Positions 1-64,000 of a DNA stretch of 64,000 bases are shown here, in pieces. Numbering within the stretch: the stretch's first letter is position 1; each line of letters begins with the position of its first letter. The translations under genes and the position numbers were made by a program. The DNA is from Eledone cirrhosa (taxonomy: Eukaryota), in assembly GCA_964016885.1 (NCBI GenBank), contig OZ024759.1, positions 27,590,001-27,654,000 of the forward strand, written 5' to 3'. The notes beneath the pieces were generated by a model. It worked only from the letters and a program-made list of their open reading frames with translations, did no database searches and was not told the DNA's origin.

Positions 1-628
1 CTCGTCTAAACCATGCTAGCATGGAAGAATGGACATTAAGCAGTGATGATGATAATGATACATATAATTTAATTTTGTAATTAAATTATATGTAATAATT
101 GTTTCTACTTTAGGCACAAATTAATAAGTAATAATTGTTTCTACTTTAGGCACAAGGCCAGCAATTACCCAGTGCATTACTGATACTTTATTTTATCGAC
201 CCCGTAAGGATGAAAGGCAAAGTCAACCTCGGCGGGATTTGAACTCAGATCGTAAAGGGACGTAACTAGGCTGGAAAGCATGGCGTCCGACTCTCTACCA
301 ATACTGCCAATCCACAATCATGTATAATGAATTATTTTAAATTTTTTTAACCCAAATTACTTTTAGGAATATTTCAAGTATCATATAGCTCAAGGCTTCA
401 GCTGGTGAACATCCAGGCCTTGACTGTAGGTTGTAAGGTAGGACGAAGAGGGGGATGCGAGGTGGAAGGAGGAAGAGGGAGATGAGAGGGGAAGGAGGAA
501 GAGGGGTATGAGAGAGAGAGAGAGAGAGATGAAGAGGGAGATCAGGAAACAGAGAGAGAAAGAGGAGAAAGAGGGAGAGGAGAGAGGAAGAGAGAGAGAG
601 GAGGAAACAAGCGATGAAAGGGAGGGGA

Positions 629-677
<49 letters not shown>

Positions 678-785
678 AGAGGAAAGTCAGGAGATGGTTG
701 TTCATTAATTTCCAAGTATTGTTTGTTAATTTCCAAGAAATAAAAGACTTTCTTGTTCTCCATATCACACATCTATGAGTAATTA

Positions 786-3700
786 GGTGGTGGTGGTGGT
801 GTGGTGGTGGTGAGGAGGTGGTGTGGGAGTGGTGAGGGAGTGTTGCGGAGGTGGTGTGGGAGTGGTGAGAAGGTGGTGTGGTGGTGAGGAGCTGGTGTGG
901 TGGTGGTGGTGAGGAGGTGGTGTGGTGGTGGTGAGGAGGTGGTGTGGTGGTGGTGAGGAGGTGGTGTGGTGGTGGTGATGAGGAGGTGGTGTGGTGGTGG
1001 TGAGGAGGTGGTGTGGTGGTGGTGAGGAGGTGGTGTGGTGATGATGAGGAGGTGGTGTGGTGATGATGAGGAGCTGGTGTGGTGGTGATGAGGAGCTGGT
1101 GTGGTGGTGATGAGGAGCTGGTGTGGTGGTGATGAGGAGCTGGTGTGGTGGTGATGAGGAGGTGGTGTGGTGGTGATGAGGAGGTGGTGTGGTGGTGGTG
1201 AGGAGGTGGTGTGGTGGTGGTGATGAGGAGGTGGTGTGGTGGTGGTGAGGAGGTGGTGTGGTGGTGGTGAGGAGGTGGTGTGGTGGTGATGAGGAGGTGG
1301 TGTGGTGGTGATGAGGAGGTGGTGTGGTGGTGGTGAGGAGGTGGTGTGGTGGTGGTGAGGAGGTGGTGTGGTGATGATGAGGAGCTGGTGTGGTGGTGAT
1401 GAGGAGCTGGTGTGGTGGTGATGAGGAGCTGGTGTGGTGGTGGTGAGGAGCTGGTGTGGTGGTGATGAGGAGCTGGTGTGGTGGTGATGAGGAGCTGGTG
1501 TGGTGGTGGTGAGGAGCTGGTGTGGTGGTGATGAGGAGGCGGTGTGGTGGTGGTGATGAGGAGCTGGTGTGGTGGTGGTGAGGAGCTGGTGTGGTGGTGA
1601 TGAGGAGGTGGTGTGGTGGTGATGAGGAGGCGGTGTGGTGGTGATGAGGAGGCGGTGTGGTGGTGATGAGGAGGCGGTGTGGTGGTGATGAGGAGGCGGT
1701 GTGGTGGTGATGAGGAGGTAGTTTGGTGGTGATGAGGAGGTGGTGTGGTGGTGGTGAGGAGGTGGTGTGGGAGTGGTGAGGAGGTGGTGTGGGAGTGGTG
1801 AGGAGGTGGTGTGGGAGTGGTGAGGAGGTGGTGAGGAGGTGGTGTGGTGGTGAGGAGCTGGTGTGGTGGTGGTGGTGAGGAGGTGGTGTGGTGGTGGTGA
1901 GGAGGTGGTGTGGTGGTGGTGATGAGGAGGTGGTGTGGTGGTGGTGAGGAGGTGGTGTGGTGGTGGTGATGAGGAGGTGGTGTGGTGGTGATGAGGAGCT
2001 GGTGTGGTGGTGATGAGGAGGTGGTGTGGTGGTGATGAGGGGCTGGTGTGGTGGTGGTGAGGAGCTGGTGTGGTGGTGGTGGTGAGGAGGTGGTGTGGTG
2101 GTGGTGAGGAGGTGGTGTGGTGGTGGTGAGGAGGTGGTGTGGTGGTGGTGATGAGGAGGTGGTGTGGTGGTGATGAGGAGCTGGTGTGGTGGTGATGAGG
2201 AGCTGGTGTGGTGGTGATGAGGAGGTGGTGTGGTGGTGATGAGGGGCTGGTGTGGTGGTGGTGAGGAGCTGGTGTGGTGGTGGTGGTGAGGAGGTGGTGT
2301 GGTGGTGGTGAGGAGGTGGTGTGGTGGTGGTGAGGAGGTGGTGTGGTGGTGGTGATGAGGAGGTGGTGTGGTGGTGATGAGGAGGTGGTGTGGTGGTGAG
2401 GAGGTGGTGTGGTGGTGGTGAGGAGGTGGTGTGGTGGTGATGAGGAGCTGGTGTGGTGGTGATGAGGAGCTGGTGTGGTGGTGATGAGGAGGTGGTGTGG
2501 TGGTGATGAGGAGCTGGTGTGGTGGTGATGAGGAGGTGGTGTGGTGGTGATGAGGAGGTGGTGTGGTGGTGATGAGGAGCTGGTGTGGTGGTGATGAGGA
2601 GCTGGTGTGGTGGTGATGAGGAGCTGGTGTGGTGGTGATGAGGAGGTGGTGTGGTGGTGATGAGGAGCTGGTGTGGTGGTGATGAGGAGCTGGTGTGGTG
2701 GTGATGAGGAGGTGGTGTGGTGGTGATGAGGAGGTGGTGTGGTGGTGATGAGGAGGTGGTGTGGTGGTGATGAGAAGCTGGTGTGGTGGTGATGAGGAGC
2801 TGGTGTGGTGGTGATGAGGAGCTGGTGTGGTGGTGATGAGGAGGTGGTGTGGTGGTGATGAGGAGCTGGTGTGGTGGTGATGAGGAGCTGGTGTGGTGGT
2901 GATGAGGAGCTGGTGTGGTGGTGATGAGGAGCTGGTGTGGTGGTGGTGATGAGGAGCTGGTGTGGTGGTGATGAGGAGCTGGTGTGGTGGTGATGAGGAG
3001 GTGGTGTGGTGGTGATGAGGAGCTGGTGTGGTGGTGATGAGGAGCTGGTGTGGTGGTGATGAGGAGGTGGTGTGGTGGTGATGAGGAGCTGGTGTGGTGG
3101 TGATGAGGAGCTGGTGTGGTGGTGATGAGAAGCTGGTGTGGTGGTGATGAGGAGCTGGTGTGGTGGTGATGAGGAGCTGGTGTGGTGGTGATGAGGAGGT
3201 GGTGTGGTGGTGATGAGGAGCTGGTGTGGTGGTGATGAGGAGCTGGTGTGGTGGTGGTGAGGAGGTGGTGTGGTGGTGATGAGGAGCTGGTGTGGTGGTG
3301 ATGAGGAGGTGGTGTGGTGGTGATGAGGAGCTGGTGTGGTGGTGATGAGGAGCTGGTGTGGTGGTGGTGAGGAGGTGGTGTGGTGGTGATGAGGGGCTGG
3401 TGTGGTGGTGATGAGGAGGTGGTGTGGTGGTGATGAGGAGCTGGTGTGGTGGTGATGAGGAGCTGGTGTGGTGGTGATGAGGAGGTGGTGTGGTGGTGAT
3501 GAGGAGGTGGTGTGGTGGTGGTGAGGAGGTGGTGTGGTGGTGATGAGGAGGTGGTGTGGTGGTGATGAGGAGCTGGTGTGGTGGTGATGAGGAGCTGGTG
3601 TGGTGGTGATGAGGAGGTGGTGTGGTGGTGGTGAGGAGCTGGTGTGGTGGTGATGAGGAGGTGGTGTGGTGGTGATGAGGAGGTGGTGTGGTGGTGATGA

Positions 3701-6700
3701 GGAGGTGGTGTGGTGGTGGTGAGGAGGTGGTGTGGTGGTGATGAGGAGGTGGTGTGGTGGTGGTGAGGAGGTGGTGTGGTGGTGATGAGGAGGTGGTGTG
3801 GTGGTGGTGAGGAGCTGGTGTGGTGGTGATGAGGAGCTGGTGTGGTGGTGATGAGGAGCTGGTGTGGTGGTGATGAGGAGGTGGTGTGGTGGTGATGAGG
3901 AGCTGGTGTGGTGGTGATGAGGAGCTGGTGTGGTGGTGATGAGGAGGTGGTGTGGTGGTGATGAGGAGCTGGTGTGGTGGTGGTGATGAGGAGGTGGTGT
4001 GGTGGTGATGAGGAGGTGGTGTGGTGGTGATGAGGAGCTGGTGTGGTGGTGATGAGGAGCTGGTGTGGTGGTGATGAGGAGGTGGTGTGGTGGTGATGAG
4101 GAGCTGGTGTGGTGGTGATGAGGAGCTGGTGTGGTGGTGATGAGGAGGTGGTGTGGTGGTGATGAGGAGCTGGTGTGGTGGTGATGAGGAGGTGGTGTGG
4201 TGGTGGTGAGGAGCTGGTGTGGTGGTGATGAGGAGCTGGTGTGGTGGTGATGAGGAGCTGGTGTGGTGGTGATGAGGAGCTGGTGTGGTGGTGATGAGGA
4301 GGTGGTGTGGTGGTGATGAGGAGCTGGTGTGGTGGTGGTGAGGAGGTGGTGTGGTGGTGATGAGGAGGTGGTGTGGTGGTGATGAGGAGCTGGTGTGGTG
4401 GTGATGAGGAGCTGGTGTGGTGGTGGTGAGGAGGTGGTGTGGTGGTGGTGAGGAGGTGGTGTGGTGGTGATGAGGAGGTGGTGTGGTGGTGATGAGGAGC
4501 TGGTGTGGTGGTGATGAGGAGGTGGTGTGGTGATGATGAGGAGGTGGTGTGGTGGTGATGAGGAGGTGGTGTGGTGGTGATGAGGAGGTGGTGTGGTGGT
4601 GGTGATGAGGAGCTGGTGTGGTGGTGGTGAGGAGCTGGTGTGGTGGTGATGAGGAGGTGGTGTGGTGGTGGTGATGAGGAGCTGGTGTGGTGGTGATGAG
4701 GAGGTGGTGTGGTGGTGATGAGGAGGTGGTGTGGTGGTGGTGATGAGGAGCTGGTGTGGTGGTGATGAGGAGGTGGTGTGGTGGTGATGAGGAGGTGGTG
4801 TGGTGGTGGTGATGAGGAGCTGGTGTGGTGGTGATGAGGAGGTGGTGTGGTGGTGGTGAGGAGCTGGTGTGGTGGTGATGAGGAGGTGGTGTGGTGGTGA
4901 TGAGGAGGTGGTGTGGTGGTGATGAGGAGGTGGTGTGGTGGTGATGAGGAGGTGGTGTGGTGGTGATGAGGAGCTGGTGTGGTGGTGATGAGGAGCTGGT
5001 GTGGTGGTGGTGAGGAGCTGGTGTGGTGGTGATGAGGAGGTGGTGTGGTGGTGATGAGGAGGTGGTGTGGTGGTGATGAGGAGGTGGTGTGGTGGTGGTG
5101 AGGAGGTGGTGTGGTGGTGGTGAGGAGGTGGTGTGGTGGTGATGAGGAGGTGGTGTGGTGGTGATGAGGAGCTGGTGTGGTGGTGATGAGGAGGTGGTGT
5201 GGTGGTGGTGAGGAGCTGGTGTGGTGGTGATGAGGAGGTGGTGTGGTGGTGATGAGGAGGTGGTGTGGTGGTGATGAGGAGGTGGTGTGGTGGTGGTGAG
5301 GAGGTGGTGTGGTGGTGATGAGGAGGTGGTGTGGTGGTGGTGAGGAGGTGGTGTGGTGGTGATGAGGAGGTGGTGTGGTGGTGGTGAGGAGCTGGTGTGG
5401 TGGTGATGAGGAGCTGGTGTGGTGGTGATGAGGAGCTGGTGTGGTGGTGGTGAGGAGCTGGTGTGGTGGTGATGAGGAGGTGGTGTGGTGGTGATGAGGA
5501 GCTGGTGTGGTGGTGATGAGGAGCTGGTGTGGTGGTGATGAGGAGGTGGTGTGGTGGTGATGAGGAGCTGGTGTGGTGGTGATGAGGAGCTGGTGTGGTG
5601 GTGATGAGGAGGTGGTGTGGTGGTGATGAGGAGCTGGTGTGGTGGTGATGAGGAGGTGGTGTGGTGGTGATGAGGAGCTGGTGTGGTGGTGATGAGGAGC
5701 TGGTGTGGTGGTGATGAGGAGGTGGTGTGGTGGTGATGAGGAGCTGGTGTGGTGGTGATGAGGAGGTGGTGTGGTGGTGGTGAGGAGCTGGTGTGGTGGT
5801 GATGAGGAGCTGGTGTGGTGGTGATGAGGAGCTGGTGTGGTGGTGATGAGGAGCTGGTGTGGTGGTGATGAGGAGGTGGTGTGGTGGTGATGAGGAGCTG
5901 GTGTGGTGGTGATGAGGAGGTGGTGTGGTGGTGGTGAGGAGCTGGTGTGGTGGTGATGAGGAGGTGGTGTGGTGGTGGTGAGGAGCTGGTGTGGGAGTGG
6001 TGAGGAGGTGGTGTGGGAGTGGTGAGGAGGTGGTGTGGGAGTGGTGAGGAGGTGGTGTGGGAGTGGTGAGGAGGTGGTGTGGTGGTGGTGAGGAGGTGGT
6101 GTGGTGGTGAGGAGCTGGTGTGGTGGTGGTGGTGAGGAGGTGGTGTGGTGGTGGTGAGGAGGTGGTGTGGTGGTGGTGAGGAGGTGGTGTGGTGGTGGTG
6201 ATGAGGAGGTGGTGTGGTGGTGGTGAGGAGCTGGTGTGGTGGTGATGAGGAGCTGGTGTGGTGGTGGTGATGAGGAGCTGGTGTGGTGGTGATGAGGAGG
6301 TGGTGTGGTGGTGATGAGGAGCTGGTGTGGTGGTGATGAGGGGCTGGTGTGGTGGTGGTGAGGAGCTGGTGTGGTGGTGATGAGGAGGTGGTGTGGTGGT
6401 GATGAGGAGGTGGTGTGGTGGTGATGAGGAGCTGGTGTGGTGGTGGTGAGGAGCTGGTGTGGTGGTGATGAGGAGCTGGTGTGGTGGTGGTGAGGAGGTG
6501 GTGTGGGAGAGGTGAGGAGGTGGTGTGGTGGTGATGAGGAGGTGGTGTGGTGGTGATGAGGAGGTGGTGTGGTGGTGGTGAGGAGCTGGTGTGGTGGTGA
6601 TGAGGAGCTGGTGTGGTGGTGGTGAGGAGGTGGTGTGGTGGTGAGGAGCTGGTGTGGGAGTGGTGAGGAGGTGGTGTGGGAGAGGTGAGGAGGTGGTGTG

Positions 6701-7078
6701 GTGGTGGTGAGGAGCTGGTGTGGGAGTGGTGAGGAGGTGGTGTGGGAGAGGTGAGGAGGTGGTGTGGTGGTGATGAGGAGCTGGTGTGGGAGTGGTGAGG
6801 AGGTGGTGTGGGAGAGGTGAGGAGGTGGTGTGGTGGTGGTGAGGAGCTGGTGTGGGAGTGGTGAGGAGGTGGTGTGGGAGTGGTGTGGTGGTGGTGAGGA
6901 GGTGGTGTGGGAGTGGTGTGGTGGTGATGAGGAGGTGGTGTGGTGGTGGTGAGGAGGTGGTGTGGGAGTGGTGTGGTGGTGGTGAGGAGGTGGTGTGGGA
7001 GTGGTGTGGTGGTGATGAGGAGGTGGTGTGGTGGTGGTGAGGAGGTGGTGTGGGAGTGGTGTGGTGGTGGTGAGGAGG
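786..7078. repeat. About 6.3-kb G-rich minisatellite, 21-bp unit GGTGTGGTGGTGATGAGGAG(C/G)T with 18/24-bp variants
   Basis: Direct reading; produces the spurious 2254-aa H/P/T/S ORF. Confidence 0.97.
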
Positions 7079-7633
7079 TATATATATATATATATATACA
7101 CGCTAGTGTATGTATATATATATATATATATATAGGCTTAAAAATGGAATGAGAATAAGAAGAAAGCTAGAAGGGGGGGGGGGGGGGGGTCCTCATCAGT
7201 TGTCTACTGGGGGTCTCAGATTTCTATCTGATAAATGGATTCAGATGTTAGAATCGTCTAACTCCATGAAACCTTGGGTAATGGAATAATTATATTGTGT
7301 TGTTTATTATGTAATTAAATAGCTCTGTACTATATATATATGGTCCCTAAGGAATCTAGGTGTTGAGGAAAGGCTTGTGAGGACAGTGCAAACTTTGTAC
7401 AGAGGTGCTGTCAGTAAAGTGAGGGTAGGTATAGAGTTTAGTGGAATTCCAGATACAAGTAGGAGTACATCAGGGTTCGGTCCTCAGTCCGCTCTTGTTC
7501 ATTATTAGCCAGAACAAGTTTAAGACTGGTTGATGATGATGATGATGATATGAAGTATTTCCGTAGGAAGGGTAAAGGAAAGGAGAGTGTTCTATGTATG
7601 CTACAGAGCTATTTAATTATGTAATAATTAAAT

Positions 7634-7704
7634 TTTCATTCTGATGAGCGATTTCAGATGTCAGTTGAGCTTGTCTGTCTTCGTGAAACCTTTGGTAAAT
7701 GGAA
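7634..7704 (+). ncRNA. Type I hammerhead motif (degenerate second copy at about 7222-7287)
   Basis: tttcatt CTGATGA [gcga...tcgt] GAAA cctttgg TA aatggaa. Confidence 0.6.
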
Positions 7705-7933
7705 TAATTGTTTTATGTTGTTTATTACATAATTAAATATATATATATAAAGAGAGAGATAGATCAATAGACAGACTGGTAAACACACAATAGTTATATA
7801 TATATATATATACATATATAAATATAAAGTGAGAGAGCGAGAGAGAGAGAGCTAGATACATATTCTATGCTCAAAAAAACACAAAACCCTAACTATATAA
7901 CAATAGATAGAATGAAGTATAAAGTCCCATTAC

Positions 7934-8027
7934 CGGCAAATATTTCTGTTGTGATGGTGCCCAAACCTCTACAATAACCTTTTTACATTCAGAAACATGT
8001 AACTGGGAGGCAGGTAGAACCACAAGT
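7934..8027 (-). CDS. Slimp: SLIMP-like exon 13
   Basis: tcag|LVVLPASQLHVSECKKVIVEVWAPSQQKYLP|gtaatg; corresponds to the SerRS ...KFDIEAWMP... segment. Confidence 0.8.
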
Positions 8028-11000
8028 CTGAAAGAAAATAATACATTAATGTTTAAATCACAATGGTGGCTGGTTTGTTAAAATCGGTAGAGCTTCAAAC
8101 AAAATTTTTTGCTGTATTTGTTTCAGCAGTTTTACATTCTAAGTTGAAATCCTGCCGAGGTCAAATTTGGCTTTCATCATTCCGACAACCTCCCTAGTGT
8201 TGGGGGATCTACACGATAAATGCACCCAGTACACTCTGTAAAATGGTTGGTGATAGGAAAAGGCAGCTCTAGAGAGGTTGCCGTGTCCTTTACGGGACAA
8301 GAAGGTTGTCATCATCATCAACATCATTTAACGTCCATTTTCCCTGTAAAGTACTTTGTGGTAGGAAAGGCACCCAGTACACTCTGTAAAGTGGTATGTG
8401 GTAGGAAAGACACACAGTATACTCTGTTAGGTGGTAGGAAAGACACCCAGTACACTCTGTAAAGTGGAGGGTAGAGTCCTCAAGCACACCTTCCAGCAAG
8501 TCATGTTAGAAGCACCTCTTTCCTATTGTTCCGGCCGGATCTACAGGCGAGACCAGCCAAGTTCATGGATGTTATTCAACCATCTTGCTCAGGGTTTTTC
8601 CATGGGTCTCCTGTTGGTTGGTTTTGCACATAAAATCTGTCCAGCGATTCAATCCAGATTTTTTATTTTCAAAATTATTTGAAAATGATAGGCAGTATCT
8701 TTCATAAAAAATATAGTAAGCCCAAGGCCAACAATTTTTTGGGGGAAAGGGAAAGTCGATTAAATTGACCCCAGTGCATGACTGGAACTTTATTCCATTG
8801 ACTCCGTAATGATGAAAGGCAACGATAACCTCGGTGGGATTTGAACTCAGAATGTAAAGAACTGTAACTCAATGTCACAAAGCATGACGTCCAATGCTCT
8901 ACCGATTCTGCCAATCCACCGCCCTCATTTAGAAATATAATAATGCAACACGTTGGAAGTGTTATTATATAATCATGAAAGACGAAGTAAATGATGTAGC
9001 CATTTTTACCTGGCAGGAAGATTTAGGTCAGAATAAAAGTTCCAAATAATGGTAAGGAGTTGCTGGAATTGGTCGTCTGATGAACTTTCATCGTGACACA
9101 CAGAACATACTTCACACTGGAAATAAAACAAAAGGATTTGTTTTTTTATGTTTTTAAATAGTAAAAAAATAATATTAAAAAATAAAAAATAAACAGTTGA
9201 ATTAAAATAATAGAAATAACAATTGCCAGCACCACCACCACCACCACCGCCACTGCCAACACCACCACTGCCACCACCATCACCATGCCAACCACTGCCA
9301 CCAACACCACCACCACTGCCACCATCACCACCACCACTGCCACCAACAACACCACCACCGCCATCACCATGCCAATCACTGCCACCACCACTGCCACCAC
9401 CATCACCATGCCAACCACTGTCATTATCACCACCACCACCACCAACACCACCACCATCACCACTGCTACCACCATCACCATGCCAACCACTGCCACCAAC
9501 ACCACCACCACTGCCACCATCACCACCACCACTGCCACCAACACCACCACCACCGCCATCACCATGCCAATCGCTGCCACCACCTTCCACCACCACTGCC
9601 ACCACCATCACCATGCCAACCACTGTCATTATCACCACCACCACCACCATCACCACTGCTACCACCATCACCATGCCAACCACTGCCACCAACACCACCA
9701 CCACTGCCACCATCACCACCACCACTGCCACCAACACCACCACCACCGCCATCACCATGCCAATCGCTGCCACCACCTTCCACCACCACTGCCACCACCA
9801 TCACCATGTCAACCACTGTCATTATCACCACCACCACCACCAACACCACCACCATCACCACTGCTACCACCATCACCATGCCAACCACTGCCACCAACAC
9901 CACCACCACTGCCACCATCACCACCACCACTGCCACCAACACCACCACCACCGCCATCACCATGCCAATCGCTGCCACCACCTTCCACCACCACTGCCAC
10001 CACCATCACCATGTCAACCACTGTCATTATCACCACCACCACCACCATCACCACTGCTACCACCATCACCATGCCAACCACTGCCACCAACACCACCACC
10101 ACTACCATCACCATCATCACCACCACCTTCACCATGCCAACCACCAGCCACCATTACCCTCATCACCGCTACCACCACGGGAGACAAAATAAGCATAGAG
10201 AAAAAAATAAAGAAAATAAAGAAAAAAATGGAAAACAAGTTTTGTATCCCTAACGATGACCACCTTATCCCTAACACTTCAACACCTCCAACATTGAAGC
10301 CCCCTAGACTTGTACTTTATTTATCAGCCCTGAATATATGAAAGGCAAAGTTGACCTCTGTAGAATTTGAACTCACAGCACAAGGAGCCAGAATAAATAC
10401 TACAAGGCATTTCATTCCTTTTCCTTTGGATTTGTAACCCCTGGTGGAATCACAGGGGCACCACATTGACAAACAGTGTTCCTTGGGCACTTTTAAAACC
10501 TGGCGGAGGTCCATCACCACCTCTCCAGGTCTGAACACAGCAGATTATCGCAAGAGAATGATAGAGGGTAAGGAGTGAGAAAGAGACATAGAGGAAGAAT
10601 TGACTCCAGTATTAGACTGGTACTTTTCTTCTTTATCAACTTTATCGGAAAAGAACGAAAGGCAACATTATGTATGTATGGTCTCGTAACTCCTTGTGGA
10701 CATGTAGGAGAGATGGGTGGCATAATGGCATTCAGTGCTTCTTAAGCATTTTTTTTTAAACCTGGCAGAGCCCATATCTTTCTCTCTAGGTATGAACACA
10801 GTAGATTTCATCCAAAGAAGGAGAGAGAGAAAGTATGAGAATGGAAGTGAGGAAGAGATATAGAAGAAGAATTGACCTCACTACTTGACTGGTACTTTTT
10901 TTTTTATCGACTTTGAAAAGGATAAAAGACAAAGCACAGCTGCATCACTTATAAAGGGTAATGAAAGGTGGGTGGGTAGGGGTGAAGGATTTGAAAATGA

Positions 11001-14000
11001 AAACTAAAAACAAAACATAAAAACAACATGACATATTATGACATACAGAAAATGTGAAATATTTCACCTTTGTGGTTTGAGAGGTGTTATATAAACCAAT
11101 GTCAGCACAACTGGATTGAACTGAAAAATACAAATTGAGAGGTTTATTTAAACTGGAGTCAGTACAACTGAACTGAACTGAGAAAACCAAATTGAGAGGT
11201 TTAAATAAACTGGAGTTAGTACAACTGGATTTAACTGAGAAACACATATTGAGAGGTTTATTTAAACTTGAGTTGGTATAACTGAACTGAACTGAGAAAA
11301 CCAAATTGAGAGGTTTAAATAAACTGGAGTCAGTACAACTGGATTTAACTGAGAAACACAGAGAGACAAATAAAATATTATCTCTCTATATATAAAATTC
11401 TTTGTCTGTCTGTCTGTTTCCTTATGCATTCTCAAATGGCTCGACCAAATCAAATCAAATTTTATAAGGTATTAGACCCCAGGATTAACAACATGTAATT
11501 TTTATTTTCATTTAAGATTAAAACAATATAACAGTTTATCTAAAATAATCTTTCGATAGTCAACTATATTAAACTACACTACGATGACGATGTCACATTT
11601 TGTATATGAGTGTGTATGTGTTTGTGAGTGTGTTTATGCATTCATTACGTACATTAGGCCTCAGTAAGTTACATACATCTTCAAGTAAATATTTAATCAG
11701 ATACACAAAGAATTAAACACACACACATCTACACATGTGATGACTGACAAGTATATGTGTGTGAGTGTATATGTGTGTGAGTATACATACATTTATGTGA
11801 TGATGTGAAACTGTGTGTGTTTTTTATAAATTTGTGCGAGTGTATGTGTGTCTGTTTGTGGGTTAAACTCTTTATTCTAAAAACACCAACACCAAAAACA
11901 CTACAAGTCTGGTGACACAATTCAACACCACTACAACACCAACAACAACAACACTATATCACCACTACCACCAACAATACTACAATACCACCACCACCAA
12001 CAATACTACAACAATACCAACAACACCAACAACAACAACACTACAGCAACAACTCTGGTGACACAATTCAACAACTGAGCCAAAATGAAAGCAATAAAAT
12101 CATACCAGGACAATAAGTTTTTCCTATAGAGAAATATGTTTGAGGAAGGCTTTTACAATCAACAGACATCCGTGTCAGAAAAGCTACAAAAGAAAATTAC
12201 ACGTATTATATGTATGTTTGTGTGTACATATCATCATCATTATCATCATCACCATTTTACGTCTGTTCTTCCAAGCTAGCATGGGTTAGACGGGTTGTCC
12301 TGCTGTAGGCATATCTGGTCAGCTGACCTTGTCTTGCTCATACAGGAACTGATTCTGGCTTGATTTCTACAGCTGGATGCCCTTCCTAACAACCAACTAC
12401 AGCGAGTGCTGGGTGCTTTTTTTTCCATGGCACCTCCGCGACCACTTTGTAGTGGAATGATAGGGACCCCAGTCCTATCATCTTATTTCTACAGCTGAGT
12501 AAACTGGAGCAATGTGAAATAAAGTGTTTTGCTCAAGGAAACGACACATTACCCGGTCCGAGAATTGAACTCACAACCTTTCGATTGCAAGCCCAATGCT
12601 CTAACCACTAAGCCATGCGCCTTCATATGTGTATACATTTGTGTGTGTGCTAATTCAAATGTTTATAGTATTTTTATTGATAGACAGATTGTTGTAAAAA
12701 TTTGCAGTATTAACTTTTAACATCCTGTAATGATTTATCAAAAAATATCTAAAAAAAAAGCTTTATTAAACTTTTAGCATTTAAACTTGCCGTATCTGGC
12801 TAGAATTCTCTCACTTCTTTCTGTTCAAAGCAGCTATAACCAGCTGCTCATATTGTTCTCAAAATAAATAATATCAAAATCTCATAGATTCAATATTATG
12901 TGAGATAATTATGTGAGTTAAAGGGTTTACTGTGAAAATACAATAGTAAATATAGAGTAATGTAAATGCTAAAGGGTTAAATCAAATGTTTGGTAGACAG
13001 ATTGTTGTAAAAATTTACAATATTATCTTTTAACATCCTGTAACAATTTATCAGAAAATATCTAAAAATAGTTTTGTTAAATCAAAAGGCTGGATACTCT
13101 TTCTATCACCATTTCTAAATAAAGACCCTCTCATCCAGCGTTTCTCAACCGGTGTTCCCTGGAACCCTAGGATTCCGCAAGAGGTCGCTAGGGGTTCCGC
13201 GAGAACCAGTGATAAATAAACTAATGTGTTTTAAAAAGTAATTTTTGTTAAATTTTATATTCGTAATTTTACTATACATTTACGGCATATTGTTGGAAAA
13301 TCCTTCTTTATTTTAAGAAAGGCTTCAACCTCTTATATTATTTAAAACTAGGTCAATATAAGAGATAGATATTAATAATAGTATATAATAATTTTTATGT
13401 AGGGGTTCCCTGAGACATGAACCTATTTCAAGGGTTCCACAAGGGTAAAAAGGTTGAGAAACGCTGCTCTAATCTAATAAAATGGTTACCTAATAAAATG
13501 AATACCCTACCTGCAAATGACATTGATGAAATGCCAACTAAATGAGTGAGGTGTTCTATTTTCGGGTTTTCTTCGCTGTTCTCTAAAGTGTAAATCTACA
13601 AAAGACAAAACGTAAAAAGAAAATTAAAATGCAACATCTGAAGATGGCTGAAGAAAGAACTGGTTGAAATGTTAAATAAATCATCATCATTATCACCACC
13701 ACCACCACTACCACGATATACTGTCTACCACCAACATTTGCGGAATTTTCCTTAGAACCTAACCAATAATTATTCGTGGTAACCACCGCATATTTGCGGA
13801 ATCGTAAATATATTTTTTAATGGCATTTTTGTGGCAATATATATATTTTTTAATGTTAAATTATTAATAACAATATACTGTATTTGCAGGCCTATTGGAT
13901 GCCCCTTCATATAAGACTCTCCCTCTTTTTTTATTATATTTTACATAATATTTTGACGTTTATAGGCATTTTTATGGACCACATCCAATATTCACATTTT

Positions 14001-17000
14001 TTCACTCTTCGCGAGTGCTCTAGGAACATAACCCCTACGAATAGAGGGACAACTGTATATAAAGGAAGGTAAAAGCCTGGCGGTTTTGAATTGTATATAG
14101 TACACCTTTTAAGGGTATATGTGTGGATGTTTACACATGGAGGCACATGGCTTAGTGGTTAGAGCATTGGGATTGCAATCGAAAGGTTGTGAGTTCAATT
14201 CTCAGACCGGGTGATGTGTTGTTTTCTTGAGCAAGACACTTTATTTCACATTGCTCCAGTTTACTCAGCTGTAGAAATGAGATGATAGGACTCGGTTATG
14301 TATAAGCAAGTCATGGTCAGCTGTAGAAATGATAGGGTCCCTATCATTCCACTGCAAAGTGGTCGTGGAGGTGCCACGGCAAAAAAGCACCCAGCACTCA
14401 CTGTAAATGAGGGGGGGAGGGGGGGGGGGGGGGGGCACATGTGTCTGTATGTATTGTAAAAACATGGTAACACAAACAAGAATATATCTCTCACCTTTTC
14501 AGAATCTGTAATGTCCACTCCACATCCCTCCTAGACAGAAAGGAACAAAAACAGACAATATTAGTGTATTTCACAAAATTTACTGTCACAAACAACAACA
14601 GCCCTACACAAGAGGCATAACTAGAGTACGGCAAGCCTGGCATTTGCCATGAGCCCCACTTTAGGGTTATCTGAAAGATGGGTGTCAGATGTTTGAGCAG
14701 GGGTGCAATTTCACTTCTTGCCATAGGTGCTATTTTCCCTAGTTACCTCTCTGCCCTACACATACACAACAAAAGAATAAGAATTTTAAGGCCATCATCC
14801 CAGCTAAAGCAGGGGTTTGACTTGTGGACCCCATGACAAGCTTCTCTTTTTCCCTATCATTTCTATCCTTACTCATCAACTCGTCTGGTTTTCATCATAT
14901 TTAGCCATGTCTGACTCCTCTCATCTAGTCACTTGCATCTTTCCTCAACATATGACCTAACCATCTCACACAATTTCTCACCACAACATTCATCACTGGC
15001 TCTATTCCTCATCCAGTCACTTTCATCTTTCCTCAACACATGACCCAGCCATCAAATTTAAAGATATCCAATATAAACCATTGTCCCCTACCATAACAAC
15101 AGTTTTAAATATTTCCGGACAGATTATCTGCTGGAATCCCATGTGGGTGAGACTCTCAGAGAAATGGTTGATAAACTTCCTCTCCAACCATGCCAGTGGA
15201 CCAAGCAGGAAATATGCACCATGTCCAATATCACTGCAAAACAATAAAACACATGCTTGTTAAGAACCACACGGGGAAATGTAGGAAGTATGAGAGAGAG
15301 AGACAGTTTAGAGAGCCAAAGGTGTATGGTGTCTTTTCGTCAAGATAGACCCCTCTTGGTTTTTTATATAAGATGATGATTGTCCAGTAATATTTTATGG
15401 TGTCTTTGGTGAAGGTAGACCTCTCTTCGTTCTGACATTAAAGGATGTTTGTCCAGTAAGATTTAATGGTGTCTTTGGTGAAGGTAGACCTCTCTTCGTT
15501 CTGACATTAAAGGATGTTTGTCCAGTAAGATTTAATGGTGTCTTTGGTGAAGGTAGACCTCTCTTCGTTCTGACATTAAAGGATGTTTGTCCAGTAAGAT
15601 TTTATGGTGTCTTTGGTGAAGGTAGACCTCTCTTCGTTCTGACATTAAAGGATGTTTGTCCAGTAAGATTTTATGGTGTCTTTGGTGAAGGTAGACCTCT
15701 CTTCGTTCTGACATTAAAGGATGTTTGTTCAGTAATATTTTATGGTGTCTTTGGTGAAGGTAGACCTCTCTTCGTTCTGACATCAAAGGATGTTTGTCAG
15801 TAAGATTTTATGGTGTCTTTGGTGAAGGTAGACCTCTCTTCGTTCTGACATTAAAGGATGTTTGTCCAGTAAGATTTTATGGTGTCTTTGGTGAAGGTAG
15901 ATATCTCTTCATTCTGACATTAAAGGATGTTTGTCCAGTAAGATTTTATATCTTTGGTCAAGATAGTTCACTCTGGTACTTTATTTTATTGACCCCCATA
16001 AGGTTGAAAGGCAAAGCTAACCACGGCAGGATTTGAACTCAGATCATGAAGGGGCATACCCTATGCAATAAAGTATGTTGGCCGATGCTCTACCAACACT
16101 GCTAATCCACAACACAAATAATAGGAAGAGAAGAGTTCAAGGCAACACATTGCAAATACTTAACTACAACAGGCTGTATGTATACAGAATTTACATATCT
16201 ATTATACAGTCTTTTACATTTCTGATAAGGCTTTTGGTAGTGGTTGAAACAAGTGTGACCACATGTTCACAAAGACATACTAGCACTGAGCATCTCACCT
16301 GAATTTAATCCAATTACGTTGTTGTCCCAGGGTCATATGATTAGGATGTGGCAGGTGAGTCAAACCTTTAAAAGAAACATTTTCTGGTTAAGAGAATTCT
16401 TGATCAGGTAGAAAATTTGGAGAATTCTTTAGGAAACAAGAATAAGTACAAGGCCAACAATTTGGTCAATTAAATCGACCCCAGTGCATTACTGGTGCTT
16501 TATTTCATCAACCTCATAAGGATGAAAGGCAAAGCTAACCTCTGCAGGATTTGAACTCAGAATGTAAAGGGACGTAAACTATATGCTGCAAATCACGTTG
16601 TCCAACACTCTGCCGATATTAATAACAATAGTAGAGGACTTACAAATATATACAGGATATAGAAAATAGCACAACTAGGCATTGCACAGATATTATGAAG
16701 AGTACACTCAAAACATCAGAAACAACAACCGCAAAGAACAATACTGCATATATCCAAGGCACAAACAGCTGTCCTCTGTAATGAGGTGATGACGCACAAT
16801 AACAATAAGATCAATAATTGCTTTTTGTCATGACACCAACACTATCACTTTACACATGTGTACTGGGAGCGTTTTGTTGTGACAACTAAACAACCAACCA
16901 CTTTACAGTGAAGGCTGAAGACTTCTTGTTATGTTACCTACACAACTGCAACTATATACAACAATAAAATTATCAATACAAATATATATACAACATCAAT

Positions 17001-20000
17001 AAAATTATTAATACAAATCTATTTACAATAATAAAAAATGTAATATTTAATAAATATATCTCACCATTTTCAGGAACATTTTCTTCCAAGATCTTCATGC
17101 CTTGTGTTGGCTACAATAAAACATAGCAAAAGCTGTAAGAAGACAATAAGACAGTCCAGCTATTGCTAGTATGATGATGATGGTGTTGGTGTTGGTGATG
17201 ATGATGATGGTAAAGGTGGAGGTGGTGATGATGGTAGTGGTAGTGGTGGTGATGATGATGGCGGTGGTGGTGGTGTTTTGATGATAGTGGTGGTGATGAT
17301 GATGGCGGTGGTGGTGGTAGTGATGATGATGGTGATGGTGGTGGTAATGGTGGTGGTGGTGGTGGTGGTGTTGATGATAATGATGGTAGCGGTGGTGGTG
17401 GTGGTGATGATGATGAATATGACAATGATGGTAGTAGTGGTGATGATGATGGTAGTGGTGGTGGTGATGATGATGAATATGACAATGATGGTGATGTTGA
17501 TGATGGTAGTGGTGATGGTGATGATGATGGTGCCTGCTCATACTTATGTTAACCTTTTAGCATTTAAACCAGCTATATCTGGCCATAATTCTCTCACCTC
17601 TTTCTGTTCAAACCAGTTGTAACCTGCCACTCATGCTGATGTTAAGGTATTGTTCTCAAAATAAATAATATCAAAATCTCATAGATTCGATATGATGTCA
17701 GGTAAAACCTTTACCACTAAAATATAGTAGTATATATAGTGTAATGTAGATGGTAAAGGGTTAATCCTAAGTCTGCTGTCAGCTCAATCAGGACTGACAG
17801 GAGCTAAATGACAACAACAACAACTTACTGTATCTTTATGTAGCACATTTGGTAACTTCAAACTTCGCATGATTACAGTCTCTTCCAAAATGTTGAAATC
17901 AGCCTAAAAAATTAATTAAATAAATAAATTAATATTTTCTTAATAATTTAAAATCCATTTTATCATGATCACGTTGCCATAACAAAAAGCACACAGTCCA
18001 CCCTGGCAAGGTGGTTATGAAGTTGCTATAACAAAAAGCACCCAGTCTACCCTGTAAGGTGGTCATGACATTGCTATAACAAAAAGCACCCAGTCCACTC
18101 TGTAAGGTGATCATATTGGTGACACGAGAAAAACCACCCAGCCCACTCTGTAAGGTGATTGTGTCGGTGCCACGACAAAAGCACCCAGTCCACACTATAA
18201 GGTGGTTGTGCTAGTGACAAGACAAAAGGCACCCAGTCCACCCTGTAAGGTCGTTGTGCTGGTGACAAGACAAAAGGCACCCAGTTCACCCAGTAAGGTG
18301 GTTGTGCTGGTGACCATACAAAAGGCACCCAGTTCACCCAGTAAGGTGGTTGTGCTAGTGACAAGACAAAAGGCATCCAGGCCACCCTGTTAGATGGTCA
18401 TTTTGGTGCCATGATAAAAAGCACCAAGTCCACACTGTAACATTGGTTGGTGTTAGAAAAGACATTCAGCAGTAGAGATCAATCCCAAAATACAGATCCG
18501 TATGAGTAAGACACAGTCTCCGGACCTGACTTATCTCATAACATGACAACCCATCTAACCCATGCAAGCGTGGAAAATGGACATTAAACAATGACGATGA
18601 TGATGATGTTAATGATGGTGATCGTGGTGGTGGTGACATGGGTATGGTTGGAGGTATATGACTAATTGGTGAAGTGTTGAGCTCACAACCATAAAGACTA
18701 TACCTGAAATACAAAGGGCCAGCCTTGTCATGTTGAATCTCAATGAGAGCTACAATAAAGACATATATGTCTGTGGAATACTCAGCCACTTACACTATAA
18801 CATAAGATGGACTCTATTATAAGAACCTTTTGTTAAGTTATGTTACAAATACCAGCTTAACCTTTTATCATTTAAACCAGCTGTATCCGGCCAGAATTCT
18901 CTCACCTCTTTCTGTTCAAACCAGCTGTAATTGTCCACTCATACCTACATTAAGGTATTGTTCTCAAAATAAATAATATCAAAATCTCATAGATTCGATA
19001 TTATGTGAGATAAAGCCTTTATCACGAAAATACAATAGTAAATATAGAGTAAGGTAAATGCTAAAGGGTTAATAATAAAATAATCATTTTAGTAAATCAG
19101 TCCAAATTCTTCATTAATTGAAGAGTATTTCATTAGAAATATGGACACAAAAAGGTTAACTTTCTTCTTCTCAAGTCATCCAATGTCTTGAGGTAGTGAT
19201 GAGGCATTAACAAAGTTCAAGCTTCGGAGTTCCCTGGTTGACCATTGCAGCATATAAATCCATTCCTTTGAGGCCTGTAGATGTCTTAATGGCTGATTTC
19301 AAGGTTATATACAGCTGACCAACTCATCTCTTTGCATTCAGAGTCCAGAGGAGCAATCAGCAATCCTCCAGTGCAAGGTTTCTCAAACTTTTTCAAACAC
19401 AAAACCCTATTTGGTTCAGAAACTTTTGGGGAAACCCCAAAGTCTAATACTGTTATATGATCGTAATATAAATATACTCCTCTACTATTTCCACGGAATC
19501 TCAGACACATGTTTGCGGAACCCACCTTGGGAACCACTGCTCCAGTGGGTTTATCATGGTGAGTGACATGGATGGCAAAGGGCCAGATGTTAACCTTTCT
19601 AATGAATTATAATTACTAGCAGAAAAACCACCCTTCGGGTGATTTTCTGCTAGCCTGTGTAGTGTACATATTGATATTATACGCAAGTATATATACATGT
19701 AGATATGATACATCAAATAAAATTGTAATTGACAATATACACAGAAATTGAACGAAGACTGCGTAATCTATGATACATTAAAAAAAGACGATCATCATCA
19801 TCATCATCATCAACGTTTAACGTCCGTGTTCCACGCTTGCATGGGTTTGGACGGGGGTAGTCCCACTTGAGGCAAGAGTGATTGTCTTGCTCACATAGGA
19901 CTGTCTGGCAGGTTTTCTACAGTTGGATGCCCTTCCTAACACCAACCACATTTACAGTGCGGGTCTGGGAGGTTTTTACCGTGTTGCCTACACGGCCACA

Positions 20001-23000
20001 TTACAGCGTGGACTGTGTGTTTTTTTGTCGTGACACCTACACGATCTCATTTGTTTCGGCCTGGATGGCGCGGCACCAACATAACTTTACATAGAACGGG
20101 GTGGTGTGGATGGGGTGGGGGTGGTGGCGGGACGGGGTGTAGTTTGTTAGAGATGCCTACTGGCAAGGCGGGTCTTCTCTGTTACTGAGTACCACCAAAG
20201 GTCACGGTCCAGTGACATTGTCTTGGAGAGGTGTAAGTGTGTGAGGTCGGAGTTTATCAGCTCATCCCATGTTTTTCTAGGTCTGCCTATTCCGTGGCTA
20301 CCGTCTATCTTTATTGCCCTGCACTTTGTAATACAGCTATCGACTTTCATGCGCATCACGTGTCCATACCAACGCAGCCTTCTCTCGAGTAAACAACATC
20401 TGATCCCTATTATATATAAACTGCATTAGGAGAAAATTAGTGACGGAAATATATGAATATTTATTTAAGCGATTGGTAACCGGAAGTGTTGACATTTGAA
20501 AATTTTAAAGAAGTGAATCTTTAAATAAGTAATAAAATATATTTAATGAACAGCCACAAAATTTAGTAGATAAATTATGTAATATTCATTCATTATTTAT
20601 TCAAAGTAATCCAACTTATTTTACTAAGGGGATAAAAAAATTATAAACCGTACGCAGTCCCGCGCTCCTTACTTTATTATAGTTTAGATTTCAGTTAAAT
20701 ATAAACTTACATTTAAAGTCTTTAGTGTCTGCCTCAGAGTTTTGCCACGAGGTTTCAGAATCTCCCTGGATTTCTTAACATCATCTGTTTCCTGAATAAA
20801 GATGAAAATATGTATTTGTTTATTAATGGTGTCGTCAGTATTACTCTTAGATACATGTGATGTTGATGATGATAATGATGATGAAGAAGATATATATATA
20901 TATGTGTGTGTAAATATATATCATCATCAACATCGTTTTACTAGAGGCTAAATAACAACAACAGCAGCAGCAACATCAACAGCTACAAACATAATTGTTT
21001 CTACTTGAGGCACAAGGCCAGCAATTACCCAGTGCATTACTGGTACTTACAAACATAATGGTTTCTGATTTAAGCACAAGGTCAACAATTTTAAGGAGAA
21101 GTCCATTAAATCGACGCCAGTGCATTACTGGTACTTCATTTGATTGACTCCTTAAAGATAAAAGGCAAAGCTAACCTGGGCGGGATTTGAACTCAGATGT
21201 AACTTTTATGTCCTGAGTTCAAATCCTGCCAACAACAACATAAACAATAGTACCATCTTCCAAACTTACTTTTACTTTAGTCAAAGCAGCCATCATGCTT
21301 GCAATAGTTCTTCTTTCTTCTTCCAGTTTCTCTTTCTCCATTTTTAATTTCATCAGCCATTTGTAATCCTCTGCCTGGTATTGAAAAAAATAAAAACATA
21401 ATGGACATTAGCGAGGAACCATACATAAGTAAGGACTGTACATTAGTAAGGACTGTACATTAGTAAGGACTGTATATAAGTAAGGACTGTACATTAGTAA
21501 GGACTGTACATTAGTAAGGACTGTATATAAGTAAGGACTGTACATTAGTAAGGACTGTATATAAGTAAGGACTGTACATTAGTAAGGACTGTACATTAGT
21601 AAGGACTGTACATTAGTAAGGACTGTACATTAGTAAGGACTGTACATTAGTAAGGACTGTACATTAGTAAGGACTGTACATTAGTAAGGACTGTACATTA
21701 GTAAGGACCGTACATTAGTAAGGACTGTACATTAGTAAGGACTGTACATTAGTAAGGACTGTACATTAGTAAGGACTGTACATTAGTAAGGACTGTACAT
21801 TAGTAAGGACTGTACATTAGTAAGGACTGTATTTTAGTAAGGACTGTACATTAGTAAAGACTGTACATTAGTAAGGACCGTACATTAGTAAGGACTGTAT
21901 ATTAGTAAGGACTGTACATTAGTAAGGACTGTACATTAGTAAGGACTGTATTTTAGTAAGGACTGTACATTAGTAAAGACTGTACATTAGTAAGGACCGT
22001 ACATTAGTAAGGACTGTATATTAGTAAGGACTGTACATTAGTAATGACTGTATATTAGTAAGGACTGTACATTAGTAAGGACTGTACATAAGTAAGGACT
22101 GTACATTAGTAATGACTGTACATAGGACTGTATATAAGTAAGGACTGTACATTAGTAAGGACTGTACATTAGTAAGGACTGTACATTAGTAAGGGCTGTA
22201 CATTAGTAAGGACTGTACATTAGTAAGGACTGTACATTAGTAAGGACTGTATATAAGTAAGGACTGTACATTAGTAAGGACTGTACATTAGTAAGGACTG
22301 TATATAAGTAAGGACTGTACATAAGTAAGGACTGTACATTAGTAAGTACTGTACATTAGTAAGGACTCTACATTAGTAAGGACTGTACATAAGTAAGGAC
22401 TGTACATTAGTAAGGACTGTACATTAGTAAGGACTGTACATAAGTAAGGACTGTACATTAGTAAGGACTGTACATTAGTAAGGACTGTACATAAGTAAGG
22501 ACTGTACATTAGTAATGACCACATTAGTAAGGACTGTATATTAGTAAGGAGTGTACATAAGTAAGGACTACATTAGTAATGACTGTACATAGGACTGTAT
22601 ATAAGAAGGGAGTGTATATAAAGATTGTATAGAGGGGAGTGTAAATAAGGACTGTATAAGGGGAGGACTATATATAAGGAGTGTTTATAAGGAGCATATT
22701 CCTGGCCTGTCCAGGAGATTAGCAGCCCCACTTCAGTACTGACTTGGTTTATGTAGACCTGTCCAACCCTAGCTAGCAGAGTAAGCAGACATTAAAACAA
22801 TGATGGTGATGATGAAGATAAAGATTATGATGATGATGATAGTCATGAAGATTAAGAAGATGATGATGATGATGATGATGATGATGGTGATAATGGTGAT
22901 TGATAATGATGAAGATGACTATGATGATGATGATGGTGATGATGATAATGAAGATGACAATGACGATGATGATGATGATAAAATGTACAATATATAAACA

Positions 23001-23339
23001 ACAACTCACCAAATCTTCTAAATTCATCTTTACACAGTTCCGAACACTTGTATTGGTTTTCAGCTCATCCAGGTTTTGGAATCTTTCTGCTAGATTTAAC
23101 GAGACATTTACGACTGGCGTGCGGCTCTCCTCAGAACGATTTACATAGAGTGAGGATGTAGAATGGCATCGAATGGGCTGAAGTCCACAATACCATAATT
23201 TGAAGGCACCGTTGGTTCTCTGAGGTCTAGAACCAACCAATAAATTCTTCCTTGGTATCAATGTCAAACAGCGAGATAATACTCCTGTTGACTTCTGATC
23301 CATGAGAAGTTTTCGAGTTGATAGCCTGAAAGCAGCCAT
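7934..23339 (-). CDS. Slimp: SLIMP-like catalytically degenerate mitochondrial seryl-tRNA synthetase paralogue (13 exons, 433 aa recovered; C-terminal exon(s) not found)
   Basis: GT-AG exons 23339-23010, 21374-21270, 20791-20711, 17903-17829, 17110-17065, 16365-16299, 15233-15092, 14530-14495, 13595-13511, 12183-12106, 11120-11068, 9116-9010 and 8027-7934 join in phase. Features: Arg/Ser/Leu-rich presequence, coiled-coil arm, LKLPNVLH, HMTLG, AYFLLGPLAWLE, PEIFKTVVMEGCG, EVWAPS (SerRS fold). HLVGISS replaces GTAE and KTYCP..GLYNTSQT replaces CYRAE..GLYRVHQF. Confidence 0.8.
9010..9116 (-). CDS. Slimp: SLIMP-like exon 12
   Basis: ccag|CEVCSVCHDESSSDDQFQQLLTIIWNFYSDLNLPA(R)|gtaaaa. Confidence 0.8.
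9225..10178. repeat. (CAC)-rich compound repeat with about 180-195-bp higher-order units
   Basis: Blocks catcaccatgccaaccactg / caatcgctgccaccaccttcc recur. Confidence 0.9.
11068..11120 (-). CDS. Slimp: SLIMP-like exon 11 (shortest form; upstream in-frame acceptors exist)
   Basis: tcag|(V)QSSCADIGLYNTSQTTK|gtgaaa. Confidence 0.75.
11121..11360 (-). repeat. 57-bp tandem repeat derived from the acceptor and 5' part of SLIMP exon 11 (4 extra units)
   Basis: CAG acceptors immediately before 11348, 11291, 11234, 11177 and 11120, exactly 57 nt apart. Confidence 0.85.
12106..12183 (-). CDS. Slimp: SLIMP-like exon 10 (degenerate motif 2)
   Basis: gtag|(A)FLTRMSVDCKSLPQTYFSIGKTYCP|gtatga. Confidence 0.8.
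13136..13466. mobile_element. hAT (Charlie-like) MITE
   Basis: TIRs CAGCGTTTCTCAACC / GGTTGAGAAACGCTG; 8-bp TSD ctctcatc/ctctaatc. Confidence 0.85.
13511..13595 (-). CDS. Slimp: SLIMP-like exon 9 (degenerate TxE region)
   Basis: gtag|IYTLENSEENPKIEHLTHLVGISSMSFA+G|gtaggg; 85 nt. Confidence 0.8.
14140..14410 (+). mobile_element. tRNA-derived SINE with RTE-LINE-derived 3' tail (copies at 12230-12625 -, 49340-49672 -, 49795-49913 -, 30993-31110 +, 54685-54800 -)
   Basis: A box tggcttagtgg, B box gagttcaattc, central ttgagcaagacacttt; tail matches the RTE 3' UTR. Confidence 0.8.
14495..14530 (-). CDS. Slimp: SLIMP-like exon 8
   Basis: ctag|EGCGVDITDSEK|gtgaga; completes the VMEGCG motif of mitochondrial SerRS/SLIMP. 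Confidence 0.8.
15092..15233 (-). CDS. Slimp: SLIMP-like exon 7 (class II motif 1 region)
   Basis: gcag|DIGHGAYFLLGPLAWLERKFINHFSESLTHMGFQQIICPEIFKTVVM|gtaggg. Confidence 0.85.
15380..15960. repeat. 69-bp tandem repeat, about 8 copies
   Basis: Unit tccagtaagattttatggtgtctttggtgaaggtagacctctcttcgttctgacattaaaggatgtttg. Confidence 0.95.
16299..16365 (-). CDS. Slimp: SLIMP-like exon 6
   Basis: aaag|(G)LTHLPHPNHMTLGQQRNWIKF(S)|gtgaga; HxxLG SerRS motif; phases 1/2 fit both neighbours. Confidence 0.8.
17065..17110 (-). CDS. Slimp: SLIMP-like exon 5
   Basis: gtag|PTQGMKILEENVPEN+G|gtgaga; 46 nt, phase fits exon 6. Confidence 0.7.
17829..17903 (-). CDS. Slimp: SLIMP-like exon 4
   Basis: ttag|ADFNILEETVIMRSLKLPNVLHKDT|gtaagt; contains the SerRS LPN motif. 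Confidence 0.85.
17975..18440. repeat. About 48-bp tandem repeat derived from a LINE/SINE 3' UTR motif
   Basis: acaaaaggcacccagtccaccctgtaaggtggttgtgctggtgacaag-like units. Confidence 0.8.
18858..19071. mobile_element. TTAA-flanked piggyBac-like MITE (other copies at about 12767-12980, 17549-17764, 58284-59672)
   Basis: ttaaccttt..catttaa ... gtaaatgctaaagggttaa termini; conserved internal sequence in at least 4 copies. Confidence 0.7.
19374..19539. mobile_element. hAT MITE
   Basis: CAAGGTTTCTCAA...TTGGGAACCACTG with perfect 8-bp TSD ctccagtg. Confidence 0.8.
20147..20412 (-). mobile_element. RTE LINE 3' fragment (related subfamily; similar piece at about 60925-61470)
   Basis: RLRWYGHVMRMK..GRPRKTWDELINSDL; followed by the shared LINE 3' UTR down to about 19790. 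Confidence 0.75.
20711..20791 (-). CDS. Slimp: SLIMP-like exon 3
   Basis: tcag|ETDDVKKSREILKPRGKTLRQTLKTLN|gtaagt; 81 nt. Confidence 0.8.
21270..21374 (-). CDS. Slimp: SLIMP-like exon 2 (coiled-coil arm)
   Basis: ccag|AEDYKWLMKLKMEKEKLEEERRTIASMMAALTKVK|gtaagt; 105 nt. Confidence 0.8.
21421..22600. repeat. 17-bp minisatellite (CATTAGTAAGGACTGTA)n, about 1.2 kb
   Basis: Direct reading. Confidence 0.97.
23010..23339 (-). CDS. Slimp: SLIMP-like exon 1 (mitochondrial targeting peptide and N-terminus)
   Basis: caagATGgct start; MAAFRLSTRKLL...RFQNLDELKTNTSVRNCVKMNLEDL, then GTGAGT donor; 330 nt, phase 0. Confidence 0.8.
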
Positions 23340-23879
23340 CTTGTATGACATAACACTATTGGTATCTCTATAACGAGGGATGATGGTACTGGTCACTTGG
23401 GATCACAAGGGGATCAGTAGCTAGGATTACAGTTGTTAGATTTATTCAGTAGAACAAAGCTAAGGATAATCCTCTTGTAAATTATCTTGAGAAGATGCCA
23501 TACTGTAAAATATGAAAATAGAAATAAAATTAATATAGAGGATCGAGACCTCTGGCATTACGCAGTAATATAGAAGACCCGCCTTCCCATGTGCATGGGT
23601 TGAAGCATACACCCCAATATGCACCTCTCCCTCCACTATTCCAAACACCTCCCACGTCCTAACACCCCACCCTTCATTCATGACCTTATACCCTTTTCAC
23701 CCCAGCCCCCAGTCAACAGCCTATACTGTAAAGTGATCATTTTGGTACCATGATAAAAAGCACCCAGTCCACACTGTAAATGTAGTTGAGCACTTGTTAG
23801 AATGTAGGAACATGTGTAAGTGAGGAGCCCTTAGTAGCATACAGGAAAATAAAATAATGATTTCTTTATTTATGTTTTT

Positions 23880-24175
23880 ATTTGATCAACAGCTTCCTTT
23901 TTATGCCGGTCATCATCGAGACCTCTGGTGTCCTTGGTCTCCACATTGCGGAATTCCTCTGCAAAATCAGAAAAACAGCAATCAACCTATCCGAAGCACC
24001 CATTGAAGTGGGGTGGTGGAGGCCTTGGATGTCCTTGGTCCCCACACTGCCGAATTCCTCTGCAAAATCAGAAAGACAGCACAAAGCCCTCCTGAGGAAG
24101 GAACCCTGTGAAGTGGGGTGGCTGGAGACCTCGGATGTCCATAGTCCCCACACTGCCGAATTCCTCTGCAAAATC
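23880..24175 (+). mobile_element. Internally repeated fragment resembling the C-terminal restriction-like endonuclease region of CRE-type non-LTR elements (similar piece on - strand at about 25500-25740)
   Basis: FMPVIIETSGVLG..AEFL motif; AVETSGVMGP in the second piece. Confidence 0.4.
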
Positions 24176-26235
24176 CCACCGAGGTTAGCTTTGCCTTTCG
24201 TCCTTACATGGGTGATAAAATAAAGTACCAGTAATGCACTGGGGTTGATTTAATCGACTTTCCCTTTCCGCTAAAATTGTTGGCCTTCTGTCTAAATCAG
24301 AAATCATTATTACATCAGTATCGTTAGAGGGTCGGATGCCATGGTTTGCAGCATGGAGTTACGGGCCTTTACGATCTGAGTTCAAGTCCCGCCGAGGTTG
24401 ACTTTGCCTTTCATCCTTACGGGGTCGATAAAGTGAAGTACCAGTAATGCACTGGGATGATTGCTGGGCTTGTGCCAAAAGTAGAAACAATTATTTTGAT
24501 CTGTCCACGCCTTGAACCTTGGGTGACACCTAAAGGTCAAACTCTAGGTCACCACCCTTTTGGTGTGAACAGGTTCATGCGTGGGCTATCCCCTCAAGGT
24601 GAGAGACAGAAAGCGACAGGTATATAAAGCCTCTATCATCCCACGTTTATACAGAGAGATCGGAGCACCACGATACAGACCAGCTATGTGAAAGATTCAC
24701 CGCTACCTTCAGGCCACAGTGGTCTACAGTCAACTACAGACCATTACTCTCTCTTTCTTCTCTTTGTCTCAGACTACACCAGCCTCATGAACCAACAACA
24801 AAAATAACATTGTCAACCTTCGCAACTCGTGGTAATATGTTTATTGTTCTTTTTGACTGAAGTGAAGTAAACCTTTATATATAAAGTAAATCATTTATTC
24901 TTGTTATTTCATCTAATAACCGTGTTAATCCATCTAACAATATCTTACAAATACCCTTCGTTAAACTATAATGTTTGTAGCTTGTATGAACAGACGATCT
25001 ATGATGAGCTTTTGAAGAATTCATATATAAAGGTTAAAGGATGATTTGCTCAAGCGCATAGATGTTATAAAATAGATTATAAAATTGGGTGAAGACTCTT
25101 AAAAAACGGAAAAAGAAGTTGCTATAGGCCGATATGAGCGTCTTTTAAGGGTCTTCACCGTATTTCATAACACCTATGCGTTTGAGCACATTATCCTTTA
25201 CACACACACATTCATACACACATATATATATATATATATCAGACTTGGCAACCTCTAAAAACCCAAATGAGGAGTACCATGAAAAAAAGTGCCCCAAAAC
25301 GGGGAGAATTTACATAATGAAAGCTATACCCATTTTCACAAGAGAAAACAAACATCCTCTCATCCACCTCAGCAAAGCATAATATCCAACGCTCTACCAA
25401 TTCTGCTTTCAGCAACCTACACAATCGAACATTTTTTAGAGAAGCGCTTCAAATTTAATATAAATTTGATCCTCAACGGGTTGAAAGTCCAGCCCTGGCA
25501 GTGATATGGGGACCCATAACACCAGAAGTTTCCACAGCTAGACGTTTGACAAGAAGACAGCTCACTTTAAGGGGCTCACTGTTACACGTGGTCAACCCCA
25601 CCCTGATAACAATGAATAGGAAGGTGGTACGGGGACCCGGAACACCAAAAATCTCCACAATAACAAGTTTGACCGACAAATCTATCAGAAAGCGGTGGAT
25701 ACTTCTGCAAGTTGCAACCTTCAGCTTGTCCGGCAACTAAGCCAGGACCTGTCACCGAAACATTTATTTCACCAGTTCGCTTCTACATCGATCTTAACTC
25801 CTTTTGAAATATAATTATAGCAAATATACGGTTATTCATTTGTATAAACAATACTAACCTGATAAAACACGCCGCTATAGAATGTTTGCCATAAATCGGT
25901 ATTACTGTCGTAAGACACAATTAAAATTTCACTACAATTACTTATATATATATATATATATAAATAACATATTTTAATTGCTTGACTTCATTTTATTTAA
26001 TTTCTTACAAAGAATAATGTCATATTTATTTCATATATTAAATTCAATTCTATTTTATATTTGCTCAGTGTCGTTATATGACGTTCCAGTTGTTGTTAGC
26101 GGCTTTTCAGGCTGCAATCAAGTTGACGCTCACAACATCCGTAGTCGAACTTAATTATAAATTGTTAAATACAAGTAATTATCGTTGTTCTTTTTGGGGG
26201 GTTTGTGGGTATATTTTTATTTTAAACGCAAATAA

Positions 26236-26548
26236 AGCTACGGCACTACAACGCTATTAGCTGTCAGTCGCGAAAGTGACGTCATTCGTTATCGTTTATT
26301 TCCGTATTACTACCACCACGCGTAAGTGGAGTTTTCACGCGTTTTTTATTTTTTTTATTACAGCATATCGATGTAAGTGGAGTTACTTAAATGAAAATAT
26401 AGGTGGCCCTTAAAAGGGCCAAATTAGAAAACAAATTTAAGTTAATTAGAAGAAAAAAAAATCCACTTACGCGTGGTAGTAATACGGAAATAAACGATGT
26501 TTTGCTTTCTTCGGCTGCTTTCGACTGACAGTTGTAGTGCCAAAGCTA
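26236..26548. mobile_element. Foldback/MITE with long imperfect inverted arms
   Basis: ggcactacaa..ctgtcagtcg..atcgtttatttccgtattactaccac..gcgtaagtgga mirrored at 26462-26548. Confidence 0.6.
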
Positions 26549-28918
26549 CATAAACTTGCCTAATACAAAACCCAAATAGATTGTATTTATAGAAATTCTC
26601 AGATGTCAGAAATTATACACTAATTTCTTTCTCTCCCTCTGTCTCTCTTTCTCTCTATATATATATATCACATAAACGGAGAATCAGTGGTGCGACAAAT
26701 AAGATTTATTAGTCACCAGCAGTGGTACCCGGCGTTGCACGGGATAAAATATTTTGGAACGCGGGCCGCCAACAGACCTAATCGTGGAAAAACTGCATGC
26801 CTCGACAATATGTAAAGAAAATAAAACGAATACTCTGATGGCTGGATAATCTTTAAGATTTTCCTCAATTACTGCCAATCCACCGTCCTTCAACAATAAT
26901 AATAATTGTTTCTACTTTTGGCAATTGTCACAGTGAATTACTGGTACTTTATTTTATCGACTCCGTAAGGATGAAAGGCAAAGCTAACCTCGGCGAGATT
27001 TGAACTCGGAACGTAAAAGGTTGTAACTATATGGCAGCAAAGCATATTGTCCGATGCTCTATCACTTCTTCTTTCAATGAACCGCCCACTATCCTGAAAT
27101 TATAAGTGTCTTCAAATTATCTTCATTATAAGTAAATAAAATATTCTATTTTGAAAGTTTCTGCCAATTGTTGATAAAGTACAGGGAATTCCCTATGAAG
27201 TTCCATGGGTGTGTCAGTTTATGTGATTGGAATATTCTATGACATTCCAATTGCCATATATCCTGTATTATAAATAAACTTTATGAATAGTGGAAGCACC
27301 TTTTTCTTAAGTACTTGTATTTACGTCTTTCAACACATGTGCGTCATATTCATCAATTCTTACGTCATACCATAGATCAATGTTTGAGTATCCCACTCAA
27401 ACTGACTCAACATTTTAGAAATCTTCCATTATCTCTCTCTCTCCCTCCCACACACACTCTCTCTCTATCTATGTAAACTTCCCCCTTTGTATTTGTCCCC
27501 TTCTTTTGTGCCCCTGTGGCTAATAAAGAAACATATCTATCTCTTTCTTTCTCTCTCCCACACACACACACCCTCTCTCTCTATCTATCTATCTATCTCT
27601 CTCTCAACACACACACTCTCACACTTTCCCTGGAAAGAAACAATGCAGTTATTAATAAGAAGAGCTGAAATTAATGCATGCAAGATTTCACAGCACTACA
27701 ATCACTATTTCATAGTCAGCCTATGAACTTTTCAGCCCCCCCCCCCCCCTCTCTCTCTCTCTCTCACAGACTCATGTTTACCATTCCCTTTCCAGCATAT
27801 CTGAAACAGGTTCAAAGTCTGTCTTGAGCATGGAAGTTCACCAGGACAGTGCTTATCACCAGTTTCCTTGGCATGAAGCGACTGAGAGTAGAAGACTTCT
27901 CCCAGGACAGGATACCAATCCATCACAGGGTTAAAGTATGTCTCATGCCTGAAGGTTTGTCAGGCCGTTTTTGTTTGTTCTTCTGCAACTCTGCAATGCA
28001 GTAATGTTGCTATATATATACTCAAGGGCTTTGTTTCAGGGGGGTACCAGGGGACAAGTCCCCTCCCCCCCGCTTTTTCAAACGTCTATATTTTATTTTT
28101 TTTATTTGATATAATAAATTATTTTTAAGCTTATTTTTTTATATCTGAAATATATATAAAATTTAATTAGTGGAAAATTTGACTAATGTTATAGGGTCTG
28201 GGAAAGGCATCATTAGTAATTTATGCTCCTTTAAGAATCAACAAATGTTGGTTTGACCCCCCCCCCCCCGACATTTTAAAGGCAAACGAGGCCCCTATAT
28301 ATATTAGACCACCCGTTATCTGCTCTTTCCAACTCTCACTATTGTGAGCAAATGAGGGCCCAGTCGATATATATTATAGTGGATAGTGAATAAAAGAATA
28401 GTGACAATGAAAAAAAAGAAGCTTGGCCAGTAAAATTAGGGATTGGTTATAGGGTGAAAAACTAGAATGTCTTGTACTTTATTTGGGGTGAGGTGAGGTT
28501 GGCTGTAAAGGAGTGGATGAGAACTGAGTGGAAGTTCAGTCAAAGAAAAAAATATCTATATAATGTAGATATTTATATATATGAAGCAAATTATACATTA
28601 AAATAGACACTGAACAGGTTTTTACATTAAAAACGTGTTTGGTGTCTATTTTAATCAATAATTTGCTTCATGTATAATTATTATTTTTTAGCACATTAGC
28701 ATTTTGTATGCATACTTGTTTTGAAAATTCTTTCAAAAAAGTATGAAACATAGCCTTTTGTACTGCTTCTTATAATAAATACTGTATTTTGAGCTGTTTT
28801 TAACTTCTGCACCTGTGTTTCTAATTACTTATGTTGTCTTAGTAAAAAATGATACCTATTTCATATATATATATCAATGATATTAAATAAATGGAAACTA
28901 TATTTATAAAACCATATT

Positions 28919-28979
28919 TATTCTATTATATATATTTCAAGGGTACCAAAACTTTGGTACGTTCTCATCAGATAAAATA
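28919..28979 (-). ncRNA. Minimal type I hammerhead motif inside the 28873-29133 inverted repeat
   Basis: tattttat CTGATGA [g..gtaccaaa-gt-tttggtac..tt] GAAA tatata TA atagaata; 8-bp stem I. Confidence 0.65.
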
Positions 28980-29259
28980 CAAAGTTTGTTTTATAAATAT
29001 TGGCATATCCTGGAAGATAATCTTAATGGTTCAAGTTTTTCCTGGATAGTCAAAGTTTGGTACCCTTGAAATATATATAATAGAATAAATATGGCTTTAT
29101 AAGTATAGTTTCCATTTATTTAATATCATTGATATTATACTCCAGAAAATCTGTCGAGTGCTTCAAATCAGTTATAAACATATATATTTGTTGAATTACC
29201 AACAAATTAAATATCCCTTTTGCTTATAAGATCTTCGATATTACATCCTACCAGTTGTG

Positions 29260-29690
29260 TGATATGGTCTTGACTGTGTTAATTGGACGATAAGGTTACT
29301 TCAGAAGCTCTCTACATTCCAGAACCACATCATGAGACTTATGATTGGCAAACGGCTCAGCGAGTGTATCTGTATCAGTGAGCTGCTCAACAGAACCAAA
29401 CTTAGACCAATTACATCAATTGTCAAGTCAAGAGTACTCAAACTCTACGGCCATATAAAAAGATCAACTCGTGGTGTGAGTAGGTTATGCCTGGAAGGAA
29501 GGTTGGCTGGAAAGAGAAGGAAGGTTGGCTGGAAAGAGAAGCAGAGGCCGGCAGCCAAAACGATGGCTTGACAATGTCAACTTATGGATTAGACTTGATC
29601 TTTGCTCTTTGAACTCTGCTGCTGGTGATCGAACTTTGTGGAGAGAGATATCTTATATTGATGCGGAGTCTTCAACTGGCGGAGTTTAGC
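29260..29690 (+). mobile_element. Degraded LINE ORF2 3' fragment
   Basis: IVKSRVLKLYGHIKR..CLEGRLAGKR; frameshifted GRPQPKRWLD. Confidence 0.6.
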
Positions 29691-31599
29691 GTCACAAAAG
29701 AGAGGTCTCTCTGGAAATACGGTGGGGGTGGAGGGTCACTGAGGGTATTACGTAGTTGCTAAAGGGAGAGGAGTCCCAAAAGTTTCAGAACCTCTGCTTA
29801 AAAATAAAATGAAAGTGATAAAAACAGAATTTCTAGGGAACAGAAATGAAAGGATGTTGTATTATTTTTATTCCATGCTTTCTAGCATAGTTACGTCCCT
29901 TTACGGTCTGAGTTCAAATCCCGCCAAGGTTAACTTTGCCTTTCATCCATACGGGGTCGATAAAATAAAGTACCAGTAATGTACTGGGTTATTGCTGGCC
30001 TTGTGCCAAAAGTAGAAACAATTATTTTTATTCAAGCCACCTAACATTCTTCCTCCTCGTGTTTATATATTTATATTCAACACAGTAGATATTGCAGAAA
30101 ATGAAAGTATTCATCTGCCTCCTTCGCCTCCAATTTACCAAATTACAACCATATAAAGATTGGAATGTGATTCACAATGATGCTTTGTTTCTACTTTAGA
30201 TCCTTCTCTCTCTCTTTCTTTATTAACCCCTTTTGATACCAACCGCCCTGCCCCGCTTCTGGTTCTATGACAAAAACAAAAAAACAAAATAAAACAAACA
30301 AAAAAAAAAAAAAAACGACACCTGTTTTAGAGGGTTTCTTTTTAAATTAGAACTTTCCAACATTATTATTGGTAGAGGGTCGGACGCCATGCTTTGTAGC
30401 ATAGAGTTACGGTCCTTTACAGTCTGAGTTCAAATCCCGCCGAGGTTAACTTTGCTTTTCATCCTTACGGGGTCGATAAAATAAAATACCAGTAATATAG
30501 CTGGCCTTGTGCCAAAAGTAGAAACAATTATTTTATACAAGAACATTTTGTTATGTTAGAAATACCATCTTAATGAAATAATTAATAATTTCATTAAGAG
30601 TGTGGTCACAAAAGAGTTAACATGTCTCTAATCTCCTCATGTCTCTCTCTCCATCTTGCTCTTGTCTCATATGGAATTCCTCAAGTATTACTTACAATTG
30701 TTTGTAAGCTTCACAAGTTTGTCTTAGTACCATTGCATATTGCTCTATGGTGCCTCATTTACTCTGATCATAATGCACATCATCAAGCCACTTCTCAGTA
30801 TTTCTACTTCTTTTTCATACCATAGTTGGTTGATATAGTTTATTTTTAAAAAATAACTTTAAATATTTGGAAGCCCAACAATGCGTGCAAGATTATTGTA
30901 GGGCTTCCAAATATTTAAATTTATTTAAATTTGCATTTCTTATTCTCACAATGCAAACTACAAACACTTTTTTTATTTTAGACATGTCTGTGTGAAGGCA
31001 CATCGCCTAGTGGTTAGGATTTTGAACTTACAATCATAATGTCGTGGGTTCGATTCCTGGACTGGGTTGTGTGTTGTGCTCCTGAACAAAACACTTCATT
31101 TCATGTTGCTGGAATTGAGTACCAATAATAACTAGGGGTTCAACCCTGTGATGGACTCCTGTCCAGTAAGGGGTCATTTACTCGCAGTCGCTTAATGCGA
31201 TAGAAACCGGGATAAGACCTAGTCCGACAAACCTCTGGGCTCGAGACAGACTTTCGACTTTGTTATATTTGGTCCAGGTATGAATAAACTGAAACTGCTA
31301 GGTGTGTGTCATGGTCGGTTTATACCTTCCTTTATACCCACAAGCCACATATATATTAAAACAGTACCAAGACAGGAGTGACAACAACAAATCAGAGTCA
31401 TCCTCTATGCATGGGAAGGAATACAATAGGTAGCGGGTATAACACCCCCACCCCACCCCCAGCCCCGACTGTGACACCTGTCAGTTTCCATTTGGTCATA
31501 GCTGACACAAATATAAAATAGTCTAAATACCTACATGTCTTTATAGTGTGTAATGTGTTTATATTTGATTATTTTTTACCTGGGAGTGAAGGGCCCCTT

Positions 31600-33635
31600 G
31601 TTGTCACAACACCTTTCTAGGAGAAGGAACTCTGAAAAAAAACCTGCGGCTTTGGAAGCATCTGATGATGTTGACCAGTTCTCCTTTTCGGGTAGTGTTT
31701 TTGATGCTCAGAGAGTGGGATTGGTCACGTGCAAGGCTTTTCCCCACTTAAAAAACCTTCAAAGCACAGGCATCGCTTGTTCAGGATCTGTTACAGGTTC
31801 GTGTGGTTGGCCGTAGCCTAAAAGTGCACCAAACTCTATGATGACAGATGATAACCTTGAAGTCAATGACAGTAAGGGCTCTGGAACTTATTGTGAAGGG
31901 GTCTGGCCTGGCAGGTGTCCCATGCACCGCAGTGTGGGCCCGGTCATCATCCTACAACTGCAAGGAGGTTCAAACCTCTGAATATTGGATGTTGGAATGT
32001 AAGAACTTTACTGGATTCCCAGTCCAGTAAAACTCACTCTGAAAGATCTGCTTTGGTGTCGAAGGAACTCGATCGCTCTAGCATGGACATCGTTGCTCTT
32101 TCAGAAATGAGATTGGCAGGTGAGGGTGAATTCACAGAACAGAAGGGAGGATATAGCTTCTATTGGAGTGGAGCAGAGGGTTGTAGGAGAGAGGCAGGGG
32201 TCGCATTTGCAGTCAGGAATGGAATTATCTCAAAGCTGGCAAATCTTCCTTGTGGATTCAATGATCGGATAATGTCCATGAGAGTCCCTCTGATTCAAAA
32301 CTGCGTTGTGACTCTGGTCAGTGTGTACGCTCCTACTATGTGTGCTAGTGATGATGAAAAACTAAGTTTCTACATGTCTTTGAGAGAGGTCATCCATGGT
32401 ATACCTTATGCAGACAAGATTGTCATTCTTGGTGATTTTAATGCATGTGTTGGTAATGACTGGGAAGCTTGGAGTGTGATGGGCAAGCATGGAGTAGGTA
32501 AGTGCAATAACAATGGCCTACTTCTGTTGGGAACACGCTCTTTCAGCAGAAAGACAAATATAAGACAACTTGGATGCATCCAAGTTCCAGGGCCCTTATT
32601 GACTTCGTTTTAATGAGAAAACGTGATATCAGGGATATCACATTGGTTCGTGTATTGCGAGGCGCGGAATGTTGGACTGATCATCGTCTGGTACGCGCCA
32701 AGTTTCAATTTGTTGTGAAGCCCAAAGTAAGGGGGGAAAGTTGCACTTCCAAAACAACTAAACGTGGCGTGTTGTGAAAACAGAGAAAGTCAGAGCTGAG
32801 CTGTCGGGGTCCCTTGAATCCATGGAATGTGAAAACAGTTGGGAATCATTGAAGAAACCCATCTATGATGTTAGTGCTAGAGTTTTGGGTCATACCAATA
32901 AAAAGCATAAAGACTGGTTCGATGAAAATGATGCAGTGATCCAGACCTTGCTTGAAGAGAAACAAAAAGTGCTGACATCATTGTTGTGTGAGACACGTTC
33001 TGACAGGAGTGACCGGACCTTCAGGCAGATCAAGGCACGTGTGCAACATCGATTGAGAGCCATGCAGGATACCTGGTGGAGCCAAAAGGCTGATGAAATC
33101 CAGAAGGCCTCAGATAGACATGATACAAAGCTCCTATACAGTCTGCTCAGGGAGGTGTATGGTCCAACCAGTTCACAAATATCACCACTTCGCTCCGGGG
33201 ACGGCAAGGAATTGCTCAGAGATCCGAAGGAAATCCTGATCAAGTGGCATGACCATTTTGATGAGCTTCTCAACAGACCATCAGAAATTGATGATGAATT
33301 CATCCGGTCGATTCCATCCAGACCTACAAAGCAGGCAATGGCTGATCCTCCTTCATTTGATGAGGTGGCGAAGGCCATTGCCAAATTAAACAGTGGCAAG
33401 TCACCTGGAATGGATGGACTGAGTGCCGAGATTTTCAAGTGTGTTGCGATAACTTCTTAAACCGCCTCACTGATCTCTTTGTGAATGTTTGGAATGAAGA
33501 TGTGCCACAGGATTGGAAAGATGCATTGATGGTGGTACTTTACAAAGGAAAGCGAGCCAAAGATGACAGTGGCAACTACCGAGATAGTGGCTGCTATCTG
33601 TGGCTGGGAAGATCTTGTGAAGGATATTGTTGGAC
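31600..33635 (+). mobile_element. Degraded RTE/BovB-like LINE (APE domain, linker, start of RT), frameshifted and 3'-truncated
   Basis: IGCWNVRTL, DIVALSE.RL, VYAPT, LGDFNA, LIDFVL, TDHRLV, GKSPGMDG, PQDWKDA..GNYR spread over ORFs 31915-33642. Confidence 0.85.
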
Positions 33636-34039
33636 AGATTGATACACACACAATTTTGCATTTACGTGCATTTGTGTGTATGTATGTACATGTGTGTGTG
33701 TACACACCAGTAACTATAGACGAAGTCAGGTGCGGTTGTAACATATTCAAACCTAACGGCACCCATCCCATCTCCAGATATGAATACAAAGAAGAGAGAG
33801 AATCAACCTCAGTACAGGACTGGTACTTTTCTTCTCTCTCTCTTTTTCATGGACATGGCAAAAAATTAAAGCTAAAGTTAACATCGATCAATTCGCCGCA
33901 CATTTCATTTTTATAAATTGTATTAAATAAAGAAAATCATATATGGTTTGTTTTAAAAAATAATTTCAATTTATAATAAATAACATACATAGTTCATGTT
34001 ACTGTTCTGACAATGTTTAAAAAGAAAAAAGAAAATCAT

Positions 34040-34987
34040 TTACATCACGAATGGATAATTTTTTAAGAAGTCCACTAGAAATGTTGGCAAACCTAACGAA
34101 TCTCTCCAATCTTCCTTTAACGATACTTCCAAAGTTCGATTTTGTTCCATTGATCGGTTATTTACAGATAGACGACATAAATGTGCCAAAGAAGGAACCG
34201 AATGTAATTTCGCTGAGGTAAGTTCCGAAGATTTATATCTCTTGTTGTTACAGTCGACCCAAACACATCGGTGACCGTTATTCAACAGGCATGGGTCCCG
34301 CCGGTTAGAATAAAATTGTACAAGGTCTATTATACTTTTGAAATGTGGCATTTGCTTTTGTAACTTTGCATCGCAGTCTAAATGAAAATGTCCTTTATTG
34401 TATGCGATCCTGACGCTTGTAACTCCTTGTAGTGAACTGATGCTTAACGAATATAAAAATTTAGAACTGGAACTATACCGTACAAGAAATGTACCATGTT
34501 TAGAATTACAAAGTAAAGATTTCGCATCTGCGTTACTGATTCCTCCGTAAAACCATTTACCGTAATGTAAACACTGTAAGTTGTAAGAAAGAATCTGGTA
34601 ATCGCTAAAGTTTTCTGTTATTTGCGAGGGTGACAAAGATGCTGGCACTTCAGATGTCGAACTTGTTTGGAGATAGCCTGAAGATTGATTACCACCACTA
34701 CTACTACCTCTACTACCATTACTATTATTATTGGTATTAATAATATTATTATTACTATCATTGGTAATATTATTATTAATAGTAATGTTATTGGTAATAC
34801 TAATGGTATTTGTAGTAGAGGTATCCCTGGTGGGGTTACATATTTCAGTTTTTGTAACTTCGAAGTCACTTTCACCTTGGTCGTTGTAATCCAGCTTGGA
34901 AGTAGAATTAATATCTAATTTTTTCGTTTTTTTGACACAATATACAATTTTTGTATTCGGTTTTAAGTAAGGAAAACACGGAGGCAT
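34040..34987 (-). CDS. SOCS2: Suppressor of cytokine signalling, SOCS2/CIS-like (SH2 + SOCS box), 315 aa, single coding exon
   Basis: SH2 domain WFYGGISNADAKSLLCNSKHGTFLVRYSSSSKFLYSLS..TSVRI; SOCS box VPSLAHLCRLSVN...LPTFLVDFLKNYP; Asn/Thr/Ser-rich N-terminus; first in-frame ATG at 34987. Confidence 0.9.
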   Translation of the reverse strand: MPPCFPYLKPNTKIVYCVKKTKKLDINSTSKLDYNDQGESDFEVTKTEICNPTRDTSTTNTISITNNITINNNITNDSNNNIINTNNNSNGSRGSSSGGNQSSGYLQTSSTSEVPASLSPSQITENFSDYQILSYNLQCLHYGKWFYGGISNADAKSLLCNSKHGTFLVRYSSSSKFLYSLSISSLQGVTSVRIAYNKGHFHLDCDAKLQKQMPHFKSIIDLVQFYSNRRDPCLLNNGHRCVWVDCNNKRYKSSELTSAKLHSVPSLAHLCRLSVNNRSMEQNRTLEVSLKEDWRDSLGLPTFLVDFLKNYPFVM

Positions 34988-35069
34988 GACTGCACCAACG
35001 GTGTAATTGATGGATATAGTTTCAAACACATGTTGCTCGACAGTTTAAATAACATTACGTAAATTCTGT

Positions 35070-35096
35070 TTCAAGGAAAATGCTGCTTTCCGAGAA
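35070..35096. promoter_or_regulatory. Tandem STAT-binding GAS sites upstream of SOCS
   Basis: TTCAAGGAA (35070-35078) and TTCCGAGAA (35088-35096), both exact TTCN3GAA, 9 nt apart. Confidence 0.6.
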
Positions 35097-35814
35097 AATA
35101 TTTGAGTTATTGTGAAAGAGACTGCTGATGTGCAAGAGGATGTGTATGAGTGTATGAAAGAGAGTGTAGGTGTGAGAGAGAGAGAAAGAGAGTGGTATAT
35201 TTGAGTGTATGTGAGAGAGAGTGCTTATGTGTGAGAGGATGTGTATGAGTGTATGAAAGAGAGTGGTATATTTGAGTGTATGTGAGAGGGAGTGCTTATG
35301 TGTGTAGAGGGAGTGCTTATGTGTGAGAGGGTGTGTATGAGTGTATGAAAGAGAGTGTGATGTGTGTGTGCGGGAGTTTATAGCAGTTATCAGTAAGTTT
35401 AATTTCTATTTTCGTTTTCTAAAAATTTGGGTGCTCAGAATCTATAAAAAAAACCATCACTGCTTCTATGAAACGAAATTGAAAATGATATGATATCGAC
35501 CTTTTCAAATAAAAATTCTCCAACTTAATTTTACTAAGAACGATGTGGTAAGTTATTATTTTCTTGATTAATTAATTGTAATAAAGTGTAGTTTATTAGA
35601 AAAACGGTCACGGATGGAAAGAATGAAAGGAAATAGAAATAATAAAAAAGAGACTTTACTGAGATATTTTAATATGAAATTTTCAAACTTCTTTATTTAC
35701 ATGGAAAATTGGAAAATTATATTATACGTTTTGTTCGTCAGGCCGTAGAGGGCAAACTGTCCAAATATCGGCTGCTCTCGGATAGGTTTGTGGTAGAGCC
35801 TGTAGCAGGTGCGA

Positions 35815-36075
35815 CCTCTGGTGTTCTTGGGTCCTCCGGACTACGTCCCTGTTCACTGCCATCGGAGCGGGAGTTGGCTGCCCCGTCCTCACCCCAGCGC
35901 AGGTGAGACTCCTAGATTTTTCTTGGGTCCCCTGGACTACGTCCCTGTTCACTGCTATCGGAGCGGGAGTTGGCTGCCCCACCCTCACCCCAGCGCAGGT
36001 GAGACTCCTAGATTTTTCTTGGGTCCCCTGGACTACGTCCCTGTTCACTGCTATCGGAGCGGGAGTTGGGTTGGC
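35815..36075. repeat. GC-rich 96-bp tandem repeat, about 2.7 copies
   Basis: ggactacgtccctgttcactgc.atcggagcgggagttgg recurs with a 96-nt period. Confidence 0.9.
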
Positions 36076-36553
36076 TGTCCCGCAGGTGCGGGCCACATAA
36101 AGTGAACTGAGGGTCGTAGGGGCAGAGTTCTCAAACACTTCTTCCAACGGGTCCTATCAGAAGCAACTGTCTCCTATTGATCGGGCTAGAACCCAAAAGC
36201 TAGAACAACCAAGCTCTGGTTCTACTCCTGGGTCTCCTACCAGTTGGTTTTGCCCATAAAATCTGTCCAGCGATTCTTTCCTGAAACATTCCTGAGACAT
36301 TCATGCACACACACATTCGCACATGTACATGCACGCACACACATGCATACACATACAAACAAACAAACATACACACGCACCTATACATATACATAAACTT
36401 TTATAGATATATAGACACACACACATTCATGCACACACACATCCATATACATTCACATTCATGTATTTATACACACACATTTGTGCATATACACACACAT
36501 ACATATTCGTACACATTTATGTATATACACACACACATGTATGCGTGCACATG

Positions 36554-36585
<32 letters not shown>

Positions 36586-36739
36586 TTAGAAACACACAGA
36601 TAGATGCGGACACACACATATACATGAATGCATCCACACCCAATCGTGAGTTAAGGGTGCCAACCTCACCGATGTTGCTCAATGAATGACTGGGACAGAC
36701 CAATCCGGTTGAACCAGACTGAACCAGTATCAGAGTTAA

Positions 36740-36844
36740 AATTACATTATGAAGAGAGAAGAAACATTTAGATATAATTAGTAATAAAATGTATACATTT
36801 TATTACTAATTATATCTAAATGTTTCTTCTCTCTTCATAATGTA

Positions 36845-36847
<3 letters not shown>
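36740..36847. repeat. Perfect 108-bp palindrome with no spacer
   Basis: aattacattatgaagagagaagaaacatttagatataattagtaataaaatgta|tacattttattactaattatatctaaatgtttcttctctcttcataatgtaatt. Confidence 0.95.
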
Positions 36848-36882
<35 letters not shown>

Positions 36883-36923
36883 TGCATGCATACATACATC
36901 CATATACATGCACACTCACATAT

Positions 36924-36964
<41 letters not shown>

Positions 36965-37445
36965 TGCATATACTTACACATATATATATATTCACATACA
37001 CAAATATACATACATACACATACACACATATGCATATGCACACACACACATGCATATACATGCACACATATATACACATGCATGCATACACACACATATG
37101 CATGCATATACACATACACACATTCACATACATATATATATACACATGCACACATATATATATATATACACACACACACATACATACATACATACAAGGG
37201 TAATGAGCCCCTTCAGTGATGAATGACCATGGGATTTACACCTAGAAAGTTCCCCTTCGAGGCACAAGTCTGGGCAAGGTTATTTGTGGGAGACCAGCAG
37301 TCACCCATGCATACCAGTCTCCCCTCTCCATGCCACCGATGTTGTCTAAGGGAAAGACAATGGCTGATACAGCATGACACCAGAGATGTTGCAACATATA
37401 TATATACATATATATATATAGACTATATATATGTTAGACTATATA

Positions 37446-38925
37446 TCTTAGAAAACTAGGAGTAGATGAATGGCTTGTGAAAGCGGTACAAGCCATGTAT
37501 AGGGGAGCAGTCAGCAAAGTTAGGATTAGCAATGAGTATAGTGAGGAATTTAGCGTACAGGTTGGGGTCCACCAGGGCTCTGTTCTTAGCCCCCCTCCTG
37601 TTCATCATAGTCGTGCAGGCAATAACGGAGGAGTTTAAGACCGGATGCCCATGGGAACTCCTGTATGCTGATGACCTCGCACTCATAGCTGAATCTATGG
37701 TAGAACTAGAGAATAAATTCTAAACTTGGAAGCAGGGACTAGAAAGAAAGGGTCTCAAAGTCAACATGACAAAGACTAAGGTCCTTGTAAGTAGACGAGA
37801 AAACAGAACCCAGATCCCCTCAGGGAAATGGCCTTGCTCAGTATGTAGGAAAGGTGTAGGTAGGAACTCCATTCTCTGCCCCAAATGCAAACAATGGGTA
37901 CACAAGAGATGTAGCGGGATCTCAGGAAGCTTAATTAAGAATGTAGGCTTCACATGCAGCAGCTGTGCTGAGACAGCAAGCAGCAAACAGCCACAGGAAA
38001 CAAGTACCACCAATCTCTGGGAGGGCTCTGTAGAAACAGTAGACAGCTTCTGCTACCTAGGTGACCGAATTAGCAGCGGAAGTGGGTGTTCAGAAAGTAC
38101 AATAACTAGGGTAAGAACTGGATGGAAGAAGTTTAGGGAACTACTACCACTGCTAGCTGCAAAAGGCTTCTCCCTCAGAATGAAAGGCAGACTGTATGAT
38201 GCGTGTATCCGAACAGCAATGTTGCATGGTAATGAGACCTGGGCGCTGAAGGTGGAAGACTTACGTAGATTAGAGAGAAACGAAGCCTGCATGCTCCGAT
38301 GGATGTGTAACAGTAATATACGTGAACGACAAAGCATAAATGAATTGAGAGAGAGACTGAGCATAAGAGGAATCAAATGCTGTGTGCAGGAGAGGCGGTT
38401 GCGCTGGTATGGACATGTGATGCGTATGAAGGATGACAGCTGCATAAAAAGGTGCAGAGCACTAGAAGTTGATGGAAACCGCGGAGTGGGGAGACCCAAG
38501 ATGACCTGGGATGAGGTGATAAAAGCCGACCTTACCCAATTACACCTCTCAAAGGCAATGACACACGACCGTAACTTCTGGCGTCACGCAGTAATACAGA
38601 GTACCCAACCTCCCATGGGTACAAGCTGAAGCATATAGACAATATGCCCCCACATCCCCCACCGCAAGGTGGTCGTGGAGGTGCCACGGCAAAAAAGCAC
38701 CCAGCCCACACTGTAAAGTGGACGTGTAGGCGCCACGAAAAAGCACCCAGCACTCACTGTAAATGAGGTTGGTGTTAGGAAGGGCATCCAGCTGTAGAAA
38801 TCAAGCCAAATCAGTTCCTGTATGAGCAAGGCATGGTCAGCCGACCAGACACTCCCCACAACAGGACAACCCGTCTAACCCATGCTAGCATGGAAGAACG
38901 GACGTAAAACGGTGATGATGATGAT
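37446..38925 (+). mobile_element. 5'-truncated copy of the same RTE LINE
   Basis: Near-identical by eye to the reverse complement of 43885-45377; YADDL; CAA>TAA stop at 37721; (GAT)n tail. Confidence 0.95.
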
Positions 38926-41900
38926 GTGTAACGGAATAAAATGTGTGTGGTTGTAACGATAAGTGGATGGATGAATGTAACTGTTGGTATGGTGGTTTCG
39001 ATGTAAAGAAAAATACCAGGATTGTGTTGTTACAAAGTTTATTTTATTATAACAATATTCAATTTGAATATTGAATGATAAAATCAATAACACAAAATAT
39101 TCATACAATAATTTGGTGGCTCTTCGAGCCACGTAAATTCAAGTATCACAGAATACGATTATAATATAATTTGTACTGTATCAGAAAGGTACAATATGTG
39201 TAAACAGAAATGGTGCGTGTAAAAATACTGAACTCACTATGAATGCATGTGTGCGTATCAGTATATTTACTTATTTGTATTACAGGAGTCAGCGATCAGC
39301 CAGGAAGGTGAGAATAAATGACAGACTGGTTTTTCGTGACCAGAGCTTGTAAATGCGACTTGTCTTGTCTGTATATCACTTCTTTTCTCTCGAGGCGTAA
39401 ACAACCCCTGTATTTATAAGAGTTGAAGTTAGAAGGATAGATATATCCTCTGAACTTTGGTTAGTCTCCCAAGGGATTAGTTTGTCAAGCGTAAACAAGA
39501 CAGAAAGATGGATATATCCTCTGACCTATTTTCTGTCAGGCGTAAACACCTCTGACCTGTGTTTAGCCTCTCCCAAGGGGTTAGTCTCTTGAGCGTAAAC
39601 AAGTTACCACGGCTTGTCCCAGAGGCGGAAAAGCTCAGATTCGGTTTCGAATCTTTGCCGCCATTATATATGCACTCAATACAATATAGATATACACTAT
39701 ATATGATGTTGTCTAAGGGAAAGACAATGGCCAATACAGCTTAGCACCTGTGATTTCACAACATATATATACATTATATATATAGACTATATATGCACTC
39801 TATGCAATATATACACCCTACATATGATGCACTTTATACATTATATATATACACTATCTGTGGTTGTCCAAGGGAAGGGAAAGACAATGGCCAATACAGC
39901 TTAGCACCAGTGATTTCACAACATATATATACATTATATATATAGACTATATATGCACTCTATACAATATATACACATCTCTTTCTCTCCCAGTTACTTA
40001 CATATATATGCTTCTCCACATGTTCACCCCAGTTTTCGGTATGTTCTCTGCATTTTTTTTCCCTCCTTTTTTCCTTCCCCAATAACTTTCAAAAGTTATT
40101 GACGCACTGGAGTTAGACATATTATCTTTAATTCGTTGAAATTTCAGTGATCTCCAGCAAACTGAAGAGGGGACTTCCCTTGTTTGTGCTTTCCTTTTAT
40201 TTCACATATATATATATATATACACATACATATATATATATATACACACACATACATGCATGCATACACACATATATACATACATAGATATACACACACA
40301 TATATACACACACACAACAGTCTGATAAATGATTATTGCTGTTGAGATCCTTCCACTGTTAATTAACTCTACGAACTTTAAACATAAAATGTTATCAGCT
40401 CCTAGCAGCAATTTGTATATGTACGTGTGTGTGTGTAAGTATGTGTTTATCTGTATTTGCATGTATGTGTGTGTGTAAGTATGTGTTTATCTGTATTTGC
40501 ATGTATGTGTGTTTACCTGTGTATGCATGTGTGTGTGAATTTATGTAGTGGTCGTTGTAATAGTAGTAGTAGCAGTACTTCATGATGTGTACAAATCTTA
40601 TCAGGAGGCTTACATAACTAAAACCCTTGCTTTATCAGGGAATATGATCTTGAAAACACTTGTAATTATTGTTGTTTTAATCAGAGCAGTGGAATGGGAG
40701 AATCGGTAGAGCGTCGAAAAACATGCTATGTGGTATATACTTACAACCCTTTATATTCTGAGTTCAAATCCCGCTGAGGTTAGCTTTGCTGTTCATCCTT
40801 ACAGGGGCGTTGATCAAATAAAGTACCAGTAATGCACTGAGGTTGATTTCATCAATTTTCCCCTCCCCCCAAATTGTTGACAATCTGTCTAAATCAGAAA
40901 CGATTGTTGATACTTTAATCAGTTGATTGGGCAGTTGATTGACAGAGTATCGAACAACATGTAATTACACAATTTGTTCCAGCTGGAACAAATTCTGAGC
41001 ATATCAATGTTTTCCTAGCTTATAATTAGAATAATTATTCTAATTAGGATAACAAAACTCATTAATCATATACTTTTACATGTTTTCATTTCCTTATATG
41101 TGTGTGTGTGTGTGTGTGTGTGTATAAATATATATATGTGTATGTATGTATATGTATGTGTGTGTATATATATATACATACATAATACATATATATGATT
41201 CCATGCAATCATACAAAAGTTAACTTTAAATGATGATGATGATGACAATTATATATATATGTGTGTGTGAGTGTGTGTATATATGTATATGATATGTACA
41301 TGCATGTATGTGTGTACAAACATGTACACAACACACACATATATATGTATGTATATATACGTGTGTATCTGTATTTGTTTTCATTTTTTTTATTCATTTA
41401 CACAAAATTTTTAAATTTTTTTTAAATTTTTGGTTGTTTTGTTATTTTCCCAAAATAACCAAAATATAAAATATAAAACTGTGGCCATTGTTTTGTTAAT
41501 ATAAAGGAAGCAACCATCAGAGAAAGAAGAATTACCAAATGGTTGAAGTCTTCCATGTTCTGCTATTTACTAGATATACTCAACCTCTTATCTAGCTATT
41601 CAACAACACCAACAACAACGTCAACACCAACAACACCCTCAACAACAACATCAACACCCTCAACAACAACATCACCGTCAACAACAAGAACAGCAACAAC
41701 ATCCTCAACAACAGCAATAATATCAACGACAACAACAATAACAACAACCACAACAACAAAACCAATATTTCAACAACAACCACAACAACTGTAGCAGAAA
41801 CAACAACAACAACATGCAGTTGCTGCCATCTTTGTCTCGTTCTCTTCCGAAATGTTTCCAATTGATATCATGTCTCCTCGTGTTACCATTGTGTTGGGGG

Positions 41901-42242
41901 TTCTCAATTGATCACACCCTCATAGAAGGTAATGTCGGCAGTAAAATTGTTGAAACTGTAGTGATCCTTGTAAAATCCCAGAATATTATAATGGAGGATT
42001 ATTCATTCCTTCGCAGACTTGCTGCAGTCCAAAGTAATGACGGGATACCATTTATTCCTGAAAAAGGTGGAATCTGGAGGGTAATATACTTTTTCTTTTC
42101 TTGTTATTTTTGGGGTTTTTTTTCCAGTTGACCTTTTTTGACGACTTTCCTTGTGGTGGAGAAGTTCAAATATCTTGGGGCCGTGTTCATGAGTTATAGA
42201 TAACAGGAGGTTGAATTAAGTGCAAGAATTGCAGGACCTGGT

Positions 42243-42436
42243 GTAATAATTGTTTCTACTTTAGGCACAAGGCCAGCAATTACCCAGTGCATTACTGGTA
42301 CTTTATTTTATCGACCCCGTAAGGATGAAAGGCAAAGTCAACCTCGGCGGGATTTGAACTCAGATGGTAAAGGGACGTAACTATGCTGGAAAGCATGGCG
42401 TCCGACCCTCTACCGATACTGCCAATCCACCGCCCT
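42243..42436 (-). mobile_element. Second SINE family, representative copy (others at about 130-320, 8710-8925, 15970-16110, 16445-16620, 20995-21200, 24170-24500, 26900-27060, 29870-30030, 30370-30530, 40690-40900, 57190-57470)
   Basis: ggcggtggattggcag..gagttcaaatcccgccgaggttgactttgcctttcatccttacggggtcgataaaataaagtaccag..agtagaaacaattatt recurs more than 10 times; B box gagttcaaatcc. Confidence 0.85.
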
Positions 42437-42677
42437 AATGGGGACATTTTAGTCACCTTTATCATTCTTTGAATTGAGAGATCACAGCTCCGATATTACA
42501 GACATCTGGTTAGAATGTCTCAGGAAAGGATCACAGGAGTCGCTCCAGGTAGAGTGATAATGATGATGATGTGACATTAAACACTTTAAAACAAACAGCT
42601 TTATATCACAGAAGGGGCAGTTTTAGGAAGTTTGTTATCAAAAGATTTAACAGTATGAACAATCATAATATTAATAT

Positions 42678-43147
<470 letters not shown>

Positions 43148-43804
43148 TAGAGATTACAATAATCAAAGTTCAGTTTAAATCATTTATTTGCTTACAATTG
43201 TTTTCTCCAAACTGAGGTTTGGATTCTTCGGAGCAACTATTTAGTGATCTATAACATACTTGACCACCTTTTCAACACAAGAGACATATAAAAACATATG
43301 CACATATTGATTTAATAATTCAGCCCACATGATTTAATGATTTAATAATTCAGCCCACATAATAATATCGATTGCCTGCTTCAACTGCCTGACCCTGCAA
43401 GTAACAACCTGGAGCACTCTAATCCTGTATAAATAAGACACGCGTGCATGCTACACGTGAGATTGTTTCATACACTGACTACTCTAAACTTTCCTCTTGC
43501 TTTATCTTCATAAACTGCCAATGCTTCATTTTTATTTTTATTTTTATTTTTATTTTTATTTTTATTTTTATTTTTATCCTTTAACCTTTATATGTAAATT
43601 GCCATGCTATATCATTTTGATGGATGTCATCCCACTGTGGGTCAATATGTGCATATGTTTTTATATGTCTCTTGTGTTGAAAAGGAGGTCAAGTATGTTA
43701 TAGATCAATAAATAGTTGCTCCGAAGAATCCAAACCTCGGTTTGGAGGAAACAATTGTAAGCAAATAAATGATTTAAACTGAACTTTGATTATTTTAATC
43801 TCTA
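43148..43804. repeat. About 160-bp inverted repeat pair (43148-43310 / 43642-43804) carrying hammerhead-like motifs
   Basis: Arms are reverse complements with few mismatches. Confidence 0.9.
43716..43764 (+). ncRNA. Hammerhead-like motif (U4C variant); inverted partner at 43188-43236
   Basis: ttgct CCGAAGA a tccaaac-ctcg-gtttgga g GAAA caattg TA agcaa. Confidence 0.5.
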
Positions 43805-43884
43805 TATAACTGCTCTGTAAAACAACCGATGTTATTACATTGAGTTATTTATCTTACTGGTAATAAGATAGTAATTAATGACTC

Positions 43885-46800
43885 ATCATCATCATCATCA
43901 TCACCGTTTTACGTCCGTTCTTCCACGCTAGCATGGGTTAGACGGGTTGTCCTGTTGTGGGCAGTGTCTGGTCGGCTGACCATGCCTTGCTCATACAGGA
44001 ACTGATCTGGCTTGATTTCTACAGCTGGATGCCCTTCCTAACACCAACCTCATTTACAGTGAGTGGTGGGTGCTTTTTCGTGGCGCCTACACGTCCACTT
44101 TACAGTGTGGGCTGGGTGCTTTTTTGCCGTGGCACCTCCACGGCCACCTTGCGGTGGGGGGGGGGGGGGGGGGGGGCATATTGTTTATATGCTTCAGCAT
44201 GTACCCATGGGAGGTCGGGTACCCTGTATTACTGCGTGACGCCAGAAGTCACGGTCGTGTGTCATTGACTTTGAGAGGTGTAGTTGGGTAAGGTCGGCTT
44301 TTATCACCTCATCCCAAGTCATCTTGGGTCTCCCCACTCCGCGGTTTCCATCAACTTCTAGTGCTCTGCACCTTTTTATGCAGCTGTCATCCTTCATACG
44401 CATCACATGTCCATACCAGCGTAACCGCCTCTCCTGCACGCAGCATTTGATTCCTCTTATGCTCAGTCTCTCTCTCAATTCCTTTATGCTTTGTCGTTCA
44501 CGTATATTACTGTTACACATCCATCGGAGCATGCAGGCTTCGTTTCTCTCTAATCTACGTAAGTCTTCCACCTTCAGCGCCCAGGTCTCACTACCATGCA
44601 ACATCGCTGTTCGGATACACGCATCATACAGTCTGCCTTTCATTCTGAGGGAGAAGCCTTTTGCAGCTAGCAGTGGTAGTAGTTCCCTAAACTTCTTCCA
44701 TCCCGTTCTTACCCTAGTTATTGTACTTTCTGAGCACCCACCTCCGTTGCTAATTCGGTCACCTAGGTAGCAGAAGCTGTCTACTGTTTCTACAGGGCCC
44801 TCCCAGAGATTGGTGGTACTTGTTTCCTGTGGCTGTTTGCTTGCTGTTTCAGCACAGCTGCTGCATGTGAATCCTACATTCTTAATTAAGCTTCCTGAGA
44901 TCCCGCTACATCTCTTGTGTACCTACCCATTGTTTGCATTTGGGGCAGAGAATGGAGTTCCTACCTACACCTTTCCTACATACTGAGCAAGGCCATTTCC
45001 CTGAGGGGATCTGGGTTCTGTTTTCTCGTCTACTTACAAGGACCTTAGTCTTTGTCATGTTGACTTTGAGGCCCTTTCTCTCTAGTCCCTGCTTCCAGGT
45101 TTGGAATTTATTCTCTAGTTCTACCATAGATTCAGCTATGAGTGCGAGGTCATCAGCATACAGGAGTTCCCATGGGCATCCGGTCTTAAACTCCTCCGTT
45201 ATTGCCTGCAGGACTATGATGAACAGGAGAGGGCTAAGAACAGAGCCCTGGTGGACCCCAACCTGTACGCTAAATTCCTCGCTATACTCATTGCCAATCC
45301 TAACTTTGCTGACTGCTCCCCTATACATGGCTTGTACCGCTTTCACAAGCCATTCATCTACTCCTAGTTTTCTAAGAGCCCACCAGATTACTGCACGTGG
45401 AACTCTGTCAAAGGCTTTCTCAAGGTCGACAAATGCCAAGTAGAGTGGCTTACTTTTAGCTAGGTACTTTTCCTGTAATTGCCTCACAAGGAAGAGCGCA
45501 TCAGTGGTGCCTTTCCCTGGTACAAACCCAAATTGCATCTCGTCTATATTCACCCGGTCCCTAATCAGCTGTGCTATAACTCTTTCTGTTACTTTCATGA
45601 CCTGGTCCATCAACTTTATACCTCTATAGTTTCCTCTATCTAGTGCATCGCCTTTACCTTTGTAGCAGTTGACAATGATGCTACTGCACCAATCTTTTGG
45701 TATGGCCCCCTCTAGTATTACCTGGTTAACGATACGTGTGGTTATAGTGTGACCTACAGACCCAGATGCCTTCAGCATCTCGGCAGCTATACCCGATGGA
45801 CCGGTTGCCTTCCCTATCTTCATATCTCTGATTGCCTTACTTACTACGCTGGCGCTGACTTGTACTGCTGGTCCCTCTATAGGGTCTACGTGGGGTAGGG
45901 TCTCTTCTTCCCATGCATTCTCCTCATTTAGTAATCTATCATAATGACTCTTCCATGCATCTTTCTTCTCAGCACTTGTGAGGGCAAGCTCACCTTTATC
46001 ATTCCGGATACACTTCTCTCCAATGACATCACAACTATCTCTGACACACTGCCTCGCAATCTTGAATACCTCCTGTTTCTGGTCCTCACGTTGTAAAACA
46101 TGCTTGAATTTTCTATCCTCTGCTTCCCTCCTAGCTAAGTATACTTGTCGCCTAGCTTCCCTCTTGGTCTCTATGTAATGTACCCTGCTCCCCCCGTTCT
46201 TCCATTCTTTCCATGCCTGTCTCTTGGCCTTGACTGCTTCATCTACCTTATTGTTCCACCACCAAGTCACTCTCCTCCTGCTTGAGGTCTTACTCCAGCC
46301 ACAAACCTCATCCGTCGCCTCTAGTAAGTTATTTTTTAGGAACTCCCAGTTCTCTTCTACGTTAAATGTCTCTATCTGTTCTTCTTTACTGTCGTAGGCG
46401 TTGAGTAAAATATCTTTAAATCTGTTACTGGTTGAGGGGACTTTCAGCTTCCAGATCTTTCTTCTCCAGGTTGGCCTCTGTTTCAGGGCTCGTCTAGTTC
46501 TGACCGTGAGGTCGCTGACAACTAAGCTATGTTGGGATGTACATTCCTCACTAGGGAAGGCTTTTGTGTTTACGACTGTCCATCTGTCACGTCCTCTGAT
46601 GAGGATAAAATCTAACTGACTAGAGTGCTCCCCTGATCTATAGGTGATCAGGTGGTTGTCGGGTTTTTTAAAGTTTGTGTTACATATCGACATGTCATTG
46701 GCGTCGCAGAATTCTAGAAGTCTGAATCCTTCCTCATTCCTTGTGCCAACTCCATGGCCTCCATGTACTCTATTGAAGCCGTCGCAGTGTTTACCTACGT

Positions 46801-47530
46801 GTCCGTTAAAATCTCCTGCAATGATTAGGAAGTCCTTGTCGTCTGTTAGAGCAGTAGTGTGTATTAGGGACTCGTAAAACCTATCCTTAAGTTCGTCTGG
46901 CAGCCCTGATTGGGGTGCGTAAGCTGATATTATTGTGGTAATTGTCTTATTCAGGACTAGTCTGAGTTTAATGATTCTTGCATTTACCCTGTACACTGAG
47001 ATTACTTTATCTACCCACTTGTCAGCTAATAGTATACCTACACCACCCATCCCATCGTCATTTCCCACCCAGAAAAATTTGTAGCACTGGCTTTTTCCTA
47101 CAAGGACTCTAGCAGACCCTCCTCTCCATCTAGTCTCTTGCACACAGCATACATCAACTTCCTTTCGCTCTAGCATTTCTACGATTTCTCCTGCTCTTCC
47201 TTTCATTGAGCCTACATTGATGGTACCAACTCGGAGTTTTGGGCATTTGTCGACACTCGTAGGGGAGGGTCTCTGGGTTGGCGCTTCACGTGGGTGCTTG
47301 GTAGCTCGCAGATTCATATTTCATCTATTGATTCAGAGTTGCTCGTGTATTCCCAGCTCATCCATCCATAACGGTGGGAAAATTGAGGGCTAGAAGAACA
47401 GTGGTGGTGGGGTAATGGCAGGGTGTGTTGGGATGTGCCAGAGGAGGAGAGAGTTAGTTAGGCAGGTAGTAGCAGCAGCAGTGGAAATGGCATGCTAGGT
47501 TTGATTGGTTGCTATCTTTCACTATTTAGG
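43885..47530 (-). mobile_element. Near full-length RTE-clade LINE (APE endonuclease + RT + PHD-like finger) with one 4-bp frameshift
   Basis: ORF 47317-44906 (GTINVGS, VQETRW, GDFNGH, QLDFIL, DLEKAFDRV, GVHQGSVLSP, LLYADDL) continues as ORF 44643-44194; 3' UTR ends in (GAT)n. The 5' boundary is approximate. Confidence 0.95.
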
Positions 47531-48671
47531 GTTTGTATAAAAAATATATAACCATAAAAGGTTTTATTACATACATAACCATAAATAGTATCCTTAATAC
47601 TATATATATATTTATATATATATATATATATAAATATATATTTATATACTATATATTAGCAAATGGAAACTATATTTATAAAACCATATTTATTTCATTA
47701 TACATATTTCAAGGACACCAATGAAATAAATATGGTTTTATAAATATAGTTTCCATTTGTTAATATATCGTATTTTTACTCCAATAATTTGTTGAGTGCT
47801 TTATATCAGTTATAAAAATATTTGGTTTTTGTATCCCAACAAATTAAATATAACTTCTACATATATTTATATATATATATATCATCATCATCCTCCTCGT
47901 TTAACATCCACTTTCCACGCTAGCATGGGTTAGACGGGAGTTGTCCCACTTGAGGCAAGGTTGGTCGGGTGACCGTGTCTCGCTCATATAGGACTATCTG
48001 GCAGGTTTTCTACGGCTGGATGCCCTTCCTAACACCAACCACATTTACAGTGTGAAACTGGGAACTTTTTACCGTGCTACCTACACGGCCACATTACAGC
48101 GTGGACTGTGTGTTTTTTTCTCGTGACACCTACACAATCTCGATCTCATTTATTTGGACTGGATGTTGTGGTACCAACTTTATAGAGAGGGGGTGGTGTT
48201 GGTGGGAGTGGGAGGATAGGGTAGGGGTAGTGGATTGGGGTGTATATTTGGTTAAGAGGTGCCTACTGACTGTAGGTTTCGCTTTGTACATAGGCAAGGC
48301 GGGTCTTCTGTAGTGTGTGTGTGAGAGAGAGAGAGTGTGTGTGTGAAAGGTAAACAGAAATAACAACACAATCGGTACAGTATATGGAAGGAATATATTA
48401 GTTTAATGCTTGAAATAGCAGGAAGAGAGTCTCAATGTTTCGGATGCTAGTCCTTCATCAGAAGAAAGAATGAGAAATTAGAAAGATTGAAGGGATGGGC
48501 AGGGTGGAATCAGAAAAAAATGTTTTTGGAGAAGGGTGTCGAAAAAATGTATACTCACTTTTATTAGATTGCTCTTGAAGTGTGAATACATTTTTGGGGG
48601 ATGAGCCTGCATATCTATATTTTCATAATTATTTAGTTCTGCTTCAAAATCTTGCACTTTGTATATGTATC

Positions 48672-48988
48672 CTATTCAGATTTCTTCTCCAAATGAGCTG
48701 AAGCCTTTTCTATAATAATTTTAATATTTTCATAAGAAAGTAGCTGAAGAGCTTCATTGTGGGAACACCACTTGAAGTCTGTGTGTTCAGAAGACAGGAT
48801 CACTTTAACATGAGGATCTTTCACTTGCGATAACCAATAAATAACACGCTTGGGGCCTTTATTTACAGGGTAAACAATTTCTTCTCGAAAGGTTTCATCA
48901 AGTATCATTTGGTGCTTCTGAAGTCCAGCTTCTTCCTTTGTTTCTCTTAACGCAGCATCAAATTCACTCTCACCAGGATCAACATGAC
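48672..48988 (-). CDS. NUDT2: NUDT2 exon 2
   Basis: tgtag|[23 protein letters not shown]...LEKKSE*. Confidence 0.95.
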
Positions 48989-49910
48989 CTACAATAACAA
49001 ATTGATAGTATTAATGGCCGTTGGTGGTATGAGAAATTGCCAAACCGTCATCTAGGTATAAACCGATATTATGGCAAGGAAATTTCTCTTTGAGGGTGTG
49101 GAGGAGGAATAATCCTACTAAGTCGCACACATCAGTGTTATCATATGAGCCCATTGCGACATCAAAAGAGTTTTCAGAGCTTGATTTTTTAACCCAAGTA
49201 CTTTCATTAGCAAAAAGTAATATTTTCCTCGCATGAAAGATAACGTCTTGTAATTTAGAAATATTTATGAAAAGCAAAATCTAAGGGTTTAGTTAATAAG
49301 GATTCTGTGATAGAGGGGTAAAAATAAACAATATAAAATCATCATCATCATCATCATCATTTCATTTTACGTCCACTTTTCCCTGCTTGCAAGGGTGGGA
49401 CGGGATCTGATTCTGGCTTGATTTCTACAGCTGGATGCCCTTCCTAACACCAACCTCATTTACAATGAGTGCTGGGTGCTTTTTTGCCGTGGCACCTCCA
49501 CGACCACTTTACAGTGGAATGATAGGGATCCCAGTCCCTATAATCTCATTTTTACAGCTGAGTAAACTGGAGCAATGTGAAATAAAGTGTCTTGCTCAAG
49601 GAAACAACACATCACCCGGTCTGAGAATTGAACTCACAACCTTTCGATTGCAAGGCCAATGCTCTAACCACTATATATATATATTTTTTTTATTCTAGTC
49701 GATCGACTTTCGTCAAATCGGACCGAGGAAACTATGTTTCCGTTGGTCTTTCCAATTGCTAATACTATCTATCGGTCGCAACTCCAGGTAGAAGGAGCAA
49801 CGTGAAATAAAGTGTCTTGCTCAAGTACATAACGCATCGCCTGGTTCAGGAAACGAACTCACAACCTCACGATTGTGAATCCAATACTCTAACCACTCAG
49901 CCACACGCCT

Positions 49911-49951
<41 letters not shown>

Positions 49952-51045
49952 TTATTTCAAGAAAGAAGAGTGACATGGTTGGCTATACAATAAGGGCTTT
50001 ATTCACATTGTTGGACTACAGCTAAGTGGACTGCCTATAACGATAACCTGTTATCCCGTATATATATATATATATATATATTCCTATATTTCGTTTCTGA
50101 ATTTGTTTAGCAAGATTCTTTATCTGAAAACGTGTGTTGAAACCGATATTGTTATACTTTGGGAGGGTCATGTTGCCAATAAGAAACACACACACCAGTT
50201 GCTTTCACTTCAATTTATTATAATAAATTTATAAATTTAGGAATTTATAAGTTTCTGGTTGGTTGGTTGGTTCCACAACCAGATAGTTGTTTATATATTG
50301 TCAAAGTTCTTTCGTCACACATTCTGTGACCTCTTCAGTGACTGGGATTCTTTTCTTTGTTTTTGTGCCTCTCCTATTTCTATACATGTATACTTATATG
50401 TATATATATATATATTTCTACACAAATATAGTTATATATGTATATATATATATATAAGATGACCTGGGATGAGGTGATAAAAGCCGACCTTACCCAATTA
50501 CACCTCTCAAAGGCAATGACACACGACCGTGACCTCTGGCGTCACGCAGTAATACAGAGTACGCGACCTCCCATGGGTACAAGCTGAAGCATATAGACAA
50601 TATGCCCCCACACCCCCCACCGCAAGGTGGTCGTGGAGGTGCCACGGCAAAAAAGCACCCAGCCTACACTGTAAAGTCGACGTGTAGGCGCCACGAAAAA
50701 GCACCCAGCACTCACTGTAAATGAGGTTGGTGTTAGGAAGGGCATCCAGCTGTAGAAATCAAGCCAGATCAGTTCCTGTATGAGCAAGGCATGGTCAGCC
50801 GACCAGACACTGCCCACAACAGGACAACCCGTCTAACCCATGCTAGCGTGGAAGAACGGACGTAAAACGGTGATGATGATGATGATGATATACATAAATA
50901 TATATATATATATAAATATACATATATATATATATAAATATACATATATAAATATATATATATATAAATATACATATATAAATATATATATATATATATA
51001 AATATACATATATATATAAATACATATATATATATATATATAAAT

Positions 51046-51102
<57 letters not shown>

Positions 51103-51103
51103 A

Positions 51104-51146
<43 letters not shown>

Positions 51147-51149
51147 TAC

Positions 51150-51182
<33 letters not shown>

Positions 51183-51225
51183 AATATACATATATAAATA
51201 TACATATATATATATATATACATAA

Positions 51226-51269
<44 letters not shown>

Positions 51270-51676
51270 GAATAATCGAGTATCGAAAATCAAAAGATGG
51301 TTAAAGGAGTTCCATGTATTTTATTATGCGCATTTCAAAAACAAACATCATCATGCAATAATATTTGTGTTTTCATCAGATAAAACAGGAGAACATGATA
51401 TGAAGGCTAAAAAACACTTGTGGATAGTGCAGTTTTAAATCAACATTTAAATCAACTCCTGTTTTATATGATGAAAACACAAATATTATTGCATGATGAT
51501 GTTTGTTTTGAAATGCGCATAATAAAATACATGGAACTCCTTTAACCATCTTTTGATCTTATATTATGTATACTCCAGTCCTACAAACTGTAGAGTGCTT
51601 CTTATCCGATATCTGCATTGCTTTATTGTACTACAATAAAACTCACCTCCTACATATATATATACATATATATATG

Positions 51677-51708
<32 letters not shown>

Positions 51709-54201
51709 AATACATTATATATATATATATACATAAATACATTATATATATATATATACATAAATACATTATATATATATATATATATATATATGTGTCA
51801 TTAATGGGCATTCTAAGGATAAAATTATACATCCTCTTTTTTAATATCAATGATTGACATACATACACCACCATTGCAACCACTATCACCATCACAAATA
51901 CTACAGGAACAAACATCACCATTGCCACCATACACACATATGTTCAATTATTCTCTACCACCACCACCATCAATCCAATGCCCCCCACCTCAACAATACC
52001 ACCCTCACAATACTACCACCAACACTACCAGCAATAATACAACCACCACCAACAACCATTACCATCACTATACCACCAATACCACACCCAGCACTACTAC
52101 CACCACCACCACACCACTGTAAGCCACTCACTACTACCATCGCCACTACCACCACCACCACCACTACTACCATCACCACCACTGTAAGCCACTCACTACT
52201 ACCACCACCACCACCACCACTATAAACCACTCACTACTACTACCACCACCACACCACTACTACTACCACCACTGTAAGCCACTCACTTCTACTACCACCA
52301 CCACTACTTCCCCCACCGCCACCACTACCACCACCATTGTAAGCCACTCACTACTACTACCACCACCACCGTAAGCCCCTCACCGCTGCCACCACCACCA
52401 CCACCATCTCCCCCAATGCCACCACTACCACCACCATTGTAACCATCTCACTAATAAAATAAACATCCTGATTCTACAAACAAAAGTATAACAAAACATA
52501 AAAAAACACATTAAGCCCCCCCCCCCCATTCCTCAACACGGAACAATAACATAATACATGAATACACTTTTCTTGTAAAGAAATTCCCATGATATCACAC
52601 CACGTCCTTGAGTTTGACAGGAGATTCTCTTGGAAATTTATCACATATAAAGTTTATCTTCCACAGTGATTCACTGAAAATATTTTCCCAGAATTTAAGG
52701 AAACTAATTCATTGAAAGAAGAATAGCAAACAATTTGAAAATGTGTGGAATGTGTACGTTTTATTAGTTAGAAGTTAGAGCTTCTTGAACAAAATGTTTC
52801 AGGAAGATCCGTTTTTATATATATATATAATCATCATCATCATCATCATCATCATCGTTTAACGTCCATTTTCCACGCTAGCATGGGTCTGGACGGGAAT
52901 TGTCCCACTTGAGGCAAGATTGGTTGTCTTGCTCAGGACTGTCTGGCGGGTTTTCTACGGCTGGATGCCCTTCCTAACACCAACCACGTTTACATACATA
53001 TATATATATATCAAAATGAAAATCCAAAGGCAAGGTAAAATTCCAATCATTTAATCACGACACATGTTTCAATAAGAGATAGATCGATTGTGAAGCCATG
53101 ATCGATTATCATTGATCTCATCAGGTGAAAATGAATTGTCTTCAAATTCTTGATATGAGGGAGAAAAATAACGATGTTCTCTCACAGAATTCATTCCTTC
53201 ATATGAAGACACACCTGTCAGACTGCTATTAACTTCAGTTGAGGTGATAAAAGTTGTCAGATTTCTATTGCTGCAAAAGACACTCGACATCAATCAAATC
53301 TGTAAGGATATAGTCGGTCACAGTTAATGTGAGTGGGTACACACACACTCCACACCCACATACACCGGCTCGAGGTCAAAGAAAAAAATATATACATCAA
53401 CACAGTATCAAACCTGTAGAATTATAGAAGGTCACAGTTAGTGTGGGTGGGTACACACACACACTCTAACACACACCGAAGCGATGTCAGAGAAAAAAAC
53501 AAATATAAGAAAGCAAATATAAGAATGTACCAACACAGCATTCACCGGAAGTTAGTTCGCAAAACAACAGATGCTACATTGGTCAAATCTCAATTTGACG
53601 ATGTAAATTGGAAATATTGGGTTAATGCCCATACACACACACAAGCAAGTAAGTAAGTTCAGTTCAGTGTTCTGCTATACGTGTATAGATTGAATTGTAA
53701 CATCCATATCTTCAAGTGTATGTTATGGTATATACACATCCGAATCGAATATATATATATATATAAATGAAAGGTATAGATAGTATTGTAGCAAGTAGCC
53801 AACAGTATTCCATAATATATAAGTGACTATACCGTCAAAATGGGAAAATAGTTAACGTAAGATGTGGGAAAAATAATTCAAACTCAATTCAAAAAGAATC
53901 ATGATATAGATTTATCCAACAGAATTTAGTGAAATCCAGGGAGGAATCAATAGAGCCTTACATCATGATAAAATAAAGTTTAAAATACTCATCCTTCAAT
54001 TTGGGACAACTACAAATGCTCTTTTCAAGACTATTTCACAAAAACTTTCAGTGGAGATGGTCACGGTTGGAATTCGATCGTCAGCAGAGCTCAACACGAT
54101 AGCCAAATTCTCACTGATTAATATGCCAAAAAGGGAATTTAAAAGCAGGCTAGTTTAACATCATGCGCGATTATGAAAATAAAACGCACATGTGGAAAAA
54201 C

Positions 54202-54238
<37 letters not shown>

Positions 54239-55306
54239 CATCATCATCATCATCGTTTAACGTATGCTAGCATGGGTTAGAAGGGAGTTGTCCCAATTTG
54301 AGGCAAGGTTGGTCGGGTGATCGTGTCTCACTCGTATAGGACTATCTGGCAGATTTTCTATGGATGGATGCCCTTCCTAACACTCACCACATTTACAGTG
54401 TGGACTGGGAGCTTTTTACCGTGTTACCGACACGACCACATTACAGCGTAGACTGTGTTTTTTTTTGTTTGTTTGTTTTTCCCTTCTCTATTCCCCCCCC
54501 CTTTTTTTTTTCTTTTTTTTGAGATCTCTGGTGTTATGCAGTAATACAGAAGACCCGCCTTCCCATGAGCACTGGCAAAGCATTTCACAGAAACGCATAC
54601 CCTTAACGTAGTTCTCAGGGAGATTCAGCATGACACAGAATGTGACAAGGCTGACCCTTCAAATTACAGATACAATCATTTTTTTCAGCTGAGTGGACTG
54701 GAGCAACGTGAAATAAAGTGTCTTGCTCGAGGGCACAATGCGCCGCCAGGAATCAAATTCACGACCATACGATTGTGAGCTGAATACCCTAACCACAAAG
54801 TCACCCATATGGGTATCGGACTCCATTAAGGGTGTGTACTGATGCCTCTCCTGTTAATTTTCATGAACAGGATGGCATGCGCAGCTAGGTTGGAAGTGAT
54901 ATCAAAACCAGCACGAGTAGAGTCAGTCAGTTGATATTTGCAGATGAAATCATACTACTTAACTTGTAGGAAGGTGATCTCTGACATGCAACTTGATACG
55001 TTCCCGGCAGTGTGTTGCAAAGATTGAAACATTCAGTCTCGCGAAAAAGCCTGCGCAGCACACTCTGTATGTGAGCCGTATCAAGGGGAGACGGTTACTT
55101 TTGACGGGACCCTGTGGAAGCAGTGTTTGAGGACTCTGCCCCCACAACATTCACAGGAATCAGTTAAAGCGAACAATTGATGAATACAAACCCTTGGGTG
55201 GTGTCCAGTGTTTCGTTCCGTAGGAATGTTGAAGTAACAAATATTCAATGTGTTTATTTAAACGACGATATATTATCAATCCAGCTGCTACAATTTCGGC
55301 AGTCAT
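48672..55306 (-). CDS. NUDT2: Bis(5'-nucleosyl)-tetraphosphatase (asymmetrical Ap4A hydrolase), 143 aa, 2 exons
   Basis: Exons 55306-55192 and 48988-48672 total 432 nt; [28 protein letters not shown]|[22 protein letters not shown] (Nudix box)..[10 protein letters not shown]. Confidence 0.95.
49011..49330 (-). mobile_element. Penelope-like element RT fragment
   Basis: [42 protein letters not shown] resembles a Penelope-type RT core (MGS / YxDD). Confidence 0.7.
50456..50888 (+). mobile_element. 3' fragment of the same RTE LINE in the NUDT2 intron
   Basis: Matches 38498-38925; ends aaaacggtgatgatgat. Confidence 0.9.
51319..51385 (-). ncRNA. Minimal type I hammerhead ribozyme motif (Penelope-type), sense within the NUDT2 intron
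   Basis: ttttat CTGATGA [stem II aaacacaaat..gtttgttttt] GAAA tgcgca TA ataaaa; palindromic stem III. Confidence 0.7.
53055..53128 (-). ncRNA. Minimal type I hammerhead motif with GUC site, sense within the NUDT2 intron
   Basis: tcac CTGATGA [gat..atcgat..atcgat..att] GAAA catgtg TC gtga. Confidence 0.6.
55192..55306 (-). CDS. NUDT2: NUDT2 exon 1
   Basis: [38 protein letters not shown]+G|gtttgt. Confidence 0.92.
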
Positions 55307-56288
55307 GTCTGCGAATTTAGAATTAGAAATTGCTTTAAAAATATTTTTATACGTAAATTAAGAAAGGGGATTAAAAGAGTCAAACAAAAACACTCATTAA
55401 CTACAATGTAATTTCATAGTAGTTTTGCTATTTTTTTTATTATTACACTCGTCTCAGAAATGTATTTTATGGAAATCTCGAATGTGGTGGGGCATGTACC
55501 ACAGAAAATGAGTGATTTGCAACGATTTGGAAGGCCATATTCGTTCAAAACACATAAACAATCACGGGAAAGAATATAAGGCGATATCCACCTCATACAT
55601 TGAAGTAAGCGGCATTTAGTCCGCTAAAATTGGATATCGCCGAATATAAAATAAAATTCGCATCAAACCCATCAACTAATTCGACTTAAAATAAAAAGAA
55701 TTACTAGCATACATGTTTCTGAGACAGGTGTAATAATATAAAGCTACCCCTTTTTCTTTGAAATAAATTAATAAAATTTATATAATTAGATAGAAGTCAC
55801 AATAGATAAACGAAATGAAATATACCTGTTAAATTACAGATAAGGCAATCAACTTCTGTTTCTTATTAACACAATAAAGTGTCTTCCGTGGAATAAAATA
55901 TAAATAATTAGCTTGTATGTTCTAGCAACAAAAGAAAAGAAGAATTAGATGTAATTAAAAAAGGTTTGTCAGAAAATGTACAAAAGTATTTTGAGAGCGG
56001 TGTAATATAAAAATAGTAAACTTGTACTAATTTAATATTAACAAATATGTTGTTTACTGCTTAAATGAAATTAAATATTATATCAATATCACTTAATACA
56101 CTATAGCAACATGTTGACATATATGCTCAACTATACATATATATAAATTTAATAGGGATAGATGCATATTTGTATGTACATGTATATAACAAATGACTAT
56201 GCATGTATATATATAGGCTTTATTTGTTAATTTATTTTTCTTTGACTTGAAGACCTGGTCGTAAAGGTTGCTTTAACTTATATATATT

Positions 56289-56390
56289 TAGGGTGTCTCC
56301 AAAAATGTACACACACTTTGATTACCTGTACAGACAATATTTATAAGAATTGAGTTGAAGTGTGTATACATTTTGCGGGGACAGCCTGTA
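56289..56390. mobile_element. Tc1/mariner-like tiny MITE (similar copy at 48533-48610)
   Basis: Imperfect TIR agggtgtctccaaaaatgtacacacactt / aagtgtgtatacattttgcggggacagcctg; TA flanks. Confidence 0.55.
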
Positions 56391-57675
56391 TATTATGATA
56401 TTACGATAATAGCTCAACAATATACAATAGATATAGTATTATTATTCGACGTTCGTAGTAACAAACCACGTTTTATTTCGGCAAATTATCTCCTCCAGTA
56501 AAAAACCGGTGTCACCCCAAAACATCTTCAACTTAAAAGATTTTTCTTGGTAACAACCATCATTAAGTTGCATTTTTCAAGTAAGAAAACACGGACACAA
56601 TTTTATCAAAACACAACAATACACAATGCTGTAAGATTCTCTATTTTCTATTGTTGTCGTATAATATATACCGTTTAACACTATTTTTAATACGTTCCTC
56701 TACAGATGTTTGATTTAACGTTCTGTTTTTTACTTGAACACATGTTTAATAAATGACTGATCGATTTGTTGGGAATAAGATATCCATTCTATATAAAAAA
56801 TATTAAATCGTTTATTTAACAACTTAATATTATCAATTATTTGTTTGTTGTTTAGACAATTTAAAGCACGAATTGTGACAAGCAGATTTATTTTTGATGT
56901 TTTCGTTTTATATTGAGAAAATATATTTAATTTTTGGTGTTTGGAAGCAGTATATTTATTACTCTTCAGAAAGCTACAATTGTAGCCGCAAAGGAAGACA
57001 AGTATCTATCACTTCTTATGTGAACTGATTCCTTTTCTCGTATCGATTACCAAAACGATTGCATTGATAATTGTCATGGTCTTTATATCGATCTTCTGTT
57101 AATAGTGTTGATAACGATAGAGATCATTTTTACAATAAGTGAAATTAGAATTATTAGTCATCATTATTAGTTACAGTATTTGTGACTAATAATTGTTTCT
57201 ACTTTAGGCACAAGGCTAGCGATTTCAAGGGGAGGAAAGTTGATTAAATCGACACAAGTGCATTACTGGTACGACACAAAGCTAACAATTTTTAGGGAAG
57301 TGAGAAAAACCCCAAGACGTAACTTGTAATTTATTTTATCGACAATAAAAAACCGAGGTTAACTTTGCCTTTCATCCTTACGAGGTCGATAAAATAAAGC
57401 ACCAGTAACGTACTGGGGGGTCGACTCCCCCCCCCCCAATTACTGACCTTAAGGGGTCGATAAAATAAAGTACCAATTAGTGGCCAATTACGGCTAGTTT
57501 AAACAGAAAGAGGTGAGAGAATTCAATCCAGATATAGCCAGTTTAAATGCTAAAGGGTTAATTATTTTTTTAAAAAATGTATTTTGATATTCTATTCTTT
57601 TATTTTCTATTGTTGCATTTTTATTTTCTCCTAGTGAATGTTAAGTGAAAGAATTGACCAAGTTTTATTGGTACG

Positions 57676-57942
57676 ATGTCAGAAGCAATGACAAATCTAC
57701 AGACTCAAGCAAGCAGTGATAAAAACCATTGTTCAAATGAACACATTAGTAATGGATTACACCCTGAGAAGGATCCAGAGAATTCTGATGGTGACAGTGG
57801 CATAACAGGAAACACAATCACTAAAGAAGATGGTCAAAAGACTAATGAAAGTCGTTCCAAATTTACTGGTTTTGGTATTCCATTAAATCTACAGAGATAT
57901 GAGGCTGTGAGGAAGGAGTTAGGAAAAGAAAATATAGAATCG
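57676..57942 (+). CDS. HENMT1: HENMT1 coding exon 1
   Basis: MSEAM...FGIPLNLQRYEAVRKELGKENIES|gtaaga; an acceptor ctcctag at about 57634 implies an upstream UTR exon. Confidence 0.85.
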
Positions 57943-60900
57943 GTAAGATATTTTTCTGTAAGATTTACAAACAGGACAACAAACATTGGTGTAATTGAAG
58001 CGAGCCATTTACCCAATATTGTCTCTTTCTCATTGTGTGTGTGTAGAGTGGACTCATCCTACCTATGCTTACATTAAGTAAAGTAGACTCGCCCTACCTA
58101 TGGTCACATTTAGTAAATTGGACTCACCCTACTTTTGGTCACATTAAGTAAAGAGGACTCACCCTACCTATTGTCATATAATTTGAAGTGGACTCACCCT
58201 ACCTATGGTCACTTGAATTAAAGGGGATTCGTTCTACCTATGATCACTTAAATTAAAGAGGACTTGTCCTACCTATGGTCACTTAACCTTTTAGCATTTA
58301 AACTGGTCGTATCCGGCCAGATTTCTCTCACCTCTTTTTGTTCAAACCAACTGTAACCAGCCATTTATACTTATTTTAATGTATTGTTCTCAAAATAATA
58401 TCAAAATCTCATAGATTCAATATTATGTGAGATATCTATACATATATATAAAACTATAGTTGTCTGTGTGTGTCCCCTCATTTTTGCAAAGTCTATACAA
58501 ATCCACATTTCTACTCCGATTGACTTCAAACTTGCATTTATATATTCCTTGCGGTCTAAAGATATTAACTGCAGCTTTTATTTTTCAATTTTCTGTCGTT
58601 AAATGGGTTTTAGGCACTGGTTATCCATCTCCGTCGCACCCTTATAATATCTGTCTGTATACCTAGCTGTCTGCAGTACGACATTCTGACAAACATTGAT
58701 GACATATCATGTTCGCTATTTTCCGTTCATTGCCAGGGAACGTCTTCACGAACCAAAGTATCGTCTTCCTGTTTTCCTTCGGTTGCAACATTTTTCGAAA
58801 TATTTACTTCTGCGTTCACAGATTGATTTTTTTTTAGTTTCAGAAGATCCCGTTAAGGGTGAAAGCAGCAATTCTTTGCTTAAACTTTAATCTGTTATTT
58901 TAATATATAATATAAGCAAGGCAAGCCAGCCCAGTTGCACTTCTTGCCAATAAACATTAACCCTTTGTGCGCCATTCATCTAACTGTAGACCAACAAATA
59001 CCAATTAAACGGAACATTGACAAGAATGATGGCAAATGAATCTTCGAAGTAAGCAGTTTCCTCCTGAGCTGTTAGTTCACGTGGGATTCTCTGCTACACC
59101 TTTACGTAATAATACCGAACGTATTGCTGGTCACTTCTTCCTCCAAAAGCCGTACAAAGCGGACATGTGCATTGGGTAGATGGATCGGGTGCAAATCTAC
59201 ACCAGGCCTACGCGAAAAATTCACAAGGACTGCACCGAGAGGGATAGAGAGAAAGAGTAGCTTAGTGGAAAGAGTGCGAATGAACTTTTGAGGTAAGTAG
59301 CCTACGCCTTACTGCTATGACACTGGAACCTTCTGCCAACTTAACCTGTGACTTTCTCTTTCACATTTACTCCAAAAGGCCAAAACAGAGGAGTATGAAA
59401 AGAAGAGGCTCAACAATATTTCTATGAACAATGCACGCAGACAGCTAAACTGTACTTTCAACTTCTTAATTTTCTCCAAATAAAACAAGTTTCCTGTCGG
59501 TATATTTTCGTGAGTTTTTAACAGGCATTCACAAATAAACGTTTCTCATTGGAGGTGCTATTACCAATGTTCTTACCCGTGCAACGCCAGGATACACTGC
59601 TAGTGTAAGATAAAGCCTTTACCGTGAAAATACAATAGTAAATATAGAGTAATGTAAATGCTAAAGGGTTAAATTAAGTGGTTTCATCCAAACCTCTCTC
59701 ATCTGTGACATCACAGATGCCAAGCTGTATCGACCTCTGCCTTTCTCTTGGACAACATTGGTGGTATGAAGACAAGAGACTGGTATACATGGGTGCTTAC
59801 TGGTCTTCCACAAAAAAAAAACCTTGCCCAGACTTATGCCTTGAAGGGGAACATTCTAGGTGCAAAGCTCATGGTCATTCGGGACCGAATGGGATCTTTA
59901 CTCTTACCTGAAGGATCACTGCTCTAAGATGGTTGGGTGTTTGGGTTTTTAGTCCAATCCAACTCTGGCGGGGGTGGCTTAATGTGAACCACTTTGTGAA
60001 TCCCTTGCTACTGAAAATTTGTTGACCTTTATCGTTGCAGTGTATTGACTTTGGGTCATCTGAGTGTCGTGTTATTGACCAGTTCAGCCAAATAGCCACA
60101 CTAAAACAGTTGGCCCTTGTGGACTTGGACCGAAATACTCTAGTATCAAACCTCCATCGCCTCACCCCTCGTCTCATGCATTACTCTCGCTCCGTCCAAC
60201 TCACCGTCAATGTCTATGAGGGCGATGTCACTATCTACGACAGCCGCATGAAAAGCTATGATGCCGTCACCATGATTGAACTGTGAGTAGTCTCCCTCCT
60301 ACTACTGCACCTCTTCCTCTACCACCTTCCCTTCCTACTCCTACTACACTTCTTTCTCAACCACCTCATCCTCCTACTTTTTATACTCCTTTACCTCCTT
60401 CTTTTACACCTCTTCCTCTTCTTCTTTGTCTCCTACTCCCCATCTCTTTCTCTCTCCCATCTCTCTCTCTCCCCTCCCATCACTCTCTCTCTTCTCCCAT
60501 CATCTCTCTCTCTTCTATACCCATCATCTCTCTCTCTTCTCTCCCATCTCTCTCTCTCTCTTCTTATTAAGATTATTATTATTATTTTAAATTATTTCTC
60601 TCTGTCTCTCTCTCAAAAAACATACAAAAACAACAACAATCCCCTAACTTTGCTCTGATCCCTCAGTATTGAACACCTGGTTCATGAAGATCTGAAGAAG
60701 TGCTGCCACATGGTTTTCAAAGAATTGAGGCCAAAGTTAGTTGTAGTGACCACACCTAATTCTCAATTTAACATTGTGTTTGGCATGACTGCTGGTGAGA
60801 TGAGACATTGGGACCACAAATATGAGTGGACGATGTCCGAATTCCAAAGCTGGTAAGTGGTTGTTATTCATTGATTAGTCCTCAAGTCCCCATCCTGCTG

Positions 60901-63209
60901 ACCAATGGTCAAAATATATTTCCAGCCATACGGAGTAGGTAGACCCAGAAAAACCTGGGACGATTTGATAAATTCCGACCTTACACACTTGCACCTCTCT
61001 AAGACAATGTCACTGGACCGAGATCTTTGGCGCCACGCAGTAATACCAAAGACTCGCCTTGCCCATGTACAAAGCGAAACCTACAGTCAGTAGGCACCTC
61101 CTAACCAAATATACACCCCAACCCACTACCCCTACTCCATCTTCCCACTCCCACCAACACCACCCTTTCTCTGTAAAGTTATGTTGGTACCACAACATCC
61201 AGTCCAAACTAATGAGGTCGTGTAGGTGTCACGACAAAAAAACACACAGTCCACGCTGTAATGTGGTTGTGTAGGTAACACGGTAAAAAGCTCCCAGTCC
61301 ACACTGTAAATATAGTTGGTGTTAGGAAGGGCATCCAACCGTAGAAAACCTGCCAGATAGTCTTATACGAGTGAGACACAGTCACCCGACCAATCTTGCC
61401 TCAAGTGGGACAATTCCCGTCTAACCCATGCTAGCGTGGAAGGAAGATAGACGTTAAACGATGATGATGATCCATCCTCTAATTTTCCAGATAATATATT
61501 TACCAAACAAGTGGCAAAAATGGGATCCCTCCAAAGGTTCTTTGGAGTAACATTACTCGATAGAGTGCGTAACTTGGAGATCAAAGAGTCGCTCCAGGTA
61601 AAGCTGCTACTTCTCCGAATTGAGAGATCTCAGTTCCAATACTATGGGCATGTGGTTAGAATGTCTCAGGAAAGAATCACTGGACAAAACCAACCGGCAG
61701 CAGACCCAAGGGTAGATACTGAGCAAGATGGTTGGATAAGAACCTTACATTAAGTTACAATCTTAATAATGAAATAATTAATAATTTCAGGAAATCCCTA
61801 AAAATTCTTCATTAACCCTTTTGAACCCAAAATCACACATTGTAAAAGGTTCCTATTTAAATTAAAATCCTCCAACATAATTTTATATAAGAACCTTACA
61901 TTAAGTTACTATTTTAGTGATGAAATAATTAATAATTTTAGTAAATCCCTCGTAATTCTTGATTAATTTTAAATAGAGAGTATTTCATTAAAAATATGGT
62001 CACAAAGGGGTTAAAATGTGTTTGCTTTTGATTTATCCCTCACAGGGGAGATGACATATGTACTAATTATGGCTACAATGTTGAATACCTGGGTGTCGGG
62101 GTGACTGATATTGTACCTGATGTAGGGTTCTGCAGTCAGATTGCTGTTTTCAAACGAGAAGAAAGCTTCTTATGCACATCAAGTGTTGATCTTCAGCAAG
62201 AAGTTTATAAATATGTAAGTATGCTACTGCTTTCATCATCATCATTATCATCATCATTTTAGGTCCGCTTTTCCCTGCTTACAAGGGTGGGACAAGTCCT
62301 CTTCAGCACAGTATCTCTCCATTAGTCACTGTCCTTCATCATCTCCTCTGTGAGCTTCAGCGATCTGAGGTCAGCTCTCACCACCTCTGCCCATGTTTTC
62401 CATGGTCTTCCTCTACTGTGACTTCCTTCCACTATCTAAATACTAAAAGTGGCTGGTAATAGGGTACAGCCATAGAAAGGTTACCAAAGAAAGGGTCAAG
62501 AGGACCCTCAGTTGTGTCAAAGACATGACATCCTCCCTAGTGTTTGGTGATCTACACGGTAAACACACCCAATACATGCTGTAAAGTGGTTGGTGATAGG
62601 AAGGGCATCCAGCTGTAGAAATCTTGCCCAACAAAGGGTTGGGAGGACTCTCAATTGTGTCAAAGACATGATAACCTTGTCTAAGCACTCGATGGAATAT
62701 GAGACTGTACATAAACGAGATACAGATCCCTGGCTTGCTTGGGAGATCAGTGGCTCCGCTTCACGTTGGACTTGGTCTATATAGACCTGTCCAACCCTTG
62801 CTAGCAGGGAAAGCGAATGTTAAAAAGATGATGTTGTTGTTGCTACTGCTGTTGTTGTTGTGTTGTTGTTTAACTGTGATGATAATGTTATTGATGATGG
62901 TGGTGGCTGTGATGATAGTGATAGTGATGATGGTAATGATGGTTTCCGTGTTTTTTCATTCCTCAAGATAACCAAGATAGATTTTCCCTATACAACGGAA
63001 GAAAGCAAGCAAACAATTCTATTGGAATCGGTGAAATACTATCTTCGGAAGTATGCCTGTGACTGGAACATCCTTGAACATCACTCTGAAGAACTCGATG
63101 GAAGGGAAACAGAAGATACAAGCGATAGCACCAGCGTGAAAGTTCCTCTCAGTGAATTGATGCTGTACAGCAGTGTATGGGAGAACTGCAAAGACAGGAG
63201 AGCATTAGG
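57676..63209 (+). CDS. HENMT1: Small RNA 2'-O-methyltransferase Hen1/HENMT1 (5 exons in window, 3' partial)
   Basis: Exons 57676-57942, 60041-60282, 60667-60852, 62046-62214 and 62968-63209 splice in phase; PLNLQRY, IDFGSSE, YDAVTMIELIEHL, TTPNSQFN, RHWDHKYEWT..EFQSW, GVG..GFCSQIAVF. Confidence 0.93.
58045..58285. repeat. About 32-bp degenerate tandem repeat
   Basis: ggactcaccctacctatggtcacattaagtaaa-like units, about 7 copies. Confidence 0.8.
58435..59603 (+). mobile_element. Non-autonomous Helitron nested in a piggyBac-like MITE (HENMT1 intron)
   Basis: 5' TC, 3' hairpin cccgtgcaacgccagg, CTAG end, inserted between A and T; splits the MITE at 58284-59672; a related 3' end lies on the - strand at about 26715-26745. 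Confidence 0.75.
60041..60282 (+). CDS. HENMT1: HENMT1 exon 2
   Basis: gcag|CIDFGSSEC...YDAVTMIE(L)|gtgagt. Confidence 0.92.
60667..60852 (+). CDS. HENMT1: HENMT1 exon 3
   Basis: tcag|IEHLVHEDLKKCCHMVFKELRPKLVVVTTPNSQFNIVFGMTAGEMRHWDHKYEWTMSEFQS(W)|gtaagt. Confidence 0.95.
62046..62214 (+). CDS. HENMT1: HENMT1 exon 4
   Basis: acag|GDDICTNYGYNVEYLGVGVTDIVPDVGFCSQIAVFKR...VYKY|gtaagt. Confidence 0.92.
62968..63209 (+). CDS. HENMT1: HENMT1 exon 5
   Basis: caag|ITKIDFPYTTEESKQTILLESVKYYL...DRRAL|gtgagt. Confidence 0.8.
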
Positions 63210-63582
63210 GTGAGTGTTTCGGTGGTGGTAGTGTTGGTGATAATGGTAGTATTGGTGTTGTTGGTGGTGGTGGTAGTAGTGATTGTGGTGGACAGGGAGC
63301 TTTTTTCATGGCACCAGCACTACCACATTGCAGCGTGTACTTGGTGCATTTAATCATGGCACCAGCACTACTACTTTACTAGTGTAAAGGTTGTATTTTA
63401 TCATAGGACCACCTATACCACTTTACAGAGTGTACTGAATGCATATTATTGTGGCACAAGCACTAGCACTTTACAGAATGTACTGGGTGCATATATTATT
63501 GTGACACCATTACTAACGTGTGTGTCTTACTATAAACTTATCGTTCACTTCCCTGACAGTATGTATTGTACATTATTCTATA

Positions 63583-63925
63583 TAATAATGAAATTATTGT
63601 GTACTGTGCTCAGGTGCACTACAACTCATCAAAGCTGCATGTATAGTACATAGAATAATGTATACATGTCAGGAAAATGAACAGTGTACGAGTCATGAAA
63701 TACATATGTGCAGGTGTATGGAGGAGCGACATCAAGTGTAGTGTTGGAAGCATGGAGGTTTTAAAGGATGCAGTGTCTCGACAGCTAACAACTGATGCAG
63801 GTAGTTTGTTCCATGCTTCAGCAACTCTGAACGTGAAAAAATGTTTCCGAAAGTCATGGGAGCTGTGCTGTTTTCTGACTTTGTAGGCATGCCCACGTGT
63901 GTTAGACACATGGAAATCAAAAAGG
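63583..63925 (-). mobile_element. CR1/L2-type LINE 3' end
   Basis: NTRGHAYKV..RKHFFTFRVAEAWNKLPASVV..TASFK is the typical CR1-group ORF2 C-terminus. Confidence 0.8.
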
Positions 63926-64000
63926 TGCTCAGGATTGTACAATACATACACCATTGATGAGTTGTAGTGCACCCGAGCACTGTACACAATAATTTTCATG

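What the first reader, a model, noticed from the sequence alone, without database searches (positions are those of the whole stretch)
7934..23339. SLIMP-type pseudo-seryl-tRNA synthetase in an apparent mollusc genome
Seen: 13 in-phase exons give a SerRS-fold protein with a mitochondrial-type presequence. The serine-binding TxE motif reads HLVGISS, the invariant motif-2 Arg is Cys (KTYCP versus CYRAE), and GLYRVHQF reads GLYNTSQT, losing the adenine-stacking Phe. Known: SLIMP is a non-aminoacylating SerRS2 paralogue characterised in Drosophila, where it heterodimerises with SerRS2 and interacts with LON protease to control mtDNA levels. It is reported mainly from insects and a few other invertebrates. 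Inference: this is a lophotrochozoan SLIMP that pipelines would mislabel SARS2, implying the same mitochondrial module may operate here.
Basis: partly seen in the sequence, partly recalled or inferred. Interest (0 to 1): 0.75.

Follow-up and report, generated by a model that had tools for sequence, protein, structure and literature searches.

The report
Octopus SLIMP, a known dead synthetase
This octopod gene encodes SLIMP, a copy of the mitochondrial serine-loading enzyme that has lost its catalytic residues but kept its tRNA-gripping arm and likely works paired with a separate catalytic subunit; it is ordinary in invertebrates and already described in Octopus.

Summary
Thirteen GT-AG exons on the minus strand read in phase without a stop. 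Two corrections: exon 6 starts at 16365, and the gene continues past the window by at least two exons. A spliced 1,724-nt contig matches five exons letter for letter. The protein is 70% identical to Octopus bimaculoides SLIMP and sits in the SLIMP clade (100/100). It keeps 2 of 15 catalytic-site residues, the coiled coil and the tRNA-reading Arg. The same genome holds a separate mitochondrial SerRS (15 of 15 residues, coiled coil collapsed) and a cytosolic SerRS. So the identification is right, but the novelty is not: PMC10570016 reports SLIMP in all molluscs examined and aligns the O. bimaculoides protein by name, and NCBI already names these orthologues Slimp. Likely role: tRNA-binding subunit of a one-site heterodimer; the LON link is untested outside Drosophila. 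An intron-based idea that the catalytic partner is an ancient retrocopy failed. The scan had not noted a SLIMP on other DNA.

The parts
7934..23339 (-). SLIMP gene, coding exons 1-13 (433 codons); continues beyond the window start in G000:C20 (exon 14 = L008:8523-8437, exon 15 = L008:6043-5969; last exon not located)
23010..23339 (-). Coding exon 1 (330 nt): basic presequence-like residues 1-60 and the N-terminal segment before the coiled coil
   Evidence: run X1 holds all 38 sampled words of 23005-23400
21270..21374 (-). Exon 2 (105 nt): first helix of the coiled coil
   Evidence: helix 106-141 in the model of the orthologue
20711..20791 (-). Exon 3 (81 nt): second helix of the coiled coil with Arg165, equivalent to human Arg146 and fly SLIMP Arg123
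17829..17903 (-). Exon 4 (75 nt): end of the coiled coil and the LPN motif
17065..17110 (-). Exon 5 (46 nt)
   Evidence: spliced contig
16299..16365 (-). Exon 6 (67 nt); acceptor fixed by the spliced contig
15092..15233 (-). Exon 7 (142 nt): dimer-interface region; acceptor-stem Arg replaced by Gly240
   Evidence: one match in the genome
14495..14530 (-). Exon 8 (36 nt)
   Evidence: fills the gap between exons 7 and 9 in the contig by length
13511..13595 (-). Exon 9 (85 nt): degenerate TxE serine-binding loop (Ile316, Ser318)
12106..12183 (-). Exon 10 (78 nt): motif-2 Arg replaced by Cys347
11068..11120 (-). Exon 11 (53 nt): motif-2 Arg, His and Phe replaced by Asn360, Ser362, Thr364
9010..9116 (-). 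Exon 12 (107 nt): keeps motif-2 Glu368
7934..8027 (-). Exon 13 (94 nt), same length and homologous stretch as human SARS2 exon 13
23340..23502 (-). Likely 5' untranslated part of exon 1, behind an acceptor-like pyrimidine tract and AG; holds a 13-codon upstream ORF

Best explanation
This is the single, spliced SLIMP gene of an octopod: its product has lost the serine- and ATP-binding residues but kept the coiled-coil arm, and likely serves as the tRNA-binding half of a heterodimeric mitochondrial seryl-tRNA synthetase whose catalytic half is encoded on contig C12. Shown here: exon structure, splicing of exons 5-10, clade membership, loss of 13 of 15 catalytic-site residues, the kept arm with Arg165, and the mirror-image partner gene. 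Inferred from Drosophila biochemistry: import into mitochondria; pairing through the usual SerRS dimer surface; the SLIMP arm gripping the T-arm of mitochondrial tRNA-Ser while the partner's site activates and transfers serine, giving one working site per dimer. Binding to LON and control of TFAM and mtDNA are possible but untested.
For: Tree of 51 proteins: the window protein lies in a 14-row SLIMP clade at 100/100, the genome's C12 protein with Octopus and Argonauta SerRS2 at 100/99. Catalytic-site residues kept: 2 of 15 in the window protein, 15 of 15 in the C12 protein; 35 of 36 reference SerRS2-type proteins keep all 15 (Arg or Lys at the first). The four positions named in PMC10570016 as lost in SLIMP are all changed (Gly240, Cys347, Asn360, Thr364). 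Arm region between fixed anchors: 90 residues here, 40 in the C12 protein, 94-95 in 4 of 7 vertebrate rows, and 62, 62 and 84 in three isoform-labelled rows. Models of orthologues: 36- and 39-residue helices in SLIMP, 13- and 16-residue helices in SerRS2-alpha; best fold matches are mammalian mitochondrial SerRS. The arm is the best-conserved region against three cephalopod orthologues (80, 76, 68%). Complex model of stand-ins (O. vulgaris SerRS2 with O. bimaculoides SLIMP): 0.92 against best control 0.05, runs agreeing in at least 86% of contacts, partner pLDDT at least 86; that mark was reached by 51 of 78 solved and 2 of 108 mismatched microbial pairs, and by 39 of 65 solved and 2 of 126 unrelated eukaryotic pairs. 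Because SerRS homodimers are solved, this pass likely shows likeness only. In Drosophila neither subunit charges tRNA alone and the SLIMP arm and its Arg123 are required (PMC10570016).
Against: No biochemistry exists here for any mollusc. Folds, Pfam scans and the complex used orthologues at 70% and about 80% identity, not this genome's proteins. Motif-3 Arg472 and motif-2 Glu368 are kept, so the pocket is not wholly erased. No Drosophila SLIMP was in my tree; the link to it rests on NCBI-named arthropod SLIMPs and on the paper's alignment. The last exon was not found.
Confidence: 0.9

Rival explanations
1. It is a SLIMP orthologue, but in cephalopods it acts apart from aminoacylation (for example as an RNA-binding or protease adaptor), and the C12 enzyme works as a homodimer.
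For: No mollusc assay exists. Nematode SerRS2 lacks the coiled coil with no SLIMP detected (PMC10570016), so an armless SerRS2 may be able to work by another route.
Against: The C12 protein has no tRNA-binding arm. The arm and Arg165 are the best-kept part of the window protein. The interface model matches the ordinary dimer surface (by likeness).
Confidence: 0.06
2. It is a divergent but active mitochondrial SerRS, the genome's SARS2.
For: SerRS fold, coiled coil and presequence-like N-terminus are all present; an older record named the orthologue a serine--tRNA ligase.
Against: 13 of 15 catalytic-site residues are changed; a separate gene with 15 of 15 lies on C12; the protein groups with SLIMP at 100/100.
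Confidence: 0.01
3. It is a decaying duplicate (pseudogene) or a chance chain of short frames.
For: Single exons gave 0 Pfam hits in 7 of 7 pieces tried.
Against: No stop or frameshift in 487 codons over 15 exons; spliced contig with 0 mismatches; 66-75% identity of the dead catalytic core to three orthologues against 28-59% in the presequence.
Confidence: 0.01

Closest known systems
Octopus bimaculoides SLIMP (XP_052831740.1 and isoforms; 'Octopus_bimaculoides_SLIMP' in the supplement of PMC10570016)
   Same: Orthologue: 70% identity, same length class, same lost residues, same coiled-coil Arg.
   Different: Ordinary sequence drift: Cys in place of His at the motif-2 Arg position, Ile-Ser-Ser in place of Val-Ser-Pro in the TxE loop.
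Drosophila SLIMP / SerRS2-alpha heterodimer (PMC10570016; reviewed in PMC10817482)
   Same: Dead pocket plus kept arm in one subunit, live pocket plus collapsed arm in the other; Thr at the Phe position and Arg in the arm are shared with fly SLIMP.
   Different: Heterodimer, aminoacylation, LON binding and cell-cycle role are shown for the fly only. The cephalopod protein keeps the motif-2 Glu, where the fly has Gln.
Vertebrate homodimeric mitochondrial SerRS (SARS2; PDB 7TZB, 7U2B, 1WLE)
   Same: Same fold, coiled coil, Arg146 equivalent; at least 7 of 15 intron positions coincide.
   Different: SARS2 has both functions in one chain and two sites per dimer; identity to the window protein is about 23%.

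Membership tests
SLIMP | SerRS fold derived from mitochondrial SerRS2 | tested here: met
   On orthologue P0001: best PDB sequence hits and fold hits are mammalian mitochondrial SerRS; PF00587 above cut-off, PF02403 below cut-off at E 0.0014.
SLIMP | Groups with SLIMP sequences, apart from SerRS2 | tested here: met
   14-row clade at 100/100 holding NCBI-named cephalopod, wasp and crayfish SLIMPs. Long branch; fly SLIMP not in the set.
SLIMP | Collapsed catalytic pocket (fly N191, N297, T312, T316 positions) | tested here: met
   Gly240, Cys347, Asn360, Thr364; 13 of 15 sites changed.
SLIMP | Coiled coil kept with the tRNA-reading Arg (human R146, fly R123) | tested here: met
   90-residue arm region with Arg165; two long helices at pLDDT about 90 in the orthologue's model.
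SLIMP | Accompanied by a SerRS2-alpha with intact site and no coiled coil | tested here: met
   G000:C12, three coding exons, 464 codons, 15 of 15 sites, 40-residue arm region; orthologue model and Pfam agree.
SLIMP | C-tail lost | tested here: inconclusive
   Last exon not located; orthologues end shortly after motif 3.
SLIMP | Mitochondrial location | tested here: inconclusive
   Residues 1-60: 11 basic, 1 acidic, amphipathic moment 0.70 against a 90th percentile of 0.45 in the rest. Composition only.
SLIMP | Obligate heterodimer with SerRS2-alpha | tested here: inconclusive
   Model of stand-ins 0.92 against best control 0.05 (mark reached by 51 of 78 solved, 2 of 108 mismatched pairs); likely by likeness to solved SerRS dimers.
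SLIMP | No ATP binding or aminoacylation alone; required for the dimer's activity | not testable with these tools
   Shown for Drosophila only (PMC10570016).
SLIMP | Binds LON and promotes TFAM turnover | not tested
   Drosophila only.
Active mitochondrial SerRS (SARS2 / SerRS2-alpha) | Intact TxE loop, motif-2 Arg and Phe, motif-3 residues | tested here: not met
   2 of 15 kept.

The most novel reading that the evidence does not exclude
Vertebrate SARS2 descends from the SLIMP copy of the bilaterian duplication, before that copy died, and chordates lost SerRS2-alpha instead; then no 'reversion' of a collapsed coiled coil is needed, contrary to the model of PMC10570016. The tree does not reject SLIMP plus vertebrate SARS2 as one clade (p-AU 0.22, 8.2 log-likelihood units worse), and the two share the arm, its Arg and at least 7 introns. 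These shared traits are ancestral, and other molluscs' SerRS2-alpha seem to keep the same introns, so nothing here favours this reading.
Probability: 0.08. Interest if true: 0.5.

Novelty: already known. Interest (0 to 1): 0.12.

Why it matters
It adds one more octopod to a distribution already published, and gives a corrected gene model plus the partner gene. It matters only as material: a cephalopod pair would let someone test whether the one-site heterodimer and the LON link shown in flies hold in a mollusc, which PMC10570016 leaves open.

Tried and rejected
Pfam on single exon frames: 0 hits in 7 of 7; the pieces are too short. Run search: no RNA holder listed; 4 runs of unrecorded kind from one study. 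Runs X2-X4 showed only intron-spanning pieces among those listed. First model of exon 6 (start 16383) rejected by the contig. A candidate exon near 19,160-19,300 has stops in all three frames and is not needed for phase. Search for the last exon over 36 kb (1,954 AG sites): no convincing hit; the best score had a poor acceptor, the second (C20:27567686) is unverified, and my re-check read the wrong locus. Retrocopy idea: this genome's SerRS2-alpha has 2 coding introns, neither at a SLIMP position, and one unnamed invertebrate locus (L017) has 3, none shared. But isoform and fragment breakpoints in clam, snail, oyster and mussel SerRS2-alpha fall at SLIMP/vertebrate introns 1, 7, 13 and 14 (output partly cut), so an ancient retro-origin is rejected. 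Metagenome scan: 1 of 80 loci looked eukaryotic by its spread; the other 79 (best-segment identity 32-44%) were not examined. Synteny with the mitoribosomal S12 gene, the neighbour of mammalian SARS2 (PMC1802594, search listing only): 4 matches, on C28 and C2, none on C20 or C12. No wider profile search for SLIMPs was obtained, so the SLIMP set is 13 proteins. P0122 was dropped from the tree as an aberrant isoform. Paper searches for a mollusc SLIMP study or an intron analysis listed none beyond PMC10570016; subscription journals are not covered.
Full report
Observation. The window is G000:C20:27590001-27654000 of a 3.0-Gb genome. Thirteen exons between 23339 and 7934 all have AG acceptors and GT donors and chain in phase with no stop. 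A search with exon 7 returned 1 protein of 1 candidate, named 'serine--tRNA synthetase-like protein Slimp [Octopus bimaculoides]'. The spliced product is 70% identical to it, 70% and 68% to the O. sinensis and O. vulgaris proteins, and 61% to the Argonauta protein. The source is therefore an octopod, though none of those three species.

Corrections to the model. The gene runs past the window: exons at L008:8523-8437 and 6043-5969 carry the rest of the catalytic core, including motif 3. The 15 exons give 487 codons without a stop. The last exon was not found. One 1,724-nt contig of run X1 holds exons 7, 9 and 10 and exons 5 and 6 with 0 mismatches, at record positions that agree with the model and leave room for exactly exon 8. 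It puts the exon 6 acceptor at 16365. The run's kind is not on record; that it is RNA is my inference from the joined form and from the single genomic match of exon 7.

What it is. A serS profile found two other loci in the genome: a three-exon mitochondrial-type gene on C12 and a cytosolic-type gene on C17. The C12 protein's nearest relatives are named mitochondrial serine--tRNA ligases of Octopus and Argonauta (87% and 81% over the query). I scored 15 catalytic-site positions, four named in PMC10570016 and the rest recalled SerRS motif residues. The window protein keeps 2 of 15 (Glu368, Arg472), the C12 protein 15 of 15, and 35 of 36 reference SerRS2-type proteins all 15. The arm region shows the mirror image: 90 residues with Arg165 in the window protein, 40 in the C12 protein. 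Arg165 aligns with human Arg146 and fly SLIMP Arg123. Models of the orthologues agree: a long two-helix arm in SLIMP (mean pLDDT 70.5), short helices in SerRS2-alpha (85.8). The top 7 fold matches are mammalian mitochondrial SerRS.

Tree. 51 of 52 rows were used: 3 from this genome, all 13 SLIMP-like proteins, and 35 of the 120 listed; one aberrant isoform was dropped. The window protein lies in a 14-row SLIMP clade at 100/100, and the C12 protein with octopod SerRS2 at 100/99. The order among SLIMP, vertebrate, ambulacrarian and protostome SerRS2 is unresolved. The arm is the most conserved region against the three cephalopod orthologues tested, and the dead core still holds 66-75%, as expected of a working structural subunit.

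How it likely works. In Drosophila neither chain charges tRNA alone; the pair does, and deleting the SLIMP arm or changing Arg123 abolishes activity (PMC10570016). The same complementary losses here make the same one-site heterodimer the best reading. A complex model of stand-in orthologues scored 0.92 against a best control of 0.05, with at least 86% contact agreement and partner pLDDT of at least 86; the mark was reached by 51 of 78 solved and 2 of 108 mismatched microbial pairs, and 39 of 65 and 2 of 126 eukaryotic ones. Solved SerRS homodimers exist, so this likely shows likeness rather than binding. Import, dimerisation and activity are inferred. The LON/TFAM role is known for the fly only.

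What is known. [quoted passage not shown] Its supplement lists Octopus, Lottia and Crassostrea in the tree and aligns 'Octopus_bimaculoides_SLIMP', 503 residues, matching P0001 in the rows shown. Its figshare data were not seen. The original fly papers were not read; they are cited through this paper and through passages of PMC10817482. NCBI names 4 of 4 named cephalopod orthologues Slimp. The finding is thus already known.

A side lead. SLIMP here has at least 15 coding exons and the C12 gene 3. Seven of 15 SLIMP intron positions match vertebrate SARS2 by tool evidence: introns 1, 6, 7 and 11 by isoform breakpoints, intron 6 also by c.654-14 (PMC9723649, passages), and introns 12-14 by the 94-bp human exon 13 and c.1347G>A (PMC13446559, passages). 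The other eight had no such evidence in hand, and introns 2 and 15 look shifted. I asked whether SerRS2-alpha is an old retrocopy, which would make vertebrate SARS2 the SLIMP-locus gene. Breakpoints in other molluscs' SerRS2-alpha fall at introns 1, 7, 13 and 14, so the shared introns are ancestral and the loss is likely a later event in the cephalopod line. The clade test leaves the orthology open (p-AU 0.22). One detail departs from the paper's wording of complete loss: motif 3 keeps Arg or Lys in 14 of 14 SLIMP rows and Arg in the fly.

Earlier notes of this scan listed a dead SerRS paralogue in diatoms and a doubtful giant-virus protein, not a SLIMP; neither was checked. Verdict: a real, spliced, ordinary SLIMP gene; interest 0.12.

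Noticed in passing
L012:6573-3573 (G000:C12, about 46.29 Mb): The catalytic partner gene has only 2 coding introns, neither at an ancestral position, while other molluscs seem to keep several; possibly a cephalopod retro-replacement or wholesale intron loss.
   Followed up: partly
L008:6043-5969 (exon 15): Motif-3 Arg472 is kept; Arg or Lys in 14 of 14 SLIMP rows. Motif-2 Glu368 is kept in the 7 closest rows only. Probably structural; untested.
   Followed up: partly
window 23340-23502 (-): Acceptor-like site at 23502 followed at once by a 13-codon upstream ORF in the frame of the main ORF, and a second in-frame ATG four codons before the conserved start.
   Followed up: partly
window 34043-35044 (-): 334-codon open frame with an SH2 domain and a SOCS box just under its cut-off: a SOCS-family gene.
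   Followed up: partly
window 48675-49010 (-): NUDIX hydrolase exon; resembles the Ap4A hydrolase NUDT2 (recalled, not tested). Its nearness to SLIMP is probably chance.
   Followed up: partly
window 57658-58074 (+), with shorter frames near 60026-60283 and 62824-63210: Open frames that look like exons of a further gene; 57658-58074 gave no Pfam hit.
   Followed up: no
window 31897-33639 (+), 37481-38626 (+), 44197-47320 (-): Broken frames resembling LINE endonuclease and reverse transcriptase (read by eye, not searched).
   Followed up: no
window about 340-7140, 9220-10180, 15370-15940, 21420-22550: Long simple and tandem repeats inside introns, including a 6.8-kb CAC-rich array in intron 13 and a 19-bp unit array in intron 1.
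   Followed up: no
L017:3940-5610: Metagenome contig with an unnamed invertebrate-like SerRS2-alpha gene: short arm region, 3 short introns, one long last exon.
   Followed up: partly
L013 and L014 (G000:C17, about 40.80 Mb): Cytosolic SerRS gene in about 11 exons with catalytic motifs intact.
   Followed up: partly
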